Positions 1-55,764 of a stretch of DNA of 55,764 nucleotides are shown piece by piece. The position numbers were made by a program, and so were the translations under genes. The notes below the pieces were generated by a model. The model was given only the letters and a program-made list of their open reading frames with translations, did no database searches and was not told where the DNA came from. Numbering within the stretch: the first letter of the stretch is position 1; every line of letters begins with the position of its first letter. The DNA comes from a virus. The stretch is taken from IMG/VR virus record IMGVR_UViG_3300033402_000018; one strand, given 5' to 3'.

Positions 1-29
1 GCACATTCAATGGCTGCTTTGGAGAAACG

Positions 30-233
30 ATGGACTGGAAAACCGAATGGACTCTTTTTAAGCGGGTCATGCTTTACTACATACGCTTGGGTTTGATCGC
101 CATCCCCTTCGGAATCATTTACGGCTTTGCGCACAGGGCACTTGGGCACCCCAGCAAACTTGCTTTGATCGTGTGTTTGGTTGGGGCGATCTTTTGCAAC
201 CAGTTAATTCAAGGTTTCCCGCCAAGGGAGTAA
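30..233 (+). CDS. small hypothetical membrane protein
   Basis: ORF of 67 aa containing two hydrophobic stretches; no recognisable motif. Confidence 0.3.
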   Translation: MDWKTEWTLFKRVMLYYIRLGLIAIPFGIIYGFAHRALGHPSKLALIVCLVGAIFCNQLIQGFPPRE

Positions 234-254
234 TAGAGTGGTGGAGGCCCCACC

Positions 255-584
255 ATGGCAAAGGCACAACTGAAGCGAACACCGTACATCACCCTGATCT
301 GCGCACCCGGAATCCCAACATCTGAACTCAAGGCGCTGAAAGCACACTGGCAAGAAGCCGAGCGCGACCCCAACTACTCCGTTGTGGTAAACTATGAATG
401 TGTCGTTTCGCTGATCGAGACACCCAAGGACACCAAGTTTGTGATCGTGGCTCCCGGCGTTCCGACAAGCGAGGTCACGGCGCTGAAGAAACAGTTTCGT
501 CAGGCGAAACGTGCGAAGAAGCAAGAAGATCGCATTGTCGTTGTAAATTACGAAGTGAGGATCGACGGTATCGGCTGGTACTGA
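255..584 (+). CDS. hypothetical protein with internal duplication
   Basis: Two copies of a ~50 aa unit (APGIPTSELKALK... / APGVPTSEVTALKK... each followed by VVNYE); ATGA overlap with next gene. Confidence 0.45.
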   Translation: MAKAQLKRTPYITLICAPGIPTSELKALKAHWQEAERDPNYSVVVNYECVVSLIETPKDTKFVIVAPGVPTSEVTALKKQFRQAKRAKKQEDRIVVVNYEVRIDGIGWY

Positions 585-856
585 TGAGAAAGTTTTTCAA
601 GAAAAAGAAATACTCGTGGGAAGGCGTTAAGCACGCGATCCCGATTGACCAAGACATCTGGGATCACACCCAGCAATACGTCAAGGATCAGATCGCGATC
701 ATGAAACGCCACGGTTCGGAGCCTGACCCGCCGCTGACTGAGGCGCAGTTCCAAGACCTCGTGTATGTGACGGCACGGTATCCGCAGCAAGTGAGAAATC
801 TTCGAAAGAAGTACGAGGCACCAGAAGATGCGACTTTGCGGGCCAACGCAGTATAA
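584..856 (+). CDS. hypothetical protein
   Basis: In-frame ATG (MRKFFKKKKYSW...) overlapping stop of upstream gene; long upstream part of ORF 398..856 overlaps the better ORF 255..584 and is trimmed. Confidence 0.4.
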   Translation: MRKFFKKKKYSWEGVKHAIPIDQDIWDHTQQYVKDQIAIMKRHGSEPDPPLTEAQFQDLVYVTARYPQQVRNLRKKYEAPEDATLRANAV

Positions 857-1457
857 CCGATTGCTTTCAGCGATCAAGTATTACGAGCAGTGCGGTTTCA
901 AATACATTGATGTGCCATGGACTGTCAGTGAAGAAGCCATGAACATTACGCGTCCGGCGTGGGCTGGTACGAATACGCTTATCTACACCGCTGGCGGCAA
1001 GCAGCATTGCCCCGTTGCTTCAGCCGAGCAATCATTTCTTCAAATGCAGTTGGACGCGCTTGATGGAAGTCTTGACAACCGAATTTCTGGCAGCTTTTGC
1101 ACACTAACACCATGCTTTCGCAATGAGCCTGTCATTGACGATCTTCACCAGCCGTATTTCATGAAGGTGGAGCTTATCAGTTGGGATAAGACAACCCGCG
1201 AAGACATGGACAAAATGATCGCTGGGGCGCGGTTATTTTTCGAAGAGCATCTTTGGATTGATTGTGTCTACAATACGGAGCCTGATCCTATCGGTGTTGT
1301 TGCCTATGATTTGGTGACCACGCACACAGGGATCGAGCTAGGGAGCTATGGCATTCGTGAGCATCCGAGAGTCGGACGCTGGGTTTACGGCACCGGATTA
1401 GCCGAACCGCGTTTTAGTCTCGCGCTTGAAAAAGAGCCGCAAAGTGAGACGGTATAA
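828..1457 (+). CDS. seryl-tRNA synthetase-like class II aminoacyl-tRNA synthetase catalytic core (minimal, no tRNA-binding arm)
   Basis: Motif-1-like GFKYIDVPWTV; motif-2-like CFRNEPVIDDLHQPYFMKVEL (compare SerRS CFRSE...HQFDKVE); motif-3-like YGTGLAEPRFSLALE (compare SerRS GSGLAVGRTLVAILE). Only 209 aa. Confidence 0.55.
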   Translation: MRLCGPTQYNRLLSAIKYYEQCGFKYIDVPWTVSEEAMNITRPAWAGTNTLIYTAGGKQHCPVASAEQSFLQMQLDALDGSLDNRISGSFCTLTPCFRNEPVIDDLHQPYFMKVELISWDKTTREDMDKMIAGARLFFEEHLWIDCVYNTEPDPIGVVAYDLVTTHTGIELGSYGIREHPRVGRWVYGTGLAEPRFSLALEKEPQSETV

Positions 1458-1479
1458 TCGACTTCTGTTTGCTTAATAT

Positions 1480-2190
1480 ATGGCTTGGTTTGACCAAATC
1501 TCGATGTCGCAAATTAGCCACAGACTGTTTGTCAGTGGTTACGCTCCTGCCGCTGAGTTGGCAAAGGAAAATCCTCATAAAATCACTGCCGTTCTCTGTG
1601 TCCATCAAGTCATGGACTACGACCAGAACCCCAACATCATCTACATGCACGTGCCATTTGACGACGGATCACCCATCCCGCCGCGTCAGTTTGTAAAGTG
1701 CCTTGGTTGGTTGAAGTTCATGTGGGAGAACGGGCACACAATTCTTGTCCATTGCGCCGCTGGCATCTCGCGATCAGTCACGATCATGGCGTCGTTCATG
1801 CACTACGAAGGCATTTGCGATTTTGAAACAGCACTTGACCGAATCCGCATGGCCCGTCCGGTCGCATCTCCTGCCGCAGCCGTATCGAACTCCGCAAAGC
1901 AGATGCTTGGCGTATATCCTTACGATGGCTCAATGGTGCCGGAGCATGAACGCACCATGCACGAACTTATCGAACGCGTGCAGAATCAACGCGCCGCACA
2001 TGCGCACCCGGATGAGAACTGCCCGATGCGCCAGTTTTTACTAGGCGATCAAGAAGACAACAGACCGCGCTACGAAATCCCATGCACCTGCGAGAAGCTG
2101 CTGAATCCAATAGAGTACGCGCAGCAGAAAGAAAAAAATATCATCGTTGTTGCTGATCCCGGCATCATACTAACAGATGACGAGGGGTGA
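1480..2190 (+). CDS. dual-specificity protein phosphatase
   Basis: Active-site HCAAGISRS (CX5R P-loop) preceded by a D-containing loop; 236 aa. Confidence 0.8.
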   Translation: MAWFDQISMSQISHRLFVSGYAPAAELAKENPHKITAVLCVHQVMDYDQNPNIIYMHVPFDDGSPIPPRQFVKCLGWLKFMWENGHTILVHCAAGISRSVTIMASFMHYEGICDFETALDRIRMARPVASPAAAVSNSAKQMLGVYPYDGSMVPEHERTMHELIERVQNQRAAHAHPDENCPMRQFLLGDQEDNRPRYEIPCTCEKLLNPIEYAQQKEKNIIVVADPGIILTDDEG

Positions 2191-2819
2191 GTATGGAGCG
2201 GGTCTTAAACGATGCCTTGGAGCTTGAAGGGATTGCCCAAGGGCACCAAGACGACATCCGTGCCTACCTCAAAATCCTGCGCAACCGGGATCAGTCAACC
2301 TACGAGCATTCCATTCGAGTAGGGATACTCGCCAGTAAGATTGCCATCTATGCCGCCAAGCCGGGGGTTAGCGCACGCATGATGCTGTGGGCTGGCTTCC
2401 TGCATGACATCGGCAAGGTGCTGGTGCCGCCCGGAGTTCTTACTAAGAAATCTCACTTTACCGCTGACGATTACGCCGCGATGGAGCCGCACGTCAAGTA
2501 CGGCTGGGACATGCTCACCGAAGTTCACGATTACACCGCACACATCCTCGTCCGGCATCACCAGTATGGCTCCAAGCCCTACCCTAAAGAACTGCCAGCG
2601 CTGCCGGAGCACCTACAGGCTCGCGCTGAAGTGGTGGACAATGCCGCACGCCTATTGGCGCTCGCGGACTACTACGATGCTCTCATGCACCGGAACAACG
2701 ACAAAAACGGTGCGAAGCCGCTATCCGGCAAAGAGAAGCGGGAAATCTACATGCGGGACAACGCCGATCAGAAAGACCTGATCGAGCTTCTTGAGTCCGT
2801 GGGTGTGCTAAAATTCTAG
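2187..2819 (+). CDS. HD-domain phosphohydrolase (HD-GYP-like)
   Basis: H...HD metal-binding motif (HSIRV...FLHDIGK) and downstream HHQYGSKPYP resembling the HHExxDGxGYP region; ATGA overlap with upstream gene. Confidence 0.65.
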   Translation: MSMERVLNDALELEGIAQGHQDDIRAYLKILRNRDQSTYEHSIRVGILASKIAIYAAKPGVSARMMLWAGFLHDIGKVLVPPGVLTKKSHFTADDYAAMEPHVKYGWDMLTEVHDYTAHILVRHHQYGSKPYPKELPALPEHLQARAEVVDNAARLLALADYYDALMHRNNDKNGAKPLSGKEKREIYMRDNADQKDLIELLESVGVLKF

Positions 2820-2826
2820 TAGACTC

Positions 2827-3384
2827 ATGAAAATCAAAGACTTAAAGCTACACGCTTTCTGGAAACGGTTTTTCCGCCGCCTTAGTAGGGGATTGGGCGT
2901 GCCGAAGAAGATTGCAGCGACAGAGGTAAAAGCACCGGGAAAATACGAAGCTGGTAAGCGGTACACCATCTTTCTCGCCGGAGCCATCGACCAAGGTAAA
3001 GCGGTGGACTGGCAGCAGAAAGTCGCCCGCGCTCTGGACGAACTGGACATTCTGATCCTGAATCCGCGCAGAGAGAATTGGGACCCAAGCTGGGATCAAT
3101 CCGCAGACAATCCTGAATTCAGGCAGCAGGTAAATTGGGAACTTGACGCACAGGCGGCCGCTGATATGGTGATTTTCGTGTTCACCAAGGACAGCAAGGC
3201 ACCGATCACGTTCTTGGAATTCGGTCTGTTCGCCCCAACCAAAGACGCCGTGGTCTGCGCTGAAGAAGGCTTCTACCGCAAGGGAAATCTTGACATCGTA
3301 GCTGAGCGCTACCACATTCCAATGTATGACAATTTGGATGAGATGATCGGTGACTTGAAGACGGTGCTTGGGGAGAAAGCATGA
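2827..3384 (+). CDS. nucleoside 2-deoxyribosyltransferase-like protein
   Basis: N-terminal YTIFLAGAIDQG Rossmann-like motif typical of the NDT/RCL family; 185 aa. Confidence 0.45.
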   Translation: MKIKDLKLHAFWKRFFRRLSRGLGVPKKIAATEVKAPGKYEAGKRYTIFLAGAIDQGKAVDWQQKVARALDELDILILNPRRENWDPSWDQSADNPEFRQQVNWELDAQAAADMVIFVFTKDSKAPITFLEFGLFAPTKDAVVCAEEGFYRKGNLDIVAERYHIPMYDNLDEMIGDLKTVLGEKA

Positions 3385-3716
3385 GCCAGACAGTTTACGT
3401 GCTAACGACCTTGATGGGGGAAAACCCGAAGCTGCCGAAAGAGTGGCGTCCTGTTGGCGTGGTAACAAGCCTCGACATCGCTGAGCAATGGGTCGCGCAC
3501 GGCGGGAACAACGATTGGATTCCGTTTGAGATTGACGATACCAGTTTGACCGGATTAAGCGACAACCCTTCAGTGTTTAAGCCCGCGCCGCCTACGCCGA
3601 ACGAAGAGAAGCTGGAAAAGGCCAACCAGCAATTGCAAGGCGTGATTCAGACGCTTCAGAAGCGACTCGAAAAGAAAAAGCCAAAGGCTTCCCTTTTGAA
3701 CAAGAAACGGAGATAA
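3381..3716 (+). CDS. hypothetical protein
   Basis: ORF of 111 aa with ATGA overlap; basic C-terminus. Confidence 0.4.
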   Translation: MSQTVYVLTTLMGENPKLPKEWRPVGVVTSLDIAEQWVAHGGNNDWIPFEIDDTSLTGLSDNPSVFKPAPPTPNEEKLEKANQQLQGVIQTLQKRLEKKKPKASLLNKKRR

Positions 3717-3722
3717 TAGGGT

Positions 3723-4046
3723 ATGGTCACATTGACACCCGGAGCGGTAAAGAAAGTCAAGGAAATCATGGAGCAGCAAGACCCGAAGCCAGCCGCACTG
3801 CGTCTTGGCGTTATTGGCGGCGGATGCTCCGGCTTTCAGTATTCTATGCAGTTCGAGAATGAGAAGGGCATGATGGACAAGTCCTTCGAGTTCGACGGTC
3901 TTACGTTGATCGTTGACGCTACATCGTACATGTATCTCGACGGCTGCGAAGTTGATTACCTTGAGACGCTCGAAGCCAGCGGCTTCAAGTTCAACAACCC
4001 GAACGTGAAAAGCACCTGTGGGTGCGGTCAGAGCTTCAACGCATGA
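3723..4046 (+). CDS. iscA: A-type Fe-S cluster carrier protein (IscA/ErpA/HesB family)
   Basis: 107 aa with conserved C at GGGCSGF and C-terminal CGCGQSF motif (three-Cys signature of IscA/ErpA). Confidence 0.85.
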   Translation: MVTLTPGAVKKVKEIMEQQDPKPAALRLGVIGGGCSGFQYSMQFENEKGMMDKSFEFDGLTLIVDATSYMYLDGCEVDYLETLEASGFKFNNPNVKSTCGCGQSFNA

Positions 4047-4219
4047 GCGAAGAGAATTTTGATTTCGCATTGGACTCATGGACTATCACGCCTGAAGAAG
4101 GCGAAAGAATTGCCCGTGATTTGCAACGACAGTATATCGAAGATCACATTAGGCAGTTCGGGGGCGTCACCCTGCTTTGCCTGCGGCCCAAGAAAGATGA
4201 AACCAATGATGGATTGTAA
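4043..4219 (+). CDS. small acidic hypothetical protein
   Basis: ATG overlapping the iscA stop (ATGA); 58 aa. Confidence 0.3.
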   Translation: MSEENFDFALDSWTITPEEGERIARDLQRQYIEDHIRQFGGVTLLCLRPKKDETNDGL

Positions 4220-4552
4220 ACCCAAGCCGAAGAGAGACGGTGGTAAGTCGGAACCGTCTTCGCGGCACGTTCCGCGACGATCCACCGAACTACGACAAGC
4301 CGATCTATGACCGTGATGGTAACCAGATCGGTGTGATTTATGATGCGCCTCCCGCGCCGGGGCCGAGCGGATTATCATGATTTGTTGCTCAATTTGTAAA
4401 GAAATGGTCGTATCTAGTGTTGAAGACCTCCGTTTGAGCGAAACGTTGGTCAGGATACAAGACCACTACAAGACGCATTCTTGGCTGCGACGTAAGCTTC
4501 ACAGGCTACAAACGTTGCCAGCGACATTGCGGCTGAAGAGATTTCAAAAAAC

Positions 4553-4969
4553 ATGTACTCTGAAAAAGTAATCGACCACTACAACAACCCGCGTAATGTT
4601 GGCTCGCTGGACAAAGCATCGCCAGACGTGGGGACAGGTCTGGTTGGTGCGCCGGAGTGCGGCGACGTAATGAAGCTTCAGATCAAGGTGGAAAACAATG
4701 TCATTGTTGACGCTAAGTTCAAAACTTTTGGCTGCGGCAGTGCTATTGCTTCTAGCTCGCTCGCGACTGAATGGGTTAAAGGCAAGACAACTGATGAAGC
4801 CCTCGCCATTAAAAACACCGAGATCGTCAAAGAACTCGCCCTCCCACCTGTAAAGATTCACTGTTCAGTGCTCGCCGAAGACGCGATTCGCGCCGCGATT
4901 GCTGACTGGAAAAAGAAGCAAGATGCCGAAAAAGCCAAAGAAGAAAAAGCCCATCACGAAGCGCGATAA
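4553..4969 (+). CDS. iscU: Fe-S cluster assembly scaffold protein IscU/NifU-like
   Basis: MYSEKVIDHYNNPRNVGSL, GAPECGDVMKL, FKTFGCGSAIASSS, LPPVKIHCSVLAEDAI: three conserved Cys plus LPPVK motif. Confidence 0.9.
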   Translation: MYSEKVIDHYNNPRNVGSLDKASPDVGTGLVGAPECGDVMKLQIKVENNVIVDAKFKTFGCGSAIASSSLATEWVKGKTTDEALAIKNTEIVKELALPPVKIHCSVLAEDAIRAAIADWKKKQDAEKAKEEKAHHEAR

Positions 4970-5116
4970 CTTCGACCGCAACTACATGCGCCACATTGTG
5001 GAAGAAGAGGAAGAAACGCTGTTCAAACTTCTGCAAGAAGACAAGCCCACCAAATCCTAATTTCTCCAGTATTAAAGCCTTTAGTAGGCGGTATTCCGCC
5101 TTCGAAAGGAACGACT

Positions 5117-5503
5117 ATGTACAAAAGACCCGAAAGAAAGCATAAACCGAACACAGAAAAGTGCCCGTTCTGCGACAAAGATTTCAAACCAATTGATCCG
5201 TGGCGCGAATCACAATGCGTGCTCAACAAGCCGCTCTGGATGGTGATCCCACCCGGCGGCGTCCATCTCGAATGCCCGGTTCACCCCGAGGGACATCATG
5301 TCTTCGGCAGCCCGGTCATCTACATGGATTCTCCTATCCGTGTTCGTGAGAACAACTTACCTGACCCGTTAAACGCGCCGTGGTGCGAGTACGACCGCAC
5401 GAAGTATTCAGGCGGCTGCACCTACGATCACGATTCCAGCAAGGATTTGACGTTCGATTCCACCAAACCCTTCGGAACCACGACAGGCTCGAATTGGCGG
5501 TAA
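5117..5503 (+). CDS. hypothetical protein
   Basis: 128 aa ORF, Cys/His-containing N-terminus (CPFCDK). Confidence 0.4.
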   Translation: MYKRPERKHKPNTEKCPFCDKDFKPIDPWRESQCVLNKPLWMVIPPGGVHLECPVHPEGHHVFGSPVIYMDSPIRVRENNLPDPLNAPWCEYDRTKYSGGCTYDHDSSKDLTFDSTKPFGTTTGSNWR

Positions 5504-5524
5504 TCTAGGAAAATTTGGTATTAG

Positions 5525-6106
5525 GTGGGCATGAGTCAATATGATCGTGTCTACCTAGACCAATGCTACGCACTCGCCAAGAACAGCACATGTGTGAAGG
5601 CCAAAGTTGGCGCTCAAGTGCGCGGACCCTACGGCGACATGTCTGACCACCTGCTAGGTCAAGGTTTTAACCAATCCCCCAATCCTGAGTTTGCTGACTG
5701 CGGCAAGCTGTGCGCCGGGGGCATCCGCTGCGGCATTAAGTCCGGTACTCGCGCTGAACTCTGTTACGCCGTCCACGCGGAGCAATACGCACTACTTCAG
5801 GCCGGATCGCTCGCGAAAGGGGCCACGATCTATGTCGCTTCCTACGATGACAAAGGCGAGAAACGCCTGAAGAACGCTGAACTCCCGCTGGGGCACCCGA
5901 TGCACGGTTTCTACTGTTCGGTGTGTGCTAGGCTCATCTGGGCTGCGGGAATCGCACGTGTAGTGACGGACGGTGTAAAGGGCCCGGTTGTTCTCAGCCT
6001 GAATGACATCTGGAAGACCTCTTACGGCGTGGCGGACAGTATTGACAAGAAGTACAAATCCTGCGGTTGCGAAGTAGGCAATTGCATCTGTGATATTGAG
6101 ACCTAA
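5525..6106 (+). CDS. cytidine/deoxycytidylate deaminase-fold zinc-binding protein
   Basis: CYAVHAEQYALLQAG (H-A-E zinc/catalytic motif) and downstream YCSVCARLI (PCxxC motif). Confidence 0.55.
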   Translation: MGMSQYDRVYLDQCYALAKNSTCVKAKVGAQVRGPYGDMSDHLLGQGFNQSPNPEFADCGKLCAGGIRCGIKSGTRAELCYAVHAEQYALLQAGSLAKGATIYVASYDDKGEKRLKNAELPLGHPMHGFYCSVCARLIWAAGIARVVTDGVKGPVVLSLNDIWKTSYGVADSIDKKYKSCGCEVGNCICDIET

Positions 6107-6639
6107 TGTCAAACCTCGCTGAACTCAAAGACCTGCCCAAAGAGCGGAAGAAGTATGTCGTTGGCTTCTTGATTGATCCCACGTTGTCTAAGGTGGTGCT
6201 CGTGCGTAAGAACCGACCTGACTATCAACGCGGTCTGCTCAACGGCGTGGGCGGGAAAGTCGGAGACACGATCCTAGACGAAACCACGGAAGAGGCGATG
6301 GCCCGTGAGTTCCAAGAAGAGACGGGTGGGGTTGATCTCAACTGGCGGCGGTTCTTGCACATGATGACACCCCGGTCAGACCTGACATTTTTCTACGCCA
6401 TCGGCAATGTTCACTGTGTCCGAACACAGACCGACGAAGAAGTAGCGGTGTATGACATTTCCGATGTGATGGATCGCTGCGATACGATGCCCAATGTTCG
6501 CTGGTGCATTCAGATGGCACGCTCTATTGAGTTCGGTGAGCACGCGGATTACTTTGAAGTGGCTGAGATTTTGGAGACAGACTTACCAGCGAATTTTCAT
6601 TTCATCCCGGATGCAGCGCTTGAAAAAGAAGACCTATGA
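6106..6639 (+). CDS. NUDIX hydrolase
   Basis: Nudix box GGKVGDTILDETTEEAMAREFQEETG (GX5EX7REUXEEXGU). Confidence 0.8.
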   Translation: MSNLAELKDLPKERKKYVVGFLIDPTLSKVVLVRKNRPDYQRGLLNGVGGKVGDTILDETTEEAMAREFQEETGGVDLNWRRFLHMMTPRSDLTFFYAIGNVHCVRTQTDEEVAVYDISDVMDRCDTMPNVRWCIQMARSIEFGEHADYFEVAEILETDLPANFHFIPDAALEKEDL

Positions 6640-7574
6640 ACATTGAATCGAAACTGATACTTGCCAGCAAGAGCGAAGCAACAGGCATCACCCTTTACAC
6701 GTTTGTGCTCACGTACCCACGTGTCATCCTAGCTGAAGTAAACACGCATCGAATGCTCAGCCGCAACACCGCGTCATCTCGCGCTATTCCAGCCAAGAAA
6801 CAGCGGGAACGCGTGCTTACTGATCCGTTCGTGCCTGTCACAATTGGGGCGAATCAGAAAGGGATGCAGGCTGGTGAAGAGCTTGACGGCTGGCGTCGGT
6901 TTGTTGCGATCAACACGTGGAAACTTGCACGCTACCCAATGGTAGCGGCGTCGTGGGTACTCGACAAGGTTGGTGCGCACAAGCAAGTTGTGAACCGCAT
7001 TGTGGAGCCGTGGACGTTCACGCAGCAAGTTGTGACTTGCACCGACCTGAAGAATGTCTTCAAACTGCGCAACCACAAAGATGCAGAGCCACACTTTCAA
7101 ATCATCGCGAAACAGATGCAGATGCAAGCAGAGTGGGCCGAGAAATGGTTTAACACCCTTTCGTGGAACTCGGAGAACGCGCTTGACCGTAGATTAGAAA
7201 TCAACAACCAACTTGGTGTTGGTACTCTTCAGGTGCTAAAGCCGGGGGAGTGGCACATGCCGTTTGTTGATGAGAAGGACATCACAGACACAATCCTGAA
7301 CTCCATGCTGCATGACAGCACTGACGAATCCCTGAAGAAAATCAGCACAGCACGCTGCGCACGTGTCAGCTACTTTCTACCGGAGAGCGGCAAAAGGTCT
7401 GACCCTAAGCGTGACGTAGAGCTTTGCAATAAACTGTCCGGCTCCGGTCATTGGAGTCCGTTCGAGCACGTAGCCACGCCGACAAAAGAAGCGGATTACA
7501 TTGGCAATTTTAAGGGCTGGAAGCAGTATCGTAAAGAGTATCCGCAAGAGTCTGGAGGGGACCGTGGGAATTGA
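6636..7574 (+). CDS. thyX: flavin-dependent thymidylate synthase ThyX-like
   Basis: HRMLSRNTASSRA matches the ThyX RHRxxSxxxxSxR signature; size 312 aa. Confidence 0.6.
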   Translation: MNIESKLILASKSEATGITLYTFVLTYPRVILAEVNTHRMLSRNTASSRAIPAKKQRERVLTDPFVPVTIGANQKGMQAGEELDGWRRFVAINTWKLARYPMVAASWVLDKVGAHKQVVNRIVEPWTFTQQVVTCTDLKNVFKLRNHKDAEPHFQIIAKQMQMQAEWAEKWFNTLSWNSENALDRRLEINNQLGVGTLQVLKPGEWHMPFVDEKDITDTILNSMLHDSTDESLKKISTARCARVSYFLPESGKRSDPKRDVELCNKLSGSGHWSPFEHVATPTKEADYIGNFKGWKQYRKEYPQESGGDRGN

Positions 7575-7608
7575 AGGCTGGGGCAGATCATTTGGGGCGA
7601 TTCAAGCG

Positions 7609-8094
7609 ATGGAGAAACGCCTTGCGAAGCAGCGCGAGTGGGACATCTACTACCTGAACATGGCCCGTTACGTCTCCACGAAGTCGAAGGACCCAAGCAC
7701 GCAAACCGGAGCGTGCATCGTGCGCCCGGACAACTCTTTGTGTTCCATTGGCTTCAACGGCTTCCCCAAAGGCATGAATGACGCCCCGGAGCTTTACGCC
7801 AACCGTGATGTAAAGTATTCTCGCACAGTGCATTGCGAAGTCAATGCCGAAATCTTCACCAGAGAAGACCTGAAGGGGTTTACGCTTTACACGTGGCCTT
7901 TCTCATCTTGCGACCGTTGCGCGGTGACGATGATTCAGGCGGGAATTGCACGTTTTGTGTTTCCAACCATGCCGCCAGAGAAGGCGTCCCGTTGGGCTGA
8001 AAACATGGCGATAGCGCAAGGCTACATGCGGGAAGCTGGGCGGGAAGTGGTTGAGATACCGTATGAACAGATTCCCAAGGTTGTGCTAGAATAA
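7609..8094 (+). CDS. dCMP deaminase (ComEB-like)
   Basis: HCEVNAE and SCDRCAVTMIQAGI motifs (HAE / PCxxC); start placed at first ATG after upstream stop (alternative GTG ~7563). Confidence 0.7.
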   Translation: MEKRLAKQREWDIYYLNMARYVSTKSKDPSTQTGACIVRPDNSLCSIGFNGFPKGMNDAPELYANRDVKYSRTVHCEVNAEIFTREDLKGFTLYTWPFSSCDRCAVTMIQAGIARFVFPTMPPEKASRWAENMAIAQGYMREAGREVVEIPYEQIPKVVLE

Positions 8095-8099
8095 ACGAT

Positions 8100-9131
8100 A
8101 TGGCTAAAAAACAGGTTCGAACAACGCGTAAGGAAGATAAGCCGAGACCGTACAAGGTCGATTATTTCGAAGAGAACGAAATGATCGACAACGACAAGGC
8201 GTTGGTCCGTAGCCGTGTCGTCCGCGCCGTTACGTCTGCGCAGGCGTCCAATCTTGTGATGCTCGAAGATGGGTGGGAATCGCGTAACCGATTTATTGTT
8301 CGTGCGTCTCGCTTTTATGGGGAGTTGAAACAAGCGCAGGAAAACAAGTACGTCCCCGTTGAAGACCTGTTCCCTGAAAAGAAGGCACTCGATGTCATGG
8401 CGAACATCGAGGTTATCCGCGCCGCCGCTAAATCCCGTACAGCCGCTCCCGTAGCGCCAGCCACTCCAGTTGCATCAAGCAACACGTGCCGCTGGCATGG
8501 CGATCAGTACCTTGATGCTTCAGGTCGTTGCACGCGTCTTGACCCATCCTTCATGTCTGCGGTGTGCGCTCCGTCTGTGCCTACGTCGGGGCCGGACAGT
8601 CAGGCAACCAAGGATGTCATGGCGGATTTCAATGGCATGATGTCTCATGACGAGCACGAACAGAGAATGGACAACTTCGTGCCGGACATCACGCCGGGAC
8701 TAAGAACTTCACAGTACCAAGCCGCAACGGGAAACAAGACTCCAATCGTTCGGACAGCGGACGGGCAACTTGGTGTGCTTACTCCGAGCCTTTCGTTCCC
8801 CGACAAGCCAGTGGTGCCTACACAGCCAGCCGTGTTTGACGGTGACGAGCACCACATTGATCTGGACGAGTGCGCACCAGTGATTCATCCCGCGCCGGAC
8901 GCGGGCTGTTCATGTGAGCCGCACGGCGAGACTGATCCAAGCTGTGTGGAACACGGCATTACAGCGCCGCCGATTGACACAACGGGTCAGGTGCTCACAT
9001 CTATGGGTACTTCGGCTCCATGGCAAACCCCGGACGACCCGCTCCCTACGTGGGCGAAGGTGCTCCTATTCGGGGGTGCGGCATTCTTCGCAGTGGTGAT
9101 AGCACTCGCAGTCCTGAAGTGTGGACATTAA
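8100..9131 (+). CDS. hypothetical membrane-anchored protein (Ala/Pro/Thr-rich, C-terminal TM helix)
   Basis: 343 aa; C-terminal LLFGGAAFFAVVIALAVL hydrophobic helix. Confidence 0.5.
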   Translation: MAKKQVRTTRKEDKPRPYKVDYFEENEMIDNDKALVRSRVVRAVTSAQASNLVMLEDGWESRNRFIVRASRFYGELKQAQENKYVPVEDLFPEKKALDVMANIEVIRAAAKSRTAAPVAPATPVASSNTCRWHGDQYLDASGRCTRLDPSFMSAVCAPSVPTSGPDSQATKDVMADFNGMMSHDEHEQRMDNFVPDITPGLRTSQYQAATGNKTPIVRTADGQLGVLTPSLSFPDKPVVPTQPAVFDGDEHHIDLDECAPVIHPAPDAGCSCEPHGETDPSCVEHGITAPPIDTTGQVLTSMGTSAPWQTPDDPLPTWAKVLLFGGAAFFAVVIALAVLKCGH

Positions 9132-9219
9132 ACAAGTGGGTCAATGACCACTTGTTCGAGTTGGTAATTGCGTTGTTGGTTTTGCCCGTGGTTATTGCGT
9201 ATCTTTTCGGTCATCACTG

Positions 9220-9426
9220 ATGGAACAGCACTACTGCCAACGAATCCCAAAGCCGGGGCCAAACACGCTTTCTCTGACCTCCATAGAAGGCGACCCGGAC
9301 GCCTGTGGTAAGATCGCGCACTTCAAATACAGACCAGAGGACCCATACGATGTCTTTGAGCCGGACAAAGTTTGGTGGTTGTGTGCGGAGTGCTATGATT
9401 TTGCCATGATCTTCGACAAATTCTAA
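9220..9426 (+). CDS. hypothetical protein
   Basis: 68 aa ORF, CxxC motif. Confidence 0.35.
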   Translation: MEQHYCQRIPKPGPNTLSLTSIEGDPDACGKIAHFKYRPEDPYDVFEPDKVWWLCAECYDFAMIFDKF

Positions 9427-9460
9427 ATTTCTAAGATTCTAGCCCTCTTGTAGAGGGCAA

Positions 9461-10027
9461 ATGGTTTATTTCATCATCGAAGCATCGCATCTTTTCCGCG
9501 CCGGGACAAAGTATCAGACCCAGTTTTTCGTGATGGATGTTGTGAATTTCATCCATCGCAAGTTCAGGGGTTTCTGCTCCGGCTGCCCAGAGCCTTGCCC
9601 GGAAATGGTGCCACATGTGATTGTTCTTCACGGCTCTGTTAAGCAGGAACAGGGCGACCGCTATGCCGCCGCGCTCGAACGCCACGGCGTGAAGGTTGTG
9701 CGTATGCGCCCGATTGAGTCGGACAGCGCAGGCAAATGGTTTTTCAAGCCAGCTTGGTACATGCACAAAATGATGGGGACGGACATCCCTGAAGGCTCTG
9801 ATGTTGTTCTGGTGGGGTTTCACAATATCCGCTACCTAAAGTTCCTCGAAAAGTATGCCACTCGATACAACCTGCATGTGGCCGCCTTTCAAACGCCAAG
9901 CGCCAAGCAAGGGATGATGCACGTTCCTGATGAGTTTAAGCCATTACTCAAAAGCGTAATTGACCTTGACATGGATGTCCCCGGCATCAAAGCAGAGTTC
10001 AAGAAAAAGCTCAGTAATAAAGCTTGA
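9461..10027 (+). CDS. hypothetical protein
   Basis: 188 aa ORF following a hairpin; no clear motif. Confidence 0.5.
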   Translation: MVYFIIEASHLFRAGTKYQTQFFVMDVVNFIHRKFRGFCSGCPEPCPEMVPHVIVLHGSVKQEQGDRYAAALERHGVKVVRMRPIESDSAGKWFFKPAWYMHKMMGTDIPEGSDVVLVGFHNIRYLKFLEKYATRYNLHVAAFQTPSAKQGMMHVPDEFKPLLKSVIDLDMDVPGIKAEFKKKLSNKA

Positions 10028-10130
10028 GCGGTTCACGGGCCTAAAGCTTCGTTGGTTAGCACCCCCCGATCTTATGTTCGCTCGCCAGAAGACCGGGAGA
10101 AGATGCAACCCGTGGACCGTCAAGGACTCA

Positions 10131-10515
10131 ATGAACGCTAACGAATACCAGACGCTCGCTGAAGTTACCGAGAGCAAAGATTTTGAAGCAATCGGTAAAC
10201 GCATGTCAACCATCCGTAGCATCCGTCTTCTCCACGCGACAACTTGGCATTTCCAGCGAATGCGGTGAAGTCGCTGACGCACTCAAGAAGCATATCTTCT
10301 ACGGCAAGGAACTGGACGTAGTAAACGTTGCCGAAGAGATCGGCGATATTTGCTGGTATCTGGCGCTCGCTTGCAATGAGCTTGGTATGGCATTCGAGCA
10401 GGACATCTTGGAAGTCAACATCGCCAAGCTGAAGGCCCGTTACGGGGACAAGTTCTCCGAGCACGCGGCCATGCACCGTGACCTCAACAAGGAACGTGCT
10501 ATACTCGAAGGATGA
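10131..10515 (+). pseudogene. mazG: MazG-like nucleoside triphosphate pyrophosphohydrolase interrupted by an apparent +1 frameshift (~10240-10250)
   Basis: Frame 0 encodes MNANEYQTLAEV...IRLLHA (then stop); frame +1 continues LGISSECGEVADALKK...EEIGDICWYLALA...KLKARYGDKF. Fused, this reproduces the MazG RLLHAALGLAGEAGE / EELGDLLW motifs. AAGGA RBS before 10131. Confidence 0.6.
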
Positions 10516-10922
10516 GCACAGTAATTGAGCGCGGCTTCAGCGGCCCCGTTTGCGGAGAATGCGGGTCTGTCCTGCCAGTGGCGGGAGACTACAACCGTGT
10601 TTGTCTGAAGTGCAACCCTGAAAAAGAAATCTACTGGTTTGACGAGCGCGAACTGAGAGTGCTCCGCGAGATGATGGATGCGAAAGAGATGTCGGCGAAG
10701 GCTGTTGTCCGGCATATTTTCCGTCTCGGTCAGATGTGCGATCTATTCATCTCCCAAGGCTATAAGATCAGGTTTGAATCACCTGATGGCGGGGAGACAG
10801 TAGACCCGTTAGCTGGCCCGCCAAAGATGGCAGAGATGCCATACTGCGGCAATCCGCTGTGTCATCGCACGAGCGGCTTAACGATTCATAATCCTGATTG
10901 CCCGGAGTACGAATACAGATGA
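10512..10922 (+). CDS. hypothetical zinc-ribbon protein
   Basis: CGECGSVLP...CLKCNP and C-terminal CGNPLCH...NPDCPEY Cys clusters. Confidence 0.5.
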   Translation: MSTVIERGFSGPVCGECGSVLPVAGDYNRVCLKCNPEKEIYWFDERELRVLREMMDAKEMSAKAVVRHIFRLGQMCDLFISQGYKIRFESPDGGETVDPLAGPPKMAEMPYCGNPLCHRTSGLTIHNPDCPEYEYR

Positions 10923-11052
10923 GCTACAAAGACGACCAACTCGCGTTCAAAGTTATTCTAGGGGTCATCGTTACGATAATCGTTGGCACACTGGTGGTTT
11001 ATGCGACTGCTGGCGCTGTCATTATCCATTTCGTCAAGAAGTTCTGGTAACC

Positions 11053-11253
11053 ATGAAGATCAGGGTTAAAATCACACCCGCACGCTTGGAACGCCTGATG
11101 GCTGGCGAGCCGCTCAATTACGCCGTGGGCAACACGGAAATTGAGATCGTCATGGCAGATGACGTTTTTTCCAAGTTTGATGCGATTTTCGAGAAGATTT
11201 CCAAGATCGTCAACAAGACGGTGGAGAAGATTGAATCCGCAATCCTTAAGTAG
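11053..11253 (+). CDS. hypothetical protein
   Basis: 66 aa ORF. Confidence 0.4.
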   Translation: MKIRVKITPARLERLMAGEPLNYAVGNTEIEIVMADDVFSKFDAIFEKISKIVNKTVEKIESAILK

Positions 11254-11255
11254 GA

Positions 11256-11846
11256 TTGCCCATGCCTCGTTACATCGACATTGACCAAGAGCGTTTGTCC
11301 CACCTTCATGAGGGTTTAGAGCTTCTGGAGATGGTTGACCGTGAAGCAATCGCGGGACTGGACTTGTGCGTTTACGGGATCACCAACAACGCGTCCATTC
11401 TTGATTCCGCTAAAGAAGCCATCGCTGATTCTGAAGAAGTAGCGGAGCAGGACGTAGCCCTTACTGAGATTGCTGTAGCCATTCCGATCTCGTCTGACAC
11501 TATCTACGCGCTGAACGGTTCCGGCATTCGCCTCAGCCGCGAGGATTTTGCATACATGGGTTCCGGTGGTGAAGGTGTCCGCACCATGACTTTCGCTTTC
11601 GCTCACTTCAAATCGACAGTGACCCTGAATTCATTTTCCAAGCTCGCAATTGCTTCGTCTGATTCGTGGCTGGATGATTTCTTGCGTAAGGAAGGCTCCG
11701 GGCAGCAAGCGAAGGTCACTCCCGCTGTTCACCGCACCGAAGAAGCCACAGTTCCCGGCGCTCCCCCGGCACCAGAAATTCCGAAACGTACATCCGTTAT
11801 GGGTGGGCCCCGTCTGGCGTCCTTGATTGACGAATTTCTTGCATGA
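11256..11846 (+). CDS. hypothetical protein
   Basis: 196 aa acidic ORF. Confidence 0.5.
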   Translation: MPMPRYIDIDQERLSHLHEGLELLEMVDREAIAGLDLCVYGITNNASILDSAKEAIADSEEVAEQDVALTEIAVAIPISSDTIYALNGSGIRLSREDFAYMGSGGEGVRTMTFAFAHFKSTVTLNSFSKLAIASSDSWLDDFLRKEGSGQQAKVTPAVHRTEEATVPGAPPAPEIPKRTSVMGGPRLASLIDEFLA

Positions 11847-12298
11847 AACTAACGCGGCAACAGCGTGAGCAACTCCGCATGAAGTTTGGCGGGAAGTGTG
11901 CCTACTGCGGCTGCGATCTTCCTGAAAAAGGCTGGCACGCCGATCATGTTGAGCCTGTCTACCGTGAGTGGTGGAAAAGCACCAAATGGTGGAAAGAAGC
12001 GCACGGCACCAAGTGGTCGGTCAACGAAGCTGGTAACCTTGAGCAACACGCTGTCCCGCTGGAGAAACCGGGGTTCGAGCGCCCGGAAAATGACACACTG
12101 GAGAACCTGTTCCCGTCCTGTGTTCCCTGCAATCTGGACAAGCACGCGAGTCCCTTGGAAGTATGGCGGCAGCAGCTTGAAGGTCGCGTTGATGTATGTC
12201 GTAGAAACTATTCTGCATTCCGCCACGCCGAACGTTTCGGTTTAGTGCAGCAAATCCACAAACCTGTGGTATTCTGGTTTGAGCAATACTCCGGCTAG
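11843..12298 (+). CDS. HNH endonuclease
   Basis: CAYCGCDL...HADHVEPV...NLFPSCVPCNLDK (HNH with zinc-binding Cys pairs); ATGA overlap. Confidence 0.75.
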   Translation: MKLTRQQREQLRMKFGGKCAYCGCDLPEKGWHADHVEPVYREWWKSTKWWKEAHGTKWSVNEAGNLEQHAVPLEKPGFERPENDTLENLFPSCVPCNLDKHASPLEVWRQQLEGRVDVCRRNYSAFRHAERFGLVQQIHKPVVFWFEQYSG

Positions 12299-12351
12299 AC
12301 ATCCCCGAAAATTAAGAGTATCATTCGGTTTAGAACTGGCATCTAACCGAC

Positions 12352-13185
12352 ATGGCGAACAAACCCAGAACCGACTCGCTGGGTGACAGAATGAAGCGCT
12401 ACGAAGCAACCACGCGCTTCCTGTTGCCGCGCCGCACTTACACAATTCTTCGCGTTGATGGTCGTGCGTTCCACACGTGGACTCGCGGGCTTGACCGTCC
12501 CTATGACCGCAACTTCATGGCGTGCATGAACGAAGCCGCGCTCGAACTTTGCCAGCAGATCGCGGGAGCGCAGTTCGCTTACGTGCAGTCCGACGAAATC
12601 AGCCTGTTGGCTGTGGACTTCCTTGACATCAAAACCGAGCCGTGGTTTGAAGGCGGCGTGCAGAAATGGGCCAGCGTCGGCGCATCCATCGCAACGATGG
12701 CGTTCAACAATTGCTTGCTTCGGCTGAAGGGGGCAAACCTCGACGAGTCTGAGCTTAAGATCACCAAGAAGCTCCCGAACGCCACGTTCGACGCCCGCGT
12801 GTTCACCATCCCAGACTTGGTGGAAGTGGAAAATTATTTCGTGTGGCGGCAGCAGGATGCGGAACGCAACTCCGTCACAATGCTGGCGCAGAGCTACGCT
12901 TCCCACAAGCAACTCATGGGGAAAAATCGCGCCGCGCAGCATGAGATCATCCACAAAGCCGGGGACAATTGGGCGAAGCATCCTGTGCGTTTCAAGCATG
13001 GCGCTGTGATCCGCCGTGCCGCTGAAAACGAAGTCTGGACGGAAGTCGGCACCCATCATTTCAACTGGGTTGTGGACGAAGACACCCCAGCCTTCACCAA
13101 AGACCGCGCTTACATCCGTGGTCTGGTTCCTGTTGTTTGGGACAACGACCTTCTGGTCAGAAAGGCGGCAGCGAATGGAGAATAG
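12352..13185 (+). CDS. tRNA(His) guanylyltransferase Thg1-like protein (TLP)
   Basis: DRMKRYE, TILRVDGRAFHTWTRGL, FAYVQSDEISLL match the conserved Thg1 N-terminal palm-domain motifs. Confidence 0.7.
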   Translation: MANKPRTDSLGDRMKRYEATTRFLLPRRTYTILRVDGRAFHTWTRGLDRPYDRNFMACMNEAALELCQQIAGAQFAYVQSDEISLLAVDFLDIKTEPWFEGGVQKWASVGASIATMAFNNCLLRLKGANLDESELKITKKLPNATFDARVFTIPDLVEVENYFVWRQQDAERNSVTMLAQSYASHKQLMGKNRAAQHEIIHKAGDNWAKHPVRFKHGAVIRRAAENEVWTEVGTHHFNWVVDEDTPAFTKDRAYIRGLVPVVWDNDLLVRKAAANGE

Positions 13186-13516
13186 CCCCAAGCTCGATTA
13201 TCGCGTCATTTCTGTAAACGACGCTGCATACCGCTTCCGCGTTCGCCAGCTTGAAACTGATTTCATGTTTGCGGATGGCTCCGTAAAGACGTTCACCAAT
13301 TGGGACGTGAAGGGTGTACGCGAGCGCCACTACATGGAAGAGTACATCAACGTTCCGGTTGAGGAATACCTGCGTTCCGCAGTTGGCGAGCAGGAAATCG
13401 TGGCGTATGGTGTAAAGATGTCAGACATTCGCAAGTTCATCTCGGATAAAGCGGAGTTCTTTGAAGACCTTCTGCTGGAAGCCGCGAGCAACGTTCCCCT
13501 CGATGGGGACGAATAG
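13175..13516 (+). CDS. hypothetical protein
   Basis: In-frame ATG (MENSPKLDYRV...) just before the upstream stop; the longer ORF from 13016 overlaps the Thg1-like gene. Confidence 0.45.
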   Translation: MENSPKLDYRVISVNDAAYRFRVRQLETDFMFADGSVKTFTNWDVKGVRERHYMEEYINVPVEEYLRSAVGEQEIVAYGVKMSDIRKFISDKAEFFEDLLLEAASNVPLDGDE

Positions 13517-13602
13517 ACCTTCAACCGCAGCGGGTAAGCGGTGGAGCATAGGGCGGGAGTTCAGAGTCGGCTCCCGCCCAACAACTCAGAATCGAGGGAA
13601 CA

Positions 13603-13830
13603 ATGCAGTTCATACTTTACATGGTTTTGGCGGGGTTGCTGGGGTTGGTTCTCGGTGTGGAAGTTCTCGTCTACAAAGAGAACGAATGGGTGCGCAACTT
13701 CATGAGCAACCGCCCGGTGCTGGGTTGCACGGCTGCGTCGGTTCTAGCCGCATTAGCACTTTGCCTGCTCAGCTACCTACTTACCGTGGCTCTTTTGGCG
13801 GTGCTGGGTCTGCTTGTTGGAGGGCACTGA
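13603..13830 (+). CDS. small membrane protein
   Basis: 75 aa, two hydrophobic helices; ATGA overlap with next gene. Confidence 0.45.
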   Translation: MQFILYMVLAGLLGLVLGVEVLVYKENEWVRNFMSNRPVLGCTAASVLAALALCLLSYLLTVALLAVLGLLVGGH

Positions 13831-14033
13831 TGTTCGCACTGCACTTTCAAATCATTGAACGCCGGAAGCCGCTCAGCTTCAAGCTGGATGACACTGTTCT
13901 GGACAGCAAGACCTTCAGTCTTCCTGACCTGACGATTGACCAACGGGTTGAATTTTTCAACAAGATCGACAAGGTTTGCCGCCAGATTCAACGCAAGGCG
14001 GAAAGAACAGAGAAGGCGAAAAGCAAGAAATGA
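13830..14033 (+). CDS. hypothetical protein
   Basis: MFALHFQIIERRKPL...; ATG overlapping upstream stop. Confidence 0.4.
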   Translation: MFALHFQIIERRKPLSFKLDDTVLDSKTFSLPDLTIDQRVEFFNKIDKVCRQIQRKAERTEKAKSKK

Positions 14034-14551
14034 ACTGGGCCAAACGATCTGGTGACGCGATTTACGCGTCCCGCTGGTTGCTGCTACCGCTGAGCGCGGC
14101 TATGCTTGTCGTGCTCGCGGCGTACATCGTCGCGTTCCTTGTCAGCGACTACGAGTTCATCCGCCACATCAAGTTCGATACTGAATCGCTCATGGTTGTG
14201 GCGCTGAGTTTCGCCGATGCTTACATGGTCGCAAACCTTCTGCTCATGATCGCGCAAGGCAGCTTCCAGATTTTCATCCAGAAATTCAATTTCCCCGATC
14301 CGGTGAACCGCCCGTCGTACCTCGACCATATTGATTCCGGTCTGCTGAAAGTGAAGATCGCGCAGTCTGTAGGCGGGATTATGCTGGTACGCCTGTTGGA
14401 AGATTACGTGAACATGGAACATGTTGATTGGGAGATCGTTAAGCACCGCTTGGTTGCGATCCTGACTACCGTCGTTGTAGCAATGATTTTCGCGGGCATC
14501 TGGCGCGTCACTCACCCAGCTTGGCAGCAGGAGCATCATGAAACACATTAG
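14030..14551 (+). CDS. UPF0114/YqhA-family inner membrane protein
   Basis: MNWAKRSGDAIYASRWLLLPL... resembles the YqhA N-terminus (..AMYASRWLLAPVY..); multiple TM helices; ~173 aa. Confidence 0.6.
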   Translation: MNWAKRSGDAIYASRWLLLPLSAAMLVVLAAYIVAFLVSDYEFIRHIKFDTESLMVVALSFADAYMVANLLLMIAQGSFQIFIQKFNFPDPVNRPSYLDHIDSGLLKVKIAQSVGGIMLVRLLEDYVNMEHVDWEIVKHRLVAILTTVVVAMIFAGIWRVTHPAWQQEHHETH

Positions 14552-14954
14552 GCTTATTCTTCTTTTGGCAATGTTGATCGGTTTGTGCTCGTGCGACGGT
14601 TGTGACACGCGCCACAAGGCGAAGGTGTTCAAGCTCAAAAATCACCACATCGCTATGGTTGATGACCAAGGCAAGTGGTGGGAGTACGTCTTGAAGAACG
14701 CTGATGTTGATTTTGACATCCCAACGTCCACATCTGGTGAAATGAAGCTACCAAGCGGCGGAAGCTGGCGTCCCGCTACACAGCAAGAAGAGGAAGAAGT
14801 CACAGAAGAAACCGTGCAGACGGAAGACACCACGGTAGACGAGACAGACGCCGGGACACCGGACGGGGCCGGGGACGTGGGTGGTGACAGCGGCGGTGCA
14901 GATAGTGGTGACGGTGGTGACGGTGGTGGAGATGGCGGCGGGGGAGATGACTGA
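14538..14954 (+). CDS. lipoprotein with Gly/Asp-rich C-terminus
   Basis: Signal peptide MKHIRLILLLAMLIGLCSC with lipobox-like LIGLC; C-terminal GDGGDGGGDGGGGDD. Confidence 0.5.
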   Translation: MKHIRLILLLAMLIGLCSCDGCDTRHKAKVFKLKNHHIAMVDDQGKWWEYVLKNADVDFDIPTSTSGEMKLPSGGSWRPATQQEEEEVTEETVQTEDTTVDETDAGTPDGAGDVGGDSGGADSGDGGDGGGDGGGGDD

Positions 14955-15210
14955 AGAAATCGAACGATTGGTGATGGAGCTATCCCAATACAGTCCTTTG
15001 GCTAACGCCGTTCTCCGGCGAGCGCGGTTTGACGGTTGGGATATTCGCCGGACGATAGGTGTAATGGCATACGTCCTGCTTGTAGACGAGCAGGAACATT
15101 TCAACCGATTGGTTGAGGTCCAAGCTCAAAGCGCACGCCCCTTGCTCATCAAACAGCACTGTTCAACCTGCACTTGCACAGACAAAAGCACGGGTTACGA
15201 GGACTTATGA
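14947..15210 (+). CDS. hypothetical protein
   Basis: ATGA overlap; 87 aa. Confidence 0.4.
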   Translation: MTEEIERLVMELSQYSPLANAVLRRARFDGWDIRRTIGVMAYVLLVDEQEHFNRLVEVQAQSARPLLIKQHCSTCTCTDKSTGYEDL

Positions 15211-15491
15211 CCAAAGAACAGATCGAGAAGTCAGTTGCGGACGCGGCGCTAGTAACCGCAAGAATTATCATGGAGAGCAAGACCGAACTCTTGGTCAACT
15301 ACTTCAAAGAAGAAGCCGCGAAGAATGATGCTGCTATCGGTATCCAGATGTGGGGGCAGAAGCAAGGCTGGACTCAGGAGCGAATCGCCATAGCAATCGC
15401 GTTCGCACTGATGGTGCAACAGCGCGTCGTTGATAAGGCGCACAGAAGGGAGCAAAATGCCGACAGTACCAGCAATGAAAGCAACAACTGA
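15207..15491 (+). CDS. hypothetical protein
   Basis: ATGA overlap; 94 aa. Confidence 0.4.
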   Translation: MTKEQIEKSVADAALVTARIIMESKTELLVNYFKEEAAKNDAAIGIQMWGQKQGWTQERIAIAIAFALMVQQRVVDKAHRREQNADSTSNESNN

Positions 15492-15825
15492 ACAAGAGCG
15501 CGAAGTGATGCGCAAGATGATCGGGCGCAGTGGGGACGCGAAAAGCTGGAAAGAGTGTCCTTGCGGCTGGTTCTATCAGGGGGCGCGTTGTCCTGATAAA
15601 GTGTGCCAGCTATGGAAGAAAGCGCACGGTAAAAAGACCGTGAAAATGTACCTTTACGGCAACGACGAAACAAACCTTGAGAAGGGTAGAGAGCTTGGTC
15701 TGGAAGGCGTAGCCCTTGAAACTTTCAGCGGATGGGACTATGAGATCGAGTTCGACGTCGAAGTGGACATGGAAAAGGGAGAGGTCAAAATACTTTCCGT
15801 GGATGGTCACGATCTCAAGTATTAA
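15457..15825 (+). CDS. hypothetical protein
   Basis: ORF with CPCGW...C motif; alternative start 15475. Confidence 0.45.
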   Translation: MPTVPAMKATTEQEREVMRKMIGRSGDAKSWKECPCGWFYQGARCPDKVCQLWKKAHGKKTVKMYLYGNDETNLEKGRELGLEGVALETFSGWDYEIEFDVEVDMEKGEVKILSVDGHDLKY

Positions 15826-15830
15826 GTTGC

Positions 15831-16373
15831 ATGGCGCAGGACGTTAATTTCAAGAAAACCGCAGCAACAGAGACGCAGTACAACACAGGCGCACAGCGGG
15901 ACAATCGAGTAGGTAAAGGGGCGTTTCACTGGATGCCGTGGGACGCCCTGTTTTGTGTCTCCCGCATCTATGAGCTTGGCAACAAAGGCCGGAGCAAAAC
16001 CGGAGACGGCAACGACCGTAATTGGGAAAACGGGATGCCGCTCATTGACCTGTTGCAGAGCGCGATCAATCACATCTCAGCCCACATCTCAGGCGACCGC
16101 AGCGAGCCGCACATCTCACAGGCAATCTGGAACCTATTGAACTACCTTCAGACTTCGATCTGGGTTATCCTAGGGTTCCGCCCCAAGGAACTCAACAAGC
16201 TGCCAGACCATCGCCATGCTTGGAAGCCGGGGGATGAGCCGCCATGCCCGTTGTCACCACAAGAGATTGAGTGGTTACAGTTCAAGGGTGTGATCCCAAA
16301 AGAGCCAGAGTTGCATGATTGCGGGCCTGAACCAGCCGTTCTTAAGGTGGTATTGCCCGGATCGGAACGCTGA
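15831..16373 (+). CDS. hypothetical protein
   Basis: 180 aa ORF. Confidence 0.5.
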   Translation: MAQDVNFKKTAATETQYNTGAQRDNRVGKGAFHWMPWDALFCVSRIYELGNKGRSKTGDGNDRNWENGMPLIDLLQSAINHISAHISGDRSEPHISQAIWNLLNYLQTSIWVILGFRPKELNKLPDHRHAWKPGDEPPCPLSPQEIEWLQFKGVIPKEPELHDCGPEPAVLKVVLPGSER

Positions 16374-16416
16374 TCTGGAATTTAGCGTATTCGTAGCTCT
16401 TTTGTAGGACTCACGA

Positions 16417-19125
16417 ATGCCCTCCCTTCTTCACAAGCTGAGCTTCTTTGACCCCGAGGTCGGACGCTACTTCGTCGTAGCGAGCGACGGTTTTTACTGG
16501 AAAGAAGCCAAAAAATCACCTGAAGACTCCAAGGTTACAAAGCTGCTGGCTCAATACGGCTGGCAACTCCGAAACGGCAATGACGTGTGGTTGATCTTTA
16601 GACGCCCACGGACGCCGGGGGAGTTGTTCGTAATTCGTGGGGAGAAACGCTGGTATTATGATCTCCCAGATTCCGACCTGTTTGACGTAGCGGCGGAGGG
16701 TAGGGGTCTCGACAGCCTTCAACAGGCAATCGAGAGCGGTAAGCTGCCGGGAGCAAAAGCCAAGGGAATGACCGCCAGCCCCACCACAACGGCCGTCAAT
16801 AACGCCGGAAATGGTCACGGCTCCATGCCGGACGACCAGCTTGAACCAGATACCAAGTACGGCATGATGGGCCGACCGGACTACGGTTCCGGGTACACCG
16901 GAATCATGAACGAGTTGAATGCTGAAGATGATGAATGGAGCAAGGAAGCGTCCATTCTGGTTCTGAACGGCAGCGTAAAGATGGGTTCCACGACAGCGGA
17001 AACCTCGCTCTACGTCACAGGAGCGGAGTATCAAGGCTTGACGCTCACCAAGTTTACCTTCAGCCCTGACCGTCACAAGGCAAAGATTTTCCCAAAGCTT
17101 ACCGCGCAGAATCTCAGTCAACAGATTTTCGGTAAGTTCGCCACGGTTGCTCGTGTCGTGCTCGCCGCCGACTATCGCGAGATGTTTAAGGCTACCCTTG
17201 CGCTCGATCCCAAGTACGATAAAGTAATCAACCGTGAAATTGAGTGGGCTAAGCGCGTCCTCAAGAAGCAGGATCGCATCGTATGGTATCTCCGTTGGGT
17301 TCGTTTGGCTTGCGTGCATGACATGCTTGGCAGGGCGCATCTGGACGAGAACCCGGCTGGCGTTACGGCGGCTGCGGCTGCTCCCGCCCCGGCCCCAAAT
17401 CAGCCCCAGCAGCCCGCGCAGCAACAAAAGAAGCCGCAGACACGCACAGAGCAGATCAAAGCGTTGTACCAGCAGTACGACCGCGAGATGACGAATAAGA
17501 GCGGCGGCGGTGAACTTGTCACGCTGACTGACTTGGTTCACATGAAGCAGAGCCTTGAACACTTCTACTCACTGCACTCGCCAGAGATTGACAACTATAG
17601 CCCCAAGTACGAAAGCTGGAATGATCTCTACGGAAAATTCTCCGTGTTCGAGCAGGCTTGGAAGGAAGAAGCCGGGAAAGCACTCAAACCCAAAGAGGGT
17701 GATGAGATTTGGATTCAGTTCCCGGACGGCTGGGCGTGGTGGCATTTGCCACGCGCATCATGCGAAGACGAAGCTGCGGCGATGGGTCACTGCGGAAACT
17801 CACCTAATGCCAAAGCCAAGGGTGTTTCAATTCTCAGTTTGCGTAGACCGATCAAACGCGGCAATGAGACTCGCTGGGAGCCGCATCTAACTTTCATCCT
17901 GCACGGCACTGTGCTGGGCGAGATGAAAGGTAAGGGAAACGACAAGCCAGCGCCACAGTACCACAAGTACATCATCCCTTTGCTGCTGGATAAACGTATC
18001 ACTGGGGTTGGCGGCGGCGGTTATCTCGCAGAGCACAACTTTTCAATGAACGATTTGACGCCGGAACAACGCGCAGAAATCTCCAAGGCGAAGCCATCAA
18101 TGGGTATGAGCCTAAGCGGTTACTATAAAGCCTACGGCATGGACGATACATTAGCCGCCAGAATCAAGGCGATCCTTGGCATGGACTCGGCAACTTATGA
18201 TCCACAGTGGGGTTTTGCCCTGCGTTCGTGGGATACGCGTGAAGATTTCCTCGATGATGTGGGTGATTCCGAAGCATCGAAGGCCGCCACGTTCGTCCAG
18301 ACCGGGGAGCATGACTACGATGACCCAGACATTGACGAGTTGACCGACCTACTGGACGGCTTTGATGAAGTGGAACTGCATAACCTAGGGTTGCAGTTGC
18401 AGTACGATTATCCACGCGAGATGCGTGAGTGGTACGCGAACTTCAATCCAAATGATCGTGACGCGCTTAAGATGGCGCTTACGGACCTGTACAACGCGTA
18501 CATCAAGGGAGCCAAAGCACAGCATTCAAACCAGCGCAAAGGCTTGGAAAAGAAGATCAAAGAACTGGAAGCCAATGTGTCTGAAGACCCGGCGGCAGCG
18601 AACGAAGTTACTCCGCTGAAAGAGAAGCTGAAGAATTTGCGTCTCGATAAAGTCTGGGAGAAAGTTCCAGCACTGCTTGAATTGTATTCTGCTTATTTGT
18701 CAGGCGGGCCCGATCAAAACACAGTGGATAAACTACTGCGTGAAGCGCTCGAACGTGGCGTGGACGAGAGCGGGACTGAGATTCGTCGTACCAAGGACGG
18801 CAAGTGGCTGCAACTTTTGAGCGAAGAACAGGCAGTTGCCGACGCCGAAGCCGCGCAGAATCGTCACGGCACCGGAGGCTACTATGAGGCCCCGGAAATT
18901 AACGTGAGCATTCCGTATGATTGGGATGAGTTCGATGAAGAACGCGCAAGGGAATCCGCGAAGGAATATTTCAGTCGTCCGCCGAAGCGCCCGGAAGTTG
19001 ATAAGCGGCAGCGCCGTTTGTTCCCGGAACCAAAGACGGAAGAGTCCGCAAAGCGGCACGGAATCACCGTTTCCCATGCAAAGAACCCGCTTCTGCGCCG
19101 CAAGTCGTTAAAAACAAAGGTGTAG
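16417..19125 (+). CDS. large hypothetical protein (902 aa) with low-complexity AAAAPAPAPNQPQQPAQQQKK linker
   Basis: Single uninterrupted 902-aa ORF; no recognised catalytic motif; possibly virion-associated. Confidence 0.6.
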   Translation: MPSLLHKLSFFDPEVGRYFVVASDGFYWKEAKKSPEDSKVTKLLAQYGWQLRNGNDVWLIFRRPRTPGELFVIRGEKRWYYDLPDSDLFDVAAEGRGLDSLQQAIESGKLPGAKAKGMTASPTTTAVNNAGNGHGSMPDDQLEPDTKYGMMGRPDYGSGYTGIMNELNAEDDEWSKEASILVLNGSVKMGSTTAETSLYVTGAEYQGLTLTKFTFSPDRHKAKIFPKLTAQNLSQQIFGKFATVARVVLAADYREMFKATLALDPKYDKVINREIEWAKRVLKKQDRIVWYLRWVRLACVHDMLGRAHLDENPAGVTAAAAAPAPAPNQPQQPAQQQKKPQTRTEQIKALYQQYDREMTNKSGGGELVTLTDLVHMKQSLEHFYSLHSPEIDNYSPKYESWNDLYGKFSVFEQAWKEEAGKALKPKEGDEIWIQFPDGWAWWHLPRASCEDEAAAMGHCGNSPNAKAKGVSILSLRRPIKRGNETRWEPHLTFILHGTVLGEMKGKGNDKPAPQYHKYIIPLLLDKRITGVGGGGYLAEHNFSMNDLTPEQRAEISKAKPSMGMSLSGYYKAYGMDDTLAARIKAILGMDSATYDPQWGFALRSWDTREDFLDDVGDSEASKAATFVQTGEHDYDDPDIDELTDLLDGFDEVELHNLGLQLQYDYPREMREWYANFNPNDRDALKMALTDLYNAYIKGAKAQHSNQRKGLEKKIKELEANVSEDPAAANEVTPLKEKLKNLRLDKVWEKVPALLELYSAYLSGGPDQNTVDKLLREALERGVDESGTEIRRTKDGKWLQLLSEEQAVADAEAAQNRHGTGGYYEAPEINVSIPYDWDEFDEERARESAKEYFSRPPKRPEVDKRQRRLFPEPKTEESAKRHGITVSHAKNPLLRRKSLKTKV

Positions 19126-19168
19126 AAAGTTCACCAAATACGCCGATTCCATCGTATACTAGAGTGGA

Positions 19169-19798
19169 ATGACATTACTCGAACGAGCAATTGAGATCGC
19201 CGTCCACGCCCATGCTGGGCAGATGGACGAAGACGGCTTGCCGCACATCATCCACAGCCTTGAAGTCATGTTCGCTGTGAAACGCCGATTCAGCGGTGAC
19301 CGTTGCCTCGCGCCGATCCTGAAGAAATACACCGAAGAAGAACTACTCATCGCCGCCGTCTTGCACGACACCGTGGAAGATTCCAAGGGTGCGATCACTC
19401 TGGACTACATCAAGTCCGTGTTCGGTGAGAACGTGGCTGAGATCGTAGACAGCGTGACGCGGCGCGGTTTAGGCGAAGGCGAGACGAAAGAGTTTTACCG
19501 GGACTTCATCTATCGCGCCAGACTCAACGAAGGCGGTGCGATCATCAAGCTGAGCGACCTTCACCACAACTTCGGACGCCTGAACAAAATCGCCGCCAGT
19601 AAGAAGAAGTGGCGCGAGAAACTGGAGTTCAAGTACGGAATATCCATCGGCGTCATCACCGACAACATCTCATGGGAGCAAGCATCTTGGAGTGTCCAAC
19701 ACGACGGCCCCCATGCTCACTATTACATTGCTGACCCTAACGGCAAGAAGATCGAAATCCCCGAAGAAGAATTCAATCAGATTTTTGCAAAAAAGTAA
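19169..19798 (+). CDS. (p)ppGpp hydrolase, SpoT/RelA-type HD domain (small alarmone hydrolase-like)
   Basis: AHAGQMDEDGLPHIIHSLEV and AAVLHDTVEDS match the RelA/SpoT hydrolase HD-domain motifs; 209 aa with no synthetase domain. Confidence 0.7.
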   Translation: MTLLERAIEIAVHAHAGQMDEDGLPHIIHSLEVMFAVKRRFSGDRCLAPILKKYTEEELLIAAVLHDTVEDSKGAITLDYIKSVFGENVAEIVDSVTRRGLGEGETKEFYRDFIYRARLNEGGAIIKLSDLHHNFGRLNKIAASKKKWREKLEFKYGISIGVITDNISWEQASWSVQHDGPHAHYYIADPNGKKIEIPEEEFNQIFAKK

Positions 19799-19854
19799 TT
19801 GAGCCGAAATCGAAAGATGTTAGACTGGCATCTAAGTTTTAGAGGGAACGCCTT

Positions 19855-21417
19855 ATGATGACACCGCAGGAAGAACGAATTCTCAACGCGGCACGCCAAA
19901 AGATCGAAGAGCAGCAGGAATTGCTCAGACGCCTGACCGCCCCAGCCTACCACCTTGGGATCGTCTGCGGTGTGTATCCGAAGACCGTGGTTGTGGACAC
20001 AGGTTCCCAACTCTTTGAGCTTGACCGCATCGAAGGCGGACCAGACATCAAGGTTGGTCAGGGCGTTGACATTCATCCGCAGACCGGGCAGATCGCCAAA
20101 GTTTCAGACTTCGTTTCCTACGGAAGCACCGGGACGGTATCGCAGATCGACGGCAACATCATCCAGATCAGTGTTCCGTCCGGCCTCATCACCACCGAAT
20201 ATTCGCTCATCCCGGTAAGCATCGGCGACAAGATCGTGATGAACAGCACGAACCACGTCATCATGAAGAAGCTGCCGACCGCGTCGAAGTATGCCTTCAA
20301 GACGAGCGCCGTGCTGGACTGGAAAGACATCGGCGCTTGCGAAGACGCGAAAAAAGAACTTATCGCCGCGCTCGAAACGCCTTACACCGCATCGCCGCTG
20401 TTCAAATTCTTCAACAAGGATCAGATCAAAGGCGCACTACTTTGGGGACGCCCCGGCAACGGCAAGACTTTGCTTGGACGAGCCGCCGCTGGCGCACTGG
20501 CGCGTATGCACGGCGTGGAAGCTAGGGACTCAGGCTTTATCTACATCAAGGGGCCAGAAATCCTTGACAAGTACGTTGGCGAAACTGAATCTCAGATTCG
20601 CGAAGCTTTCGCCTATGCCAAAGCGCACTTCAAGAAACACGGCTATCCGGCTGTCATGTTCGTGGACGAAGCGGACGCCGTAATGATGCGCCGTGGTTCG
20701 CGCACCGCATCCGGCATGGAAATGACCATCGTCCCGCAGTTCCTTTCTGAGATGGACGGCATCGAAGACAGCGGCGTGTTCGTGCTGCTGGCTACCAACC
20801 GTGCGGATACGCTCGATCCGGCAATCATTCGTCCCGGTCGCTGCGACCGCCGCGTCCATGTGGCACCACCCAACAAGCTCAACGCCCCGGAGATTTGGGA
20901 CATTCACATGCGCAAAGTGCCTGTAACTAACGGCGTGAGCAAAGAACAGTTGATCCAGAGCGTGAATGACACGCTGTTCAGCGAGCAATTTCCGCTCTAT
21001 TTGATTGACACGCCCAACGGACGCAAGACGTTCAGCCTTGGGAATCTTGTGTCAGGCGCTATGATCGCGGGAGCCGTGGAACGGGCATCAGCCATTGGCA
21101 TTGACCGTAATCTCATGGCCCTGTGCGGCACAACTCAGCCGACGCAGGATCAGCTTGCAAAGGTTGACCCAAAGAAATTTGACGGTCTCTCGCAAGGGGA
21201 CTTCACCGCCGCGCTTGCCGCCATGCACAAAGAGCAGTACGGCATGAACCATTTCGATGAACTGCGTGAGTTTATCGACATGCAGAAGCTCGAAGTCACG
21301 TCCATTGAGCAATGCCACGATGGGCAAAAGATCGAACGCCCGAAGCCGCAGCCGCGCAAGGAACCAGAGATCATCGGTGTTATTCCAATGCCGACAGGGA
21401 AGAAGTTCGACGCATAA
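19855..21417 (+). CDS. proteasome-associated ATPase family AAA+ protein (Mpa/ARC/PAN-like)
   Basis: N-terminal coiled coil then OB-like region (YHLGIVCGVYPKTVVVDTGSQLFEL). Walker A GRPGNGKT. ARC-specific insertion FIYIKGPEILDKYVGETESQIR (compare Mpa [22 protein letters not shown]). Walker B VMFVDEAD. TIVPQFLSEMDGIE...LLATNRADTLDPAIIRPGRCDRRVHV (compare Mpa TVVPQLLSEIDGVE...ASNREDMIDPAILRPGRLD). Confidence 0.8.
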   Translation: MMTPQEERILNAARQKIEEQQELLRRLTAPAYHLGIVCGVYPKTVVVDTGSQLFELDRIEGGPDIKVGQGVDIHPQTGQIAKVSDFVSYGSTGTVSQIDGNIIQISVPSGLITTEYSLIPVSIGDKIVMNSTNHVIMKKLPTASKYAFKTSAVLDWKDIGACEDAKKELIAALETPYTASPLFKFFNKDQIKGALLWGRPGNGKTLLGRAAAGALARMHGVEARDSGFIYIKGPEILDKYVGETESQIREAFAYAKAHFKKHGYPAVMFVDEADAVMMRRGSRTASGMEMTIVPQFLSEMDGIEDSGVFVLLATNRADTLDPAIIRPGRCDRRVHVAPPNKLNAPEIWDIHMRKVPVTNGVSKEQLIQSVNDTLFSEQFPLYLIDTPNGRKTFSLGNLVSGAMIAGAVERASAIGIDRNLMALCGTTQPTQDQLAKVDPKKFDGLSQGDFTAALAAMHKEQYGMNHFDELREFIDMQKLEVTSIEQCHDGQKIERPKPQPRKEPEIIGVIPMPTGKKFDA

Positions 21418-21426
21418 GGGGAAGTC

Positions 21427-21639
21427 ATGAGCCAGAGACAGATCGAGAGACCGCAAGAGAAAAAGCCACGTCCGGCTGGCAATCAAGGGCCAACACTGGA
21501 TGTCAACATTGACATTGGCGGCGAAGAAGTTGATGACATCTTGCGCGATCTGGATGTGATCGAGCACCCGGAAAAATACTCGCAAGAACAGCGCGATTGC
21601 CAGTGTTTCCGCCCGTCAAGGGGCGGTGGATTCAGATAA
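21427..21639 (+). CDS. small acidic protein, candidate Pup-like (prokaryotic ubiquitin-like) tag
   Basis: 70 aa; disordered basic/Gly N-half then acidic amphipathic segment GGEEVDDILRDLDVIEHPEKY resembling the Pup helix (EETDDLLDEIDDVLEENAEDFVRAY); immediately downstream of the Mpa-like ATPase; C-terminus ends RGGGFR, not a canonical GGQ/GGE. Confidence 0.4.
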   Translation: MSQRQIERPQEKKPRPAGNQGPTLDVNIDIGGEEVDDILRDLDVIEHPEKYSQEQRDCQCFRPSRGGGFR

Positions 21640-21956
21640 TGCAGAAACGAGAGCAAAGACCGTTGCTGCCCGTCAGCAAACGTGGTCAAATCTCGCCGAT
21701 GCAGGTTGAAGTGGCGTCGGCGGACAGCGTGCTGCATGTTCTCGACAGCTACAGGAAGAACCTTGCGGACTTGCTCCGTAAGACAGACGTAGCCGAAAAA
21801 ACGAAAGAATCTCACTGTGACATCAATTGTGAGTGTCCGCCGTGTATTTCCGGCGATTGCTCGAACTGTGTTGTTGACCGATTGAAGAAAACGCGTCAGT
21901 TCGGTGATCCAGCCATTGTTGATGCGTGCAACCAATATCGCGGGGGGAAAATGTGA
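21639..21956 (+). CDS. hypothetical Cys-rich protein
   Basis: TAATG overlap; CDINCECPPCISGDCSNC cluster; ends QYRGGKM. Confidence 0.4.
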   Translation: MQKREQRPLLPVSKRGQISPMQVEVASADSVLHVLDSYRKNLADLLRKTDVAEKTKESHCDINCECPPCISGDCSNCVVDRLKKTRQFGDPAIVDACNQYRGGKM

Positions 21957-22264
21957 ACGAATTTCTCAAACTGGTTTACCTCAGCATTGCGGTTGGTGCG
22001 ATCAGCTTGGTCATCACGAAGAGCCAGATTTTCAATGCCTTTCACGCTTGGCTTGAGAAGCGTTCTCTCTTTCTCGAAGACATGTTATCCTGTCCTTGGT
22101 GTACCAGCCATTGGGTTTCCCTGTTCTTCGTTCTCGTCTACCATCCACTGGTGGTAAACGTCTGGGCACCGCTTGACTACTTCGTGAGTATCATGATTGT
22201 GGTCGCGCTGTCTTCAATAACTGCAAGATTGATCTGGTCGGCGTATAAGCCGATGATGGGATAG
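21926..22264 (+). CDS. small membrane protein
   Basis: Three hydrophobic helices; alternative GTG start ~21953 overlapping the upstream stop. Confidence 0.45.
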   Translation: MQPISRGENVNEFLKLVYLSIAVGAISLVITKSQIFNAFHAWLEKRSLFLEDMLSCPWCTSHWVSLFFVLVYHPLVVNVWAPLDYFVSIMIVVALSSITARLIWSAYKPMMG

Positions 22265-22274
22265 CCGGAGGAGT

Positions 22275-24353
22275 ATGACTAACAAAGAACTGGTGCAGAT
22301 GTTCAACGCCGATCTGGAAGCAGCGCGGGACGCCTACTACAAGAAGGCGGAACCGATCATGACCGACGCGGAATATGACGCTATGGAAAAGAGTCTCCGC
22401 AATCTCATTACCGTGTTTCCGGGACTCGCCGAGTTCGCACCTGTCCTGAAGACGGTCGGCTCTGACCTTACGTCCAGTGGGCGCATCAAACACGCTGTCC
22501 CGATGCTCAGCATCGAAAACCAGTACACTGAAGAGGATTTCACTGGTCAGTATGACAAGTGGGGCGCGAACATGCCTGTTGTGCTGGAGCCGAAGTTTGA
22601 CGGCATCAGCGTCTCCATCCTGTATCTCAACGGCGTGCTTGAACGGGCGCTGACTCGCGGCGACGGCACGTCCGGCGAGAACATCACCGCAGCGGTTAAA
22701 GCGGTCAAATCCATCCCCCAGACTCTTCCGATAGATGTGTTCACCAGCCAATGCGAGATTCGCGGTGAGCTTGTGATGGCAAACGCCACACTCGAACGCA
22801 TCAACCGGGAAGCGGCGGCGATAGGCGGTAAGCAGTATTCCAGCACGCGCAACTTGACTGCCGGAACGATGAAGCAGCGTGACATGGACATCGTTGCCAG
22901 TCGAGACATTTTGCTCATGCCGTGGGATGTGCTTAGTGTCAGCGCTTGGAAAGATGGCAAGCAGTTATTGCCGGACAGCCGTTACGAGCGCTTGCTTCTA
23001 CTGAGCGAACACGGCTTTGAAGAGCCAAAGGGTATTCGTTGCTTCCTTCGGGATGCGATCATCCCGGCGCTTCACATTCTCCTGAAGCACAACAAAGAGC
23101 GTGCAGTTAATTGTGACGGCGTTGTCATGAAGGTAGATAGTGTGACCGCGTGCAAAGAGCTTGGCAACGGCTCCAAATACACGAACTGGCAGACCTGCTT
23201 CAAACCACAGTCTGCGTCCGGCACTACATACTTGCGTGAGATTCAATGGCAAGTGGGGCGCACGGGCGTCATCAGTCCGGTTGCGAAATGTGACGTGGTT
23301 GTCTTGGCTAGTGCTAACGTCACCAGTGCCAGCTTGAACAACATCACGTTCATCCGCAAGATGGGCCTGAAGCTGGGCGCGAAAGTTGAAATGCTGCGCT
23401 CCGGCGATGTCATCCCGCAGATCGTGCGCGTCATTGATGACGGTGACGAAGAGATCAACCCTCCAACTCACTGTCCTGAATGCAACAGTCTGACGGAGTT
23501 GCGGGACGAAGGCGGGCAAGGCATTATCCAGTGCTTCTGCACCAGCCCGTTCTGCCCCGCACAGATCATAGGCTACCTTTCGTTCGTCGGCAGTCGTGAC
23601 GTTCTGGAGATCGACGGTCTGGGGCCGGAAATGGCGCGTAAGCTGGTCGAAGGTGAGTTCACTCGCGATCTTGCTGAGCTTTATGAATTTCAGCAGGACA
23701 TGATGAACATCCTCACGAAATTTGACGAGGAAACACTGATTCGCGGCGGACGCAAAAAAGGCTTTGACGCCACTCTTCCGAAGATGGTTCGGTCATTGGA
23801 GAAGGCGAAAACCGCGCCGTGGGAACGCTGGATCAAAGCGCTTGGCATTCCGATGATTGGCGAGACGCTGGGCAAGGTGGTCGCGTCTACTCTCGATCTT
23901 CAGGAAAAGAGCATGGCTACGCTGGATGTTGACCTGATCCTTTTTGCCGGGAAAGAAGTAGACGGGTTCGGTGAAGCCAAGATGAGCGCGATCCGAAGCT
24001 GGGCGGAACGAAACGGTGAACTCTGCCGGAAGCTCTACGGACTTGGTATTCGTCCTACTCCGATGGAAAAGGTGGTGGTCGCCGAAGGCGCACCACTGAA
24101 AGGTGTCGTCTTCTGCATCACCGGGGAGTTCAGCGAAGACCGCGATGCCCTGACGAAGAAGCTGGTTGCGCTTGGCGCGGAAGCGAAGTCCGGTGTCACT
24201 AAGAAAATCAACCTCTTAATCGTCGGGGAGAGCGCCGGAAAAACAAAATTGACCAAAGCCAAGGAACTTGGCATCAAACAGGTAGGCAAAGAGTGGCTGG
24301 AACAGGCGCTTGGCGGACTTAAGCCTGATACCTTCGCCGCTGAGAGGGCGTAA
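22275..24353 (+). CDS. ligA: NAD+-dependent DNA ligase LigA
   Basis: N-terminal Ia-like domain (EAARDAYY...DAEYDAM), KxDG adenylation motif (LEPKFDGISV), OB and Zn-finger (CPECNS...C..C), HhH region, C-terminal BRCT (VFCITGEFS...LLIVGESAG). Confidence 0.9.
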   Translation: MTNKELVQMFNADLEAARDAYYKKAEPIMTDAEYDAMEKSLRNLITVFPGLAEFAPVLKTVGSDLTSSGRIKHAVPMLSIENQYTEEDFTGQYDKWGANMPVVLEPKFDGISVSILYLNGVLERALTRGDGTSGENITAAVKAVKSIPQTLPIDVFTSQCEIRGELVMANATLERINREAAAIGGKQYSSTRNLTAGTMKQRDMDIVASRDILLMPWDVLSVSAWKDGKQLLPDSRYERLLLLSEHGFEEPKGIRCFLRDAIIPALHILLKHNKERAVNCDGVVMKVDSVTACKELGNGSKYTNWQTCFKPQSASGTTYLREIQWQVGRTGVISPVAKCDVVVLASANVTSASLNNITFIRKMGLKLGAKVEMLRSGDVIPQIVRVIDDGDEEINPPTHCPECNSLTELRDEGGQGIIQCFCTSPFCPAQIIGYLSFVGSRDVLEIDGLGPEMARKLVEGEFTRDLAELYEFQQDMMNILTKFDEETLIRGGRKKGFDATLPKMVRSLEKAKTAPWERWIKALGIPMIGETLGKVVASTLDLQEKSMATLDVDLILFAGKEVDGFGEAKMSAIRSWAERNGELCRKLYGLGIRPTPMEKVVVAEGAPLKGVVFCITGEFSEDRDALTKKLVALGAEAKSGVTKKINLLIVGESAGKTKLTKAKELGIKQVGKEWLEQALGGLKPDTFAAERA

Positions 24354-24613
24354 TGCACGATCTGCATGTAGGGCACATTCTCTTCTACTTGGTCGCGTTT
24401 GAAATCGCGGCTTTCGTTCTGACTTCCGTCATCCTGCTCATTAAGTGGACGCGAGCAGGGCACCCATTTAGTTCCGCGTGGGGCATAGTTTTCGGCAGTG
24501 AAGTTCGTTTCTTCGAGTTCCTGCCGCTGTTCGTGACCATCAACGGGATTAGCTTTGTGATCTGGATTCTATGGCTCGTCGCGTCCCACTTCGGCATAAC
24601 GTTGTCTTGGTGA
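24353..24613 (+). CDS. small membrane protein
   Basis: TAATG overlap; three hydrophobic helices. Confidence 0.45.
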   Translation: MHDLHVGHILFYLVAFEIAAFVLTSVILLIKWTRAGHPFSSAWGIVFGSEVRFFEFLPLFVTINGISFVIWILWLVASHFGITLSW

Positions 24614-24616
24614 TCT

Positions 24617-25390
24617 ATGTTTTCTGAAGCGCTCAAAATCGAGATCAAAGCCTACGTTTGGAACGAAGGCGAGACGCCCATTGAGCTTGTGTGGGATGGG
24701 CCGGACAATTTCGACCACATCCAGCACCAGCTTCGTGACCATCTCAACGAGAAAGATTTCGGTAAGATCGTCGCCGTTCATGGCACCGGATTGGACGCCG
24801 ATCTGACGGAGCTTCACTATCGAGCTTTCACCGATCCGTTCCGTGGGCGCAAGATCGTTGCTGGCGTCACAGCGGAAGATTGCCAGAACCAGTATGAAGA
24901 AGTCATCACCAACTACCACCAAAAGGTGTTCAGCCCCCGCGACTTGTATCAGTTGAAGCCAGCGGACACAAGCTATTTCCTGTGGCATTTTGTGTCTGTT
25001 CACCTTCAGGAGGAACTTGGTATCTACGATCTGGATTTGGATTCTGCCGAAGAAGGCAAGCGGATCGAGATTCGCACCATCGCTGACATTTGCCATGACG
25101 GGCGGCGCACGTGGACGTTGCAGACAGTTTGGTTCGACGGCGTTCCGGTTATGGTGGTCAACAGCAGTGGGCGAGACGGCGACGAATATCACCAGCGCTG
25201 GATTACGAACCTGACGCAGTTCGGTGAACTGCTTAACTATTTGCGGAACTTCACCAAGAGACAGATTGAAGGTTTTGTGGCTGAAGACACGATCATCCCC
25301 AACATGACGGAGTTCTACGGCGGCACGATTCATGACTTTTACGATGTCGTTAGCCAGCGGCCGATTCCGGCGAAAGTCCGAATTGGGTAG
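24617..25390 (+). CDS. hypothetical protein
   Basis: 257 aa ORF. Confidence 0.5.
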   Translation: MFSEALKIEIKAYVWNEGETPIELVWDGPDNFDHIQHQLRDHLNEKDFGKIVAVHGTGLDADLTELHYRAFTDPFRGRKIVAGVTAEDCQNQYEEVITNYHQKVFSPRDLYQLKPADTSYFLWHFVSVHLQEELGIYDLDLDSAEEGKRIEIRTIADICHDGRRTWTLQTVWFDGVPVMVVNSSGRDGDEYHQRWITNLTQFGELLNYLRNFTKRQIEGFVAEDTIIPNMTEFYGGTIHDFYDVVSQRPIPAKVRIG

Positions 25391-25444
25391 ATTTTTTGAA
25401 TCGCTTTACGGTAAGATGGAATCTTAGAGCGTAGGAGCAATATT

Positions 25445-26113
25445 ATGTCCAAACTGAGCGATGCACTCAAACACATTCCCGGCGCAAGCGCCATTGTTGA
25501 TTTTGACGAAGATACGAAGCCAGCGCCAGTCCCAACCAAGCCCGTTTCAGAGCACCCGGCGTTCAACTTGACCCCCGGAGCTTTCAGCGCCGCACCAGCG
25601 GTCCCAGCATCCGGCTCGCCGTTCGCGGTTCCAAGCACCGTGGTGATTGACGAAGGCGTGTACCAGAGCATTCTGAAAAAGACCAACTTTGACGCGACGT
25701 CGGTCGGTCAGACGATCCACAAGTATTACGATGCCCTCGAAGGCACCGGGATGGACCCGAACGCACGGTTCAAAGCAGCATTGAAACAAGCCGCCGCGCT
25801 GGATCACATTGCACCTGACCAAGTTCTTGCGACATTCGATCAGTTGACCGCCGCGCTGGAGAAAGACGCGCAGGGATTCGCCGGAGTTGCTTCGAGCGTG
25901 GAAGCCAAGGAAATCACTGCACGCCAGCAGAAGTTGCAGGACATCGCACAGCAAATCGCGCAGCTTCAACAGCAACAGACACAGGTTCAGGGTGAGCTTG
26001 TTGACGCGCAGACCACGCACGCCAACGCGACCGCCCAATACAACATGGCAAAGCAGCGCCGGGAGCAGGAAATCACCGCTCAGAAGGCGCAGTTCGCGGC
26101 CCTGTTGAAATAA
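25445..26113 (+). CDS. hypothetical protein with Q-rich C-terminal coiled coil
   Basis: AGGAG-like RBS (gtaggagca) before the ATG; C-terminal QQKLQDIAQQIAQLQQQQTQVQ. Confidence 0.5.
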   Translation: MSKLSDALKHIPGASAIVDFDEDTKPAPVPTKPVSEHPAFNLTPGAFSAAPAVPASGSPFAVPSTVVIDEGVYQSILKKTNFDATSVGQTIHKYYDALEGTGMDPNARFKAALKQAAALDHIAPDQVLATFDQLTAALEKDAQGFAGVASSVEAKEITARQQKLQDIAQQIAQLQQQQTQVQGELVDAQTTHANATAQYNMAKQRREQEITAQKAQFAALLK

Positions 26114-26139
26114 CGAGCTTGCCGCTCGTAGCTTAATGC

Positions 26140-26167
26140 GTGGCAAACCGTGCGCACGGTTTGCCAC
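26140..26167. repeat. 28-bp perfect palindrome
   Basis: GTGGCAAACCGTGCGCACGGTTTGCCAC; not followed by a T-run. Confidence 0.7.
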
Positions 26168-26344
26168 ACGGAAAAGAGTCCCTCTTTAAGTGGGAAAGAT
26201 GTTCTCGGACTTCGCAAGGGGCACCGAGTATCCGGGCACGGATAGGTTCAAATCCAACCGGGCGGCATTGATTTCAGTAGTCAAGCAGGTAGGTTTCGCG
26301 GTATACTTTCGCGGTATACTCGCGAAGAAAAGGAAAACGACTCT

Positions 26345-27436
26345 ATGAGCACCACACCTTCACCACTCGCCAACTTCAATCCGAAGTCGTTCTGGAAAAA
26401 GCCGGAAGGCGTTCCCGGAATGATCCTGATGGGTCTGTTACTCGGACTAGGGGGCTGGGGACTGTACATCGCACTCCCCTTTATTATCACCCTGCTGACC
26501 AACGTCATCTACACCGCCGCGCTCGTCGGCGTCATCGCTGCTCTGGCGTACATCGTCATGAACGGGACCGTTCAAACGCTCGCCAAGAACATTTTCCAGT
26601 CCATCTGCCGGGGCATCGCCACTTGCTATACCACGATTGATCCCATCGGCATCCTGAAGAACCAGCTTGACGACATGAAGAAGGCAAAGCGTGAACTGGA
26701 TGACACCATTCAGCGTTTCGCTGGCTCTGACAACAGCCTTCGCACCAACATCGCCAAGAAGCAGCAGGAGATCGCGCAGTTGAAGGCGCAGTCACAGGCG
26801 GCTGACCGTATGTTGGCGAGCAAGTCCGATCCATTGGAGCGGGAACGCATCAAGCTGCAAGGCGAAACGTATCTGGAGAAAGCTGGATTGCTGATGCAAG
26901 CAGTTGCGCAGCTTCAGGCTCTTGAAGATCAGACCGCCGACATGCTTGGCAAGTTCCGTCACTGGAGTCAGGTATCCGACGCCAAGATTGACCGCACCGC
27001 GATGCGCGTTGAAATCTTCGCCGAACAGCGCAAGATGATTTTGGACGCCAAGAAGACGCTCAGCGTCGGCCTCCGCTTGCTCAAGGGCGATGACGAACAG
27101 TTGAAGCTGGTGGACGGCGCTATCGAATTCCTCACGGAAGACGCAGCCCGCACGCTTGGTGAAATCCAAGAGTTCAACCGCTTCTCTGACAAGATGTTGA
27201 CCGACATCGACATCAGCAACAGCGCCAACGCTGAAATGGCACGCGCCAAGTTCGCCGAAATGGGAACGAAGCTCGAAGCCAGCGCTAACCGTCCGTCCGC
27301 CGTAGATCAGTTGCAGGCGGCGATGAACGGCGCTGGGCCGATCAGCATCCCATCGTCTCCGGTTGTGGGACGCGGGACAGCGGCGAGCGGTGGTCAGTCA
27401 GACAACACGGACTACAGCAGCCTGTTCAACAAATAA
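26345..27436 (+). CDS. membrane protein with two N-terminal TM helices and extended coiled-coil domain
   Basis: 363 aa; hydrophobic segments MILMGLLLGLGGWGLYIALPFIITLL and AALVGVIAALAYIV followed by heptad-rich region. Confidence 0.5.
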   Translation: MSTTPSPLANFNPKSFWKKPEGVPGMILMGLLLGLGGWGLYIALPFIITLLTNVIYTAALVGVIAALAYIVMNGTVQTLAKNIFQSICRGIATCYTTIDPIGILKNQLDDMKKAKRELDDTIQRFAGSDNSLRTNIAKKQQEIAQLKAQSQAADRMLASKSDPLERERIKLQGETYLEKAGLLMQAVAQLQALEDQTADMLGKFRHWSQVSDAKIDRTAMRVEIFAEQRKMILDAKKTLSVGLRLLKGDDEQLKLVDGAIEFLTEDAARTLGEIQEFNRFSDKMLTDIDISNSANAEMARAKFAEMGTKLEASANRPSAVDQLQAAMNGAGPISIPSSPVVGRGTAASGGQSDNTDYSSLFNK

Positions 27437-27506
27437 GTTTGCCGGGGCTGAAAAGATTTGAAGCTTTTCGGCCCCGCTTGACATCGAAGAAACGAGGAGA
27501 TTCACA

Positions 27507-29327
27507 ATGCACATCAAACCGCAAGCAAAGATCGCTCTGGTAGTTGTTCTGGTTCTGGGCGTAGTCTTCGGACTCCGCACCGCCGCAGAGCATGGATTGA
27601 TCCCAACCCCCGGCATCATGAAGGCGTTGGTGCCTCAGAAGGCTGTCCTGCCTGATGTAAAGGATGCTCAAGTTCAGAACGTCGCCCCTGTAGCCCTCCC
27701 GCAAGACTCCCCGGCTAACGTTCAAGCCACGCCGATTCGTGGCGCGATCTGGGAATGGAACGCTCAGATGGGCATGATCTTCGCCAACGGCGGCGCAACC
27801 ACGACCGCTGGTTCGTTGATGGCGAAGCGCAACGTCAACCTGATTCTGTATCGTCAGGACGACACCAGCAAGATGCAAGAAGACCTGATCGCTTGCGCCA
27901 AGGAACTGCATGACGGCAATCCGTCTTGCTCGAACGGTGCAAACTTCGTGGTCATCATGGGAGACGGCGCTGGTCAGTTTGCCGCCGCAGTCAACCCGCA
28001 GCTTGCTAAGCTGGGCCCGCAATATCTCGTGAAGGTCATCGCCGCCACTGGTTACAGCCGTGGTGAAGATGCTTTCATGGCTCCCCCGGACGTGAAGAAG
28101 AGTCCCGCCGCTGCGAAGGGACTTCTGGTTGAAGGCGTGCTCCGCGATGGCGACTGGAATATTGCCATGAAGTGGGCTGCTGACAACAACATCCCCAACA
28201 ACCCGGACGAGAAGACCTACGACGCCAACGCTCTCAACTGGATTAACGCGCCGGACTACAATACCGCCGCGTCTGATTACGTTGCTGGCAAGTGCGAAGA
28301 CCGCAAGGTCGTAAAAGACGGTCACCCGACTGGCGAAACGAAGCACGTCTGCGTCAATGCGGTCGTGACTTGGACTCCCGGCGACGTGACGGCTGCTACT
28401 CAAAAGGGCGGCTTGGTCAAGGTGGTTTCGTCCAAGCAGTACCGTTCGCAGATGCCCGCTGTGGTCCTTGGCCCCGGCAAGTTCTTCGCCGACAATCGTG
28501 ACGAAGTAACCAACATGATCGCTGCCATCTTTGAAGGTGGAGATCAGGTTAAGGCGTTTGACACGTCTCTGCGCAAGGCTGCGGTCATTTCGACCAAGGT
28601 CTACAATGACGAAGGCGATCAGACTTCGCACAACGGCGATTTCTGGTATCGCTACTTCAAGGGCGTCCCGTACAAGGATCAGACCACGGGCGCGACTGTT
28701 GAGCTTGGCGGCTCCGCAGTGAACAACCTTGATGACAACCTCATCCTGTTCGGCTTGAAGCCCGGAACCAACGACAACTTCCGCAGCACCTACACGGTGT
28801 TTGCCAACATCGACGTTCAACAGTATCCGCAGTTGTTCAAAGAGACGCCGATTCCAGACGTGAAGTTGGTCGAAGACAAGTCTTACATCACCGGAGCACA
28901 GGCTGTTCTGTCCGGCGAAGGTGACACTGGTTCTGAAGCCAGCGCTCCGGCTTACGAGCAGGAAGCCAGCGGCGAGACCGTTTCCAGCCGCTCGTACAAC
29001 ATCAACTTCCAAACGGGAAGTGGGCAGCTTACGCCGCAAGGCGAACAGCAGCTTCGCGATCTGAAAGATGGTCTGGCAATCACCGGACTGTTCATTCAGG
29101 TGGACGGATACACCGACAACACTGGCTCTGATAGCGTTAACATCCCGCTGTCTCAGGCTCGTGCGGAGTCCGTGCGCAACTTCCTGCAACGCAACTATCC
29201 CGGCAACTTCCCGAACAAACGGTTCGCGGTCGCCGGACATGGTTCGCAGAACCCAATCGCGTCGAACGCCACGGCGGACGGTAAAGCTCAGAACCGCCGC
29301 GTGACGATCACGTTGAAAGGCAACTAA
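27507..29327 (+). CDS. large exported/membrane-anchored protein with C-terminal OmpA-like peptidoglycan-binding domain; N-terminal portion possibly a solute-binding domain
   Basis: N-terminal signal anchor; C-terminus VDGYTDNTGSDSVNIPLSQARAESVRNFL...AVAGHGSQNPIASN...NRRVTITLK matches the OmpA/MotB C-domain consensus; followed by intrinsic terminator. Confidence 0.65.
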   Translation: MHIKPQAKIALVVVLVLGVVFGLRTAAEHGLIPTPGIMKALVPQKAVLPDVKDAQVQNVAPVALPQDSPANVQATPIRGAIWEWNAQMGMIFANGGATTTAGSLMAKRNVNLILYRQDDTSKMQEDLIACAKELHDGNPSCSNGANFVVIMGDGAGQFAAAVNPQLAKLGPQYLVKVIAATGYSRGEDAFMAPPDVKKSPAAAKGLLVEGVLRDGDWNIAMKWAADNNIPNNPDEKTYDANALNWINAPDYNTAASDYVAGKCEDRKVVKDGHPTGETKHVCVNAVVTWTPGDVTAATQKGGLVKVVSSKQYRSQMPAVVLGPGKFFADNRDEVTNMIAAIFEGGDQVKAFDTSLRKAAVISTKVYNDEGDQTSHNGDFWYRYFKGVPYKDQTTGATVELGGSAVNNLDDNLILFGLKPGTNDNFRSTYTVFANIDVQQYPQLFKETPIPDVKLVEDKSYITGAQAVLSGEGDTGSEASAPAYEQEASGETVSSRSYNINFQTGSGQLTPQGEQQLRDLKDGLAITGLFIQVDGYTDNTGSDSVNIPLSQARAESVRNFLQRNYPGNFPNKRFAVAGHGSQNPIASNATADGKAQNRRVTITLKGN

Positions 29328-29351
29328 GAGTCGTACCCCGTTCATTCGGCT

Positions 29352-29390
29352 GGGCAGGGATGAAATATTCCCTGCCCTTTTTTATTTTTT
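29352..29390 (+). terminator. intrinsic terminator after OmpA-domain gene
   Basis: GGCAGGGA-TGAAATAT-TCCCTGCC hairpin followed by CTTTTTTATTTTTTC. Confidence 0.7.
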
Positions 29391-29405
29391 CTGCATCTAA
29401 GAGAC

Positions 29406-29621
29406 ATGAGACCGAAACCAGCAGACGTTGAATTGAAGATCGCTGAGAGTGTCGGCTGGTACATTGACGTAACTAACGAAGAGAAGTGGCTGGTGCGTGA
29501 CGGCGGCGTGAATCAATGGGTCGGCCCCGGCGCAGCTACGGACGCGGAACTGAAATTGTGGGTTCTGCTGCTGACCAAGATTGTGACGAAAGAAGCCAAG
29601 GAATTTTTGGAGAGCCTGTAA
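29406..29621 (+). CDS. hypothetical protein
   Basis: 71 aa ORF after terminator. Confidence 0.35.
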   Translation: MRPKPADVELKIAESVGWYIDVTNEEKWLVRDGGVNQWVGPGAATDAELKLWVLLLTKIVTKEAKEFLESL

Positions 29622-30406
29622 TGAGTGAGTTCATTTCCGCTTACACACCGAACAAACCCACCAAGGTATCCACGGTCAAGATGCTGATCGCTAGCTATGC
29701 CGCGTTCTTCTTCGTGTTCTGGTTCTTCTCGCCGTTCCCGTTCCTGCCTTCAATCGGTGAAACATGGGCAGCGTGGGTTGAGCAGTGGGGGCAAGGCTTA
29801 GGCGGGGAACTCATTACTAGCTTCGAAGCCAACTTGCAAGCTATCGCTCTTTCTTCTCTCATCTCGCTGGGACTTGCCTATTTGACAGTGCTCGCCGGAT
29901 TCCGTCCAATCGTCACGTTCCTGTCCAAGCTACGCTTCCTTTCAATGGTCGGCTTGAGCTTTTTCTTCACGGTTGCCACGAAGACACAGCACCAACTCAA
30001 GATCAGCTTGTTGGTGTTCAGCATCAGTGTGTTCTTCGTGACCGGGATGGCTGACGTGATCGAGTCAATTCCGAAAGAACAGTATGATCTTGCACGCACG
30101 CTGCGCATGGGGCCGTGGCGCACCGTCTGGGAAGTAGTAGTGCTGGGTCAAATTGACAAGGCGTTTGATGTGCTGCGCCAGAACGCCGCCATCGGATGGA
30201 TGATGCTTACGATGATTGAAAGCATGGTTCGTTCCGAAGGCGGCATTGGCGCTATGCTCACCACCGCGAACAAACACTTTTACCTTAACGCAGTCTTTGC
30301 CATCCAGATCACCATTCTGTTGATGGGGTTGGGGCAGGACTACTTGATCGGCGCATCGAAGAAGCTCTTCTGTCCGTATGCCGCGCTGGGATCGGAGCGC
30401 AAGTGA
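29621..30406 (+). CDS. ABC transporter permease (NitT/TauT-type binding-protein-dependent inner-membrane component)
   Basis: Six hydrophobic segments; EAA-like loop KEQYDLARTLRMGPWRTVWEVVVLG; TAATG overlap start. Confidence 0.75.
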   Translation: MSEFISAYTPNKPTKVSTVKMLIASYAAFFFVFWFFSPFPFLPSIGETWAAWVEQWGQGLGGELITSFEANLQAIALSSLISLGLAYLTVLAGFRPIVTFLSKLRFLSMVGLSFFFTVATKTQHQLKISLLVFSISVFFVTGMADVIESIPKEQYDLARTLRMGPWRTVWEVVVLGQIDKAFDVLRQNAAIGWMMLTMIESMVRSEGGIGAMLTTANKHFYLNAVFAIQITILLMGLGQDYLIGASKKLFCPYAALGSERK

Positions 30407-30798
30407 AGAACCTTGAAGGATACGCGCTGATAGCGCTCGTGCTGTTCACATTGTTCACATTGTTCACCATTGGCTGCGGAAGCACGCCTCCTGTATGGAC
30501 AGCCTATACTGCGGAAGCTGTGTACCTGAACGAACCCGGCTCCGTGTCAATTCTGATGCGTAACGAAGATAACAGTCTTTCGGTGAAAAAGTTTTATGTC
30601 AGTACCGATGCACTGATTATCAAAGACGACATCGTTGATTCCCGCGCACATCCATGGGTGAGTGTTGAGCAAGAGAGTGAGATGGGCGACTTGGTGACTA
30701 CCAAAATCACAGTCCACGTTCACAGCATCAAAGAAATCCAGCCCGGACACTGGAACCACGGAAAGTTCGGACAGGGACAAGATCAGCAGATAGAATAG
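30403..30798 (+). CDS. lipoprotein
   Basis: Signal peptide with lipobox TIGCGS. Confidence 0.5.
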   Translation: MKNLEGYALIALVLFTLFTLFTIGCGSTPPVWTAYTAEAVYLNEPGSVSILMRNEDNSLSVKKFYVSTDALIIKDDIVDSRAHPWVSVEQESEMGDLVTTKITVHVHSIKEIQPGHWNHGKFGQGQDQQIE

Positions 30799-30807
30799 GG
30801 GAAGACA

Positions 30808-31263
30808 ATGGGCTTCATATTTGGGATAGTGGTTGGGATTTGCCTTGCGGCGCTTATAGGGCATTGCTGGCAGGAAGACGGCTGTGACCACACATGGAAA
30901 GTCACCGCTGCGCATCAGATGATGCTCGTACACACCATCCACGGCGTTACCATTGGGGAGCCGGATGATGGGCAACCAGTCACCGAAGTGCTTTCTCGCT
31001 GCACCGTCTGCGGGGAAACGGTCACCGAAGAACTCTCAGGTCACTGGACTTACGAGCAGCTATCCGGTGAGCCGGATGCGTCCGGGGAAAACACAACTTT
31101 TTGGCGAACGGCGAAAAAGCCGGAGCCGGAGCAAACCGATATTTTTTGGCGAACGGCGAAAAAGCCGGAGCCGGAGCAAACCGATGATCGAAGTGGGACA
31201 GGAAGTGACGCGCTGGCTGGCGGGGACAATCCCGATGCAGCTAAAAGTGACAGCGGTAACTGA
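30808..31263 (+). CDS. hypothetical membrane-anchored protein containing a 15-aa tandem repeat
   Basis: N-terminal TM helix; FWRTAKKPEPEQTDI / FWRTAKKPEPEQTDD from a perfect 45-bp tandem duplication; 3-prime end uncertain. Confidence 0.4.
   Translation: MGFIFGIVVGICLAALIGHCWQEDGCDHTWKVTAAHQMMLVHTIHGVTIGEPDDGQPVTEVLSRCTVCGETVTEELSGHWTYEQLSGEPDASGENTTFWRTAKKPEPEQTDIFWRTAKKPEPEQTDDRSGTGSDALAGGDNPDAAKSDSGN
31101..31190 (+). repeat. perfect 45-bp tandem duplication (2 copies)
   Basis: TTGGCGAACGGCGAAAAAGCCGGAGCCGGAGCAAACCGAT repeated with period 45. Confidence 0.8.
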
Positions 31264-31447
31264 AGACCGAATCATCTGCGGCGACTACGAGTTCGACAAA
31301 CGGACTGGCGCTGAGATTGATGACTTCATGGGATTCGGGCCGGACTTCACAGGCAGCTACATCAAGGTTCCCGGCGTGAACTATGTTCAGGCTTCTGATG
31401 AAGAAGCACTGGCACGTCTCGAACAAATCGGCAAGAAAGGCGAATGA
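31184..31447 (+). CDS. hypothetical protein
   Basis: MIEVGQEVTRW... in alternative frame beginning inside the duplicated segment; overlaps the previous call. Confidence 0.35.
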   Translation: MIEVGQEVTRWLAGTIPMQLKVTAVTEDRIICGDYEFDKRTGAEIDDFMGFGPDFTGSYIKVPGVNYVQASDEEALARLEQIGKKGE

Positions 31448-31597
31448 TATGAATGCCGCGATCAAAGAAGTTATCGAGAAGCACGTCTGGGCGTATGGGC
31501 CTAACCGCAAAGGCTGCGTTATGTTCATGACGGATGGCGTCAGGGAAGTAGCCAACGAACTTGAAATCAGCTATCGGGCGGCGGAAGAGCTTGTCCG

Positions 31598-32497
31598 ATG
31601 CTGGATTGGGGAGACATTCTAATGGCGGCACTTTATCCATACACCTACGGGCCTACGCTTCTTAAAATCGACAACGTTTGCCTATCGGCGTCGTCTGACG
31701 GTCTGCGGTTGCTCGAACACGAAGAACCGGGGAGCCGCCCCATTCTGAAGAACGTGAGCGCCGAAATCAAGAAGATCGACCGTGTTGGATACGTTAACGG
31801 TCAGATCGTAGGATTCATCGGCCCGTCTGGTATCGGCAAAACACAGCTTTTCCGCATCATTGCCGGACTCAACAAGCCAACATCAGGTTCCGTCACGATC
31901 AATGGCGGCAAAGTGGTGCAGGCAGGTGAAGTAGGCGTCGTGGCGCAGAATTACCCGCTCTTTGCGCATCGCACGGTCATGAGTAACCTCATGCTCGCCG
32001 CCAAACAGAAAGAGAAAGACCCCAAAGTAGCGCATGACAAAATCATGACGTTCTTGAACGAATTCAAGCTGGCGGACAAGGCCCCATTGTATCCGGCGCA
32101 GTTATCAGGTGGGCAGAAGCAGCGCATCGCCATCATTCAGCAAATCCTGTGCTCAGAGCATTTCCTGCTCATGGATGAGCCTTTCTCCGGCTTGGACATC
32201 ATCGTAGAAGGCAAATGCACTGAGTTGATCTTGAAGGTTGCCAACATGGACGGCTTGAACACCGTGATCGTAGTCACGCATGACATTTCAGCCGCCGCAG
32301 CCATCGCCGATCACATCTGGGCATTGGGGCGTGAGCATGATGCTGAAGGCAACCCGCTCCCCGGCGCGAGTATTGTGAAGACCTACGACCTGATAAACGA
32401 AGGTCTGTGCTGGACACAGTTGGGTGAACACGCGATGGTTCAACCAAACATGGTTGAGTTCATCCGCCAAGTCAAGGAAGATTTCTACAAGTTCTAA
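31598..32497 (+). CDS. ABC transporter ATP-binding protein
   Basis: Walker A GPSGIGKT, signature LSGGQKQRIAI, Walker B LLMDEPFSGLD, H-loop VTHD. Confidence 0.8.
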   Translation: MLDWGDILMAALYPYTYGPTLLKIDNVCLSASSDGLRLLEHEEPGSRPILKNVSAEIKKIDRVGYVNGQIVGFIGPSGIGKTQLFRIIAGLNKPTSGSVTINGGKVVQAGEVGVVAQNYPLFAHRTVMSNLMLAAKQKEKDPKVAHDKIMTFLNEFKLADKAPLYPAQLSGGQKQRIAIIQQILCSEHFLLMDEPFSGLDIIVEGKCTELILKVANMDGLNTVIVVTHDISAAAAIADHIWALGREHDAEGNPLPGASIVKTYDLINEGLCWTQLGEHAMVQPNMVEFIRQVKEDFYKF

Positions 32498-32528
32498 CAT
32501 TTGTGGTAAAATCCAGAGAGGAGTTTTT

Positions 32529-32741
32529 ATGGCGAAGAAAGAAGCGAAAGTTTTGAAGCTGGTCTGCAAGTGCGGCGAATGCACCCATTGGGAAATTCTG
32601 CTGACTCGTAGCAGCGCGGGCAACTACACGGAGAACGAGCACATCAAGTGCATGACCTGCGGCACCTTGATTGAAGTGAGTTTCAGCGTCGGGCCTCACG
32701 AAGGTCTGCACTTCGAGAGACAGGGCAAGAACGAGAAGTAA
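32529..32741 (+). CDS. hypothetical zinc-ribbon protein
   Basis: CKCGEC...CMTCG; possible extended -10 (TGGTAAAAT) upstream. Confidence 0.4.
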   Translation: MAKKEAKVLKLVCKCGECTHWEILLTRSSAGNYTENEHIKCMTCGTLIEVSFSVGPHEGLHFERQGKNEK

Positions 32742-32891
32742 ACCATGCTGGATCGCGCCTTAGACTGGACGGGGGATCACCCGGTGATAACCGTGGTGAT
32801 CTGCCTTCTCCTGTTGACAGGCGGGTGCGGTATTAGCATTCATGTCGGCATCCTTTCGTCTCAGACGAAGTTGATGCCCTATTGAGGAACT

Positions 32892-33152
32892 ATGGCATAC
32901 GTCATTGCAGAGCCGTGTATCGGCGTCAAAGACACAGCATGTGTCGATGCGTGTCCAGTGGATTGCATTCACCCCAAAAAAGGCACACCTGAGTTCGAGA
33001 AAGAGCCGCAGCTTTACATTGATCCCGTAGAGTGCATCGACTGCGGCGCTTGCGTCCCGGTTTGCCCAACGGCCGCAATTTTCCCGGTGGACGATTTGCC
33101 CGAACAGTGGAAGAAATTCACCGAGATCAACGCCAAGTATTTTGGAAGGTAA
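32892..33152 (+). CDS. 2x[4Fe-4S] ferredoxin
   Basis: CIGVKDTACVDACP and CIDCGACVPVCP cluster motifs; 86 aa. Confidence 0.8.
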   Translation: MAYVIAEPCIGVKDTACVDACPVDCIHPKKGTPEFEKEPQLYIDPVECIDCGACVPVCPTAAIFPVDDLPEQWKKFTEINAKYFGR

Positions 33153-33459
33153 CGTGGCTGAAGCAACGTGCTGGCTATGCGAACACGGCAATAAACGGTT
33201 CCTTGATGGCGGGGTGTACTGGCATTCACACAAGGAAAGCAACGGCTACGATTACGATAATTATACGTCGCCGTGCGGCGACCAGACGGCGAAGACCTTG
33301 GAAGCGTATCGCAAGCGGGAGCTTGAAATCCTTCAGGCGAACATTGACCGAGCGCAGGAGAAGCTGGACGCTTTGAAGTCAACCCGTGACGGCATTAAGA
33401 AAGCGAAGACCGCCAGTTCGATCTTGCGCCACATGAATCTTGCGGGGTTGAATGGCTGA
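33142..33459 (+). CDS. hypothetical protein
   Basis: 105 aa; alternative GTG start 33154. Confidence 0.4.
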   Translation: MEGNVAEATCWLCEHGNKRFLDGGVYWHSHKESNGYDYDNYTSPCGDQTAKTLEAYRKRELEILQANIDRAQEKLDALKSTRDGIKKAKTASSILRHMNLAGLNG

Positions 33460-33637
33460 CACGATTGTCGGTTTTGTGGATGGACTCTATAAAGCCACAT
33501 GCGCTGACTGTGGTGAAAAGCTGTATTGGGAAGCGGACTTCGACGCGGACGGCACTAACTACCACGCTACCTGTTGCGATCATCGCTACACGATGTATCC
33601 GCATACCGTGCGCATCCACCGCGAGGAAGACGAATGA
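33452..33637 (+). CDS. hypothetical Cys-containing protein
   Basis: 61 aa, CADCG...CC. Confidence 0.35.
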   Translation: MADTIVGFVDGLYKATCADCGEKLYWEADFDADGTNYHATCCDHRYTMYPHTVRIHREEDE

Positions 33638-33743
33638 AAACGCTCTTAACAAGACTTTGGAAATGGATGAACACTCCGACCAATAGCTTCGGGCCGGGGG
33701 CACAGGTGCATCAGCACTGCCGCTGCTGTCCGAACTACCGTCA

Positions 33744-34118
33744 GTGGGTTGGTGGGCCGCGATGATCGAGATGGAAGTTCCGCAAGAGTACATCTGCAAG
33801 CATTGCAAGTTTCCCTTGGATTCTCCAAACCATGTTATCGGCTGCCAGATTCAGCCTGTGGCACCGAACGTTCCTCTGGACGAGCATCACCACGAACCGG
33901 GACAATACTGCCGGGGCTGTCATGAATTGATGGGGACATGGAATCCCCACGAAGACCCCAACTTCGAGACTCAGGTCACCCTAACGCTCTACGAAGCGGC
34001 TGAGGAAGCGCTGTGGGACTTGCAGCAATGGGTGAAAGACCATCCGGCGAACTGCGATTGCTTCACTTGCGGGGAAACCATCCCGGATTTACGCACCGCG
34101 ATCAAAAATCAGCCCTAA
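33744..34118 (+). CDS. hypothetical Cys/His-rich protein
   Basis: 124 aa; CKHCKF, CRGCH, CDCFTC. Confidence 0.45.
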   Translation: MGWWAAMIEMEVPQEYICKHCKFPLDSPNHVIGCQIQPVAPNVPLDEHHHEPGQYCRGCHELMGTWNPHEDPNFETQVTLTLYEAAEEALWDLQQWVKDHPANCDCFTCGETIPDLRTAIKNQP

Positions 34119-34194
34119 ATCGTTGAAAATAAACCCCCACTAACTGGACGTTTTCTATCGCGCTGTTGTATACTAGGTGTGGAGGGAACACCCA

Positions 34195-34545
34195 ATGGTA
34201 ACCAGCCGGAGCGCGGAGATCGCACAGACGATTCTGGAGCAGCTTGGCAATGGCAAGTTCAAGGTCATGACTGGTGCGAAGCACTTCATGGCGCTGCCGA
34301 TTGGTCAAGGCACCTTCGGCGGTCTGTCCTTCCGTCTCCCCGGCGCTGGCGGCTTCTGCAAGAACTCCATCAACTATGTGAGCATCGAACTGACGCCGAT
34401 GGACGAGTACGTTATGACGTTCTCGCGTATCCGTGGCGGTGACGTGAAGGTCATTTCCATGCACCGCGACATCCAGTGCGATCAGTTGCGCGAAATCTTT
34501 GAGCAGGAAACTGGTCTGCGCACTTCTCTTGGAGTGGCACGCTAA
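34195..34545 (+). CDS. hypothetical protein
   Basis: GGAGGG RBS then ATG; promoter-like TGGACG-N18-TATACT upstream. Confidence 0.45.
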   Translation: MVTSRSAEIAQTILEQLGNGKFKVMTGAKHFMALPIGQGTFGGLSFRLPGAGGFCKNSINYVSIELTPMDEYVMTFSRIRGGDVKVISMHRDIQCDQLREIFEQETGLRTSLGVAR

Positions 34546-35228
34546 TGGAACTCGAACACGCGGAACAACTCGCTTGGCAGTTAATGCGTGAGTTTGGCTT
34601 GACGGTCAACGGCTGGATGTTCTATTGGGACGATGCTGTCCGGCGTTTCGGCTCTTGCAGCCAGTCTCGCCGCCGCATCACCTTGAGCCGGACGCTCACG
34701 CTGATGAATACTCAGGCGGAAGTGGAAGATACCATCCGTCATGAAATTGCTCACGCGCTGGCACCGCCGAAAGCGGGACATGGACGGCTCTGGAAATTGC
34801 AGTGCATCATCACTGGCGCGAACCCGAAACGCTGTTATGACAGCGCTGACGTTAGCCAGCCGCAAGGCGATTGGTCTGCTACCTGTCCCTGCTGCAAGCG
34901 CACGTACTACAAATTTCGCCAGCCGCGCAAGACAAAGCCTGTCTCTTGCGCTCGTTGCTGTAGGGAACACAACCATGGACGCTTTACGATGGCGTACCAG
35001 TTGGTGTATCGTCATAAGAACGAACTGCCGTTCAATCCTAACACGGTTGCGGCAAGCCTTGGCATCGCGTCCATCACCGTGAACAACGCCCCAGCGAACT
35101 TTACGGTGACGGCAGATGCGCGGAGCGCAGCGAAGGCGGCGTTGAAAGCAGAAATGAAACGCGCCGACGAGATGGAAGAGATGAAGCGGAAGATCGCGGC
35201 ACTTGAAGCGAAGTTAGGGAGCAAGTAA
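34545..35228 (+). CDS. SprT-like zinc metalloprotease
   Basis: RRRITLSRTL...HEIAHAL (HExxH) and C-terminal zinc ribbon CPCCKRTYY...CARCC. Confidence 0.7.
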   Translation: MELEHAEQLAWQLMREFGLTVNGWMFYWDDAVRRFGSCSQSRRRITLSRTLTLMNTQAEVEDTIRHEIAHALAPPKAGHGRLWKLQCIITGANPKRCYDSADVSQPQGDWSATCPCCKRTYYKFRQPRKTKPVSCARCCREHNHGRFTMAYQLVYRHKNELPFNPNTVAASLGIASITVNNAPANFTVTADARSAAKAALKAEMKRADEMEEMKRKIAALEAKLGSK

Positions 35229-35446
35229 TGCACATCGTTGCGCGGATCGCTTTCTGGATGGCTGTGTCTCTGGCGTCCATGGCTTTATTGCTGGCTGGTT
35301 TTTTCTGGCTTGTTCCCCGGTTCTGGTATCCTGATTTCGAGCTTCGAGAGTCCTATGATGTCAGTGTGAACCGCTCCGTTCCGTGCGTTTGCGCGTTGCT
35401 GGCGCTGTTCTGGGCCCTCTTCGCCTACGCTCTGCACACTTTCTGA
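35228..35446 (+). CDS. small membrane protein
   Basis: 72 aa with two hydrophobic helices. Confidence 0.4.
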   Translation: MHIVARIAFWMAVSLASMALLLAGFFWLVPRFWYPDFELRESYDVSVNRSVPCVCALLALFWALFAYALHTF

Positions 35447-35455
35447 AAAATAATC

Positions 35456-35485
35456 TGGACAAATTTTCGAAATTCGCAGTATACT
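35456..35485 (+). promoter_or_regulatory. sigma70-like promoter TGGACA-N18-TATACT upstream of tRNA cluster
   Basis: -35 TGGACA and -10 TATACT spaced 18 nt; GTATACT motif recurs upstream of other genes. Confidence 0.4.
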
Positions 35486-35593
35486 AATAGAGAACAGCAT
35501 GAACCGCATATCCTCATTATCGTCATCTAGTAGCTCCACCGGGGCGGGGGTCGGCGTGTATGCGTAAATAAGCGCAAGGAAACACGAAACGAC

Positions 35594-35621
35594 AGCCGCC
35601 AAGATTGGCGGCTTTTTTATT
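35594..35621 (+). terminator. intrinsic terminator
   Basis: GCCGCC-AAGATT-GGCGGC hairpin followed by TTTTTTATTT. Confidence 0.6.
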
Positions 35622-35638
35622 TGCAATCAGCGATATAC

Positions 35639-35728
35639 GGTGAGTTGGGAGAGTGGTTGATTCCGCTGGTTTGCTAAACCAGAGCACCCGAAAGGGTGCC
35701 ACAGGTTCGAATCCTGTACTCACCGCCA
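35639..35728 (+). tRNA. tRNA-Ser (anticodon GCU)
   Basis: Manual fold: acceptor GGTGAGT/ACTCACC, 3-bp D stem, anticodon stem CTGGT/ACCAG with loop TTGCTAA, long variable hairpin, T arm ACAGG-TTCGAAT-CCTGT, discriminator G, encoded CCA. Confidence 0.75.
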
Positions 35729-35729
35729 T

Positions 35730-35815
35730 GGTAGGTTTGGGCATTGGAAGGCCCACCTGTCTCGAAAACAGGCGACCGAAAGGTCGTAGGAGTTCGACTC
35801 TCCTACCTACCGCCA
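35730..35815 (+). tRNA. tRNA-Ser (anticodon CGA)
   Basis: Acceptor GGTAGGT/ACCTACC, anticodon stem CCTGT/ACAGG with loop CTCGAAA, long variable arm, T arm GGAGTTCGACTCTCC, G discriminator, CCA. Confidence 0.7.
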
Positions 35816-36032
35816 AATTTTAAGCTGGGCGGTGTATGGCACGGATACTTCTCGAAAAAGTAAAAACCCGTGACCGCGATGTTCCCCGGCAAAGTGTAAG
35901 TTCGCAGCGGTGTTGGATACAGTTACTTCGGTTGACTCTCTCAGGGAAACCTGAATGAGGAATAGACTTGGTTCGATCCCAAGCGACCAGCCGTAAGGCT
36001 GGTGTCAACTGTACCGTTTGTTCCCTGCGATT

Positions 36033-36122
36033 GGTGAGTTGGGGGAGTGGTTTAACCCACTTCGTTGGAAGCGAAGCGCACCCGAAAGGGTGCCGTGAGT
36101 TCGAATCTCACACTCACCGCCA
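36033..36122 (+). tRNA. tRNA-Ser (anticodon GGA)
   Basis: Acceptor GGTGAGT/ACTCACC, anticodon stem CTTCG/CGAAG with loop TTGGAAG, long variable hairpin CGCACCCGAAAGGGTGC, T arm GTGAG-TTCGAAT-CTCAC, G discriminator, CCA. Confidence 0.75.
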
Positions 36123-36127
36123 AGTTT

Positions 36128-36213
36128 GGAGAGGTCGGCATTGGCACGCCAAGCGGTCTTGAAAACCGTGATACCGCAAGGTATTGGGAGTTCGATTCTC
36201 CCCTTCTCCGCCA
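36128..36213 (+). tRNA. tRNA-Ser (anticodon UGA)
   Basis: Acceptor GGAGAGG/CTTCTCC (one G-U), anticodon stem GCGGT/ACCGT with loop CTTGAAA, long variable hairpin GATACCGCAAGGTAT, T arm GGGAG-TTCGATT-CTCCC, G discriminator, CCA. Confidence 0.7.
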
Positions 36214-36233
36214 AATTTGCGGCTGTTAAATTT

Positions 36234-36311
36234 GCGGTTGTGGCGAAATAGGCAGAGCGGGGGCCTTAAAAGCCCTGTCATTTGCGGGTTCGAGTCCCGC
36301 CAACCGCACCA
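36234..36311 (+). tRNA. tRNA, anticodon UAA (Leu-type anticodon) with atypical short variable region
   Basis: Acceptor GCGGTTG/CAACCGC, anticodon stem GGGGC/GCCCT with loop CTTAAAA, T arm GCGGG-TTCGAGT-CCCGC, A discriminator, CCA; D stem weak and variable region 7 nt, not type II. Confidence 0.45.
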
Positions 36312-36669
36312 AATTTCCGGTTCTTGCTACGATATGTTGGTGTAAGCGCGTGACAATTCGGGCAAAGCAACCGCAGGTTGTCGAGCTTGTTATTTTTGCG
36401 GTCGCCGTCCCGGTGGTCTAGCTCAAGAGGAATTGGAGAGTAACGACGAAAGCGCAGAGATGGCATACTATCTAATACTAAGTTTTTAGCTCTGCCAAGT
36501 ATGGGGGATAGCACTGACTGTGCGGCTGGGCCTTATAAACCCGGAGTAGCTCCTGATTAGAGTAGACGGCGTGGGTTTGATTCCCCGATCCCCTACCATC
36601 CGCAGTATTAAATTTCAGGTCTGGATCAAGCGTCCTAGACGGACCTCGAAAATGTCCCGGTGACGCCAT
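36278..36669 (-). pseudogene. HNH homing endonuclease, apparently fragmented (two reading frames), antisense within the tRNA cluster
   Basis: Minus-strand ORF 36278..36514 encodes LELDHRDGDRKNNKLDNLRLLCPNCHALT (HNH motif); an adjacent upstream ORF 36478..36669 is in a different frame. Confidence 0.5.
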
Positions 36670-36670
36670 C

Positions 36671-36712
36671 GAGCCGAAGGTTCCAAGACTTCGGCTCTTT
36701 GCTTTTTATTGT
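36671..36712 (+). terminator. intrinsic terminator
   Basis: GAGCCGAAG-GTTCCAAGA-CTTCGGCTC hairpin followed by TTTGCTTTTTATT. Confidence 0.65.
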
Positions 36713-36727
36713 GGTATTTTACTCATA

Positions 36728-36940
36728 GTGACTGACGAGGAACTCCAATCAAAAACTCGCCAATACAACACGAAGCTTGTTGAGTACGGAAGGCAGAAAG
36801 CGTTGCAGAGCAGGTTGCACGTAAAGCTGCCAGATAACTCCTTACGCAGCGAGCTACAATCACTGCTGGGCGAAATTCAGATTGAGGTCGCCCGCCGGAG
36901 AGACCATGAAGAGAAAAGTAAAGCCGCAACTGAACGATGA
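36728..36940 (+). CDS. hypothetical protein
   Basis: 70 aa ORF after terminator. Confidence 0.35.
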   Translation: MTDEELQSKTRQYNTKLVEYGRQKALQSRLHVKLPDNSLRSELQSLLGEIQIEVARRRDHEEKSKAATER

Positions 36941-37265
36941 GGACGCTATCAACCTACAAGCCACAGTTGAGTCAGAGGGCTTCGACTACGCTTTCCGCTA
37001 CTACAGCCATTTCCCAGAAATCAAAGACAAAAAATTCCAAAGCCTGCGCAAAGCATACGTTAAGGCGGCGCAAGAGCTTTCGGATTATTGCCGTCTTGAA
37101 GAAGAGCTAGAGCCTGAGTTGTGCGAATACTGTGACGCGCCGCTCTCCGATGGCTGCTTCTGCGCCGAAGAGATGGAAGAAGAGCATGAAGCCGCCAAGT
37201 ACACTTGCGACGAGTGCGGCGGCGACTTAGACGGCAACATGTGTCCGACTTGTGATGCGGACTGA
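36906..37265 (+). CDS. hypothetical acidic Cys-rich protein
   Basis: CEYCDAPLSDGCFC ... CDECGGDLDGNMCPTC. Confidence 0.45.
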   Translation: MKRKVKPQLNDEDAINLQATVESEGFDYAFRYYSHFPEIKDKKFQSLRKAYVKAAQELSDYCRLEEELEPELCEYCDAPLSDGCFCAEEMEEEHEAAKYTCDECGGDLDGNMCPTCDAD

Positions 37266-37533
37266 ACGCACGTGCGGCGTCAGGATTTACAAATGCGGCC
37301 CCGGCTGTAGGCCGCATAGCCCGACAGGTGACACTGGTGAAAAATGCAGGATCGGCTGTTTTAAGCCAGCGCGGTTCCTGAACCCCAACTTCGGGGTTGA
37401 TTCAGACGATGATGTCTTTGACCACTGGTGGAAGTACGAGTATAATTATGCTGAATACCTGTGCGCCGAACATTACGACGAAGTGATGCGGGACAAGAGC
37501 GAAAATGAAGAAGCTGATGATGCTGGTTCGTAA
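37252..37533 (+). CDS. hypothetical protein
   Basis: 93 aa ORF. Confidence 0.4.
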   Translation: MMRTERTCGVRIYKCGPGCRPHSPTGDTGEKCRIGCFKPARFLNPNFGVDSDDDVFDHWWKYEYNYAEYLCAEHYDEVMRDKSENEEADDAGS

Positions 37534-37768
37534 GAACCTGAAGATGACCGAGAACAAGATTGGTGCGCAGTGCGCCCACGCCGCGCTCGGTCTGTACAAG
37601 AAAGACCCGCAGGAGCACTGGAAGTGTGTCGTGCTGGACGCCTCGGACAACAAGTTTAATCAGGCGAAGCTGGCACACCCGGAAGCCTACGTTGTTACGG
37701 ACGCCGGATACACGCAGGTGGAGGCCGGGAGCGAGACTGTCATGGCGTGGTGGGAGGAAGATGTATGA
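37505..37768 (+). CDS. peptidyl-tRNA hydrolase PTH2-like
   Basis: MMLVRKNLKMTENKIGAQCAHAALG and DAGYTQVEAGSETVMA match PTH2 family conserved blocks; short (87 aa). Confidence 0.55.
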   Translation: MKKLMMLVRKNLKMTENKIGAQCAHAALGLYKKDPQEHWKCVVLDASDNKFNQAKLAHPEAYVVTDAGYTQVEAGSETVMAWWEEDV

Positions 37769-38055
37769 AAGACGGTCCACGAACTTTGTTTTTTGACAGG
37801 CATGACAATAGGGTAGACAACTGCCCCAACCCTAACTTATCTGAACAACAGCGTGCGTTTGAGGCGTGGGCGCACCGTCAAGCTAACGGCGGCAGGCAGT
37901 ACGATTTGAGTCGGAACTTCTATGTGCCGTACCACGGCGCTCCGTATTCTTACGAAGAGTTGTTCGGGGAAATCACTGAATGGAATTATTACACCGACCC
38001 GAAAACCCAAGGGGCTTGGGACGGATGGCGAGCGCGAGATGCTGTATCGCTGTGA
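37765..38055 (+). CDS. hypothetical protein
   Basis: ATGA overlap. Confidence 0.4.
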   Translation: MKDGPRTLFFDRHDNRVDNCPNPNLSEQQRAFEAWAHRQANGGRQYDLSRNFYVPYHGAPYSYEELFGEITEWNYYTDPKTQGAWDGWRARDAVSL

Positions 38056-38239
38056 CCGATGCAAGCAGCTATTTGACGGCTGGGAACACGAAGACGGCAC
38101 CACGTGCGGCTTTTACGATGTTTCTTACGGGGACTGGGCGCGATTTGCACGCCCGTATGAGACGGTGCTTTGTGACGAGTGCATGTGGTCTGACCCGGAA
38201 TACGTGAGGTTGTATGGCCCTACTAAATCGAGCTTATGA
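38039..38239 (+). CDS. hypothetical Cys-containing protein
   Basis: MLYRCDRCKQLFDGW...CDEC. Confidence 0.35.
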   Translation: MLYRCDRCKQLFDGWEHEDGTTCGFYDVSYGDWARFARPYETVLCDECMWSDPEYVRLYGPTKSSL

Positions 38240-38512
38240 GCATCGCATTGAGATCATGGTGATTTTGCTGCTCCTGATGGCAATTGCGGTGCATTATTTC
38301 TGGCGATAGTAAATCGTTTTCGCTTGTGGTAGCATCTAAGTAACGGAGGCTGCCATGTACGGACTGGTTGACGACATTCAAGAACTGCAACAGGACATCC
38401 GCGACCTGCAAGCTATCATTGCAAGCTTGCTTCCTTGCGCCCCCGCCGAAACTCGCAAGCTGGTAATCATGGCTTTGAAAGCCAAAAATCTCTTACCTGA
38501 AGGGATCACAGA

Positions 38513-39238
38513 ATGAGCGAAAATAACTCCAAACTTGAAACTGCCGTGGGATGGATTCTCGGCGCGTTGATCGTCATAGTTTTGATCCTGCTGATGCTTC
38601 TCCCGGCACACGGGCAAGAAGTCATCATGAACCAGCCGTCCGCCGACGTCGTAGACAAAGGGCATCTCTTCGTTCGGTCTGATTCCTTCTACACTCAGAA
38701 GCCTGCCTATTTCTTCGAGAACGTGGCGTTTGCCTATGGCCTCGGGCATAACCTTGAAGTCAGCGTCAACGGCAGCGATCTTGCACACGGCTCCGATGTC
38801 TGGCAGATTGTTCCCGGCATCAAGTGGGCCCCGATCAAGACGAAGAACTTTGAAATTTACGTTGGCGACCAACTCTGGAAGCCTGTCTCCAACTTCACCT
38901 ATTACCATACGGGCAACGTCAGCTACGAAGCGGCGGCGTACAAGTACGGAAACTTCCGCTTCACTGGCGGCACGTACCAGTCCTATAACGCCTATGCGCC
39001 GGGGAACCGCGCCGGGGCTATCGGCGGCGTTGAATGGATGGCGAAGATGTTCAAGAACGGCTGGATGGTTGCGCCGGGGATTGACTACGCTTCTGGTGCT
39101 GGGACGAACGGCTACACCAGCCCCGGTCTGATGTTCCAGAAGAAAAACTTCTTCATCTGTCCCGGTTACATGATCGCCAATCCCGGCAACCCGAACGGCG
39201 CTCATCAAAGTTTCATAATGATCGGTGACACCTTTTAA
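38513..39238 (+). CDS. secreted beta-rich protein, possible outer-membrane beta-barrel
   Basis: N-terminal signal/anchor, alternating aromatic/Gly-rich segments, C-terminal ...IMIGDTF ending in Phe. Confidence 0.4.
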   Translation: MSENNSKLETAVGWILGALIVIVLILLMLLPAHGQEVIMNQPSADVVDKGHLFVRSDSFYTQKPAYFFENVAFAYGLGHNLEVSVNGSDLAHGSDVWQIVPGIKWAPIKTKNFEIYVGDQLWKPVSNFTYYHTGNVSYEAAAYKYGNFRFTGGTYQSYNAYAPGNRAGAIGGVEWMAKMFKNGWMVAPGIDYASGAGTNGYTSPGLMFQKKNFFICPGYMIANPGNPNGAHQSFIMIGDTF

Positions 39239-39247
39239 GGCCCGATT

Positions 39248-39472
39248 ATGATTGTGATGGTGGTAGGGGACTTCACGTTTTTCGTGGCGGACCACAGCAA
39301 GATTCAGGAGACGATTGATGAGATAGTGGGCAAGAAAGACTACTGCCACTTCTGTCAGGCGGTTCCGATCACTGTCATTTATCGTGGCTGGGATGATAAG
39401 ATAGTAGCGGCGTGCAAGTTGCACGAAGAGATCGTGATGGAGATGATCGAAAGAGCACAGCATGATTCCTAG
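39248..39472 (+). CDS. hypothetical protein
   Basis: 74 aa. Confidence 0.35.
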   Translation: MIVMVVGDFTFFVADHSKIQETIDEIVGKKDYCHFCQAVPITVIYRGWDDKIVAACKLHEEIVMEMIERAQHDS

Positions 39473-39983
39473 TTCAGTGACGCGAGAAGAATATCGTCCC
39501 CACATGCGGCGATACGCCCGCGACACGATGGTTATGTCGTTCGTGGTGACCAAGCATCCTGATTTCGAGTGGATGCAGGCGGCGGGGAAAGAGATCATCC
39601 AATACCTGCTGGAAGACTTGATTGATCCAAACTGGCATTGCTCACACTGCTACGGCGAAGGCTTTGAGTTTCCGGCTGATTGGGTGTGGGACAACGAAAA
39701 AAGAAACTGGCCCACAGACACCGGGGTTCCGTGTACTGTGTGCAACGGCAAGGGCGGCATTAACTCGTGGGCGTGCATGACATTGTTGCGCATGGCTGCG
39801 GGAGACGACAGCCCAAAAATTGAAGAATGGATGCGGGGTCGGCACGACCCGCTCGTGAAAGTGTGGCGTGAATGGGGAGAACAAAAGGGTTACCTACCCG
39901 TAAGTCCAAAAACAGAAGACGAAAGACAACCAAGCGTCCTAAGAATACTGGGGCGAGCCATCGTAAGCCTGTTTTGGGAGTAA
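39462..39983 (+). CDS. hypothetical protein with DnaJ-type CxxCxGxG zinc-finger repeats
   Basis: CSHCYGEG and CTVCNGKG. Confidence 0.45.
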   Translation: MIPSSVTREEYRPHMRRYARDTMVMSFVVTKHPDFEWMQAAGKEIIQYLLEDLIDPNWHCSHCYGEGFEFPADWVWDNEKRNWPTDTGVPCTVCNGKGGINSWACMTLLRMAAGDDSPKIEEWMRGRHDPLVKVWREWGEQKGYLPVSPKTEDERQPSVLRILGRAIVSLFWE

Positions 39984-40204
39984 AGAAGAGTCCTGATCCG
40001 GTGATGGAACTGCTGGCGCTGCTGCGCGTTAATCCCGGCGTGGACGGCATCAGAAACCTTGTGCAGTTCGTTGAAGATGAGAGAGCGGACTATTACAACC
40101 TTGGCAAGGCGGTGCGTAGTATCATGGTGCGTGCCTTGACGGAAGAAGAAGAGCAGCTTGTAAAAAGACTTGGCGCAAATGCCTGAAATTGGTAGGATGA
40201 GAGT

Positions 40205-40753
40205 ATGACCACAAGCAAAGTGTTGGTGTCCATAGCGGCTCTAGTAGTTGTCATGGGTTTTGCCATGACGTGCGCCATCGGCAAGAAAGCCAACGAAGAG
40301 CAAGGTGCGAAGAACCGCGTGCCTGTGCTTCAGCAAAGCGTGCAGGAAGCGGTGCAGGCGTCCAAGGATGCACAAACGGCCGCACAGCAAGCCCAAGCGT
40401 CCCAGCAAGCTGTACAAGCGCAGCTTGACCAGTTGAAGCAGGAGCAAGCGAAGGCTAAGCCGTCTACGGCACCTTGCACCGGATCGCCAGATTGCCCAGA
40501 AAAGATCGGCCCCGGCAGCATCTCAGATGTCAGTGCCACTCCACTTGAAGGCACGGGCCAAAACGATGACGTTTATCTGGCGTTTACTTTCACAGAAAAC
40601 GGCGGGTTCACCAAGCGTTTCTACCCAGTTTGCACCCAGCAGGTGGTCCCGGCTGGCAAGGCGGTCGTCCTTCAATATCACTGGCGTCAGTGGGAATCGA
40701 ACCTGAACATGAAGCGCGGCTGCTATCAGATCGACGGATACCAGACCAAGTAG
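40205..40753 (+). CDS. secreted/lipoprotein-like protein with Q/A-rich coiled coil
   Basis: Signal peptide, QAQASQQAVQAQLDQLKQEQ. Confidence 0.5.
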   Translation: MTTSKVLVSIAALVVVMGFAMTCAIGKKANEEQGAKNRVPVLQQSVQEAVQASKDAQTAAQQAQASQQAVQAQLDQLKQEQAKAKPSTAPCTGSPDCPEKIGPGSISDVSATPLEGTGQNDDVYLAFTFTENGGFTKRFYPVCTQQVVPAGKAVVLQYHWRQWESNLNMKRGCYQIDGYQTK

Positions 40754-40760
40754 GAGCAAA

Positions 40761-40961
40761 ATGCCCGGAAAGAGAACCAAGAACGTTACAAATCCCCAAG
40801 CATTTGAAGCTTGGAAGCGCCGCAAGCGCGAGATCAATGCGGCTGATACGCAACACCACCAGTTTCAGAAGATGTATCGCCGCGACTGCTTGAAGGCGCG
40901 TGCCGCCGCTGGCAAGCTGACCGAAAAGAACAAGGCGGAAATGGCGCGATTGGGGTTCTAA
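40761..40961 (+). CDS. small basic hypothetical protein
   Basis: 66 aa. Confidence 0.35.
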   Translation: MPGKRTKNVTNPQAFEAWKRRKREINAADTQHHQFQKMYRRDCLKARAAAGKLTEKNKAEMARLGF

Positions 40962-41537
40962 GTGGGAATTTGGGCTGACATGTCGGCTGAGAACAAGATT
41001 GGTTCAGTGTTCGCTCTGCTTCTTGTTGTCGCTGTGATTGCTGGCGTTATCCACTTTATGTCTTCGAGCAATGACACCAAAGCAGCGAAACCAGCGCAGC
41101 AGTTTGGTCTACAAACTCAGCCGCCCCCTGTCGCCAAGCCTGAGCCGGAGAAGGTCTATACTTACGCCCCACCTGTCCCCGAAATCCCACACGCCAAGAA
41201 GATTGTTGAAGGCGTGGTGTGGACGGTGAAATGGAACGGCAACGATCCTGCGATTGGTGTTGACAAGGAAAAGACGCACTATCAGCCGGACAACACGGAA
41301 GTTGAAACCTACGAACCGGGAACGGATGACAAGCCAGAGTATACCTACTTCTGCGGCGACGCGCTCGCACGCTTCACTCCCGGCAAGCGGATCAGAATGA
41401 TTTTAGAAGACACCAACGTGTCAGACTACAACAGTTGTTACACGCTAAAGGGTGTGGGGCTTACCTTTGGTGGTAAGCCACAGGCAGAAGTGCAGCTTGG
41501 CACGGTAATGCCTTCGTCAGTGCCGGGGGCGAAATGA
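40962..41537 (+). CDS. membrane-anchored hypothetical protein
   Basis: N-terminal TM helix, Pro-rich linker. Confidence 0.45.
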   Translation: MGIWADMSAENKIGSVFALLLVVAVIAGVIHFMSSSNDTKAAKPAQQFGLQTQPPPVAKPEPEKVYTYAPPVPEIPHAKKIVEGVVWTVKWNGNDPAIGVDKEKTHYQPDNTEVETYEPGTDDKPEYTYFCGDALARFTPGKRIRMILEDTNVSDYNSCYTLKGVGLTFGGKPQAEVQLGTVMPSSVPGAK

Positions 41538-42028
41538 ACACCTTCGATCTCGATAGCGTCAACATCGGGCCTGTTCGTATCGGTGGGTTCATCGGGCATG
41601 GGCTGGTGCTGGGAAAGAAAACTTTCTTTTTGGCGTTGAGAAGTACCCTCTTACGCAAGACGATTTTGACCTTGGTCGCCGGAAGCGCCATCATTTTCGG
41701 CGGGATTCGTGGCATTAGAGCTATCACGAACTGGAAAGCACAATCCCCCATTGAAAAAGATGTTTACCTTGTGGAAGACATGCGAGACGGCGGACAGTAT
41801 ATCGTCGTGCGGCATGGCAGCGAGCACATAAAGCTTCATTGCGAACGCAACATCTTTGTTGATCCCACGAAGAACCAATGGACTGACAACAGTTACGGAT
41901 GCACGGTGCAGCACCCCGGCAACCAAATCGTTCTTGAGAAATGGGACGACCGCACATACGTTTTCAAGAAGGGCACCTTCAACGGCTACACGTCCGAAGG
42001 TGAAGATGATTTTTCCGTGCAGGAATAA
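41534..42028 (+). CDS. hypothetical membrane protein
   Basis: ATGA overlap; hydrophobic N-terminal region. Confidence 0.45.
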   Translation: MNTFDLDSVNIGPVRIGGFIGHGLVLGKKTFFLALRSTLLRKTILTLVAGSAIIFGGIRGIRAITNWKAQSPIEKDVYLVEDMRDGGQYIVVRHGSEHIKLHCERNIFVDPTKNQWTDNSYGCTVQHPGNQIVLEKWDDRTYVFKKGTFNGYTSEGEDDFSVQE

Positions 42029-42030
42029 CG

Positions 42031-42306
42031 ATGCCCTGTTATGTGGTGCATGTGCGCAAGGCACCGTTCGATGTTTACTGCGGACGAGCGTTCCTTGAAT
42101 TCGATGAAAGTATTTGGCACAACCCGTTTAAGGTTGAGCCGTACTGCGGCAGAAAGTGCGTGATCGAGAAGTTCAGGCAATATCTGCTGAACAGCCCGGA
42201 ATTGATGGCGCGGCTGCCGGAGTTAAAGGACAAAGTTCTTGGCTGCTGGTGCAAACCGAAAGACTGCCATTGCGATGTAATCGCGGAGTTAGTGAACAAG
42301 CTATGA
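42031..42306 (+). CDS. DUF4326-like protein
   Basis: VVHVRKAPFDVYCGR...WHNPF...LGCWCKPKDCHCDVI pattern typical of DUF4326. Confidence 0.45.
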   Translation: MPCYVVHVRKAPFDVYCGRAFLEFDESIWHNPFKVEPYCGRKCVIEKFRQYLLNSPELMARLPELKDKVLGCWCKPKDCHCDVIAELVNKL

Positions 42307-42872
42307 AAGCAAAGAAAGCACAGAGCACGCTGGAAAAGACCGTTACCAAGAACGTTAGGAGCGCCAAGGCAAAGCAGCTACGGGCTGAACGTCAAGCGGC
42401 GGCGGAAGAGAAAGCTTACCAAGCGAAGCTCCCCAAGACGCCTGAAGAGCGTGCAAAAATTGTTTGGCCGTCCATCACAGATGGTAAGTGGGACATTTAC
42501 TTTGCCGCTGGACACTGGCGGTTACGCTTTTGGGTGGGTAAGTTCGAGTTCCAAATTCACGATGATTTTGTGCCAGCGGACGAAGGCACACCCACCGAAG
42601 GGTATCCCGCAACAGAAGCACACTGGGTGAAGTCTTTATTTGTTATTCCACCCGATGAGTACGAGCACTGTTTGGGATACGTGGGCGATCTGGACGACAG
42701 TTGGCTGGCGCATCGCAACGACACAGGTAAAGAAGCCGAGTGGTACAAGAAGAACATGAACGAGGAAATCAAAAAACTCAACGACCGCGTGACTGAAATG
42801 GTTCAAGAGTTCATGTCTAAAAAAGACGATTACTCGTATCGTGAATATTTACGGCGTTCGAGTTCGAGGTAG
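42303..42872 (+). CDS. hypothetical protein
   Basis: ATGA overlap start. Confidence 0.45.
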   Translation: MKAKKAQSTLEKTVTKNVRSAKAKQLRAERQAAAEEKAYQAKLPKTPEERAKIVWPSITDGKWDIYFAAGHWRLRFWVGKFEFQIHDDFVPADEGTPTEGYPATEAHWVKSLFVIPPDEYEHCLGYVGDLDDSWLAHRNDTGKEAEWYKKNMNEEIKKLNDRVTEMVQEFMSKKDDYSYREYLRRSSSR

Positions 42873-42874
42873 TC

Positions 42875-43084
42875 ATGAGACAGGTCAAGCAAGGTAAGCT
42901 AAAAGAGAAAATCTGGCGCGGCGAGTGCAACGAATGCGGCGCGGTATGGGAAGCGAAAGAAAACGAGCTTCATCCGACCTATGACCAGCGCGAAGGGGCA
43001 ATGGCTCGGTCTGAATGTGGACAGTGCGGTACGGAAATGTGGTTTTATCCAAAGGATGCTGGTTCACAGTGGGGCGATCACTGA
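42875..43084 (+). CDS. zinc-ribbon protein
   Basis: CNECG...CGQCG. Confidence 0.4.
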   Translation: MRQVKQGKLKEKIWRGECNECGAVWEAKENELHPTYDQREGAMARSECGQCGTEMWFYPKDAGSQWGDH

Positions 43085-43380
43085 TAAATGGCTACTCTCA
43101 AAGAACAACTCATGGCAATTCTGGTGTGTGACCAGTGCGGCGCACCAGTAGAGTTTGACCCGGCGGACAAAGTGTACCGCCATAAGGAACCGCTTGACCG
43201 ATTCTGCAAACGAAACGGCTACCCGGTGGAAACAAAGGTTCGAACTTCCTAGCGCAGCCGGAAGCGACCTTGAATTCATCGGCGACCTTGTTGGCGTGGA
43301 ACGCGACCCGCGTGGGTTCTACCGCTGGAGAACCGTGCCAGCAGTTCGCAACAGTTACATTCTCATTTTTCGGCTGAATT

Positions 43381-43674
43381 ATGACTTTGAACGAGCCTGA
43401 GTTGCATGTCACTCCCCAAGAATTCGCCGAAATGCAGGAATGGTCGTTAGGGCCTCCAGAACTGTTTGTCGATAAAACACTGGCGAAGTGGCCTCATCTG
43501 CGTGCATACATGTTCAAAGACATCACTGTGCATGTTGTGGTGCAGTGGGGTGGGATCGAACGTTACGTGATCGTGCTTAACGAAAACCCTATGACGAAAT
43601 TTTTCCGCGAGCACACTCCAACCATTGCAGATGAAGAAGCTCGAAAAATTCTTCGTGAGATCGCAGGTTTGTAA
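43381..43674 (+). CDS. hypothetical protein
   Basis: 97 aa. Confidence 0.4.
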   Translation: MTLNEPELHVTPQEFAEMQEWSLGPPELFVDKTLAKWPHLRAYMFKDITVHVVVQWGGIERYVIVLNENPMTKFFREHTPTIADEEARKILREIAGL

Positions 43675-43686
43675 TACCTGAACCCT

Positions 43687-43899
43687 TTGTGTATGCCAAT
43701 CATCAGAATTGAAGACCCCGATGTTTTCGTCGGTCTCGCACTCATCAAGGCGCAGGCTGAGATCAAAGACCACGGCTACGATTCCCGCGTTGTCTGGGCC
43801 GATGGTCGCTCCCTTCACACCGAGAAGGCGGATTACGATCCGCTCCGCATCAGCCTGCATGTCAAGGACGGCAAAGTCGTGAAAGCTCTTCGCGGCTAA
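43687..43899 (+). CDS. hypothetical protein
   Basis: 70 aa. Confidence 0.35.
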   Translation: MCMPIIRIEDPDVFVGLALIKAQAEIKDHGYDSRVVWADGRSLHTEKADYDPLRISLHVKDGKVVKALRG

Positions 43900-43962
43900 A
43901 CCACTCATTGTAAAAGCTTTATTTCTGGCCTATTTTCCCCGTTTTCGAGTATACTTGGGGTG

Positions 43963-53562: not shown

Positions 53563-54071
53563 TGGGTTACACGACAGATTTCACAGGCACGTTCACGCTG
53601 GACAAACCGCTGACAATCGCTCAGTTCAACTATCTAAAAAAGTTCTCCGAAGCTCGGCACATGCGTCGCAATGTGGCCCTGCTGATAGACCGCCCCGATC
53701 CGGCGCGAACAAAGGTGGGGCTGCCTATCGGTTTTGAAGGGGAGTTCTACGTTGGGGATGATGAATACGCTGTGATCGACGCCAATCAAGAACCAAAAAC
53801 CCAACCCGGACTTTGGTGCCAGTGGGTGCCGACTGATGATGGTGAAGGTATCGAGTGGGACGGCGGCGAGAAGTTCTACGAATACATTCCTTGGCTCAAA
53901 TACATCATCAAAAATTTCCTCCAGCCTTGGGGCTTGACACTTAACGGTGAGGTTGAGTGGGAAGGCGAAGAAAACACCGACATCGGCAAGATCATCGTGA
54001 AAGACAACGTGGTCAAGGCGAAACGCGCCAAGATCACGTACACGTACTCTGAAGAAGACGCTGAGGACTAA
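53562..54071 (+). CDS. hypothetical acidic protein
   Basis: Start overlapping upstream stop. Confidence 0.4.
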   Translation: MGYTTDFTGTFTLDKPLTIAQFNYLKKFSEARHMRRNVALLIDRPDPARTKVGLPIGFEGEFYVGDDEYAVIDANQEPKTQPGLWCQWVPTDDGEGIEWDGGEKFYEYIPWLKYIIKNFLQPWGLTLNGEVEWEGEENTDIGKIIVKDNVVKAKRAKITYTYSEEDAED

Positions 54072-54725
54072 ATGCACATCGAAGTGTTCGACACAACTGA
54101 ATCGAGCCAATACCAAGCTCTCCAAGCTCTCGTGGCGAGAGACGGCAAAGACATTCACGTAGACAAAATCTACACCGCCGCAGCCGCAAACGGCAATCAG
54201 TACAACCGTGGGAATTGGCATTGGGTCACCGTGGTGTACTTCACATTGGACGTGGCACCGCCGCAGGGCTAATTCATGCACCCGTGCCAGTTTTATCCCG
54301 GCGAAGAGCGGTGCAATAATCTGCCGACGCGCCTCATATTTCTGCGGGATAAAGCAAAGCCGGAAGATGACGAAGATTCTTACCTGTGGGTCTGTGCTGA
54401 TTGTCTCGCGGGAGTAGCCACGGCGTGGTGGTCGGAACTGAACATAGAATGGATATTTTAAGATGAGTGGCTGGGTCAGAGAGCTAGATCGTGACGAGGA
54501 AGACCGGAAGACGCGCTTCACGGATTTGTGTGCGCAAGCAAAGCTGATCGAAGATCGTTCTTGCTGGTGTCCCCATTGCGGGACCAGACTCACGTTGTGG
54601 GAACCGTTAACTTACGACGAGAAATACGCACAGACAGACCATAAATGGTGTAGTGGATGCTGTTGCGTGCTCTTCAACCGATTGATCGCCTACATGAACG
54701 TCCCGGATGAGTATCAAGCACGTGT

Positions 54726-55007
54726 ATGACGGGAACGTGTAGGCTCTGCGAGCGTATTGAACAGCCGCTAACCGCGCACCATCTGATTCCGCGCACGCTG
54801 CATAAAAATAAGCGTGCCAAAGAAGTGTTCGGAATGGCGCTGATGAAGAAGACGGTGATGATCTGTCAGCCATGTCACAGTCAAATTCACGCGCTGTATA
54901 CCGAAAAAGAATTGGGCTGGAACTTTAATACGATTGAACTGTTGAAGGCACAGCCAGACGTGATAAAATGGATCGAGTGGGTACGCGAGCGCCCACACTG
55001 GAGATAG
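54726..55007 (+). CDS. HNH endonuclease
   Basis: CRLCE...HHLIPR...ICQPCHSQIH. Confidence 0.7.
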   Translation: MTGTCRLCERIEQPLTAHHLIPRTLHKNKRAKEVFGMALMKKTVMICQPCHSQIHALYTEKELGWNFNTIELLKAQPDVIKWIEWVRERPHWR

Positions 55008-55008
55008 T

Positions 55009-55320
55009 ATGGCGGGCTGTAACGTGATGGTGTTCGACCACGCGCACGCGAAAGAAAACCAAGCAATCTGGGATGAGTATGGCTCAGAACTCGCCGCTGA
55101 TTTCGGCATGATCCCTTGCGGTAAGCCCGTGGTGCGGGACGGCAAGTGTGAAGAACACAAAGTTGAGCGGCGCAAGGGCAACGGTGACAGACGCCGTTTT
55201 GAAAGCTGCGATTCTCTTCCGTTCTGCGGCAACCACCTGTGCCATACGGAGCTTCGCTTCGGAGAAGTCCGAACCGTTCATCATTTGATGTGCCCTGACC
55301 GTGGGCCGGGGTGGTGCTAA
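55009..55320 (+). CDS. hypothetical Cys-containing protein
   Basis: 103 aa. Confidence 0.4.
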   Translation: MAGCNVMVFDHAHAKENQAIWDEYGSELAADFGMIPCGKPVVRDGKCEEHKVERRKGNGDRRRFESCDSLPFCGNHLCHTELRFGEVRTVHHLMCPDRGPGWC

Positions 55321-55542
55321 ATGGGTGAGTTTTACGATGTGGGCTGGAGAGTCAGGATTTGTCCGGTGGAGCCGCCGATGCGCCAGCCGCACCCGGAACA
55401 TGAAGGTAAGGAAGGCACGATCACCGGAGAGAAAGACATTCTGGCGTGGAGCACAAAACTGAAACCGTTTTTCGTTCCGATCATTACCTTGGACGACGGC
55501 ACAGTGCTTGAAGGCTCTGAATGCTGGTGGGAGAAAATCTAA
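55321..55542 (+). CDS. hypothetical protein
   Basis: 73 aa, TAAATG overlap. Confidence 0.35.
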   Translation: MGEFYDVGWRVRICPVEPPMRQPHPEHEGKEGTITGEKDILAWSTKLKPFFVPIITLDDGTVLEGSECWWEKI

Positions 55543-55764
55543 TGGGTACTCGCAATCTAACAGCGGTCAAGATCAACGGTGAATACAAAATCGCCCAGTA
55601 CGGGCAGTGGGACGGCTATCCCGGTGGTCAAGGTGCAACCGCTCTGAACTTTCTTCGCAATGAACGCAACCGCAACAAGCTCAAAAAGGCGCTGAAACAC
55701 TGTGTTTTTGTCAGCCAAGAAGAGATGGATGAGACCGTTAAGCGGCTGGGGTTGGACGGCAAGG
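55542..55764 (+). CDS. hypothetical protein (3-prime partial at window end)
   Basis: ORF runs off the window. Confidence 0.35.
   Translation, partial: MGTRNLTAVKINGEYKIAQYGQWDGYPGGQGATALNFLRNERNRNKLKKALKHCVFVSQEEMDETVKRLGLDGK

Follow-up and report, generated by a model that had tools for sequence, protein, structure and literature searches.

The genes at 1480-8094 of the window (the whole 55,764-nucleotide stretch of viral DNA analysed here) probably form a dTMP-supply and pool-rebalancing module, one that would make canonical dTMP from deoxycytidine nucleotides, accompanied by unrelated hydrolases. The initial annotation described a cluster of nucleotide-related genes in this region, and the cluster was borne out: seven genes with assigned domains are present, all on the plus strand and all passing the Pfam gathering thresholds (Table 1). 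The two deaminases do enclose a NUDIX hydrolase and ThyX, in the order Deam1-NUDIX-ThyX-Deam2; these four genes make up a translationally coupled core array (5531-8094), with MazG about 2 kb downstream. NUDIX is coupled to Deam1 by a one-base start/stop overlap (TAATG) and to ThyX by a four-base overlap (ATGA).

Table 1. Genes of the block and its downstream MazG, with positions in the window.
Feature	Position	Strand	Family or remark
Dual-specificity, Cys-based phosphatase (DUSP), 236 aa	1480..2190	+	PF00782
HD-GYP-family phosphohydrolase	2187..2819	+	PF01966, PF13487
Nucleoside 2-deoxyribosyltransferase-like (NDT-like) protein	2827..3384	+	PF15891
Conserved ORF without family match	3381..3716	+	kept in relatives
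IscA/ErpA-type Fe-S cluster carrier	3723..4046	+	TIGR00049
IscU Fe-S scaffold	4553..4969	+	TIGR01999
Conserved Cys/His-rich ORF	5117..5503	+	directly 5' of deaminase/NUDIX/ThyX array
Deam1, divergent zinc deaminase	5531..6106	+	PF00383, phrog_174
NUDIX hydrolase	6106..6639	+	PF00293
Phage-type flavin-dependent thymidylate synthase ThyX	6636..7574	+	PF02511, phrog_85
Deam2, dCMP deaminase type	7564 (GTG) or 7609 (ATG)..8094	+	PF00383, phrog_174
MazG-like NTP pyrophosphohydrolase, frame broken	10131..10515	+	PF03819 in sister assemblies

Syntenic blocks were found in relatives on contigs of 170-894 kb, and the block is part of a long co-directional array of auxiliary genes in a clade of very large phages from soil or sediment (related contigs, ~450-465 kb). 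Since the same gene order recurs in at least eight independent contigs, at 35-90% protein identity, the clustering is not due to chance. The order Deam1-NUDIX-ThyX-Deam2-MazG is shared by L001, L061, L064, L065 and L066; NUDIX adjoins ThyX in six relatives, and Deam2 follows ThyX in all eight that were checked. Deam1 is missing from L011, L012 and L013, NUDIX from L011, and the HD and NDT-like genes from L013, in which C5 and N6/N4 DNA methyltransferases and TnpB are inserted; L066 carries a separate dUTPase gene. Such variable content would suit a mosaic auxiliary island of unrelated genes, co-inherited by descent and forming no functional unit, as would the Fe-S genes and at least seven unassigned ORFs interspersed in the block and a search for operon-delimiting promoter and terminator signals that found none above background. 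We consider this explanation quite unlikely: the start/stop overlaps of the core argue against it, as does the ThyX-Deam2 pair, which stays constant across relatives even where ThyX is swapped for another type. Moreover, the pairing of a deaminase with a thymidylate synthase follows a well-established biochemical logic, that of T4 cd and td.

Enzymes of the core array

Of the two deaminases that the initial annotation had left to be placed by profile searches, Deam2 falls with the dCMP type; Deam1 is divergent and stays far below the ComEB equivalog cut-off (18 bits vs 219). Deam2 (PF00383, E 6e-13; phrog_174, E 1.1e-38; motifs HCE and CDRC) matched human dCMP deaminase 2w4l (E 1.2e-18), 7fh4 (E 3.6e-15) and the T4 enzyme 1vq2 (E 8e-7), and is by homology an ordinary dCMP deaminase of the DCTD/T4 type; its GTG start is that of the public gene call, with the ATG as an alternative. 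Deam1 passed the PF00383 cut-off narrowly (28 bits vs 25; phrog_174, E 1.4e-15). Its HAE and CSVC motifs lie at residues 82 and 129, respectively, and a ~17-residue insertion stands ahead of the YCSVC motif, which lacks the proline. No sequence match to Deam1 was found in the PDB; an AF2 model (pLDDT 82.7) searched with Foldseek gave the dCMP deaminases of T4, human and S. mutans, plus RibD, as best matches. At E <= 1e-30 the Deam1 clade has only five representatives, restricted to these phages; for the outgroup of this clade, the nearest curated relatives are ComEB, at E 1e-31, and, at E 1e-24, the anti-phage dCTP deaminase domain. Judged from these relationships, Deam1 belongs to a divergent dCMP-deaminase/ComEB lineage, its clade being derived from ComEB/dCTP-deaminase-like enzymes. 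With 22% identity between them, the two deaminases are not duplicates of each other.

The NUDIX hydrolase (PF00293, 29.6 bits vs a cut-off of 21.1) has an intact NUDIX box, GDTILDETTEEAMAREFQEETG, at residue 53; no solved relative was found by sequence. ThyX matched PF02511 (40.9 bits) and phrog_85 (E 4.5e-55), fell below the TIGR02170 cut-off, has Thr where the RHR motif has its first Arg, and gave no match in a single-sequence PDB search. Its fold was nevertheless confirmed, and the positions that line up with the ThyX motif of T. maritima, or with the LR..H and PFEH segments, are invariant. The ~56 residues that are N-terminal in the classical enzyme are found here at the C-terminus, and the protein looks like a circular permutation of the solved ThyX structures. 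In 1034 cultured-phage records, proteins of the same type bear the annotation thymidylate synthase, and this type is the common one in N4-like, rV5-like, ICP1 and other cultured phages. In L061 and L062 the identical slot holds a ThyX of the classical type (E 7e-57 to T. maritima ThyX), which argues that the permuted type shares the classical function.

We infer the substrates of all block enzymes, and the direction of flux, as follows. Deam2 would convert dCMP to dUMP; NUDIX would supply monophosphates from (d)CTP or dUTP; Deam1, perhaps working on triphosphates or free of allosteric control, would offer a second entry to dUMP; and ThyX would methylate dUMP to dTMP. MazG and NUDIX would also act as house-cleaning pyrophosphatases. 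This simple supply model does not explain why relatives retain two or even three deaminases. The frameshifted MazG had been taken to fit the nucleotide theme. An additional G at 10238 does break the frame in the window, but L058 and L060, two other assemblies of the same phage, match the window at every other base and carry MazG (PF03819) as an unbroken ORF of 127 aa; the gene is also intact in L013 and L064. The frameshift is an artefact, of assembly or of a variant, and says nothing of that theme.

Genes upstream of the core

DUSP (PF00782, E 1.2e-14) carries HCAAGISRS and PFDD at residues 91 and 59, respectively, with DUSP15 and DUSP22 as nearest solved structures (E 5.6e-12), a C-terminal extension of ~90 aa without assigned function, and counterparts in five relatives. 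Its stop overlaps the start of the HD gene (GTGA). The HD protein (PF01966, E 7.8e-15; PF13487, HD_5, E 7.6e-9) matched the HD-GYP phosphodiesterases PmGH (4mcw, E 3.7e-10), PA4781 (4r8z) and V-cGAP3 (5z7c); the HD-GYP-like call thus holds for the family, but not for the GYP motif itself, degenerate here to KPYP (HHQYGSKPYP). It probably breaks down cyclic di- or oligonucleotide signals. The NDT-like protein (PF15891, E 3.9e-34; phrog_30579, E 2.7e-43, a family without assigned function) has one solved relative, the uncharacterised 4mcj (E 1.3e-26). Rather than the nucleotide-pool enzymes they had been taken for, DUSP and the HD-GYP-like protein, and with them the PF15891 protein, are conserved neighbours that, by homology, would act as signalling or phosphoester hydrolases.

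IscA, IscU and several unassigned ORFs, omitted from the initial annotation, are interspersed in the block. IscA (TIGR00049, E 4.2e-37; 57-89% identity in relatives) and IscU (TIGR01999, E 9.4e-65, passing the cut-off; 88-90%) are genes of Fe-S assembly and have no demonstrated connection with the remaining ones. ORF 3381-3716, ATGA-coupled to the NDT-like gene and kept in four relatives, had no family match in domain-profile and PHROG searches; ORF 5117-5503, found in seven relatives, had none in domain-profile, PHROG and PADLOC searches.

Alternatively, most of the block may neutralize those immune systems of the host that work through nucleotides. Signals of the cyclic-nucleotide or phospho type would be broken down by HD-GYP and DUSP, nucleotides that signal or terminate chains would be destroyed by the NDT-like protein and NUDIX, and Deam1, Deam2 and ThyX would offset host effectors that deplete dNTPs. 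The HD protein's nearest solved relatives, phosphodiesterases of c-di-GMP and cGAMP, favour this explanation, as do a SpoT-like HD_4 protein at 19169-19798 and the resemblance of both deaminases to the deaminase domain of the anti-phage dCTP deaminase. For jumbo phages, HD-GYP, HD-alarmone and Nudix proteins have been predicted to serve as counter-nucleotide factors, with a predicted counter-signal role for HD-GYP (PMC7824862). We find counter-defence doubtful, however: the case for it is one of homology, and the protein's GYP motif is degenerate. Nothing informative came from PADLOC for DUSP, NDT-like or NUDIX, PF15891 has no known anti-defence family, and the gene to which NUDIX and Deam1 are physically coupled is ThyX rather than HD-GYP.

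Nucleobases of the phage DNA

Six-base palindromes are strongly depleted: 34 of the 64 are absent from the window, where 100 dinucleotide shuffles lack 0.7 on average, and the total is 295 against 892 +/- 30 (EcoRI GAATTC, 14, and BspHI TCATGA, 28, are present). Their absence implies restriction-sensitive DNA. In coliphages, palindrome purging was seen without cytosine hydroxymethylation and not with it (PMC6286503). Most likely, then, the bases of the phage DNA are canonical, and the phage escapes restriction through the purging of recognition sites, with the qualification that such avoidance is indirect evidence and compatible with modifications that leave restriction sites cleavable.

The initial annotation had also proposed non-canonical bases, which might be substituted or hypermodified pyrimidines; on such a reading the deaminases, NUDIX and MazG would clear canonical dNTPs, and ThyX or the NDT-like protein would make or install a modified base. 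Several nucleotide-acting enzymes within 6.6 kb, the retained extra deaminases, a divergent and permuted ThyX with altered RHR motif, a PF15891 protein without assigned function and a PF18909 protein (dATP/dGTP diphosphohydrolase N-terminal) at 15831-16373 would be consistent with this. We nevertheless judge it highly improbable. No ThyA-family hydroxymethylase or methylase, PurZ, DpdA/Que, kinase, or glycosyl or amino-acyl transferase gene was found among the window ORFs scanned, although the window spans 56 kb and the genome probably 450 kb, such that these genes could sit outside. Classical and permuted ThyX exchange in one slot, the permuted type is common in cultured phages, and the palindrome purging is extreme. 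DNA methyltransferases inside the L013 block imply ordinary C and A as substrates, and Thy1 presence counts against dU-DNA (PMC7824862). The other part of the earlier interpretation, dNTP-pool rebalancing, stands, with Deam2 fixed beside ThyX and Deam1 and NUDIX coupled upstream.

Comparison with known systems

The pre-replicative clusters behind base modification, namely those for T4 hmC, SPO1 hmU, thymidine hypermodification in M6/ViI/PhiW-14 and S-2L/PhiVC8 PurZ-MazZ-DatZ, share accessory enzyme types with this block (dCMP deaminase, MazG-like, HD-domain hydrolases and dNTP pyrophosphatases), but their defining ThyA-family hydroxymethylase, 5-HMUDK/transferases and PurZ were not found among the window ORFs scanned, the HD protein is of HD-GYP type rather than DatZ-like, and the genome here purges restriction sites. 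With PmGH, PA4781 and V-cGAP3 the HD protein shares the HD core and the H...HD...H...HH...D metal ligands; it differs as a stand-alone protein of 210 aa without receiver domain and with KPYP for GYP. From classical ThyX/FDTS (T. maritima TM0449, M. tuberculosis, PBCV-1) and the PolB UMP/dUMP methylase, the present ThyX differs in its permuted segment order, in the RHR substitution, in its score below the TIGR02170 cut-off and in the missing PDB match to the single sequence.

In the bacterial Dcd-Dut route (dCTP to dUTP to dUMP), the Dut role could be played here by the Deam1-coupled NUDIX, although L066 has its separate dUTPase and classical Dcd is a dUTPase-fold enzyme, whereas Deam1 is a zinc deaminase. 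Hypothetically, Deam1 might act on a triphosphate. The anti-phage dCTP deaminase, whose domain the Deam1 outgroup resembles, has a kinase-like N-terminal domain that Deam1 lacks (191 aa vs a 437-position model).

Among the closest parallels are the dTMP-supply modules of T4 and chlorovirus PBCV-1. The present block differs from them in its permuted ThyX, in a second deaminase of unrelated lineage and in the NUDIX gene inserted between. It shares with them nearby house-cleaning pyrophosphatases and the pairing of a deaminase with a thymidylate synthase: cd (dCMP deaminase) and td in T4, the dCMP/dCTP deaminase and ThyX A674R in PBCV-1, and Deam2 and ThyX here.

Block content and parent phage

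The region at 1480–8094 encodes a succession of nucleotide-related enzymes (see table), and all sizeable open reading frames (ORFs) between 1 and 12 kb of the window lie on the plus strand. Every domain that the initial annotation had named was backed by profile searches, with catalytic motifs readable in the sequence; it had made no mention of IscA, IscU, and several ORFs of unknown function inside the block. The core of the block (5531–8094), together with MazG, is best read as a predicted module that would turn dC nucleotides into dT nucleotides, carry out house-cleaning, and supply canonical dTTP. For the upstream hydrolases, other roles are probable.

Window features considered here, with their positions and supporting profile matches
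Feature	Position	Strand	Profile match
HisRS-like protein (209 aa)	828-1457		phrog_4806 ('histidyl tRNA synthetase'), E 5e-40
DUSP	1480-2190	+	PF00782, E 1.2e-14, 54.7 bits (cut-off 33.5)
HD protein	2187-2819	+	PF01966, E 7.8e-15; HD_5 (PF13487)
NDT-like protein	2827-3384	+	PF15891, E 3.9e-34, 117.6 bits (cut-off 30)
IscA (Fe-S)	3723-4046		
IscU (Fe-S)	4553-4969		
Cys/His-rich ORF (128 aa)	5117-5503		
Deam1	5531-6106	+	PF00383, 28 bits (cut-off 25)
NUDIX	6106-6639	+	PF00293, 29.6 bits (cut-off 21.1)
ThyX	6636-7574	+	PF02511, E 2.5e-10; phrog_85, E 4.5e-55
Deam2	7564 or 7609-8094	+	PF00383, E 6e-13
MazG	10131-10515		
PF18909 N-terminal domain protein (180 aa)	15831-16373		PF18909, E 6.6e-8
SpoT-like HD_4 protein	19169-19798		
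ABC ATPase	31598-32497		
Small 4Fe-4S ferredoxin	~32890-33150 (offset from related contig L063)		
Vault-like protein (815 aa)	50013-52460		PF11978 (major-vault-protein shoulder), E 3.3e-26; PF17795 (vault repeat), E 5.5e-11

Against GenBank phages the block gave no match by megablast, and sensitive blastn returned only short patches of IscU and deaminase sequence. The ThyX and Deam1 proteins matched IMG/VR and metagenome contigs of 170, 449, 456, 463, and 894 kb, several of them from soil, which makes the window a piece of a huge phage. The 463-kb relative is IMGVR_UViG_3300033405_000001 and the 456-kb one 3300032770_000001. Gene order across the block was shared with related contigs L001, L011–L014, L061/62, and L064–L066, at protein identities of 35–90%. 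It begins with the HisRS-like protein, DUSP, HD, NDT-like, an unknown, IscA, IscU, and the Cys-rich ORF, and continues with (Deam1), NUDIX, ThyX, Deam2 and, after intervening genes, (MazG) and, further on, Thg1. A Deam2-type deaminase after ThyX was invariant among these syntenic relatives and NUDIX was missing from L011 alone; Deam1 was limited to a sub-clade comprising the window, L001, L002, L061/62, and L064–66. Within the window, Deam1 and NUDIX overlap at TAATG, and NUDIX and ThyX at ATGA. A promoter and terminator scan of the window gave signals no better than those of shuffled controls, and PADLOC gave no informative defence-family match.

Several relatives carried further genes in or near the array. 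In L066 (1114–7624), three deaminase genes (one of the Deam1 type and two after ThyX), endonuclease VII, and a dUTPase share the same array. L013 contains, inserted into the block at 5872–8400 and 12486–13535, an N6/N4 DNA methyltransferase, a C5 cytosine methyltransferase, and an IS200/605-type TnpB, assignments made by eye from the motifs DPPY and GGTPCQSFS rather than from profiles. The phage block also occurs in L061 (jgi:3300035696 Ga0374055_0000025; 894,233 bp). At about twice the ~447–463 kb measured for related contigs, L061 may consist of two concatenated copies and not be a genome of record size. The Cys/His-rich ORF directly upstream of the deaminase/NUDIX/ThyX array (CPFC...C...H..CPVHP) was kept in nearly all relatives and matched no family in profile searches.

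Elsewhere, the window encodes an NAD-dependent ligase, an AAA ATPase, the ABC ATPase and ferredoxin listed in the table, and a SpoT-like HD_4 protein that is possibly an alarmone hydrolase. A tRNA/RNA-repair set (828–1457, 12352–13185, 35639–36311, and 52726–53562) includes the HisRS-like protein, for which no Pfam or PDB match was found, the tRNA-His guanylyltransferase Thg1, and the nucleotidyltransferase RlaP; the five tRNAs, four tRNA-Ser and one tRNA-Leu, are clustered. The vault-like protein had no PHROG match. Vault-domain proteins are unusual in phages.

The deaminase, NUDIX, and ThyX array

Deam2 is, by sequence, an ordinary dCMP deaminase of the DCTD/T4 Cd type. Counted from the ATG at 7609, it carries HCE at residue 75 and SCDRC at residues 100–104, which as zinc and catalytic motifs deviate conservatively from H-A-E (A to C) and PCxxC (P to S). 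Its full length matched solved dCMP deaminases, namely human DCTD (2w4l, E 1.2e-18), 7fh4 (E 3.6e-15), and the T4 (1vq2, E 8e-7) and S. mutans (2hvv, E 5e-6) enzymes.

Deam1 belongs to the same superfamily (CDA), with both zinc-ligand motifs, HAE at residue 82 and CSVC at residue 129, invariant in its family. At only 22% identity (E 0.057), Deam1 and Deam2 are not duplicates. Profile placement, one of the checks that the initial annotation had proposed, gave an unremarkable dCMP type for Deam2 and a divergent member of the dCMP/dCTP-deaminase lineage for Deam1. A single-sequence PDB search with Deam1 found no match at E<0.1, and against the ComEB equivalog TIGR02571 it scored 18.4 bits (cut-off 219). 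The family alignment shows a segment, GxGxN...DC..LCAGGIR..KSGT..ELC, that is partly common to ComEB-like proteins, and an insertion of about 17 residues ahead of a proline-less FYCSxC motif. The AF2 model (pLDDT 82.7) was nearest in Foldseek to RibD and the dCMP deaminases of T4, human, and S. mutans (E 4e-6 to 2e-4), with TM scores of just 0.46–0.50. Searched against 1.84 billion representatives, the family profile retrieved just 5 proteins at E<=1e-30, a number that rose to 535 at E<=1e-10. Of the curated families, those nearest to its outgroup were ComEB, at E 1e-31, and the anti-phage dCTP deaminase, matched in its deaminase domain at E 1e-24. From these profile, fold, and outgroup results, Deam1 is a narrow offshoot of the dCMP/dCTP-deaminase lineage restricted to huge phages. 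Its clade is now delimited: small, uncharacterised, and directly assayable.

The tRNA-related genes nearby had prompted the idea that Deam1 is a TadA-like tRNA deaminase. This was dropped as the lead hypothesis because the fold and profile neighbours of Deam1 are dCMP deaminases, ComEB, and RibD, and because the gene is coupled to NUDIX and ThyX. The NUDIX protein carries GDTILDETTEEAMAREFQEETG at residue 53, in agreement with the Nudix box (GX5EX7REUXEEXGU); its single-sequence PDB search returned nothing usable. It is conceivable, although we think it improbable, that Deam1 works with the NUDIX coupled to it in a two-enzyme route that has not been described before and is limited to these huge soil phages and their clade. 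In one version, deamination at the triphosphate level would be followed by pyrophosphate cleavage (dCTP to dUTP to dUMP). In another, a non-standard cytosine nucleotide would be the substrate for deamination and sanitation by the pair; examples are 5-methyl-dCMP, with direct salvage to dTMP, and an antiviral CTP analogue made by the host. If such a route exists, multiple deaminases would reflect distinct substrates and not redundancy.

The window ThyX has the ThyX fold. Relative to the motif RHRxxSxxxxSxR it reads THRMLSRNTASSR at residue 37, where the first Arg is replaced by Thr; the H, R, S, S, and R are kept and are invariant in the family. Against the equivalog TIGR02170 it scored 41 bits (cut-off 87.9) and departed from colinear order, and a single-sequence PDB search matched no solved structure. 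The family profile matched T. maritima ThyX out of order: the C-terminal part corresponded to residues 31–88 and the middle to residues 158–213, and family-invariant residues aligned to the T. maritima motif and to its LR..H and PFEH segments. Phage ThyX of the phrog_85 type appears to be circularly permuted with respect to all solved ThyX structures, in that the classical N-terminal ~56 residues are placed at the C-terminus in the window protein and its family. Full-text literature searches found no paper describing a permuted ThyX. The type is widespread (>7500 clusters; 1034 cultured-phage records, most of which carry a thymidylate synthase annotation). If the permutation of the commonest phage ThyX is confirmed and has not already been described, it matters for structure-based annotation and for work on ThyX inhibitors.

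That the permuted enzyme does the same job as the classical one, predicted to be dUMP to dTMP, is at present best supported by a case in which a classical ThyX displaces it in place. In L061/L062 a classical colinear ThyX (L061:10940–11758; E 7e-57 to the T. maritima enzyme) takes its position, with NUDIX on one side and Deam2 on the other. The array stays put even where the thymidylate synthase has been swapped for a different type, and its compact deaminase-NUDIX-ThyX-deaminase arrangement would secure the thymidine supply of a ~450-kb phage. The deaminase downstream of ThyX in L061/L062 is 312–380 aa long, so an N-terminal extension is present.

The initial annotation had taken a frameshifted MazG as fitting its theme, a point that falls away. 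The frame is broken at 10238 by one extra G, which is missing from two further assemblies of this phage; these match the window in every other respect and carry MazG as an unbroken 127-aa ORF. We attribute the frameshift to misassembly or to a rare variant.

Upstream hydrolases

On present evidence, none of the three upstream proteins, DUSP, HD, and NDT-like, can be assigned to dNTP metabolism. The DUSP carries the HCX5R(S/T) P-loop (HCAAGISRS at residue 91) and a general-acid Asp (PFDD at residue 59), and resembles atypical DUSPs and archaeal PTPs. The HD protein has the metal-binding ligands of its family (H41, HD73-74, HH124-125, and D161), and its closest solved relatives are HD-GYP c-di-GMP/cGAMP phosphodiesterases (4mcw, E 3.7e-10; 4r8z; 5z7c). 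The GYP motif (HHExxDGxGYP) reads HHQYGSKPYP in this protein, with the Glu, the Asp, and both Gly not conserved. A counter-signalling role is possible for these hydrolases; in a jumbo-phage comparison, HD-GYP, HD-alarmone, and Nudix proteins were predicted to be counter-measures to nucleotide-based immunity (PMC7824862). The sole solved relative of the NDT-like protein, 4mcj (E 1.3e-26), is uncharacterised. PDB and literature searches found no characterised member of PF15891, and a literature search for PF15891 or 4mcj turned up no relevant paper. Scans for the NDT-like protein found no close relative in bacterial genomes and, among viruses, relatives in the same clade only.

Restriction sites and probably canonical bases

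The initial annotation had proposed that such a block makes non-canonical bases or rebalances dNTP pools. The second half of that proposal stands; the first is opposed both by the enzyme content and by palindrome statistics. Among the scanned window ORFs we found none of the enzymes that define known systems of pre-replicative modification (ThyA-family hydroxymethylases, PurZ with DUF550, DpdA/Que, or kinases/transferases). A search for pyrimidine modification (hmC, hmU, 5mC) gave no PF00303 match among them, and of the diaminopurine (dZ) system of PurZ, MazZ (DUF550), and DatZ, neither PurZ nor DUF550 was found. DatZ- and MazZ-like roles for the HD and MazG genes were rejected, the HD protein being of the HD-GYP type and PurZ not being found among the scanned ORFs. 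Uracil-DNA phages (PBS1 type) are recognised by the absence of thymidylate synthase/Thy1 (PMC7824862), and the window contains ThyX. The PF18909 protein, which has the N-terminal domain alone of the dATP/dGTP diphosphohydrolase family and is kept in relatives, is the sole and faint reminder of a modification-system enzyme in the window.

Six-base palindromes were strikingly depleted. Over the 55.8-kb window 34 of the 64 were absent, though base composition predicts ~490 sites for them; in 100 dinucleotide shuffles the mean number absent was 0.7 and the maximum 3. Of the 46 palindromes that a Markov model expects 5 or more times, 23 were at zero, as against 9 of 3394 non-palindromes, and palindromic hexamers totalled 295 versus 892 ± 30 in the shuffles. 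The loss was selective: CGATCG, TGATCA, TCCGGA, GCCGGC, CCCGGG, CTCGAG, CTGCAG, GGATCC, and GTCGAC are among the absent palindromes, and GAATTC, TCATGA, and TGCGCA among those at expected frequency. GAATTC occurs at 14 sites, TCATGA at 28, TGCGCA at 30, and AGCGCT at 21. At the 4-mer level, observed/expected ratios were 0.45 for GGCC and 0.65 for GTAC. Related contigs L001, L011, L012, L038, and L061 showed the same trend (palindrome observed/expected 0.38–0.52), with weaker avoidance in L013 (0.67).

Such a selective loss suggests that particular restriction sites have been selected against. A dense cluster of nucleotide enzymes is not by itself a sign of modified DNA, a caution for genome scanning, and restriction-site statistics offer a cheap, independent check on such claims. 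Coliphages without cytosine hydroxymethylation avoid 55.8% of sites, compared with 2.4% in those with it (PMC6286503). Set beside them, the site avoidance observed here argues, as indirect evidence, that the DNA of the window phage can be cut and hence that its bases are, by inference, canonical.

Follow-up and report, generated by a model that had tools for sequence, protein, structure and literature searches.

Here we report that a stretch of viral DNA of 55,764 nucleotides (IMG/VR record IMGVR_UViG_3300033402_000018; hereafter, the window) encodes an IscU scaffold and an ErpA-like A-type carrier, which in the reading that we favor, at a probability of roughly 0.7, form an auxiliary module of two Fe-S biogenesis genes of host origin that works with host ISC parts in a large acidobacterial phage. 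In the ISC pathway, IscU is the scaffold at the point of entry, and an ErpA-type carrier acts at the exit, the last, client-facing step. The window is proposed to be part of the early or metabolic region of the phage genome. The features that bear on this reading are listed below; the carrier, IscU and ferredoxin genes are on the + strand, and their positions (3723-4046, 4553-4969 and 32892-33152) are exactly those claimed in a preceding reading of the DNA that used only its letters (hereafter, the sequence-only reading).

3381..3716, + strand: p111, 111 aa, function not recognisable, directly upstream of the carrier
3723..4046, + strand: A-type Fe-S cluster carrier, ErpA-like, 107 aa, PF01521 and TIGR00049
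4043..4219, + strand: s58, 58 aa, its ATG overlapping the carrier stop (ATGA)
4197..4380, + strand: s60, small ORF, frameshifted in the window by an extra T at 4259
4377..4571, + strand: s64, 64 aa, Cys-containing, overlapping the preceding stop and the IscU start
4553..4969, + strand: predicted IscU Fe-S cluster assembly scaffold, 138 aa, matches to TIGR01999 and PF01592
5117..5503, + strand: p128, 128 aa, 6 Cys, downstream of IscU
32892..33152, + strand: predicted 7Fe [3Fe-4S][4Fe-4S] ferredoxin, 86 aa, matches to solved 7Fe ferredoxins

Multiple profile and alignment matches identify the predicted product of 4553-4969 as a full, genuine IscU of the Isc type. It scores 216.3 bits against TIGR01999, above the equivalog cut-off of 192.4 (NCBIfam), matches PF01592 (NifU_N) with E=8e-53 and 178.4 bits against a cut-off of 22 (Pfam), and can be aligned residue by residue with human ISCU (6UXE; E=5.7e-64), with which it shares APECGD, FGCGSAIASSS and LPPVKIHCS. 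This alignment shows all three ligand Cys, the Asp that labilises the cluster, the His-Cys pair and the LPPVK motif to which HscA binds (Cys36, Asp38 and GCGS in the region of Cys61/62, followed by LPPVK, His and Cys). The profile search that the sequence-only reading had put forward as a check thus places the protein in the Isc family, rather than among generic NifU-like domains missing the Cys, given the TIGR01999 score above the cut-off and the aligned Cys. Proteins annotated as IscU from Terriglobales, Ca. Sulfotelmatobacter and Acidobacteria MAGs are 87-93% identical to the window protein, and the IscU encoded in the isc operon of the Acidobacteria MAG GCA_016196065.1 (L054) is 91% identical; among phages, the genome of Phage C48C1 (Kyanoviridae) encodes an IscU with 73% identity, and the PHROGs family phrog_8429 is matched with E=1.2e-40. 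Many further database matches to "phage" IscU or IscA turned out to be contigs of bacteria deposited under the heading of phages (records of Acinetobacter MD-2021a, Salmonella and Staphylococcus) and were left out of the evidence. Since the phage IscUs are no more similar to each other (identities of 0.82-0.94) than to cellular IscUs (0.85-0.93) and the neighbor-joining (NJ) tree of IscU is too flat to tell a single acquisition of the phage IscUs from several, the number of acquisitions cannot be counted.

For the other member of the pair, the sequence-only reading had proposed an IscA-type protein; the IscU half of that claim stands, whereas the carrier is, as judged from its sequence, ErpA-like, a stand-alone A-type paralogue and not an operon-type IscA. 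Its membership in the broader family is clear (PF01521, Fe-S_biosyn, E=8.8e-22 in Pfam; TIGR00049, 126.6 bits against a cut-off of 58.8 in NCBIfam), and its best equivalog is the model of ErpA, the essential A-type carrier of E. coli (NF010147), with 112.4 bits; because this score is slightly short of the cut-off of 117, we use the label "ErpA-like" rather than ErpA and consider an ErpA-like function putative. The IscA and SufA models reach only 82-97 bits against cut-offs of 136-181 (for IscA, TIGR02011 96.6 bits against 150.6 and NF007049 88.2 bits against 181). The three Cys ligands are intact in the arrangement C-x~63-C-G-C, in GGGCSG and the C-terminal CGCG, and the segments GGGCSG and STCGCG align with those of Haemophilus influenzae HI1723, the Aquifex protein and E. 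coli IscA; the claim that both proteins of the pair carry complete signature cysteines therefore holds. Among solved structures, H. influenzae HI1723 (2APN) is the best match. The closest cellular homologue, like erpA, is a stand-alone gene, encoding 127 aa on a 1.6-Mb bacterial contig, and shows 77% identity, compared with only 44% for the in-operon IscA of the Acidobacteria MAG. The nearest relatives that bear a taxonomic name are Acidobacteriota.

Unlike the cellular long forms, the phage carrier is without an N-terminal extension of about 20 residues. In an NJ tree, carriers of 104-111 aa group apart from the cellular forms of 120-130 aa, one of which (P0214) is assigned to Acidobacteriota in its source; the short forms account for about 70 of the best 120 clusters (90% identity). 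Because both of two randomly sampled short-form members sit within a syntenic phage block, the short-form clade looks largely phage-borne, as well as diverse. In addition, two huge-phage assemblies encode A-type carriers.

With respect to the origin of the pair, the comparisons indicate derivation from two separate host loci, with IscU apparently coming from an isc operon and the carrier from a stand-alone locus. The host is most likely an acidobacterium, Terriglobales-like, an assignment made by protein similarity only, because IscU, the carrier and the ferredoxin are all similar to Acidobacteriota-type proteins; the near-host identity of all three proteins thus offers a host prediction for this phage lineage. 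The two genes are old residents of the phage genome that evolve under purifying selection. Against a diverged viral relative (L010), pN is 0.09-0.10 for the two genes (about 0.09 for the carrier) with a saturated pS of at least 0.76, and comparison with the host genes gives equal values. The nucleotide identity of the pair to the host genes is only 69-75%, and the GC3 of IscU goes from 0.755 in the host to 0.54 in the window and 0.41 in a relative with a lower GC content (L014). Synonymous sites being saturated while pN is about 0.1, both genes are kept by selection, and the low pN with saturated pS, together with the shifted GC3, argues against recent captures, pseudogenes or assembly chimeras.

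The sequence-only reading placed the pair on a mobile element, and we strongly infer that this element is a phage-like genome, part of an uncultured large phage. The window contains neither capsid nor terminase genes, and because of this lack of hallmark genes the term "phage" draws on the gene context and the relatives: phage-type genes and ORFans on both sides of the pair, PHROG matches of the window proteins (phrog_17776 along with phrog_8429 and phrog_8732) and relatives among IMG/VR viral contigs. Genes are densely packed in the window, practically all of them on the + strand and the majority ORFans, and the recognisable content includes an array of five tRNAs, a nucleotide-metabolism block (phosphatase, HD, nucleoside 2-deoxyribosyltransferase, two dCMP deaminases, NUDIX, ThyX-like, MazG) and genes for NAD-ligase, Thg1, PTH2 and SprT-like proteins. 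Homologues of the ThyX-like protein occur in 1034 phage records, and the sole match of a 902-aa ORF is to the 440-kb Salicola phage SCTP-2. When 25 kb of the window was compared by megablast with 50,697 phage records, nothing matched, and relatives were accordingly sought by protein similarity; exact-protein look-ups of the ligase and a vault-like protein were equally without a match, probably due to differing start calls.

At least 8 metagenome contigs, the longest of 128 kb, from several samples in ENA and JGI encode an identical IscU protein with the same neighbors. Beyond these, a syntenic block with the order DSPc-HD-NDT-p111-carrier-(small ORFs)-IscU-...-ThyX-dCMP deaminase is shared with the 463-kb IMG/VR viral contig IMGVR_UViG_3300033405_000001 (L010/L011/L013), with a 102-kb contig in which no small ORFs separate the carrier from IscU (L014) and with two further contigs (L057 and L058, 119 kb). 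The core of this block, p111-carrier-small ORFs-IscU-p128, recurs in at least 5 further diverged relatives, and a sixth relative retains only the adjacent carrier-IscU pair (L017). A 170-kb contig has p111 and the carrier, with no IscU within 6 kb (L016). Iron-related cargo occurs at the same locus in two of the relatives, namely a fusion of p111 to a nicotianamine-synthase-like domain (PF03059) in L010 and a TonB_C protein adjoining IscU in L058; this cargo hints at a locus that might serve the iron economy of the phage more broadly.

The remaining parts of a bacterial ISC system are missing, as the sequence-only reading had noted for HscB, HscA and IscS. The isc operon of the Acidobacteria MAG has the order iscR-iscS-iscU-iscA-hscB-hscA-fdx-iscX, and a tblastn search of the window with the eight proteins of this operon yielded matches to IscU and the carrier only, with no homologues of IscS, HscB, HscA, Fdx, IscR or IscX; Pfam scans of about 100 window ORFs likewise found no desulfurase, Hsp70 or J-protein, or [2Fe-2S] ferredoxin. 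Thus, in contrast to a complete ISC system, in which IscS, HscB, HscA and Fdx are co-encoded, the window has the scaffold, with all its functional motifs, but lacks IscR, IscS, the in-operon IscA, HscB, HscA, Fdx and IscX, and the gene order is carrier to scaffold, with about 500 nt of phage-specific small ORFs in between. The same pattern is seen among 41 viral carrier loci in IMG/VR, of which 21 also encode IscU and none encodes other ISC components. Given these absences in the window and across the 41 loci, the pair would have to rely on host machinery. Judging from these gene contents, phages consistently appear to take only the first (scaffold) and the last (ErpA-like carrier) components of the pathway, from two host loci, and the choice of just these two suggests that the scaffold and carrier steps limit Fe-S supply in infection.

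Under the auxiliary-module reading, the phage IscU, about 90% identical to the host scaffold, would take sulfur from host IscS and electrons from host Fdx, and host HscA/HscB would unload it via the intact LPPVK motif; given this motif and the close identity, plugging into host IscS, Fdx and HscBA is the most economical mode of action that can be proposed. The ErpA-like carrier would then receive the cluster and insert [4Fe-4S] into apo-proteins, among them the 7Fe ferredoxin of the phage, further Fe-S proteins of the phage or the host, or both. Scaffold and last-step carrier capacity would thereby rise while the infection runs, when the expression of host genes has likely been shut down and the demand for, or damage to, Fe-S clusters is high. 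The partnership with IscS, HscBA and Fdx of the host is a prediction, as are its timing and its clients. As a counterpoint, more IscU without more IscS might leave the flux unchanged if sulfur delivery is limiting. A boost to the Fe-S supply, or maturation of Fe-S proteins of the element itself, was also what the sequence-only reading suggested, and this remains the most reasonable reading. Beyond the ferredoxin, no Fe-S enzyme was recognised in the window.

The ferredoxin, the sole recognisable Fe-S client in the window, is predicted to be of the 7Fe [3Fe-4S][4Fe-4S] type, because its ligand pattern consists of C9-x7-C17-x3-C21P followed by C48xxC51xxC54xxxC58P and because it aligns with 1H98, 1BC6 and 2V2K. 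The clostridial 2x[4Fe-4S] type, to which it was previously assigned, would call for two CxxCxxCxxxCP motifs, of which the ORF has one, next to C-x7-C-x3-CP, and that assignment has to be abandoned. Its best solved relatives are the 7Fe ferredoxins of Thermus thermophilus (1H98, E=5.7e-25) and Bacillus schlegelii (1BC6) and FdxA of Mycobacterium smegmatis (2V2K), with which it shares the ligand pattern and the overall sequence end to end and from which it differs in being phage-encoded, in eight residues (PKKGTPEF) inserted behind the first motif and in scores that do not reach the FdxA equivalog cut-offs (FdxA_Actino NF045480, 100 bits against 125). It falls in phrog_8732, and its homologues at 76-91% identity include proteins of Acidobacteriota MAGs. 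An ABC transporter adjoins the ferredoxin gene; its ATPase is generic and its permease only weakly NitT/TauT-like, which leaves iron or sulfur import by this transporter unsupported.

The ferredoxin brings up an alternative that we consider unlikely, although it fares best among those weighed here, namely that the pair mainly matures Fe-S proteins of the phage instead of adding to the general Fe-S capacity of the host. The clients of such a dedicated supply line would be the 7Fe ferredoxin, which the same genome encodes, unrecognised Cys-rich proteins, in small ORFs of which the window is rich, or Fe-S enzymes elsewhere in a genome of more than 128 kb; the client-facing last step, at which ErpA-type carriers generally work, would suit this role. 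Marine viral genomes with carrier or IscU genes also encode Fe-S proteins, namely radical SAM and Cas4 (Nishimura et al., 2017; PMC5332604). However, neither radical SAM nor other Fe-S enzyme families were recognised in the 55.7-kb window or about 15 kb of flanks, the many small Cys-rich ORFs mostly resemble 2xCxxC zinc ribbons, the ferredoxin lies 28 kb from the pair, with no obvious co-regulation, and L016 retains the carrier without a nearby IscU. A further client role in the sequence-only reading, that of redox partners associated with ThyX, does not stand: ThyX chemistry needs FAD/NADPH, and the ThyX-like ORF itself is a weak family match (41 bits against a cut-off of 87.9).

The genes that surround the pair are conserved as well. 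Homologues of p111 (35-51% identity) lie immediately 5' of the carrier in L010, L014, L016, L057 and L058, and homologues of p128 (37-69% identity) downstream of the module in L010, L016, L057 and L058; neither protein has a match in Pfam or NCBIfam, and an AF2 single-sequence model of p128 was uninformative (pLDDT 34). The interval between the carrier and IscU, described earlier as about 500 bp with only small ORFs, indeed spans 506 nt and contains three (4043-4219, 4197-4380 and 4377-4571), all without a family match in Pfam or NCBIfam and each kept in at least one diverged relative, with numbers that vary from 0 (L014, L058) to 3 (L010, L057). The first, s58, shares 49% identity with its positional counterpart in L010/L013, and a full HMMER search of 1.84 billion representatives found 3 genuine relatives; a match to a eukaryotic zinc-finger repeat protein in that search is spurious. 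The second, s60, is intact in the sister contigs (60 aa), in a form 81% identical to an ORF of L057, and the extra T in the window reflects either a mistake in assembly or genuine variation. At the position of s64, L057 has an ORF with 49% identity that similarly ends across the IscU start. A scan of positions 2000-6200 for promoters and terminators detected no more sites than in shuffled sequences, with none on the + strand of the interval, and an Rfam search found tRNAs only, so there is no evidence of a regulatory RNA or a separate transcription unit between the genes. Given the overlapping stops and starts and the background level of promoter and terminator signals, the module fits a single transcription unit with translational coupling.

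This conservation raises the prospect that p111, the small coupled ORFs and p128 are new accessory factors of a phage-specific iron or Fe-S unit, a proposal that we regard as quite improbable. In such a unit, these proteins might act as adaptors standing in for HscB/HscA, as routers of clusters to phage clients or as links to iron acquisition, the last of which is hinted at by the nicotianamine-synthase-like fusion of p111 and the TonB_C gene in relatives.

Still more doubtful, in our estimate, is the notion that surplus IscU and carrier serve to take over or regulate the host, titrating host IscS, IscR or iron without raising cluster output and thereby rewiring IscR/Fur-type regulation, sulfur trafficking (e.g., tRNA thiolation) or iron availability, or else buffering iron and ROS. 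The phage does bring only an IscS-binding scaffold and a carrier, without a sulfur donor or chaperones, the block in relatives includes the aforementioned iron cargo, and in E. coli the activation of Fur with [2Fe-2S] is reported to require IscU (PMC11001641). Yet all catalytic and transfer residues are kept, including the cluster-labilising Asp and LPPVK, under constraint on the protein as strong as in cells, which argues against a mere decoy because a decoy would not need catalytic residues kept in this way. Finally, despite the strong likeness of the proteins to those of cellular Acidobacteria and the missing capsid and terminase, it is most improbable that a host fragment, a chimeric assembly or a chromosomal island has been misread as a mobile element: the arrangement was independently assembled in the contigs from several samples and recurs in diverged relatives, IMG/VR viral contigs among them, ORFans and phage-type genes on one strand flank both genes on both sides, the order of carrier and IscU and the partner genes are unlike the host operon, and the nucleotide identity and GC3 depart from those of the host genes.

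The auxiliary-module reading places the pair in a class of viral genes that is already described, within which the present case, though genuine and well supported, is an ordinary one; it leaves the current understanding of Fe-S biogenesis unchanged. Nishimura et al. (2017; PMC5332604) reported 16 marine viral genomes, of which 14 encode an A-type carrier and 6 encode IscU, pointed to previous descriptions of sufA and iscU as auxiliary genes in viromes, and similarly read the carrier and IscU genes as boosting or securing the Fe-S supply; a 2026 study describes viral "nifU" in soils (PMC13149639). The marine cases resemble the present one in that host-derived IscU and/or A-type carrier genes, without IscS or HscBA, are found on tailed-phage genomes. 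They differ in the likely host, which is acidobacterial here and belongs to Gammaproteobacteria/SAR86 in the marine cases, whereas particular to the window are a large-phage lineage with relatives of up to 463 kb, the apparent origin of the carrier from a stand-alone ErpA-like paralogue and the location of the pair inside a conserved block with p111, p128 and variable small ORFs. A class known mostly from marine viromes is thereby extended to a diverse lineage of large phages of, probably, Acidobacteria, an abundant soil phylum that is little known virologically. PHROGs families exist for all three proteins, and phrog_8429 is listed under auxiliary metabolic genes as "NifU-like Fe-S cluster assembly protein".

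The p111 homologue adjoining the Fe-S carrier gene carries a fused nicotianamine-synthase-like domain (PF03059) in L010 (6860-8008), and likewise in L011 and L013, all three being designations for the 463-kb viral contig IMGVR_UViG_3300033405_000001, a diverged relative that carries the module. In this relative, the fusion gene extends into the 5' end of the carrier gene, and its product may be a metallophore synthase encoded beside the Fe-S module. In another diverged relative, L058, IscU is directly followed by an inserted gene for a TonB C-terminal domain protein (6352-7095), which runs in the opposite direction, on the minus strand. In the window itself, a 60-aa ORF that is conserved at 81% in a further relative, L057, is broken by a single extra T at position 4259 compared to three otherwise identical sister contigs (L004, L005, and L007); this extra nucleotide is a misassembly or else a variant present in the population.

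Both iscU and iscA are also present in several records filed as phages (matches H1, H2, H4, H19, H20, and H22-H26). These records (Acinetobacter phage MD-2021a, together with Salmonella, Escherichia, and Staphylococcus entries) have the appearance of contigs from bacterial chromosomes, and therefore database matches to a "phage IscU" require context checks.

The window and, downstream of it, the contig L055 encode the following additional features.

Features outside the Fe-S module (window coordinates unless stated)
1480-10515: large nucleotide-metabolism block (DSPc phosphatase, HD, nucleoside 2-deoxyribosyltransferase, two dCMP deaminases, NUDIX, ThyX-like, MazG)
12352-13185: Thg1-like tRNA-His guanylyltransferase, translation-related
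19855-21417: AAA ATPase, 520 aa
22275-24353: full-length NAD-dependent DNA ligase (adenylation, OB, Zn-finger, and BRCT domains)
27507-32497: OmpA-domain protein (606 aa) and ABC genes, directly 5' of the 7Fe ferredoxin gene
29516-30406: ABC permease
31598-32497: ABC ATPase
35639-36311, + strand: array of five tRNA genes, Ser(GCT), Ser(CGA), Ser(GGA), Ser(TGA), and Leu(TAA)
about 37505-37768: PTH2 peptidyl-tRNA hydrolase, translation-related
50013-52460: vault-like protein, 815 aa (Major Vault Protein shoulder, E=3.3e-26, and Vault_3 repeat domains)
L055 14240-14707, just downstream of the window: HisRS-like fragment, 155 aa, translation-related

The permease encoded upstream of the ferredoxin shows only a weak nitrate/sulfonate-type permease match, which gives no substrate assignment. 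Within the nucleotide-metabolism block, the ThyX-like protein scores 41 bits, well under the ThyX cut-off of 87.9. Alignment A1, which covers 69 ORFs, also contains a match to a dATP/dGTP diphosphohydrolase N-terminal domain; taken jointly with the nucleotide-metabolism genes, this match may point to modified DNA bases. Four serine isoacceptors are consecutive in the tRNA array, and three of its five genes have Rfam support. The vault-like protein is encoded in a phage-like genome, and searches of PHROG and NCBIfam yielded no match to it.

Follow-up and report, generated by a model that had tools for sequence, protein, structure and literature searches.

Introduction

Phage MazG-like proteins (PHROG 229, Pfam PF03819) have been described from Pectobacterium phage phiTE, Cronobacter phage CR9, Vibrio phage ICP1 and a cyanophage. 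The only phage MazG to have been tested biochemically comes from a cyanophage; its preferred substrates are dGTP and dCTP, and (p)ppGpp is not hydrolysed (PMC6850273). Solved structures of small MazG and related all-alpha NTP pyrophosphohydrolases include T. maritima 2yxh, B. subtilis YpjD (2gta), iMazG (2q73), DCTPP1 (7mu5) and PRA-PH (1yvw). These share a helical bundle and acidic metal-binding motifs with the family that we describe here, although they are distant from it, at 14-26% identity. Unlike the solved structures, our family has two additional short helices at the N-terminus and, at the C-terminus, a conserved segment, KLKARYGDKF...ERxILE.

Among programmed +1 frameshift sites, the closest described systems are the bacterial prfB site, CUU-UGA-C, and the yeast Ty3 site, GCG-AGU-U. 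At the Ty3 site the +1 shift takes place without P-site re-pairing, with GCG in the P site.

In this work we describe a phage mazG-like gene that is interrupted by a single base. The window, by which we mean the whole stretch of viral DNA that was analysed, is a JGI contig of 55,764 nt. Its mazG-like gene is of the same family as the phage genes listed above, and the intact allele has in common with them the ExxE and EExxD motifs and the all-alpha fold, as far as the latter is predicted. Unlike these relatives, the copy in the window is broken by a one-base insertion and encodes no full protein in one frame. Judging from the sequences of sibling contigs, we consider it highly probable that a gene for a MazG-like all-alpha NTP pyrophosphohydrolase gained a G at position 10238 in some members of the phage population. 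In mechanism there is nothing new here: the gene belongs to a well-known family of phage MazG-like pyrophosphatases, in an uncultivated phage.

The split reading frame

A preliminary description of this locus had proposed that a MazG-like pyrophosphohydrolase at 10131-10515 is divided between frame 0 and frame +1. This is what we find: the gene lies on the + strand and runs for 45 codons in frame 0 before it continues in frame +1. A chance arrangement of two unrelated frames is excluded, because homology runs across the junction. The features of the locus are as follows.

10122..10126, + strand: Shine-Dalgarno-like AAGGA, 4 nt 5' of the mazG ATG (from sequence)
10131..10268, + strand: frame-0 mazG remnant, with ATG at 10131-10133 and TGA at 10266-10268 (from sequence and translation)
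10183..10515, + strand: mechanical +1 open reading frame (ORF) of 110 aa (P0002/P0121), annotated as MazG protein by gene callers
10238, + strand: inserted G that causes the frameshift (base-by-base comparison with the intact contigs L033, L034, L035 and L040)
10240..10515, + strand: frame +1 part of mazG, Q37-G127 and stop, with ExxE (E43, E46) and EExxD (E68, E69, D72)
10512..10922, + strand: 136-aa gene with N-terminal CxxC...CxxC and no family match (from sequence and family scans)

Since AAGGA precedes the mazG ATG, the 45-aa remnant is expected to be translated. It reads MNANEYQTLAEVTESKDFEAIGKRMSTIRSIRLLHA, followed by nine out-of-frame residues, TTWHFQRMR. Its native part comprises 36 residues (M1-A36) and includes Y6, T13, E14, S15, R24, R32 and H35, all of which are invariant in a 45-sequence alignment of the family. 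Downstream of the junction, the residues invariant in these 45 sequences include G39, E43, G45, E46, E68, E69 and W75, among others, and D72 is nearly invariant.

The +1 frame ends at the stop codon 10513-10515, where the C-terminus reads ERAILEG. The ORF at 10183-10515 carries RQLGISSECGEVADALKK, and from 10240 onwards it reads QLGISSECGEVADALKKHIFYGKELD...ERAILEG. TTG 10183 is the sole start codon of this frame upstream of 10300, and the first 19 residues of the 110-aa ORF are out-of-frame sequence.

The lesion can be placed exactly. The extra base is the third base of the codon GCG at 10236-10238, and the junction reads CAC GCG ACA ACT TGG in the window versus CAC GCA CAA CTT GGC in the intact allele (CACGC[G]ACAACTT in the window, CACGCACAACTT in the intact allele). 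The inserted G is flanked by C and A, and therefore lies in no homopolymer. Within 10225-10250 the string CGCGACAAC marks the +G allele, and the pair CACGCGACAAC and CACGCACAAC would tell the +G and intact alleles apart.

The preliminary description was thus right that one base is in excess and that deleting it restores the gene, since the intact allele equals the window minus G10238. Its details need amendment: the base lies 7 positions upstream of the estimate of about 10245, the intact protein has 127 rather than about 128 amino acids, and the repaired junction reads HAQLG in the intact allele, not HATLG as had been suggested.

Family and fold

The assignment to the MazG-like pyrophosphohydrolases, also made in the preliminary description, stands. 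The repaired protein scores 29.3 bits against Pfam PF03819 MazG (cutoff 22), and the +1 ORF alone scores 29.4 bits. Residues 1-127 of the intact allele match PHROG 229, "MazG-like pyrophosphatase", with E=1e-39. Residues 13-126 of the repaired protein align, across the junction, with annotated phage MazG-like proteins, and these are 50-60% identical to the intact allele. The ExxE ... ExxD metal-binding motif of the family is present in the +1 frame of the window. An uninterrupted frame is found in P0122, the intact allele, whereas in the window it is broken at G10238.

The AF2 model of the intact allele has a mean pLDDT of 89.9 and is all helical, with helices at residues 3-13, 18-25, 28-57, 63-84 and 88-104. 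A profile search of the PDB returned MazG-family matches (E=3e-4 to 9e-3), and a single-sequence search of the PDB gave marginal matches only. With Foldseek the best PDB matches were PRA-PH, the MazG-related 2yxh (TM 0.52), YpjD, MazG and DCTPP1, with weak E-values (>=0.07). The predicted model and these matches place the intact protein with the MazG, YpjD, iMazG, PRA-PH and DCTPP1 group of all-alpha NTP pyrophosphohydrolases.

The intact allele and its relatives

The intact allele, P0122, encodes 127 aa in one frame (...LLHAQLGISSECGEV... / ...IRLLHAQLGISSECGEV...), and falls into one 90%-identity cluster with the 110-aa +1 ORF of the window. It is encoded by the following contigs, which come from other samples and are ~99.95% identical to the window.

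L033: Logan SRR9711195
L034/L040: JGI 3300033405
L035: ENA ERZ27256913, 88 kb

In L033 and L034, the only changes relative to the window over 6.3 kb are the absence of the G at 10238 and 2 SNPs. For L035, compared over 20.5 kb, there are 9 SNPs and two indels, of which one is that at 10238 and the other, a single T at 26267, is intergenic.

A comparison with orthologs had been suggested in the preliminary description. Among the best 120 of 887 homologs, all are full length in one frame except P0002, the truncated ORF of the window. The mazG gene is likewise intact in L045 (JGI 3300072492 Ga0642625_20321), a distinct phage that is syntenic with the window (ThyX - dCMP deaminase - ... - MazG - ... 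- Thg1). The outgroups are thus unshifted, and the inserted base is the sole difference between the +G and intact alleles inside the gene, as is to be expected of a derived frameshift.

Beyond these contigs, close relatives are scarce. Neither 9400-11300 nor 1-25000 gave a megablast match against INPHARED phages, and we therefore conclude that there is no close cultured relative; the nearest INPHARED phage record is 60% identical at the protein level. Identity to the IMG/VR relatives L001-L031 reaches no more than 59%, and they are uninformative on the indel. A junction pattern fitting both alleles, which does detect the window and the fetched loci, had no match in scans of JGI metagenome_contigs and IMG/VR, and these collections are therefore without the contigs described here.

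These contigs have a bearing on annotation. The 110-aa call of an "NTP pyrophosphatase" is a truncated remnant and is properly annotated as a frameshifted mazG allele, and P0122 (127 aa) can serve as the intact reference for this phage lineage.

Natural variant or assembly error

Is the extra base real? Single-base indels are the classic artefact by which genes are split, and otherwise near-identical contigs carry the intact allele. The true genome could, then, have an intact mazG to which a G was added by the sequencer or the assembler. The evidence that bears on this consists of assembled contigs. Of these, at least four assemblies, made by different assemblers, have the +G allele.

Assembly 1: the window itself, JGI contig, 55,764 nt
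Assembly 2: Logan SRR9711196_22490, 20,355 nt (its intact sister from SRR9711195 has 20,354 nt)
Assembly 3: a 128,007-nt ENA/Logan contig
Assembly 4: JGI 3300034091 Ga0326724_0245027

Base by base, the same extra G is found in L032, L039 and L041. Several of the +G contigs might share one library, and Logan, ENA and JGI versions of a single library are non-independent samples. Some of the four assemblies may thus come from one read set, and the samples that can be counted firmly number at least two, SRR9711196 and 3300034091. Even so, an extra G that is common to JGI, Logan and ENA assemblies, from at least two samples, is hard to reconcile with an error.

The backgrounds on which the allele is found also differ. 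At site 7332 the +G allele is accompanied by C in the window and by T in L032, and the intact allele by C in L033 and by T in L035, so that all four combinations of 7332 and 10238 occur. In L039 the +G allele is found together with A at 11107, a state that elsewhere is found with the intact allele.

The sequence around the site speaks against an error as well, with the G standing between C and A and outside any homopolymer. A context-dependent, systematic error is unlikely because all of the libraries share the same flanks, and yet sister libraries yield the intact allele. Nor is the assembly of the window prone to indels, given that there is just one further indel relative to L035 in 20.5 kb, and that it is intergenic. 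Finally, base 1 of the contig Ga0374055_0176961 from JGI 3300035696 (L042) corresponds to window position 10239, directly after the variable G. A start at this point fits a branch in the assembly graph, which a true polymorphism would produce.

We consider a sequencing or assembly error to be very unlikely. The +G allele recurs across assemblers, its SNP backgrounds differ, a contig ends at the site and the site is not a homopolymer; for these reasons the assembled contigs lead us to read +G as a real polymorphism that segregates in a natural phage population.

The start point of L042 is, in addition, consistent with both mazG alleles being present side by side in JGI 3300035696. The phage genome itself is probably about 128 kb in size.

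No support for programmed frameshifting

A different explanation is that the split gene is read through by a programmed +1 frameshift, in which the ribosome skips one base near GCG-A-CAA and so makes full-length MazG from the +G allele. This has some appeal. A ribosome that skipped A10239 after GCG would make a product identical to the wild-type protein (HAQLG), and this GCG, the final codon to be read in the right frame, is also the P-site codon of the Ty3 precedent. Any trans-frame peptide would span ...LLHA(Q/T)LGISSECGEV..., with LLHAQLGISSECGEVADALK or LLHATLGISSECGEVADALK as the junction peptide.

The likeness to the prfB and Ty3 sites is limited to the downstream part in the +1 frame and to this GCG. 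In other respects the window differs from both: the shift is not conserved, the A site holds neither a slow codon nor a stop codon, and re-pairing is absent. Genomes that are ~99.95% identical are without the extra base, the intact allele being present in the same phage population, and both syntenic L045 and the other homologs among the best 120 of 887 have a single frame. The sequence CAC GCG ACA ACT TGG leaves the P-site tRNA without re-pairing in the +1 frame, and the codons ACA and ACT are used at ordinary rates in this genome (8.7 and 8.9 per 1000 codons). At the shift site there is neither a stop codon nor a rare Arg codon in frame.

Stimulatory elements were not found either. Unlike programmed +1 sites, the window has no upstream Shine-Dalgarno stimulator at the proper distance. 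The predicted RNA fold of 10225-10330, at -23.1 kcal/mol, is no better than that of shuffled sequences (mean -25.5, z=+0.75), and a search of 9000-12000 against Rfam gave no match. With conservation, a shift-prone site and a stimulatory element all absent from the sequences compared, programmed frameshifting is not supported, and we regard it as extremely improbable.

Two other ways of reading through the split were considered. Transcriptional slippage is ruled out, as the site has no homopolymer run. A suppressor tRNA is ruled out by the tRNA complement of the window, where we find none, the tRNAs being ordinary (four tRNA-Ser and one tRNA-Leu).

The case illustrates that the microdiversity of phages in metagenomes can mimic recoding sites, here with the 1-bp indel in mazG and, in another part of the window, a 430-bp deletion, and that sibling assemblies resolve such cases.

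Predicted effect on MazG

What would the +G allele produce? Ribosomes that start at ATG 10131 would read 36 native codons and 9 wrong ones before the stop at 10266-10268, and the main product is expected to be a 45-aa fragment that has none of the catalytic residues. The part with ExxE and EExxD is in the +1 frame and would be obtainable only from the weak internal start TTG 10183. The product of this start would lack the first two helices and the beginning of the third, and would have 19 unrelated residues instead. In the AF2 model the junction, between residues 36 and 37, falls within helix 28-57, which also bears ExxE.

It might be argued that the allele is not null, and that a 110-aa N-truncated MazG made from TTG 10183, or an association of the fragments, leaves some activity. 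The +1 ORF does hold both metal-binding motifs and is detected by Pfam (29.4 bits), GAGAG lies ~9 nt 5' of TTG 10183, and the +G allele persists in several samples. Even so, a TTG that has a weak Shine-Dalgarno sequence and lies within translated sequence makes a poor start. In the protein made from it, helices 3-13 and 18-25 would be missing altogether and helix 28-57 would lack its first third. Gone as well would be the seven invariant residues, among them the T13-E14-S15 motif, R24, R32 and H35, and the unrelated residues mentioned above would stand in their place. Residual activity is in our judgement highly improbable.

The insertion parts the seven invariant residues of the N-terminal region from the acidic residues needed for catalysis, and it is on this ground that we consider the +G allele of mazG, as predicted from its sequence and from the model, to be most likely null or else severely impaired.

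The downstream gene

The mazG stop codon overlaps the ATG of the next gene (ATGA, 10512-10515), and an SD-like GAAGG abuts that ATG. Based on this arrangement, translation of the 136-aa gene may be coupled to that of mazG and be reduced by the frameshift; the premature stop, 244 nt upstream, may lower translation of the ATGA-overlapping gene. There is also a promoter-like match at 10478-10505, which could make the 136-aa gene independent of mazG translation.

The 136-aa protein begins with a CGEC...CLKC pattern. A similar pattern is found in the close MazG homologs P0001, P0003, P0008 and P0016, which have a C-terminal CxxC...CxxC (zinc-ribbon-like) extension. We asked if the CxxC tail of the fused homologs P0001 and P0003 is homologous to the 136-aa protein; the BLASTP matches are not significant (E=0.10-0.17), and on that account we do not propose a fusion/fission relationship.

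Age and possible maintenance of the insertion

Between the window and the L045 ortholog, mazG has pN=0.18 and pS=0.80 (the latter saturated), with both halves of the gene alike. The gene is under purifying selection across the lineage. Apart from the inserted base, the two alleles of mazG are the same, with no further decay in the +G copy, and for this reason the break is recent. A recent pseudogenisation, in the form of a natural variant that segregates beside the intact allele, is supported by the contig sequences. Of the explanations raised in the preliminary description (sequencing error, recent pseudogenisation and programmed frameshifting), this is the one that we favour.

How the loss of MazG is tolerated is a matter for speculation. 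The window also encodes a NUDIX protein, a MazZ-like PF18909 protein and an HD-domain protein, which may explain the tolerated loss, in that these nucleotide hydrolases might buffer it.

A further idea is that +G is kept at appreciable frequency because loss of MazG helps on some hosts, or because it down-tunes the ATGA-coupled gene. One example would be a host defence that senses MazG itself or the altered nucleotide pool that MazG brings about. The occurrence of +G in several samples, on recombined SNP backgrounds, is compatible with a maintained allele and gives no direct support for one; we think this idea very unlikely. If it were true, the locus would act as a naturally polymorphic on/off switch for an auxiliary gene of nucleotide metabolism. 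If both alleles stably coexist, they would amount to a small natural experiment on the dispensability of phage MazG.

Other features of the window

The window is dense in genes for nucleotide and nucleic-acid metabolism (5525-8094, 12352-13185 and 15831-24353). These and some further genes are given below.

5525-6106: dCMP deaminase-like
6106-6639: NUDIX
6636-7574: ThyX-like
12352-13185: Thg1-like 3'-5' nucleotidyltransferase
15831-16373: PF18909 dATP/dGTP diphosphohydrolase N-domain protein (MazZ-like)
16417-19125, + strand: 902-aa ORF, flanked by the MazZ-like and HD genes
19169-19798: HD_4 protein
19855-21417: AAA ATPase
22275-24353: NAD-dependent DNA ligase
35639-36311, + strand: five tRNA genes, tRNA-Ser x4 (GCT, CGA, GGA, TGA) and tRNA-Leu(TAA)
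50013-52460, + strand: 815-aa ORF

The pair of a MazZ-like and an HD protein recalls the gene kit of Z-genomes (2-aminoadenine); the one 363-aa ORF that was scanned for PurZ is not PurZ. The 902-aa ORF had no match in Pfam or PHROGs and the 815-aa ORF had none in PHROGs, the one collection it was compared with. The four tRNA-Ser genes cover the UCN and AGY serine codon families, and such a full serine set is unusual for a phage.

The population varies at other places too. A 430-bp segment of the window, 15271-15700, is missing in JGI 3300033405 Ga0326727_10026174 (L036). It is flanked by TGGA microhomology (15271-15274 and 15701-15704), and without it the beginning of the ORF 15207-15491 runs in frame into the last part of the ORF 15457-15825, so that a 62-aa gene results. 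Both ends of the segment are also breakpoints of Logan contigs from SRR9711196. The phage population is probably polymorphic for this deletion too, which would be its second structural variant. A stretch of 28 bp at the 3' end of the ligase gene holds four SNPs (24050, 24062, 24063 and 24077) that separate the window from L035, L036 and L037, and the tight cluster suggests a small recombination patch.

In L045, a gene at 1464-2132 with a faint match to NUMOD3, a DNA-binding motif of the homing-endonuclease type, lies between the ThyX-like and dCMP deaminase genes; the window has no gene at the matching position.

Follow-up and report, generated by a model that had tools for sequence, protein, structure and literature searches.

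A bacterial-type Thg1-like protein in a predicted tRNA-care gene set of a huge phage

To judge by its sequence, the open reading frame at 12352..13185 of the 55.8-kb stretch of phage DNA analysed here (the window; IMG/VR record IMGVR_UViG_3300033402_000018) encodes a Thg1-family protein of the bacterial Thg1-like protein (TLP) type with all catalytic residues intact, and its predicted function is that of a template-dependent 3'-5' RNA polymerase. We consider it probable that this TLP is active and belongs to a tRNA-care gene set with which a huge, uncultured phage would keep its tRNA pool usable.

Results

The TLP and its active site

12352..13185, + strand: Thg1-like protein (TLP), 277 aa (PF04446, PHROG 4717, BtTLP 4kgk)

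The Pfam profile Thg1 (PF04446) aligns with this ORF over positions 2-130 of its 130 and scores 93 bits (cut-off 29.2, E = 1.9e-26), and PHROG 4717, 'tRNA-His guanylyltransferase', matches at 1.6e-76. The best solved relative is the TLP from Bacillus thuringiensis (BtTLP, 4kgk; E = 1.4e-51, residues 8-259 aligned); Pfam Thg1C scores 19.1 bits, under its cut-off of 26.3, and the BtTLP alignment nonetheless reaches residue 259. The translation contains the motifs M14-KRYE18, R34-VDGRAFH41 and F75-AYVQSDEISLL86, and the original prediction of a Thg1-like enzyme for this ORF, for which such motifs had been quoted and a PF04446 search proposed, is borne out.

Across an alignment of 121 sequences (120 homologues and BtTLP), the palm carboxylates D36, D81 and E82, on whose conservation that prediction had been made to depend, are conserved in 120, 121 and 120 sequences, respectively; they correspond to D30, D75 and E76 in BtTLP and to D29, D76 and E77 in human Thg1. 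E18, R34, D36, H41, S80, D81, E82, K105, R149 and R166 are all conserved in the 120 homologues, with the NTP-binding and activation residues E18, R34, H41, S80, R149 and R166 being invariant (n = 121). The corresponding set in BtTLP comprises E12, R28, H35, K43, S74, R131 and R147 (residue roles from PMC3701042). K43 of BtTLP is replaced by R49 in the phage protein, at a position that is lysine in 90/121 and arginine in 31/121 sequences; this lysine positions ATP in BtTLP, and its replacement counts against a BtTLP-like activity.

Identity as a eukaryote-type tRNA-His guanylyltransferase was rejected. The HINNLYN motif, the mark of eukaryotic Thg1, and the activation asparagine (yeast N161) are both absent: the phage TLP has RQQDAERNSVTM at the site where Candida Thg1 carries RQVDCHINNLYN, and its M177 aligns with BtTLP M158. 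Nor does the phage have the cognate tRNA-His with A73 and without encoded G-1 that goes with a eukaryote-type enzyme; its tRNA-His has C73 and an encoded G-1. Megablast found no isolated-phage nucleotide relatives of 11000..14500, and no biochemistry of any phage TLP was found in the literature searched.

Phage tRNA genes

35639..36311, + strand: tRNA array Ser(GCU), Ser(CGA), Ser(GGA), Ser(UGA), Leu(UAA) (ARAGORN, Rfam, sequence read directly)

All five genes have long variable arms, an encoded CCA and fully paired acceptor stems (with one G-U pair). A structured 217-nt spacer (35816..36032) matched nothing in Rfam, with E values up to 1 considered. Another 15 tRNA genes of this phage, the first of them 3.2 kb beyond the window end (Trp, His, six Arg, two Asn, two Gln, Met and two Lys), bring its total to at least 20. 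With these 15, tRNA-His among them, the strategy centred on tRNA-Ser that had been read from the window fails.

The phage tRNA-His(GUG) (L007, same phage, 17090..17167) has C73 with an encoded G-1 opposite, as does the tRNA-His of a 453,890-bp relative. Just upstream lies another cloverleaf resembling tRNA-His, which has anticodon GUG and U73 (L007 16996..17076), and directly upstream of both is a HisRS-like ORF that has no anticodon-binding domain and is apparently frameshifted near its N-terminus. Two candidate needs for a TLP were rejected here: the window tRNAs, with their paired acceptor stems, have no mismatched 5' ends to replace, and G-1 is not missing from tRNA-His. Thus, given paired stems, encoded CCA and encoded G-1, nothing visible in the tRNA genes themselves calls for 5' editing or for the addition of G-1.

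These genes bear most directly on an alternative in which the TLP is dedicated to the phage tRNA-His and restores or secures G-1 opposite C73 for charging, possibly by the mini HisRS-like protein. The C73 tRNA-His with the U73 cloverleaf upstream, and the HisRS-like ORF preceding both, fit such a role, and most database entries label the family tRNA-His guanylyltransferase. However, G-1 is already in the gene, in the phage and the 453,890-bp relative alike, and RNase P should therefore leave it on; that relative has a TLP and a tRNA-His but no HisRS-like ORF between its tRNA-Trp and tRNA-His, and in the phage itself the ORF appears frameshifted. Of 80 viral loci, moreover, just 4 have a tRNA-His no more than 10 kb from the TLP gene. 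Biochemistry of the bacterial enzyme cuts both ways: BtTLP puts G-1 opposite C73 at 5500 M-1 s-1, as efficiently as yeast Thg1 acts on its own substrate, but its substrates include tRNAs other than tRNA-His and it favours 5'-truncated tRNAs of any kind 5-160-fold over -1 addition (PMC3061083). On balance, we regard a dedicated tRNA-His enzyme as unlikely.

PTH2 and RlaP

37505..37768, + strand: mini peptidyl-tRNA hydrolase, PTH2 type, 87 aa (PF01981)
52726..53562, + strand: RlaP-family Pol-beta nucleotidyltransferase, 278 aa (PF10127, phrog_388)

Both genes had been proposed, as a PTH2 and a Pol-beta nucleotidyltransferase, and both assignments hold, the latter specifically as a member of the RlaP family. 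PF01981 matches the first with 52.9 bits (cut-off 23, E = 5.1e-14), and 49 homologues, mostly of 86-96 aa, share K18, Q22, H25, D66, G68 and T70 without exception. K18 and D66 align with the catalytic lysine and aspartate of Sulfolobus Pth2, K18 and D86; the catalytic residues that were to be checked are thus present. The AF2 model (pLDDT 95) finds PTH2 in all of its best 14 Foldseek PDB matches, with query-normalised TM-scores of 0.64-0.75 to PTH2 crystal structures. The protein is about 30 residues shorter than solved PTH2s, a reduced form of the enzyme that is nonetheless intact. For a neighbour family of 161 aa (phrog_3668, 'hydrolase'), a relationship to PTH2 could not be shown (hhalign probability 0.6%).

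The second gene matches PF10127 with 64.4 bits (cut-off 23, E = 1.7e-17) and phrog_388 at 2.3e-46, and its Pol-beta signature (G32-S33, D45-x-D47, D98) is at least 95% conserved among 120 homologues. The family owes its name to gene neighbourhood with RNA ligase. RlaP enzymes extend the 3' ends of damaged RNA by 1-2 NMP (PMC12776372), and the phage protein is predicted to do the same with 1-2 nucleotides.

A vault-protein-like gene beside RlaP

50013..52460, + strand: major-vault-protein (MVP)-like ORF, 815 aa, directly upstream of RlaP (MVP_shoulder, Vault_3)
52523..52759, + strand: hydrophobic ORF, 78 aa, between the MVP-like gene and RlaP (ORF list)

The MVP-like ORF matches Pfam MVP_shoulder at 3.3e-26 and Vault_3 at 5.5e-11. 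The hydrophobic ORF runs 34 nt past the start of RlaP; it was predicted as a gene in each of two assemblies made independently from this phage, and no family match is on record for it. Among 66 dereplicated viral loci, genes for RlaP, PTH2, TLP, AAA_33 kinase, Metallophos and DUF2828 proteins recur within 3 kb of MVP-like genes; an RNA-repair-type gene lies within this distance in 24/66 loci, and of the 66 groups 11 have RlaP, 7 have PTH2 and 5 have TLP. The TLP gene is 92-905 nt from an MVP-like gene in at least four sequence-independent phage contigs, and one close relative has four tRNA-Ser genes, PTH2, the MVP-like gene, RlaP and a tRNA array all within 16 kb. MVP and RlaP were rejected as a conserved pair, their adjacency being absent in LR756500/501 and the 453,890-bp contig; the association of MVP holds solely at the level of an RNA-repair-type neighbour. 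No report of a link between MVP-like genes and TLP, RlaP or PTH2 was found in the literature searched, and neither vault nor SPFH proteins turned up in a text search of Iyer et al. 2021 (PMC7824862).

Gene order and recurrent adjacency

The order TLP, PTH2, RlaP is common to the window, the 453,890-bp contig and UViG_3300036876_000145, all from related huge phages, and throughout the clade PTH2 invariably comes after the tRNA-Ser array and RlaP before the Trp/His/Arg array. Shared ancestry alone could be sufficient as the cause of the kept order in these three relatives.

TLPs are encoded by at least 579 IMG/VR contigs. In other phages the TLP gene adjoins RlaP at 6, 39 and 68 nt and PTH2 at 581 nt, as well as genes for CCA-adding enzyme, RNA ligase and HAD_SAK_2 proteins, and can be surrounded by full RNA-repair cassettes. 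A same-strand gene of RNA-repair type (RlaP, CCA-adding enzyme, RNA ligase PF09414, HAD_SAK_2 or PTH2) lies within 2 kb of the TLP gene in 19/73 dereplicated loci; RNA-repair-type matches fell within 2 kb in 23/37 cases against 22% expected (binomial p = 1.7e-7, matches at the same locus not being independent). Such a neighbour is found at 1/80 TLP loci of cellular genomes.

In the window together with 7.8 kb beyond it, we found neither an RNA ligase nor a polynucleotide kinase, and no CCA-adding enzyme or end-healing enzyme of the HAD/metallophosphatase type. Of a complete RNA-repair system (ligase, end healing and nucleotidyltransferase), this region has only the nucleotidyltransferases, TLP and RlaP, and no RNA ligase accompanies RlaP. 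Its lone phosphatase is an uncharacterised DSPc cysteine phosphatase (1480..2190), and a KptA/Tpt1 gene lies near RlaP in a related genome. The dispersed tRNA-maintenance toolkit that had been proposed is thus upheld in part: the order shared by three genomes and the recurrent adjacency elsewhere support it, whereas the failure to find ligase, kinase, end-healing and CCA-adding enzymes in this region speaks against it.

Were there no toolkit at all, TLP, PTH2 and RlaP would be independent translation-related cargo, such as huge phages gather, co-occurring through common descent in one clade. The spacing in this phage would suit such an origin, with 25 kb between TLP and PTH2, 15 kb between PTH2 and RlaP (40 kb from TLP to RlaP) and many orphan genes between, as would the variable MVP-RlaP adjacency; moreover, when contigs are matched by their lengths, the best 120 RlaP matches include 6 of the 16 TLP contigs that measure 100 kb or more, plus one 49-kb contig, and the best 120 PTH2 matches include a single TLP contig. 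We nevertheless think independent cargo improbable, as direct adjacency of these families recurs across many unrelated phage contigs while being nearly absent around cellular TLP genes, and one relative (L174) has PTH2, the MVP-like gene and RlaP within 8 kb with tRNA arrays flanking.

Immediate neighbourhood of the TLP gene

11256..11846, + strand: conserved upstream ORF, 196 aa, no family (homologues in the same position in L004, L010 and L012-L015)
11843..12298, + strand: HNH endonuclease (PHROG 2118 at 4.7e-52, Pfam HNH)
13175..13516, + strand: conserved downstream ORF, 113 aa, no family (homologues directly 3' of the TLP gene)

The upstream ORF lies ahead of TLP throughout this phage clade (42-63% identity to the homologues in L004, L010 and L012-L015) and has no Pfam or PHROG match. 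The HNH endonuclease, which is missing from between these two genes in 447,784-bp and 453,890-bp relatives, is an inserted mobile element outside TLP function. The start of the downstream ORF overlaps the TLP stop by 11 nt (the sequence reads ATGGAGAATAG), and this ORF may therefore be translationally coupled to the TLP gene; homologues follow TLP immediately in L004 (61%), L010 (31%) and L012-L015. It has no family match, and its single-sequence AF2 model (pLDDT 38) is unusable.

In this phage the TLP gene is embedded in a nucleotide-metabolism block rather than an RNA-repair cassette, its conserved neighbours encoding dCMP deaminases, NUDIX, ThyX-like, MazG and dGTP_diPhyd_N proteins, an HD protein, an AAA ATPase and a DNA ligase. 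A 2-aminoadenine (Z) genome was considered and rejected: MazZ-like and HD proteins are present, but the ORFs scanned include no adenylosuccinate-synthetase-like PurZ. That the TLP acts on a non-tRNA substrate (for instance a phage RNA or primer 5' end) in the service of this nucleotide-metabolism and replication block is highly improbable: an ATP-dependent DNA ligase does lie 3-7 kb from TLP in 13 dereplicated viral loci, and a Dictyostelium study reportedly proposed non-tRNA substrates for one TLP, but tRNA or a tRNA-like acceptor stem is the substrate of every family member characterised so far, the nearest neighbours in other phages are RNA-repair and not replication genes, and the bunching of ligase distances at 3-7 kb fits module order better than an operon.

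Discussion

From enzyme families with intact active sites, a conserved gene order and recurrent adjacency in other phages, we infer the substrates, the cooperation of the enzymes and a counter-defence purpose as follows. By homology to BtTLP, the phage TLP would activate a tRNA 5'-monophosphate using GTP or ATP and then extend it 3'-to-5', templated by the acceptor stem's 3' strand. Truncated tRNA 5' ends would be rebuilt in this way, and the same reaction could place G-1 opposite C73 of tRNA-His. RlaP would restore 3'-end nucleotides and the mini-PTH2 would free peptidyl- or otherwise blocked tRNA, and the set would also include the vault-protein-like gene beside RlaP and the phage's own tRNA genes. 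Its likely purpose would be to keep the tRNA pool usable in infection, including after host nuclease damage; to our knowledge, no host nuclease that trims tRNA 5' ends has been described.

The phage TLP shares with BtTLP (4kgk/4kgm) the three carboxylates, the triphosphate-binding arginines and the activation serine, and both have a methionine in place of the asparagine of eukaryotic Thg1 and no HINNLYN. The phage protein differs in having R49 for K43, in a C-terminal extension of about 18 residues, in being phage-encoded and in its conserved flanking ORFs. Eukaryotic Thg1 (yeast, human 3otb, Candida 3wbz) has the same fold family, catalytic carboxylates and 3'-5' chemistry, but similarity is far lower (1.3e-14 and 2.1e-5), the phage TLP reads DAERNSV at the CHINNLY of Candida Thg1 and the activation asparagine is missing. 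Given C73 and an encoded G-1 in the phage tRNA-His, non-templated G-1 addition opposite A73 is unnecessary.

The idea of a toolkit for counter-defence is not new. Iyer, Anantharaman, Krishnan, Burroughs and Aravind (2021, Viruses 13:63) read the RlaP, CCA-adding enzyme, Thg1 and PTH2 of jumbo phages as RNA-repair counter-defence, comprising repair of RNase damage and ribosome rescue (PMC7824862), and the window is an example of the complement that they describe. In their account the distribution of RlaP mirrors that of RNA ligases, whereas here no RNA ligase was found in the window and the 7.8 kb beyond.

Phage T4, which opposes the anticodon nuclease PrrC with Pnkp and Rnl1, follows the same logic of a phage healing host-inflicted tRNA damage, and has an RlaP homologue in NrdC.11 (PMC12776372). 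However, T4 mends anticodon-loop breaks by end healing and ligation, whereas TLP acts on acceptor-stem 5' ends, and no kinase, HAD/metallophosphatase end healer or ligase was found in the window and the 7.8 kb beyond.

For bacterial-type TLPs, what has been shown is an in vitro preference for repairing truncated tRNA 5' ends, and phages are well suited to probing the natural role of these enzymes. Many phages carry TLP in a compact cassette together with genes for RlaP, CCA-adding enzyme, RNA ligase and a phosphatase, a combination that predicts a system for rebuilding both strands of a damaged acceptor stem. Such cassettes would imply host nucleases that attack tRNA ends.

Because the gene set has already been described for jumbo phages, the present locus adds little alone; what makes it more valuable is that a vault-protein-like gene is repeatedly linked to such genes, which offers a concrete way to ask what vault-like shells do. 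The 815-aa ORF has the MVP shoulder and vault repeat domains in common with the eukaryotic vault (MVP shell, TEP1, PARP4 and vault RNA), and in other phages MVP-like genes adjoin DUF2828 proteins (with a metal-binding DxSxS motif) and RNA-acting enzymes. The eukaryotic vault is a particle with RNA, whereas the phage MVP homologues are linked to tRNA repair purely by gene neighbourhood. This neighbourhood points tentatively to the MVP homologues as the scaffold, hub or shell of a machine for tRNA repair and quality control with TLP, RlaP and the mini-PTH2 as clients, which we consider possible but doubtful; SPFH/Band-7 proteins were reportedly treated as scaffolds by Burroughs and Aravind in 2016. 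If such a shell exists, vault-like particles would gain a testable ancestral function.

Identity of the three enzymes

A Thg1-like tRNA repair enzyme, a PTH2 and a Pol-beta nucleotidyltransferase had been proposed from the sequence, and all three assignments hold; we are highly confident of the enzyme identity of this gene set, which comprises:

12352..13185 (+), Thg1-like protein (TLP), 277 aa; Pfam Thg1, 93 bits against a cut-off of 29.2; PHROG 4717 'tRNA-His guanylyltransferase', 1.6e-76
37505..37768 (+), PTH2, 87 aa; Pfam PTH2 match
52726..53562 (+), RlaP, 278 aa; RlaP family (PF10127) and phrog_388 matches

The TLP translation contains the motifs originally quoted, and its best solved relative by far is Bacillus thuringiensis TLP (BtTLP; PDB 4kgk; E 1.4e-51, residues 8-259 aligned), compared with E 1.3e-14 for Candida Thg1 and 2.1e-5 for human THG1. 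Residues shown to matter in BtTLP by Hyde et al. 2013 (PMC3701042) were mapped onto the phage protein, and 120 homologues were aligned. The BtTLP carboxylates D30, D75 and E76 correspond to D36, D81 and E82; E12, which forms salt bridges to the NTP-binding arginines, to E18; R28, R131 and R147, which bind NTP or are required for activity, to R34, R149 and R166; H35, which contacts the ribose 3'-OH, to H41; and S74, involved in the activation step, to S80 (PMC3701042). All of these phage residues, the palm carboxylates among them, are essentially invariant across the 120 homologues. By contrast, K43, which positions ATP in BtTLP (PMC3701042), is replaced by R49, at a position where, of 121 aligned sequences, 90 have lysine and 31 arginine. 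Where Candida Thg1 reads 'CHINNLY', the phage protein has 'DAERNSV', and the activation asparagine of eukaryotic Thg1 is a methionine. Because of these two replacements and the retained BtTLP residues, the phage protein is, judged by its sequence, a bacterial-type TLP and not a eukaryote-type tRNA-His guanylyltransferase, the name carried by most of the matches listed among the 164 GenBank phage records with a homologue. BtTLP favors tRNAs truncated at the 5' end, whatever their kind, by 5-160-fold over -1 addition, and is still efficient at G-1 addition opposite C73 (PMC3061083).

The phage PTH2 is ~30 residues shorter than solved PTH2s. The catalytic K18 and D66, as well as Q22, H25, G68 and T70, do not vary among 49 homologues, mostly of 86-96 aa, and an alignment-based AF2 model (pLDDT 95) retrieves PTH2s as all of its top 14 PDB matches. 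The TLP palm carboxylates and the PTH2 catalytic residues, on whose presence the original proposal depended, are both in place. RlaP retains an intact Pol-beta signature (G32-S33, D45-x-D47, D98); a 2025 preprint demonstrates that enzymes of this family extend damaged RNAs at the 3'-OH by one or two nucleotides (PMC12776372).

Association of TLP with RNA-repair genes

TLP and RNA-repair families are linked in phages. At least 579 IMG/VR contigs bear a TLP gene; neighbors were clustered in the best 80 of these at least 579 viral loci, representatives were checked against Pfam, and 73 loci were left after dereplication. In 19 of the 73, the TLP gene has RlaP, CCA-adding enzyme, RNA ligase, HAD_SAK_2 or PTH2 as a same-strand neighbor no more than 2 kb away. 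RNA-repair-type matches fall within 2 kb of TLP in 23/37 cases against 22% expected (p 1.7e-7, matches at the same locus being non-independent), whereas cellular TLP genes have such a neighbor at only 1 of 80 loci. Gene orders in other phages include:

L075, HAD-RlaP-TLP-CCA
L061, HAD-TLP-RlaP
L038, CCA-RlaP-TLP
L022, RNA ligase-TLP-CCA

This linkage makes it reasonable to read TLP, PTH2 and RlaP as a toolkit. As originally proposed, the set is dispersed here, and the order TLP ... PTH2 ... RlaP is common to the window, a 453,890-bp relative and a 102-kb IMG/VR contig. Other assemblies of the same phage overlap the window at >99.9% identity, one of them (L007) running 7.8 kb beyond its 3' end. 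Over the window and these 7.8 kb, the search found no RNA ligase, no CCA-adding enzyme and no end-healing enzyme of the polynucleotide kinase or HAD/metallophosphatase type.

Throughout this clade, PTH2 comes after the tRNA-Ser array and RlaP comes before the Trp/His/Arg array; in the 102-kb relative, four tRNA-Ser genes, PTH2, tRNA-Leu, a major-vault-protein (MVP)-like gene, RlaP and a second tRNA array lie inside 16 kb. The TLP gene is placed apart, within a conserved nucleotide-metabolism block and flanked by two conserved ORFs without assigned function. An inserted HNH endonuclease gene (11843..12298) separates the conserved upstream ORF from TLP; since it is missing at this place in two relatives, it is probably a homing element.

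The 453,890-bp relative also encodes a KptA/Tpt1 RNA 2'-phosphotransferase near RlaP (L009 19105..19650) and, near TLP, a 104-aa RF-1-domain protein (L010 4009..4323), a possible ribosome-rescue hydrolase.

A broad tRNA complement

The original prediction also saw, in these enzymes together with the tRNA-Ser set, a strategy centered on keeping specific tRNAs functional; a focus on tRNA-Ser is not borne out by the tRNA and related features:

35639..36311, four tRNA-Ser (all serine codons) and tRNA-Leu(UAA), by ARAGORN
L007 16253..20757, 15 tRNA genes (Trp, His, Arg x6, Asn x2, Gln x2, Met, Lys x2), 3.2-7.7 kb past the window 3' end
L007 16364..16990, HisRS-like ORF lacking the anticodon-binding domain
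L007 16996..17076, cloverleaf with GUG anticodon, U73 and a 4-bp T stem, directly upstream of tRNA-His(GUG)

With the 15 further genes the complement is broad and not serine-centered. The window tRNAs have no need of 5' editing, and tRNA-His(GUG) has G at -1, C73 and CCA all gene-encoded, as in the 453,890-bp relative. The U73 cloverleaf, called by neither ARAGORN nor Rfam, lies downstream of the HisRS-like ORF, whose N-terminus is apparently frameshifted; this ORF is absent from the 453,890-bp relative.

Every one of the five window tRNAs is of the long-variable-arm type. Inside the tRNA-Ser array is a 217-nt structured spacer (35816..36032) with a T-arm-like hairpin (GGTTCGATCC) and no Rfam match, of which ~79 nt are kept at the same position in the related phage locus L174. 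Between the array and PTH2, a Cys-rich 127-aa ORF (36882..37265) scores 22.9 bits against the RNase P Rpr2/Rpp21 zinc-ribbon subunit, below the cut-off of 29.3 and possibly by chance.

Source phage and possible purpose of the gene set

The window is one complete metagenomic contig of 55,764 bp. Contigs of 435-465 kb, two of them classed as viral in IMG/VR, carry close TLP homologues (60-78% identical), the GenBank phage relatives of the MVP-like ORF are exclusively uncultured huge phages of 462-735 kb, and most ORFs have no family match; we therefore conclude that the window is part of a huge-phage genome, although it contains no structural genes. The nearest cellular TLPs (at most 48% identity) are from Bryobacterales (Acidobacteriota) and Armatimonadota, no more than a weak hint as to the host.

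A dense nucleotide-metabolism block (2187..10922 and 15831..19798) encodes two HD proteins, a nucleoside deoxyribosyltransferase, two dCMP deaminases, NUDIX, a ThyX-like protein, MazG and a dATP/dGTP diphosphohydrolase-like protein. This may point to a modified base in the DNA; the ORFs scanned included no PurZ. Elsewhere are a dual-specificity (cysteine) phosphatase domain protein (1480..2190; Pfam DSPc, 1.2e-14), Fe-S cluster assembly homologues (3723..4046, Fe-S_biosyn; 4553..4969, NifU_N), a 606-aa protein carrying an OmpA domain at its C-terminus (27507..29327), a permease-like ORF (29516..30406), an ABC-transporter ATPase (31598..32497) and a ferredoxin near 32.9 kb.

RlaP, CCA-adding enzyme, Thg1 and PTH2 were reported in jumbo phages by Iyer et al. 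2021, who take the set to mend damage done by RNases and to rescue ribosomes (PMC7824862); our literature search found no biochemistry of any phage TLP. The original call is correct, and the gene set is of an already known kind. A counter-defense purpose, as first suggested for it, would be a tentative interpretation by analogy, which we hold somewhat less likely than not.

A vault-protein-like gene near tRNA-care genes

The MVP-like ORF (50013..52460, +; 815 aa, MVP shoulder and vault repeat domains) is directly 5' of a 78-aa hydrophobic ORF, which is followed by RlaP. A profile scan found MVP-like genes on at least 214 viral contigs, and neighbors were tallied in 80 loci forming 66 dereplicated groups (L174-L253).

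Families near viral MVP-like genes (groups of 66 within ~10 kb; within 3 kb)
Metallophosphoesterase: 18; 9
RlaP: 11; 6
AAA_33 kinase: 11; 5
DUF2828/DUF7788: 9; 5
PTH2: 7; 6
TLP: 5; 4 (all 4 within 1 kb)

At least one of these six families lies within 3 kb in 24 of the 66 groups, and 39 of the 80 loci have tRNAs no more than 10 kb away. On an additional contig, binned to a gut bacterium, a TLP gene is 2.3 kb from an MVP-like gene. At L176, the MVP-like gene is 380 nt away from an array (12806..14319) in which every tRNA is for Ser, Leu or Tyr, apart from one ARAGORN call whose type was left undetermined. SPFH/Band-7 scaffolds have reportedly been proposed for RNA repair by Burroughs and Aravind in 2016. 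The exact MVP-RlaP pair is kept neither in LR756500/501 nor in the 453,890-bp relative, and the words tRNA, neighbour and RNA repair are absent from the text of a 2023 preprint reporting viral MVPs. The link between the MVP-like gene and tRNA-care genes is a lead, not a result, and is the part of the finding worth following up.

Follow-up and report, generated by a model that had tools for sequence, protein, structure and literature searches.

A stand-alone RSH-type hydrolase with an Aph-type base pocket encoded in huge-phage DNA

The hydrolase gene and its active site

Based on the list of open reading frames, the sequence itself and matches to HD_4, phrog_990 and TIGR00691, a complete gene for a stand-alone RSH-type HD hydrolase was recognized at positions 19169..19798 (+) of the window, that is, of the whole 55.8-kb stretch of viral DNA analysed here (IMG/VR record IMGVR_UViG_3300033402_000018). 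The ORF starts with ATG, ends with TAA (included in the coordinates) and encodes a product of 209 aa, in which the HD motifs AHAGQ (residues 14-18, nt 19208-19222) and LHDTVEDS (residues 65-72, nt 19361-19384) lie as a preliminary description of this DNA had reported them. The Pfam search suggested there was positive, with HD_4 scoring 31.6 bits against a gathering score of 27.2, and phrog_990 ('metal-dependent phosphohydrolase') also matched the protein (E = 3.9e-28). TIGR00691 (spoT_relA) aligned over only positions 1-132 of its 687 (E = 1e-13), and its score of 50.5 bits, below the cut-off of 499, gives no multidomain long-RSH architecture. No synthetase domain was found in the 209-aa protein, which stops at residue 209 and is followed by an AAA+ ATPase gene. 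A search of PDB sequences matched 23 RSH hydrolase chains (best E = 5e-15), and with the AlphaFold2 model (mean pLDDT 95.2) as a Foldseek query, all 32 PDB matches at E <= 0.001 were RSH hydrolase domains. No PADLOC defence-system model fitted the protein, and a scan around the gene detected no promoter or terminator above the shuffled expectation.

The conservation of single residues was counted over an alignment of 54 homologues that are 44-62% identical. H29 (19253..19255, +), the first metal ligand, is aligned to RelSeq H53 and Aph1 H33 and is invariant. The LHDTVED stretch (residues 65-71; 19361..19381, +), which contains the metal ligands H66-D67 and the catalytic pair E70-D71, is invariant in the 54 sequences and identical in Aph1 and Rel. 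The complete metal tetrad, H29, H66, D67 and D130, corresponds to RelSeq H53, H77, D78 and D144, and E70, D71 and N134 correspond to RelSeq E81, D82 and N148; all seven residues are invariant (n = 54). The Mn-binding His and Asp residues, whose absence the preliminary description had named as evidence against its assignment, are therefore all present. By homology, the tetrad would hold Mn2+ or Mg2+, E70-D71 would activate water and N134 would hold the ribose. Because every metal-binding and catalytic residue is kept, the hydrolase is apparently an active enzyme, and a catalytically dead protein with a purely structural or regulatory HD fold is scarcely credible, given the invariance of these residues among sequences that otherwise diverge widely. 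The preliminary description was right in seeing a small alarmone hydrolase of the RelA/SpoT HD type that stands alone, and the active site is intact.

The base pocket and the C-terminal module

Among solved structures, the best match is Aph1 of Bacteroides caccae (7SMG; Ahmad et al. 2023, PMC10083569), the founding member of the (p)ppApp-specific hydrolases, which were defined only in 2023 (PMC10083569). The two proteins are 39% identical over 144 aligned columns, and both are stand-alone enzymes with an HD/ED active site, encoded on phage or prophage DNA. In the Foldseek search Aph1 was again first (TM on target 0.81-0.86, 31-32% identity), and the next-best folds were the MESH1, PaSAH and RelH small alarmone hydrolases (SAHs; 3NR1, 5VXA, 6YVC and 7QOD), which are likewise single-domain and of similar size but are less similar to the hydrolase (TM on query 0.56-0.59, identity 20-25%). 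The SAHs of this type have no Aph signature and hydrolyse (p)ppGpp (PMC10083569). The long RSH proteins (RelSeq 1VJ7, Mtb Rel 5XNX and T. thermophilus Rel 6S2T) share the HD fold, the metal ligands, the ED pair, the Asn and the Lys with the hydrolase; however, they carry synthetase, TGS and ACT domains, all of which it lacks.

A single-sequence PDB search placed Aph1 (5e-15) ahead of Rel (1e-11), whereas the family profile rated Aph1 (72.8 bits), Mtb Rel (69.7 bits) and RelSeq (67.2 bits) almost level. Because the margin of 72.8 to 69.7 bits is small, the profile score alone was rejected as a discriminator, and the signature residues and the C-terminal half of the protein were used instead. 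With the C-terminal half alone as the query, Aph1 was the sole PDB match. Ahmad et al. defined the Aph family by an iterative search seeded with the C-terminal half of Aph1, Y90-E143 (PMC10083569); when this search was emulated, the hydrolase was retrieved at iteration 2 (7e-8) and the Rel fragments of Mtb and B. subtilis stayed out, although the search is not fully specific, because one long RSH with Rel-type residues was also drawn in.

The Aph signature consists of six residues (Aph1 D24, R96, D116, R119, K133 and Y134; PMC10083569), and five of them are matched in the hydrolase by D20, R116, R137 (in the HMMER register), K155 and Y156, all invariant (n = 54). The SAHMex-type (p)ppApp hydrolases are recognized by another signature (F21, D98, D99, L102, P103, K108, Q111, S119, W145 and Y153). 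D20 lies in the stretch AHAGQMDEDG (residues 14-23; 19208..19237, +), corresponds to Aph1 D24 and occupies the site of the guanine-stacking Arg of Rel/SpoT (RelSeq R44, TtRel R43); the role of Aph1 D24 and the guanine-recognizing residues of Rel are taken from PMC10083569. The adjoining acidic loop, E21-D22, is specific to the subfamily, Aph having K-A and Rel having K/Q-S at these positions. The motif EFYRDFIYR (residues 108-116; 19490..19516, +), in which E108, Y110, D112 and R116 are invariant, is of the Aph type: Y110 and D112 correspond to Aph1 Y90 and D92 and R116 to the signature residue R96, whereas Rel has I/H, K and A there, the central motif of the long RSH proteins being E-x-[IH]-R-K-M-x-x-A in place of E-x-Y-R-D-F-I-Y-R. 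In the stretch KLSDLHHNFGR (residues 127-137; 19547..19579, +), K127, D130 (a metal ligand), N134 (which would bind the ribose) and R137 are invariant, as is I141 beyond it (n = 54). In KLEFKY (residues 151-156; 19619..19636, +), K151, L152, K155 and Y156 are invariant, and K155-Y156 corresponds to K133-Y134 of Aph1, whose full sequence reads LNKY at 131-134; of the 109 nearest short relatives, all that align at positions 155-156 have [K/R]-Y there. Rel proteins have R, A and T at positions 20, 116 and 137 and are unaligned at 155-156.

The equivalence of R137 and Aph1 R119 depends on the aligner, since HMMER and BLASTP align the two residues and MAFFT places them two columns apart. We take R137 as the probable counterpart of R119, favouring the HMMER register because the spacing from the Arg to a hydrophobic residue at +4 then agrees (R137/I141 and R119/L123). 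The sixth signature residue, Aph1 D116, is not matched: the hydrolase has G136 at this site, which is occupied by G, S, E, K or R across the subfamily and is variable also in the 109 nearest Aph-like relatives (S in 42, D in 14, R in 11 and G in 10). Compared with Aph1, the base loop has two residues fewer. Two further residues count against the Aph reading: the Lys present in 92 of the 109 Aph-like relatives is replaced by Glu (E21), and the Tyr present in 87 of the 109 (Tyr30 in Aph1) is replaced by His (H26). The loop that reads DKAG in Aph1 reads DEDG in the hydrolase. With these deviations from the consensus, the pocket differs from that of every enzyme tested.

The preliminary description had read the protein as a (p)ppGpp hydrolase of the SpoT type, which could blunt the stringent response of the host. 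On such a reading, a SpoT/Mesh1-like enzyme would lower host (p)ppGpp, preventing or reversing the stringent response and keeping transcription and translation going in a long infection. The fold and the catalytic machinery are common to (p)ppGpp hydrolases, the near-level profile scores point the same way, and public pipelines name the subfamily proteins '(p)ppGpp synthase/HD superfamily hydrolase'; moreover, the acidic E21 and D22 could accept hydrogen bonds from guanine N1/N2, and two of the 12 Aph homologues tested showed some, modest, ppGpp hydrolysis (PMC10083569), which also counts against an Aph-specific reading. However, the guanine-recognizing set is not kept: TtRel R43, R44, S45 and T153, and likewise RelSeq R44, K45, S46 and T151, are replaced by D20, E21, D22 and R137, the stacking Arg having become an invariant Asp. 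Y110, D112 and R116 follow Aph and not Rel, the C-terminal half matches Aph1 alone among solved structures, and Aph1 itself hydrolyses ppGpp only when D24R and R119A are combined (PMC10083569). With Aph1 closest and the pocket of the Aph type, (p)ppGpp activity is unlikely on these residues, and the SpoT-like reading, although it deserves some weight, is not the one we adopt.

Outside the pocket, the hydrolase differs from Aph1 (143 aa) by a longer insertion after the first His and by a C-terminal add-on. The insertion (about residues 34-55; 19268..19333, +), recognized from the alignments, separates the first His from the HD motif; neither Aph1 nor Rel has as long a segment there, and its length differs among members of the subfamily. 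It includes the only lower-confidence block of the model (residues 41-50, mean pLDDT 80). The add-on, specific to the subfamily, comprises the 52 residues 158-209 (19640..19795, +) and is modelled as the last part of one helix, followed by a short helix, a sheet of three antiparallel strands and a helix at the terminus. W169, E170 and P190 are invariant in it, and the turn ADPNGKKIE (nt 19730-19756) is nearly so. No structural match was found for this beta3-alpha element. In the model the protein is thus not the compact eight-helix Aph protomer, as the short helix, three strands and helix follow the equivalent of the last Aph1 helix, and the extra C-terminal element of the MESH1, PaSAH and RelH SAHs is a helix instead of a beta-sheet module. 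In Aph1 the tetramer interface is formed by the terminus that bears the add-on in the hydrolase, whose oligomeric state may therefore differ. In short, the subfamily departs from the tested Aph enzymes in three respects: the DEDG loop, the base loop shortened by two residues and the add-on.

These departures bear on whether the enzyme is a phosphohydrolase for some other 3'-phosphorylated substrate, such as NADPH, PAPS, pGpp or (deoxy)nucleotides; it would then serve to remodel the nucleotide pools of the phage instead of acting against alarmones. The DEDG loop, H26 and the add-on are unlike those of every characterized enzyme, the gene lies within a block rich in nucleotide enzymes, and RSH hydrolases are versatile: structures of MESH1 with NADPH and with PAPS are among the Foldseek matches, and tRNA-PP is also a substrate of RSH hydrolases (10.1101/2021.04.30.441581). 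This explanation nevertheless appears improbable to us, given that five residues of the six-residue Aph signature are kept without variation and that ppApp was hydrolysed by all 12 of the Aph homologues that were chosen from sequence clusters, purified and assayed (PMC10083569).

Genomic neighbourhood and distribution

The hydrolase gene sits in a conserved block of nucleotide- and tRNA-metabolism genes, the order of which is kept in relatives. The nucleotide enzymes of the block are MazG, NUDIX, a MazZ-like dGTP_diPhyd_N protein, dCMP deaminases, ThyX and a deoxyribosyltransferase, and a second HD protein also lies within it; genes for tRNA maintenance in the window encode a Thg1-like enzyme, an RlaP nucleotidyltransferase and PTH2, along with five tRNA genes. 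The immediate neighbours are the gene for a 902-aa protein upstream and the AAA+ ATPase gene downstream. The AAA+ gene follows the hydrolase gene in the window and in four of five related loci, and it is missing from the fifth (L011), where the hydrolase is kept; a functional HD-AAA+ pair was therefore rejected, and the adjacency has no specific meaning, because the whole block is syntenic. The 902-aa protein, which has no Pfam, PHROG or PADLOC match, was likewise rejected as a toxin partner, as its slot is filled in relatives by unrelated genes, either for GP88-family proteins or small ORFs.

No RelA_SpoT or synthetase domain was found in the window by Pfam, which was applied to the called genes up to about 42 kb and to the larger ORFs beyond, nor was an RSH synthetase found by a six-frame search with one synthetase domain, which is a weak test. 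As far as these searches reach, the absence of a synthetase domain noted in the preliminary description thus extends from the protein to the window. Nor is an adjacent toxin with an RSH synthetase fold annotated within 6-8 kb on the flanks of any of the five related loci. These results bear on the suggestion that the hydrolase is a self-immunity enzyme for a (p)ppApp-synthesizing toxin whose gene lies in another part of the phage genome; such a toxin might be Apk-like, associated with MuF or the virion and injected with the DNA. Aph1 itself plays such a role in a Bacteroides prophage, where it confers self-immunity against Apk2 (PMC10083569), and the phage genome is seen only in part: contigs with this gene extend to at most 128 kb, more than the window, and relatives reach 438-465 kb. 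However, the hydrolase differs from Aph1 in having no adjacent toxin or Tis1-like gene, its neighbours being the unannotated, replaceable 902-aa protein and the AAA+ ATPase, and only 0.4% of Aph homologues adjoin MuF genes (PMC10083569). Together with the empty synthetase searches, this makes a self-immunity role very improbable.

Homologues conserved over the full length of the hydrolase number 149, and the relatives that match over the full length come from viral contigs of IMG/VR and from metagenome contigs of 438-465 kb. Contigs of the clade measuring 447-465 kb include Ga0683288_0000021, Ga0672865_0000005 and IMGVR_UViG_3300033405_000001. No full-length relative was found among 185,579 species genomes, in which the best matches were at most 40% identical and mostly confined to the HD core. 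The hydrolase belongs to a small subfamily found only on contigs of huge phages, the largest of about 465 kb. When 1.84 billion representatives were searched exhaustively, the closest proteins beyond this subfamily were of Aph size, and among the 109 nearest of 200 aa or less, D was present at position 20 in 99 and R at position 116 in 108. A megablast search with 9.5 kb around the gene gave no match among 50,697 phage records, so that no close relative of this phage is represented there as sequenced. An apparent full-length homologue in Agrobacterium phage Atu_ph07 (tblastn, 98% query coverage) was discarded, because the alignment passes through a stop; the annotated Atu_ph07 protein has 151 aa and no add-on. 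Some N-terminally extended relatives (P0242, P0246 and others), in which Pfam recognized only HD_4 and, in one case, a weak HNH, seem to be fusions created by gene calling and were set aside as uninformative.

Probable function and its meaning

Taking the pocket together with the intact active site, we consider it somewhat better than an even chance (roughly 0.55) that the hydrolase is an active Aph-branch 3'-pyrophosphohydrolase that destroys (p)ppApp, and possibly tRNA-PP, against RSH-type toxins. The pocket residues match Aph and not SpoT, and the enzyme therefore most likely disarms adenosine-based alarmone toxins. By homology, it would remove the 3'-diphosphate, converting pppApp to ATP and ppApp to ADP with release of PPi, and base selection would follow the Aph pattern, as the identities of the residues suggest: D20 in place of the guanine-stacking Arg, and R137, R116 and K155-Y156 matching. 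During infection, we infer, its task would be to destroy the adenosine 3'-pyrophosphates made by RSH-type toxins, which could come from the toxSAS abortive-infection modules of the host or from (p)ppApp-synthesizing effectors injected by competitors. The candidate substrates are (p)ppApp and perhaps also tRNA pyrophosphorylated at A76, and removal of these toxin products would leave ATP and translation available to the phage.

This role has published counterparts. The stand-alone SAHs of the phages PVP-SE1 (PbcSpo) and SSU5 (PaSpo) neutralize every toxSAS tested, both the (pp)pApp-producing and the tRNA-pyrophosphorylating ones (PMC7229694, Jimmy et al. 2020), and SAHs are able to strip the 3'-pyrophosphate from tRNA (10.1101/2021.04.30.441581). 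The PVP-SE1 and SSU5 enzymes resemble the hydrolase in being encoded by phages, in consisting of a single RSH hydrolase domain and in lacking a toxin partner. The tested SAH of the Salmonella phage PVP-SE1 was assumed to be gp220, the sole match in the record; it shows three features of the Aph type, a D at position 20, a D..R loop and a KY motif, but it is only 30.5% identical to the hydrolase over 131 aligned columns, has 169 aa without the add-on, and aligns nothing at the R96/R116 position. With this precedent, counter-defence by degradation of defence nucleotides, the other role offered in the preliminary description, appears plausible.

A narrower version would make the hydrolase a dedicated tRNA 3'-end repair enzyme rather than a hydrolase of free (p)ppApp. 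The add-on, with its ADPNGKKIE turn, and the DEDG loop would then fit an Aph-type pocket to a tRNA CCA end pyrophosphorylated at A76; antiphage toxins of the CapRel, FaRel2 and PhRel type would be reversed, and the enzyme would act jointly with the Thg1-like enzyme, RlaP, PTH2 and the five tRNA genes of the window. We regard such a dedication to tRNA as quite unlikely and keep the Aph-branch reading, in which tRNA-PP is a possible second substrate.

Phage genes of this kind are known, and the present one represents a new sub-form; its enzyme class, its phage context and its proposed role all have published precedents, phage small alarmone hydrolases being an accepted, though little-studied, route of counter-defence. 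The name given by public pipelines, '(p)ppGpp synthase/hydrolase', is a routine annotation error that is corrected here. The subfamily offers natural variation of the base pocket (the DEDG loop and the shortened loop) along with a newly appended module, and would thus be useful for dissecting specificity for ppApp, ppGpp and tRNA-PP. An Aph-type enzyme is retained, as a core gene in conserved synteny, throughout a clade of huge phages, and this retention implies that adenosine 3'-pyrophosphorylation, whether of nucleotides or of tRNA, may be a recurrent threat to these phages.

The hydrolase gene and its active site

The RSH-type HD hydrolase is encoded at 19169–19798 on the forward strand by an ORF that runs from ATG to TAA, and its position and length of 209 residues agree with the preliminary description in both the ORF list and the sequence; overlapping ORFs on either strand are short and unsupported. 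The RelA/SpoT hydrolase motifs reported earlier are present (AHAGQ at residues 14–18, LHDTVEDS at 65–72), and the Pfam HD_4 profile check suggested at that time gave 31.6 bits against a gathering score of 27.2. The protein matched PHROG 990 ('metal-dependent phosphohydrolase') at 3.9e-28, and TIGR00691 (RelA/SpoT, 687 positions) through the N-terminal 132 positions only. These family matches are well above chance. A synthetase domain is absent, as had been claimed, and the gene that begins 56 bases downstream encodes an AAA+ ATPase.

A search of 5.8 billion proteins yielded 149 homologues, nearly all 200–240 aa long with 42–60% identity and full-length coverage. Across an alignment of 54 of these homologues, D20, H29, V33, L65, H66, D67, E70, D71, E108, Y110, D112, R116, K127, D130, N134, R137, I141, K151, L152, K155, Y156, W169, E170 and P190 are invariant. 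This set contains the complete metal tetrad (H29, H66, D67 and D130), so that the loss of metal-binding His/Asp residues named beforehand as a refutation was not seen, together with the catalytic ED pair (E70, D71) and the ribose-binding Asn (N134). Such invariance indicates strong constraint on these residues; judged from them, the hydrolase is almost certainly an active enzyme, and the idea of a dead one deserves hardly any credence. By homology, its Mn2+/Mg2+ centre would strip the 3'-diphosphate off a 3'-pyrophosphorylated purine nucleotide. An AlphaFold2 model built from the 54-sequence alignment has very high confidence (mean pLDDT 95.2, pTM 0.90). In it, the helical HD core gives way after residue 166 to a short helix, then to three beta strands and a final helix.

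Base specificity of the pocket

By sequence, profile and fold, the closest solved relative is not Rel/SpoT, but Aph1, the (p)ppApp-specific hydrolase of Bacteroides caccae (PDB 7SMG). A single-sequence comparison with the PDB gave 5e-15 for Aph1 against 1e-11 for the best Rel; with the family profile, Aph1 (72.8 bits) was barely over Mtb Rel (69.7) and RelSeq (67.2). In Foldseek, Aph1 took ranks 1–4 (TM on target 0.81–0.86, 31–32% identity), followed by Mesh1, Rel, SpoT, RelH and PaSAH. Because the total scores are close, we applied the criteria of the paper in which the Aph family was defined by a search with the C-terminal 53 residues of Aph1, with six signature residues (D24, R96, D116, R119, K133 and Y134), and in which D24R plus R119A allowed Aph1 to hydrolyze ppGpp (PMC10083569).

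The full Aph1 sequence was recovered. Searched against the whole PDB, the query core's C-terminal half matched Aph1 alone. The query and Aph1 share Asp at query position 20 (Arg in Rel, the guanine-stacking RelSeq R44), Tyr at 110 (Ile or His in Rel), Asp at 112 (Lys), Arg at 116 (Ala) and Lys-Tyr at 155–156, where Rel is not aligned; in the HMMER and BLASTP register, Arg at 137 (Thr in Rel) is common to both as well. One long RSH protein drawn in by an iterative search carries the Rel-type residues, and thus these positions discriminate between the two types. One signature residue, Aph1 D116, is missing, with G136 in its place, and the N134–R137 loop is two residues shorter than in Aph1. R137 corresponds to Aph1 R119 in HMMER and BLASTP, whereas MAFFT shifts it; the spacing of four from Arg to a hydrophobic residue is kept (R137/I141, R119/L123), and the HMMER register appears preferable.

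By its residues, the pocket most likely selects adenine rather than guanine, and (p)ppApp would be the likeliest substrate. Of the earlier SpoT-type (p)ppGpp label, the stand-alone RSH hydrolase stands, while the (p)ppGpp specificity probably does not. Public pipelines likewise give '(p)ppGpp synthase/HD superfamily hydrolase', in which the nucleotide is probably wrong. A true (p)ppGpp hydrolase directed against the stringent response would suit the close total scores, but is unlikely given the Aph-type residues.

A subfamily of huge phages

When the family profile was run exhaustively with HMMER against 1.84 billion cluster representatives, 33,165 proteins reached E <= 1e-3 but just 33 reached E <= 1e-30, and only about 17 representatives spanned the entire profile with its C-terminal part. 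Lower-ranked matches were mainly core-only proteins of about 140–175 aa. Among 109 such proteins (<= 200 aa), Asp occurs at position 20 in 99, Arg at 116 in 108 and Tyr at 110 in 105, and all those aligning at 155–156 have [K/R]-Y. On these residues, the subfamily is placed within, or as sister to, the Aph-like proteins and not the long RSH enzymes. It differs from the Aph-like relatives in E21 (Lys in 92/109), H26 (Tyr in 87/109), D22, which gives an acidic DEDG loop, a longer and variable insertion after H29, and a 52-aa add-on at the C terminus, in which W169, E170 and P190 are invariant and the turn ADPNGKKIE is nearly so. The RSH superfamily, the Aph family and phage-encoded small alarmone hydrolases (SAHs) are already published; the Aph-type assignment, the subfamily's confinement to huge phages, its changed base loop and its conserved C-terminal module are new here.

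The window resembles a segment of a large phage genome. Nearly all genes lie on one strand, and a nucleotide search with 9.5 kb around the hydrolase gene gave no match in 50,697 phage records. Contigs of up to 128 kb carry the identical protein, and homologues occur on 438–465 kb contigs with conserved gene order (Thg1, UPF0114, dGTP_diPhyd_N, a variable slot, HD_4, AAA+, three small genes, DNA ligase, OmpA-domain protein); IMG/VR viral contigs, the longest of 463 kb, hold six more loci. Because 185,579 bacterial and archaeal species (one genome each) gave only HD-core relatives at <= 40% identity, the subfamily appears to be confined to a clade of huge phages and belongs to their syntenic core genes.

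The downstream AAA+ ATPase (19855–21417, +; 520 aa) combines a coiled-coil-like stretch at its N terminus with a single AAA module of the classical clade. Its strongest PDB matches are VAT/p97/Cdc48 D2 modules (4e-75), and the PADLOC models for the IetA and TRIP13 ATPases match it too. Of the five related loci that were inspected, four contain its gene; one relative keeps the hydrolase without it, and a single functional unit was rejected. Upstream, a 902-aa protein (16417–19125, +) with a low-complexity Ala/Pro/Gln stretch had no match in Pfam, PHROG or PADLOC. As relatives hold a GP88-family protein (PF17338) or small ORFs there, this slot is a variable region in an otherwise syntenic block. 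In the window, the ligase slot (22275–24353, +) encodes an NAD-dependent LigA-type enzyme with BRCT, as in related loci L011 and L012; in relatives L005–L007 it encodes an ATP-dependent ligase (DNA_ligase_A_M), a non-orthologous replacement within the clade. The 606-aa protein with a C-terminal OmpA domain (27507–29327, +), conserved in relatives, has as neighbours an ABC-transporter ATPase (31598–32497, +) and a faint permease-like gene (29516–32497 region, +); all are membrane-associated auxiliary phage genes.

A tRNA-maintenance theme recurs at 12352–13185, 52726–53562, ~37.2–37.5 kb and 35639–36311, comprising a Thg1-like tRNA-His guanylyltransferase (phrog_4717, 1.6e-76), the RNA-repair nucleotidyltransferase RlaP (PF10127, 1.7e-17), the peptidyl-tRNA hydrolase PTH2 and five tRNA genes: four clustered tRNA-Ser (GCT, CGA, GGA, TGA) and tRNA-Leu(TAA). 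A dense nucleotide-metabolism block (~4.5–16.4 kb, +) contains IscA-like and NifU-like Fe-S assembly proteins, two dCMP deaminase-like proteins, NUDIX, ThyX (6636–7574), MazG-like and HNH proteins, and a MazZ-like dATP/dGTP diphosphohydrolase N-terminal domain (dGTP_diPhyd_N) protein (15831–16373, +) that hints at modified-base or dNTP-pool editing. Nucleotide-pool remodelling by the hydrolase itself, on some other 3'-phosphorylated substrate, would fit such gene content; set against the resemblance to Aph1, it seems rather improbable. A second, unrelated HD protein (2187–2819, +; PF01966 7.8e-15, HD_5) lies between a DSPc dual-specificity phosphatase-like gene (1480–2190, +) and a nucleoside 2-deoxyribosyltransferase-like gene (2827–3384, +). 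An 815-aa protein (50013–52460, +) matches PF11978, the shoulder domain of Major Vault Protein (3.3e-26), and a Vault_3 repeat (5.5e-11), and weakly SPFH/Band_7, with no PHROG match; such a vault/SPFH-like protein is unusual for a phage.

A candidate role against RSH-type toxins

The toxins Tas1, FaRel and the MuF toxins Apk1/Apk2 make (p)ppApp. The related toxSAS enzymes CapRel, FaRel2 and PhRel pyrophosphorylate tRNA A76 and act in antiphage defence (PMC9712102, PMC11559606); phages PVP-SE1 and SSU5 encode stand-alone SAHs that neutralise every one of these toxins (PMC7229694), and pyrophosphorylated tRNA can be restored by SAHs (10.1101/2021.04.30.441581). Given this published logic and the adenine-type pocket, the best explanation, to which we assign a probability of roughly 0.55, is an Aph-type adenosine 3'-pyrophosphohydrolase that the phage uses to neutralise RSH-type toxins. 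We regard self-immunity to an Apk-like toxin borne elsewhere in the phage genome as very unlikely; searches of the window turned up neither an RSH synthetase nor a toxin, and none is annotated in the 6–8 kb flanks of the five related loci. A further, more novel reading, which we judge improbable, has the add-on and the acidic loop redirecting the enzyme towards pyrophosphorylated tRNA within the phage tRNA-maintenance set.

The RSH-type HD hydrolase of Salmonella phage PVP-SE1, gp220 (GU070616, 136782–137291), is annotated only as 'conserved hypothetical protein', and its orthologues in many Vequintavirinae as 'GTP pyrophosphokinase' or 'metal-dependent phosphohydrolase'. At 30.5% identity to the query, gp220 likewise has the Aph-type Asp in place of the guanine-stacking Arg, the D..R loop and the KY motif; on the assumption that gp220, the only match in the record of this phage, is the SAH that was assayed, these residues link Aph-type pockets with broad anti-toxSAS activity.

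Follow-up and report, generated by a model that had tools for sequence, protein, structure and literature searches.

What does a proteasomal-type ATPase do in a viral genome when it is followed by a small Pup-like protein and by no recognizable proteasome or ligase? The question is raised by a locus in the viral record IMGVR_UViG_3300033402_000018, whose whole stretch of 55,764 nt was analyzed and is referred to below as the window. A preliminary description of this locus had proposed a phage-borne Pup-like degron that, together with its unfoldase, could retarget host proteins to the host proteasome or to another degradation route. That description overlooked a second small paralog and a DUF1360 membrane protein, although the end coordinate it gave (21956) belongs to the second small gene, which it left undiscussed. 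The DUF1360 protein is the strongest genomic clue to the function of the locus. All features considered here are listed in Table 1.

Table 1. Features of the ATPase locus in the window, with positions, strand and basis of assignment.
Feature	Position	Strand	Basis
Mpa/ARC-type AAA+ ATPase, 520 aa	19855..21417	+	NCBIfam, AF2, Foldseek
N-terminal helix (aa 4-27), presumed coiled-coil arm	19864..19935	+	AF2 secondary structure
Two consecutive five-stranded beta-barrels, OB1 (aa 33-84) and OB2 (aa 89-140)	19951..20274	+	AF2 strands
AAA module of the ATPase	20332..20904	+	Pfam AAA and alignment A3
Walker A, GRPGNGKT	20446-20469	+	AAA module, alignment A3
Pore loop, K-Y-V-G	20569-20580	+	AAA module, alignment A3
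Walker B, DE	20665-20670	+	AAA module, alignment A3
Arg fingers R326/R329	20830-20841	+	AAA module, alignment A3
ATPase C-terminal KFDA	21403..21414	+	C-terminal block of alignment A3
Small partner protein 1, 70 aa	21427..21639	+	Homologs, synteny, AF2
Docking-type helix of the 70-aa protein, aa 32-46, EEVDDILRDLDVIE	21520..21564	+	hhalign vs Pup
CxC motif C58-Q-C60 of the 70-aa protein	21598..21606	+	Alignment A6
Small partner protein 2, 105 aa	21639..21956	+	TAATG start overlap, gene callers, synteny
Docking motif V-E-V-x-x-x-D-S-V-L-x-V-L of the 105-aa protein	21705-21749	+	Same motif as in the 70-aa protein
Cys cluster C-x3-C-x-C-x2-C-x4-C-x2-C of the 105-aa protein	21816-21869	+	
DUF1360 membrane protein, 103 aa, three predicted TM segments	21953..22264	+	Pfam
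S-C-P-W-C-T-S-H-W motif (CPxC-x-SHW) of the DUF1360 protein	22088-22114	+	

The ATPase belongs to the Mpa/ARC type

The 520-aa protein is, as the preliminary description had supposed, an Mpa/ARC-type ATPase, and it is neither FtsH nor Cdc48. Its top NCBIfam model was TIGR03689 pup_AAA (229.1 bits, residues 9-421 aligned, under the equivalog cut-off of 504.75 bits), which ranked first of 14 families, ahead of CDC48 (170), PAN (155) and FtsH (134). In the Pfam scan AAA alone was matched, at residues 195-336. When the AF2 model (pLDDT 85.8) was compared with the PDB by Foldseek, the best 30 matches were all M. tuberculosis Mpa, with E-values down to 6e-33 over about 500 columns. Homologs of the ATPase number in the thousands.

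The N-terminal coiled coil and OB-like region suggested in the preliminary description have counterparts in the AF2 model, namely one helix and two consecutive barrels. The helix is 24 residues long, and the coiled coil of Mpa is about twice this length. Helix residues Q20, L24 and L27 are nearly invariant among 42 homologs, and an LTAP-x-Y-x-x-G-x-V junction follows directly. The OB1/OB2 region was included in the Foldseek alignments to Mpa chains; searched alone against the PDB, the N-domain gave no sequence-level match.

The protein contains a single classic AAA module in which Walker A and B, an aromatic-hydrophobic-Gly pore loop and the Arg fingers are all present, and in alignment A3 (42 homologs) residues G198, G201, G203, K204, T205, G242, D271, E272, N315, R326 and R329 are invariant. 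The segment FIYIKGPEILDKYVGE, previously taken as ARC-specific, is a generic classic-AAA strand with pore loop 1 and aligns equally well to VAT/p97 D2. Directly before it lies an insertion of about nine residues (ARMHGVEARDSG) that is absent from VAT in the alignment and presumably also present in Mpa/ARC.

A beta-hairpin was predicted in the C-terminal region of the AF2 model, and the protein ends in ...GKKFDA, with no GQYL/HbYX motif (penultimate Tyr). In the closest ATPase subfamily (that of the contigs of about 450 kb) a K-[FYW]-D-A tail is kept after a disordered linker, and distant phage members have no conserved C-terminal tail in alignment A3. The tail has a pLDDT below 50 in the AF2 model. 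That the K[FYW]DA tail is conserved hints at some docking partner; no peptidase partner of the ATPase was identified.

It should be mentioned that a 'proteasome-associated ATPase' of the Brevundimonas phages Strzyga and Polewnik, found as a tblastn match, was set aside. This protein of 470 aa lacks the helix-OB N-domain and has neither a Cys-tail protein nor DUF1360 among its neighbors, and therefore represents a different architecture. A fusion of the ATPase with a small protein was also looked for among longer ATPase homologs, and their extra length proved to be an intein or added N-terminal barrels.

Organization and distribution of the four-gene locus

The ATPase gene and the first small gene lie where the preliminary description had placed them, and all peptides quoted there (FIYIKGPEILDKYVGETESQIR, TIVPQFLSEMDGIE...RPGRCDRRVHV, EEVDDILRDLDVIEHPEKY and the ...RGGGFR end) are present. 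The gap between the two genes is 9 nt (GGGGAAGTC) instead of the four bases reported earlier and includes an AAGGGGA ribosome-binding site. It is followed by two overlaps of 1-4 nt, TAATG at the 70-aa/105-aa junction (ATG at 21639) and ATGTGA at the 105-aa/DUF1360 junction (GTG at 21953). Promoter- or terminator-like sites were not in excess in the cassette. The same genes for proteins of 520, 70, 105 and 103 aa were predicted by independent gene callers in four other assemblies. Complete relatives of about 450 kb are ENA ERZ25039458 contig_66109, JGI Ga0683288_0000021 and GenBank LR756500.1. As part of our best explanation, we tentatively propose that the four genes form a co-transcribed, translationally coupled cassette of a huge-phage-like genome.

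The cassette was also revealed in many other phages, both huge and smaller, and in contigs binned to candidate phyla (CPR). The DNA of the locus had no match among 50,697 GenBank phages, and the literature on DUF1360, phage proteasome-associated ATPases, phage Mpa/Pup and jumbo-phage unfoldases contained nothing on this module. In a neighborhood clustering of 47 loci preselected by the DUF1360 motif, DUF1360 was, besides the ATPase, the sole neighbor common to all (47/47); any other family occurred in at most 11 loci, and no conserved protease, ligase or E1-like gene was found among them.

A small ORF with CxC or CC lies between the ATPase and DUF1360 in 38 of 43 DUF1360-positive loci, and the other five have variants. 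The association of terminal-CxC proteins with DUF1360 at ATPase loci is highly significant (table 25/8/2/56, Fisher p=2.4e-13). In phage and CPR contigs the Cys-tail protein(s) and DUF1360 lie directly 3' of the ATPase, a place taken in the cellular relatives L152 and L164 by Pup_ligase. Some ATPase loci lack DUF1360, so the membrane link is not universal; the small proteins there have an internal CxCGxxGCxIGPF motif.

Loci of the latter kind, with small Cys proteins and no DUF1360, would fit a scheme in which the small proteins are regulators or pseudo-substrates of the ATPase (plugs, anti-adaptors) and DUF1360 serves a separate purpose such as the timing of lysis or the exclusion of superinfecting phages. 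Competitive inhibition or timing of AAA+ unfoldases is indeed within reach of disordered proteins that combine a docking helix with a threading tail. We nevertheless consider this scheme unlikely: the almost perfect co-occurrence of terminal-CxC proteins with DUF1360 and the translational coupling of the genes favor one machine.

Structure and conservation of the small proteins

The 70-aa protein is composed of a basic, Pro-rich disordered N-terminus (MSQRQIERPQEKKPRP...), one helix, the sequence EHPEKY, the CxC motif and a 10-aa extension ending in GGFR. The disordered N-terminus and acidic amphipathic helix noted earlier were also predicted by AF2 (pLDDT 65), with helices at residues 32-46 and 53-57 alone and the helix modeled at low confidence.

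Since this protein falls into no database family, one might suspect its gene of being an artefact of annotation or an acidic ORF that arose by chance. Conservation refutes this reading, to which we assign practically no probability. There are 33 full-length homologs of conserved length (66-70 aa, 55-75% identity); their alignment (A2) has 14 invariant columns, including E46, H47, P48, E49, Y51, Q55, C58, P63 and R70, and 13 columns remain invariant when two locus sequences are added (A1). A homolog was found directly 3' of the ATPase in every related contig examined, including L001-L004 and L007, and this position is kept across ATPases that are merely 30-70% identical. Finally, a Cys tail occurs in just 2.5% of background small ORFs.

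In the broad family (alignment A6, 36 diverse members) the common features are a basic N-terminus, a VPxVDDxL helix and a terminal CxC. Of these, the CxC motif is the one to recur in all 36 aligned sequences; its second cysteine, C60, is invariant, and the first, C58, is kept by at least 90% of members. CxC or CxC[WF] terminates most of the proteins, and some have other ends, e.g., CCCC. The subfamily of the window protein has a conserved 10-residue extension after CxC that ends in aromatic-Arg (...RGGGFR); it falls outside what the four-gene adaptor model described below explains. A PDB profile search with the 70-aa protein returned the C-terminal arm of 2-Cys peroxiredoxin at a sub-significant level (E 0.12), which was treated as chance.

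The 105-aa protein likewise has a basic N-terminus, and its homologs occupy the same position in loci L002, L004, L007, L009 and L010. Compared with A6 by hhalign, the 105-aa type reached 93.3% across the helix motif.

Comparison of the docking-type helix with Pup

Pup comprises a disordered N-terminal threader and a helix (residues 21-51) that lies antiparallel on the Mpa coiled coil (PMC8755798). The resemblance of the acidic segment to this helix, pointed out in the preliminary description, was recovered at the profile level. The broad family A6 aligned by hhalign with the start of Pup's Mpa-binding helix (alignment A7) at a probability of 94.5% and a score of 37.8, and the close family A2 aligned with Pup at 92.7%, the similarity spanning only about 20 columns of acidic amphipathic helix. 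Column-shuffled Pup scored far lower (7.8 +/- 1.6, maximum 12.1, n=100), and with an unrelated family of archaeal partners the probability was 1.5%. The likeness could reflect convergence or a generic helix signal, since reversed Pup retains a score of 22 and column-shuffling of A6 attained the observed score in 2 of 100 trials.

The 70-aa protein does not belong to the Pup family. Searched against Pfam and NCBIfam, the window protein had no Pup match at E<=0.1. Among the 36 diverse family members, three matched PF05639 (Pup) below the family threshold (best E 0.058) and one matched TIGR03687 (E 0.032); Pup was the only Pfam family matched by more than one of them. Neither Pup nor UBact was found in a profile search with the 70-aa family against 1.84 billion proteins, no Pup chain appeared in the PDB profile search, no UBact ORF adjoined the Chthoniobacterales ATPases in the fetched flanks, and among the matches listed by the NCBIfam scans none bore the name UBact. 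As for the C-terminus, QKGG is invariant in all 40 aligned Pup sequences; a GGQ/E end, noted earlier as missing from the window protein, is absent from all of the more than 60 family members, in which the conserved end is CxC(W/F). What survives of the Pup-like tag proposed at the outset is the organization of the protein and its helix profile; family membership, with no threshold-level Pfam or NCBIfam match, does not.

The enzymes of pupylation were searched for as well. Pfam scans of 68 selected window ORFs, mostly of at least 100 aa, revealed no Pup ligase or proteasome subunit, in line with the earlier impression, and neither dop/pafA nor pup or prcAB was found next to the ATPase in the window. 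A search of IMG/VR (2.9 million viral contigs) likewise yielded no Pup_ligase relative. As no Dop/PafA relative was found in these contigs, covalent retargeting of host proteins to the host proteasome by a pupylation-like tag is unsupported.

It is true that an Mpa-like ATPase adjoined by a small protein with Pup-like organization and a Pup-like helix is what one would look for if the 70-aa protein were a covalent tag, perhaps C-terminally processed, that is ligated to host proteins for the host proteasome or another protease. Moreover, DPANN archaeal relatives encode, next after the ATPase, a protein of about 140 aa that ends in ...VQQGG and then a short extension and resembles conjugatable proteins of the GG type, so that the pairing of a tag with an unfoldase may be general in this ATPase clade. 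These archaeal partners had no Pfam match and no similarity to Pup or to the Cys-tail family. Against a covalent tag stand the Cys motifs at the place of GGQ/E, the lack of a Pup ligase in the window and in IMG/VR, the lack of Pup membership in Pfam and NCBIfam, the ATPase C-terminus without GQYL, and DUF1360 as the only conserved neighbor in the 47 DUF1360-selected loci. In addition, 20S proteasomes are not known in most hosts of such phages or in CPR bacteria. We therefore regard a covalent tag as very unlikely.

The DUF1360 membrane protein and its cysteine motif

The 103-aa protein scored 21.6 bits against Pfam DUF1360 (PF07098), barely over the cut-off of 21, and shares the CPxC-x-SHW core with this family; it also matches phrog_781 (7e-6). 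We know of no function for either DUF1360 or phrog_781, and in the literature searched DUF1360 was not linked to an Mpa-like ATPase and CxC-tail proteins. In 45 homologs the positive-inside count (K+R) was 4.6 in loop 1 versus 0.5 in the N-tail and 0.2 in loop 2, and the CPxC motif was predicted at the cytoplasmic end of TM2.

A terminal CGC or CxC together with CPxC represents classic sets of soft-metal ligands, and one can imagine a metal-handling system in which CxC-tail metallochaperones for Zn, Cu or Fe/Fe-S exchange metal with the CPxC of DUF1360 and are remodeled or recycled by the ATPase. A-type Fe-S carriers end in CGCGxSF, and so does an IscA-like protein of this phage, encoded at 3723-4046 in the window, where an IscU-like protein is encoded too. 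MerT, also a small membrane protein with three passes, is comparable in that it delivers metal to Cys pairs in the cytosol. However, Isc genes do not accompany the module in other loci, a pure chaperone role leaves the docking helix and the basic N-tail unexplained, and an Mpa-type unfoldase is, as far as we know, without precedent in metal-trafficking systems. In our estimation such a system is improbable.

A proposed model for ligase-free coupling of the unfoldase to a membrane partner

The reading that we consider best, and hold with somewhat less than even confidence, is that the small proteins are ligase-free Pup-like adaptors whose cysteines couple the unfoldase to a partner in the membrane. 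We infer how the proteins would dock, thread and be linked through cysteines, and what the biological result would be, as follows: (i) each small protein would place its acidic amphipathic helix, of the VPxVDDxLxxLD type, against the N-terminal coiled-coil arms of the ATPase, like Pup on Mpa; (ii) its basic, Pro/Gly-rich N-terminal tail would be offered to the pore for threading; (iii) its C-terminus, instead of being conjugated by a ligase, would offer a cysteine motif (the terminal CxC of the 70-aa protein or the six-Cys cluster of the 105-aa protein) that engages the cytoplasm-facing CPxC-x-SHW of the DUF1360 protein; and (iv) the link may be a shared metal site (a zinc-clasp-like CxC plus CxxC or an Fe-S site) or a disulfide. 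As a result, the unfoldase could be tethered to the inner membrane or could pull on the membrane protein or its cargo.

The model is consistent with the complementary Cys motifs, CxC on the small proteins and CPxC on the predicted cytoplasmic side of DUF1360, and with their strict co-occurrence. The predicted length of the ATPase helix, only 24 residues, may be held against docking. It is also conceivable, if somewhat unlikely, that phages and CPR-associated elements encode a hitherto undescribed ligase-free counterpart of Pup-Mpa, in which an Mpa-type unfoldase recognizes disordered Pup-like proteins by their helix and the terminal CxC attaches by metal or disulfide, in place of an isopeptide bond, to DUF1360 or to any CxxC protein, and serves at the membrane as a reversible, cysteine-based tag for degradation or extraction.

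Should the adaptor model be true, DUF1360/phrog_781 and many hypothetical small proteins of phages would gain a function, and nature would offer a case of substrates reaching a proteasomal-type ATPase independently of a ligase. The model would also describe a compact three-part system of about 700 aa in total, testable in E. coli.

Comparison with known systems

A CxC combined with a CxxC forms the zinc centre of Hsp33. In the CD4/CD8-Lck clasp the same two motifs build an intermolecular Zn(Cys)4 site at the cytoplasmic face of a membrane protein (PMC7355011). The resemblance to our locus, with CxC on one partner and CxxC on the other, is an analogy of motifs and not homology, and the arrangement differs: here the membrane protein carries the CxxC (as CPxC), and the soluble protein carries the CxC.

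With mycobacterial and actinobacterial Mpa (ARC) the phage ATPase shares the order of its domains, from the N-terminal helix through the two OB barrels to a single classic AAA module, whose pore loop is of the Ar-Hb-Gly kind, and a C-terminal region, where the phage protein has a predicted beta-hairpin and Mpa a beta-grasp domain. It differs in that (i) its identity to Mpa chains is 22-25%, and its score of 229 bits compares with the cut-off of 504.75; (ii) its C-terminus is K[FYW]DA, whereas that of Mpa is GQYL; and (iii) its gene is found in phages and CPR-binned contigs, where it lacks dop/pafA/pup/prcAB neighbors.

The phage 70-aa protein resembles Pup (PF05639), which is intrinsically disordered, in its length of about 60-70 aa, in the place of its gene next to an Mpa-type ATPase and in its predicted organization, in which the N-terminal segment is disordered and a single acidic amphipathic helix of the pattern vDDxLxEIDxxL comes after it. 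Unlike Pup, the phage small proteins have no FVxxYVQKGGQ/E C-terminal half and end in CxC(W/F) or a Cys cluster; therefore they offer no site for Dop/PafA chemistry. Pup-Mpa recognition has been regarded as peculiar to Actinobacteria (and UBact phyla) and as bound up with a dedicated ligase and a 20S proteasome. The same unfoldase architecture with a Pup-like docking element is spread in phages and CPR-binned contigs where neither ligase nor proteasome was found, and the cassette bears on the origin of Pup-like recognition, be it descent or convergence on a coiled coil.

Organization of the cassette and its phage context

Four closely packed genes on the plus strand encode an ATPase, two small proteins and a DUF1360 membrane protein, and in four assemblies made independently from this genome the gene callers returned identical products of 520, 70, 105 and 103 aa. 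Promoter- and terminator-like sites in the region 19000-24600 showed no excess over the shuffled expectation, a result weakly consistent with one transcript for the whole cassette. The observation at the locus made in the preliminary description was confirmed overall, with two amendments: the range that it assigned to an ATPase and a tag (19855-21956) covers three genes, only two of which were discussed, and the gap between the ATPase gene and the 70-aa ORF is 9 bases rather than 4.

Coordinates of the cassette and of other features in the window
Feature	Position	Strand	Remarks
DSP-type phosphatase	1480-2190	+	
HD protein	2187-2819	+	
Nucleoside 2-deoxyribosyltransferase-like	2827-3384	+	
Fe-S assembly pair, IscA-type carrier and IscU/NifU-like scaffold	3723-4046 and 4553-4969	+	coordinates from motif; Pfam NifU_N 8e-53, Fe-S_biosyn 9e-22; IscA-type carrier ends ...TCGCGQSFNA
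dCMP deaminase	5525-6106	+	
NUDIX	6106-6639	+	
ThyX	6636-7574	+	
Thg1 tRNA-His guanylyltransferase	12352-13185	+	
902-aa protein	16417-19125	+	5' of HD gene; neither Pfam nor PHROG match
HD-domain gene	19169-19798		5' of cassette
ATPase	19855-21417	+	520 aa
Small protein 1	21427-21639	+	70 aa; AAGGGGA ribosome-binding site; start 9 nt past ATPase stop
Small protein 2	21639-21956	+	105 aa; TAATG, own ATG overlapping preceding TAA
DUF1360/phrog_781 membrane protein	21953-22264	+	103 aa; ATGTGA, own GTG overlapping preceding stop
NAD-dependent DNA ligase gene	start 22275		directly 3' of cassette
tRNA cluster, five genes	35639-36311	+	tRNA-Ser x4 (gct, cga, gga, tga), tRNA-Leu (taa)
MVP-like protein	50013-52460	+	815 aa; Pfam MVP_shoulder 3.3e-26, Vault_3 repeat 5.5e-11; no PHROG match

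The viral assignment of the window is based on its relatives: ATPase relatives at 60-70% identity lie on contigs of 447-458 kb with the local gene order kept, relatives are also present in IMG/VR, and the module is also present in LR756500.1, a huge phage of 462 kb from GenBank. One further such ATPase relative, with the same local order, is found on a contig of 894 kb, approximately twice 447 kb. Also in the window are ThyX, dCMP deaminase, Thg1 and the cluster of five tRNAs, along with further genes of the kind usual in huge phages; no structural genes were seen within it. A nucleotide/tRNA-metabolism block, made up of the DSP-type phosphatase, HD (2187-2819), deoxyribosyltransferase-like, dCMP deaminase, NUDIX, ThyX and Thg1 entries of the table, occupies 1480-13185 (+), and the 815-aa product is a major-vault-protein-like protein within a phage-like genome. 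In the related contig L001 a protein with the same starting sequence as the 902-aa protein lies upstream of the ATPase, and the related contig L002 has a PF17338 GP88 protein at about this position. LR756500.1 (locus L168), the unannotated record of an uncultured low-GC huge phage, contains a compact version of the module at 1628-3357, in which the ATPase has 376 aa, the small protein 79 aa and an internal CCGCGC, and the DUF1360 protein 118 aa (IHCPWCLSHW).

The ATPase is of the Mpa/ARC type

Pfam recognized only the generic AAA domain in the ATPase. The best NCBIfam match was TIGR03689 (pup_AAA, 'proteasome ATPase'; 229 bits, residues 9-421), followed by CDC48 (170), PAN (155) and FtsH (134), with the score far under the equivalog cut-off of 504.75. 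In plain sequence comparison with the PDB, VAT/p97 D2 was about as near to the AAA module as ARC, and the N-terminal 155 residues had no match. The AlphaFold2 model (42 homologs in the alignment; pLDDT 85.8) contains a helix (4-27) and two five-stranded barrels (33-84 and 89-140), together with the AAA module, a helical lid that includes a beta-hairpin, and a tail predicted to be disordered. When this model was compared with the PDB by Foldseek, the best 30 matches were all M. tuberculosis Mpa (7pxd, 7px9, 5kwa, 5kzf; E as low as 6e-33, ~500 columns aligned), with Rpt subunits next. Thus, the Mpa/ARC-type identity proposed earlier was right, as judged by the best NCBIfam model and the best Foldseek matches. 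The peptide named as an ARC-specific insertion is in fact the generic AAA pore-loop-1 segment; an insertion of ~9 residues sits before it, which VAT lacks in the alignment and which Mpa presumably has at the same point. Across the family there is no variation in Walker A, Walker B, the K-Y-V-G pore loop, the sensor-1 Asn or either Arg finger. The enzyme is expected to be active as a translocase.

Two features that define Mpa are absent: (i) the ATPase ends in KFDA (K[FYW]DA in the closest subfamily) and not in GQYL, the Mpa motif for 20S docking; (ii) its gene has no dop, pafA, pup or prcAB neighbours. It should be mentioned that the K[FYW]DA tail (21403-21414) is conserved and restricted to phages of the ~450 kb clade. 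In an 807-aa ATPase homolog (P0096), the Walker A lysine is immediately followed by an insertion of ~330 residues, by its sequence a possible intein.

A family of small proteins with a cysteine tail

The 70-aa protein is a real gene product distinct from Pup, with 33 full-length homologs, each of 66-70 aa. E46, H47, P48, E49, Y51, Q55, C58, P63 and the terminal R70 are among the invariant residues, and its ORF lies directly 3' of the ATPase gene in every related contig opened. The protein had no match in Pfam, NCBIfam or PHROGs. The family profile, searched against 1.84 billion representative proteins, found only its own family and two distant members (ends ...GCECW and ...CGCWGE), with no match to Pup or UBact. 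In the AlphaFold prediction the chain is disordered apart from one helix (32-46) and a second, short helix (53-57).

A wider family was gathered by synteny, from the ORFs that follow ATPase relatives in 80 viral and 80 genome loci. Its members, proteins of 60-100 aa, have three features in common: (i) a basic N-terminus with a K/R-x-x-K-P motif; (ii) a helix of the type V-P-x-V-D-D-x-L-x-x-I/L-D-x-A-L; (iii) a C-terminal CxC, mostly at the very end or followed by W/F/G (variants include CGCW, CGCF, CTCW, CGC, CCCC and CCGCGC). Such a tail was present in just ~2.5% of background small ORFs from the same loci. The 105-aa protein, whose homologs occupy the equal position in related contigs, shares the docking motif of this family (hhalign 93.3%) and has a C-x3-C-x-C-x2-C-x4-C-x2-C cluster in place of a simple tail.

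The subfamily of the window is atypical, with ten residues beyond CxC (F-R-P-S-R-G-G-G-F-R) and a conserved aromatic-Arg end. This extension (21607-21636), whose final aromatic-Arg is invariant, is likewise restricted to the ~450 kb phages; its GGFR end resembles the G-x-aromatic-x form of GQYL. In six viral loci without DUF1360 (L039, L043, L045, L046, L049, L051), the small protein 3' of the ATPase has an internal C-x-C-G-x-x-G-C-x-I-G-P-F/M motif, possibly a self-contained metal knuckle.

Similarity of the conserved helix to Pup

As a reference we used a genuine Pup from the arc-dop-pup-pafA locus of an Actinomycetaceae genome (L164) and then 40 collected Pup sequences. The Cys-tail family aligned to Pup by hhalign with a probability of 94.5% (score 37.8), placing vp.VddvL..ld.al on t.vDDLLDEIDeVLEt, the start of the Mpa-binding helix of Pup; for the close 70-aa family the probability was 92.7%. 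In the controls, 100 column-shuffles of Pup scored 7.8 +/- 1.6 (maximum 12.1) and reversed Pup scored 22, column-shuffles of the Cys-tail family reached the observed score in 2/100 cases, and an unrelated archaeal partner family gave a probability of 1.5%. Pup was the sole Pfam family matched by more than one member (3/36, best E 0.058), and one member matched TIGR03687 (E 0.032). Together, the hhalign comparisons with their controls and these matches indicate that the resemblance is real at the profile level and limited to ~20 columns within an acidic amphipathic helix.

Pup begins with a disordered threading segment; the helix behind it binds in antiparallel orientation to the coiled coil of Mpa, and the N-terminus is thereby directed into the pore (PMC8755798). 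The order of elements in the small phage protein is collinear with this. Nothing in the Cys-tail family corresponds to the C-terminal half of Pup (FVxxYVQKGGQ/E). The likeness may stem from shared ancestry or from convergence on one coiled-coil surface. Of the earlier 'Pup-like' reading, the architecture and the docking helix stand; covalent tagging and retargeting to the proteasome were wrong or unsupported.

The membrane partner and the distribution of the module

The 103-aa protein has the conserved core G-E-L-x-S-C-P-Y/W-C-x-S-H-W. By the positive-inside count, mean K+R numbers in 45 DUF1360 homologs (loop 1, 4.6; C-tail, 3.2; N-tail, 0.5; loop 2, 0.2) indicate that CPxC-x-SHW lies where TM2 ends on the cytoplasmic side, within reach of a cytoplasmic Cys tail.

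Across 91 non-redundant loci whose ATPase has the N-domain, the presence of a terminal-CxC ORF went together with that of DUF1360 (counts 25/8/2/56; Fisher p=2.4e-13). Regex misses account for the two seeming exceptions (SCPNCMSHW, HCPYCMAHY). The window's own clade, with its extension behind CxC, is among the eight loci that have DUF1360 and lack a terminal CxC. In 38 of 43 non-redundant module loci, the ATPase and DUF1360 genes flank a small ORF with CxC/CC, and the other five have variants. Among 47 loci chosen for carrying DUF1360, the ATPase was present in all 47, as was DUF1360 through selection; the next real families occurred in at most 11, and no protease, ligase or E1-like gene recurred.

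The phage-type module (ATPase, CxC tail, DUF1360) was also found in CPR-binned contigs (Saccharibacteria and others) and in two Gammaproteobacteria bins. In Chthoniobacterales and Actinomycetaceae, a Pup_ligase gene lies directly 3' of the ATPase (E 1e-130 to 1e-166). No Pup-ligase relative was detected in 2.9 million viral contigs scanned with two conserved peptide patterns from the Pup-ligase alignment, which may miss very divergent ligases. In seven loci from DPANN archaeal bins (L111, L119, L132, L133, L135, L137, L144), the ATPase is directly followed by a ~140-aa protein ending in ...LEIEVSAVQQGG plus 1-15 residues. It looks like a ThiS/MoaD/SAMP-type diglycine protein; it had no Pfam match and no relation by hhalign to Pup or the Cys-tail family.

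Proposed model and comparison with known systems

These data support a conserved machine with three kinds of component: an unfoldase of the Mpa type, a DUF1360 membrane protein, and disordered Pup-like partners, of which there are one or two. We propose that the small partners dock via the Pup-like helix onto the ATPase arms and present their N-tails to the pore, while their Cys motifs would couple to the DUF1360 CPxC via a shared metal or a disulfide. Through these putative contacts the unfoldase could be tethered to the membrane, or the membrane protein pulled by ATP-driven force. The K[FYW]DA tail, the aromatic-Arg end of the window's subfamily and the DUF1360-less loci with CxCGxxGCxIGPF proteins are not accounted for by this model.

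We found no description of the module in the searchable literature. CxC plus CxxC is the ligand set of the Hsp33 zinc centre, and A-type carriers, among them the IscA-like protein of this phage, have a C-terminal CGC as their Fe/Fe-S ligand motif. The same CxC and CxxC ligands form the CD4/CD8-Lck zinc clasp (PMC7355011). We would rate the module as recognition of the Pup-Mpa type that dispenses with a ligase and has a cysteine end and a membrane partner.
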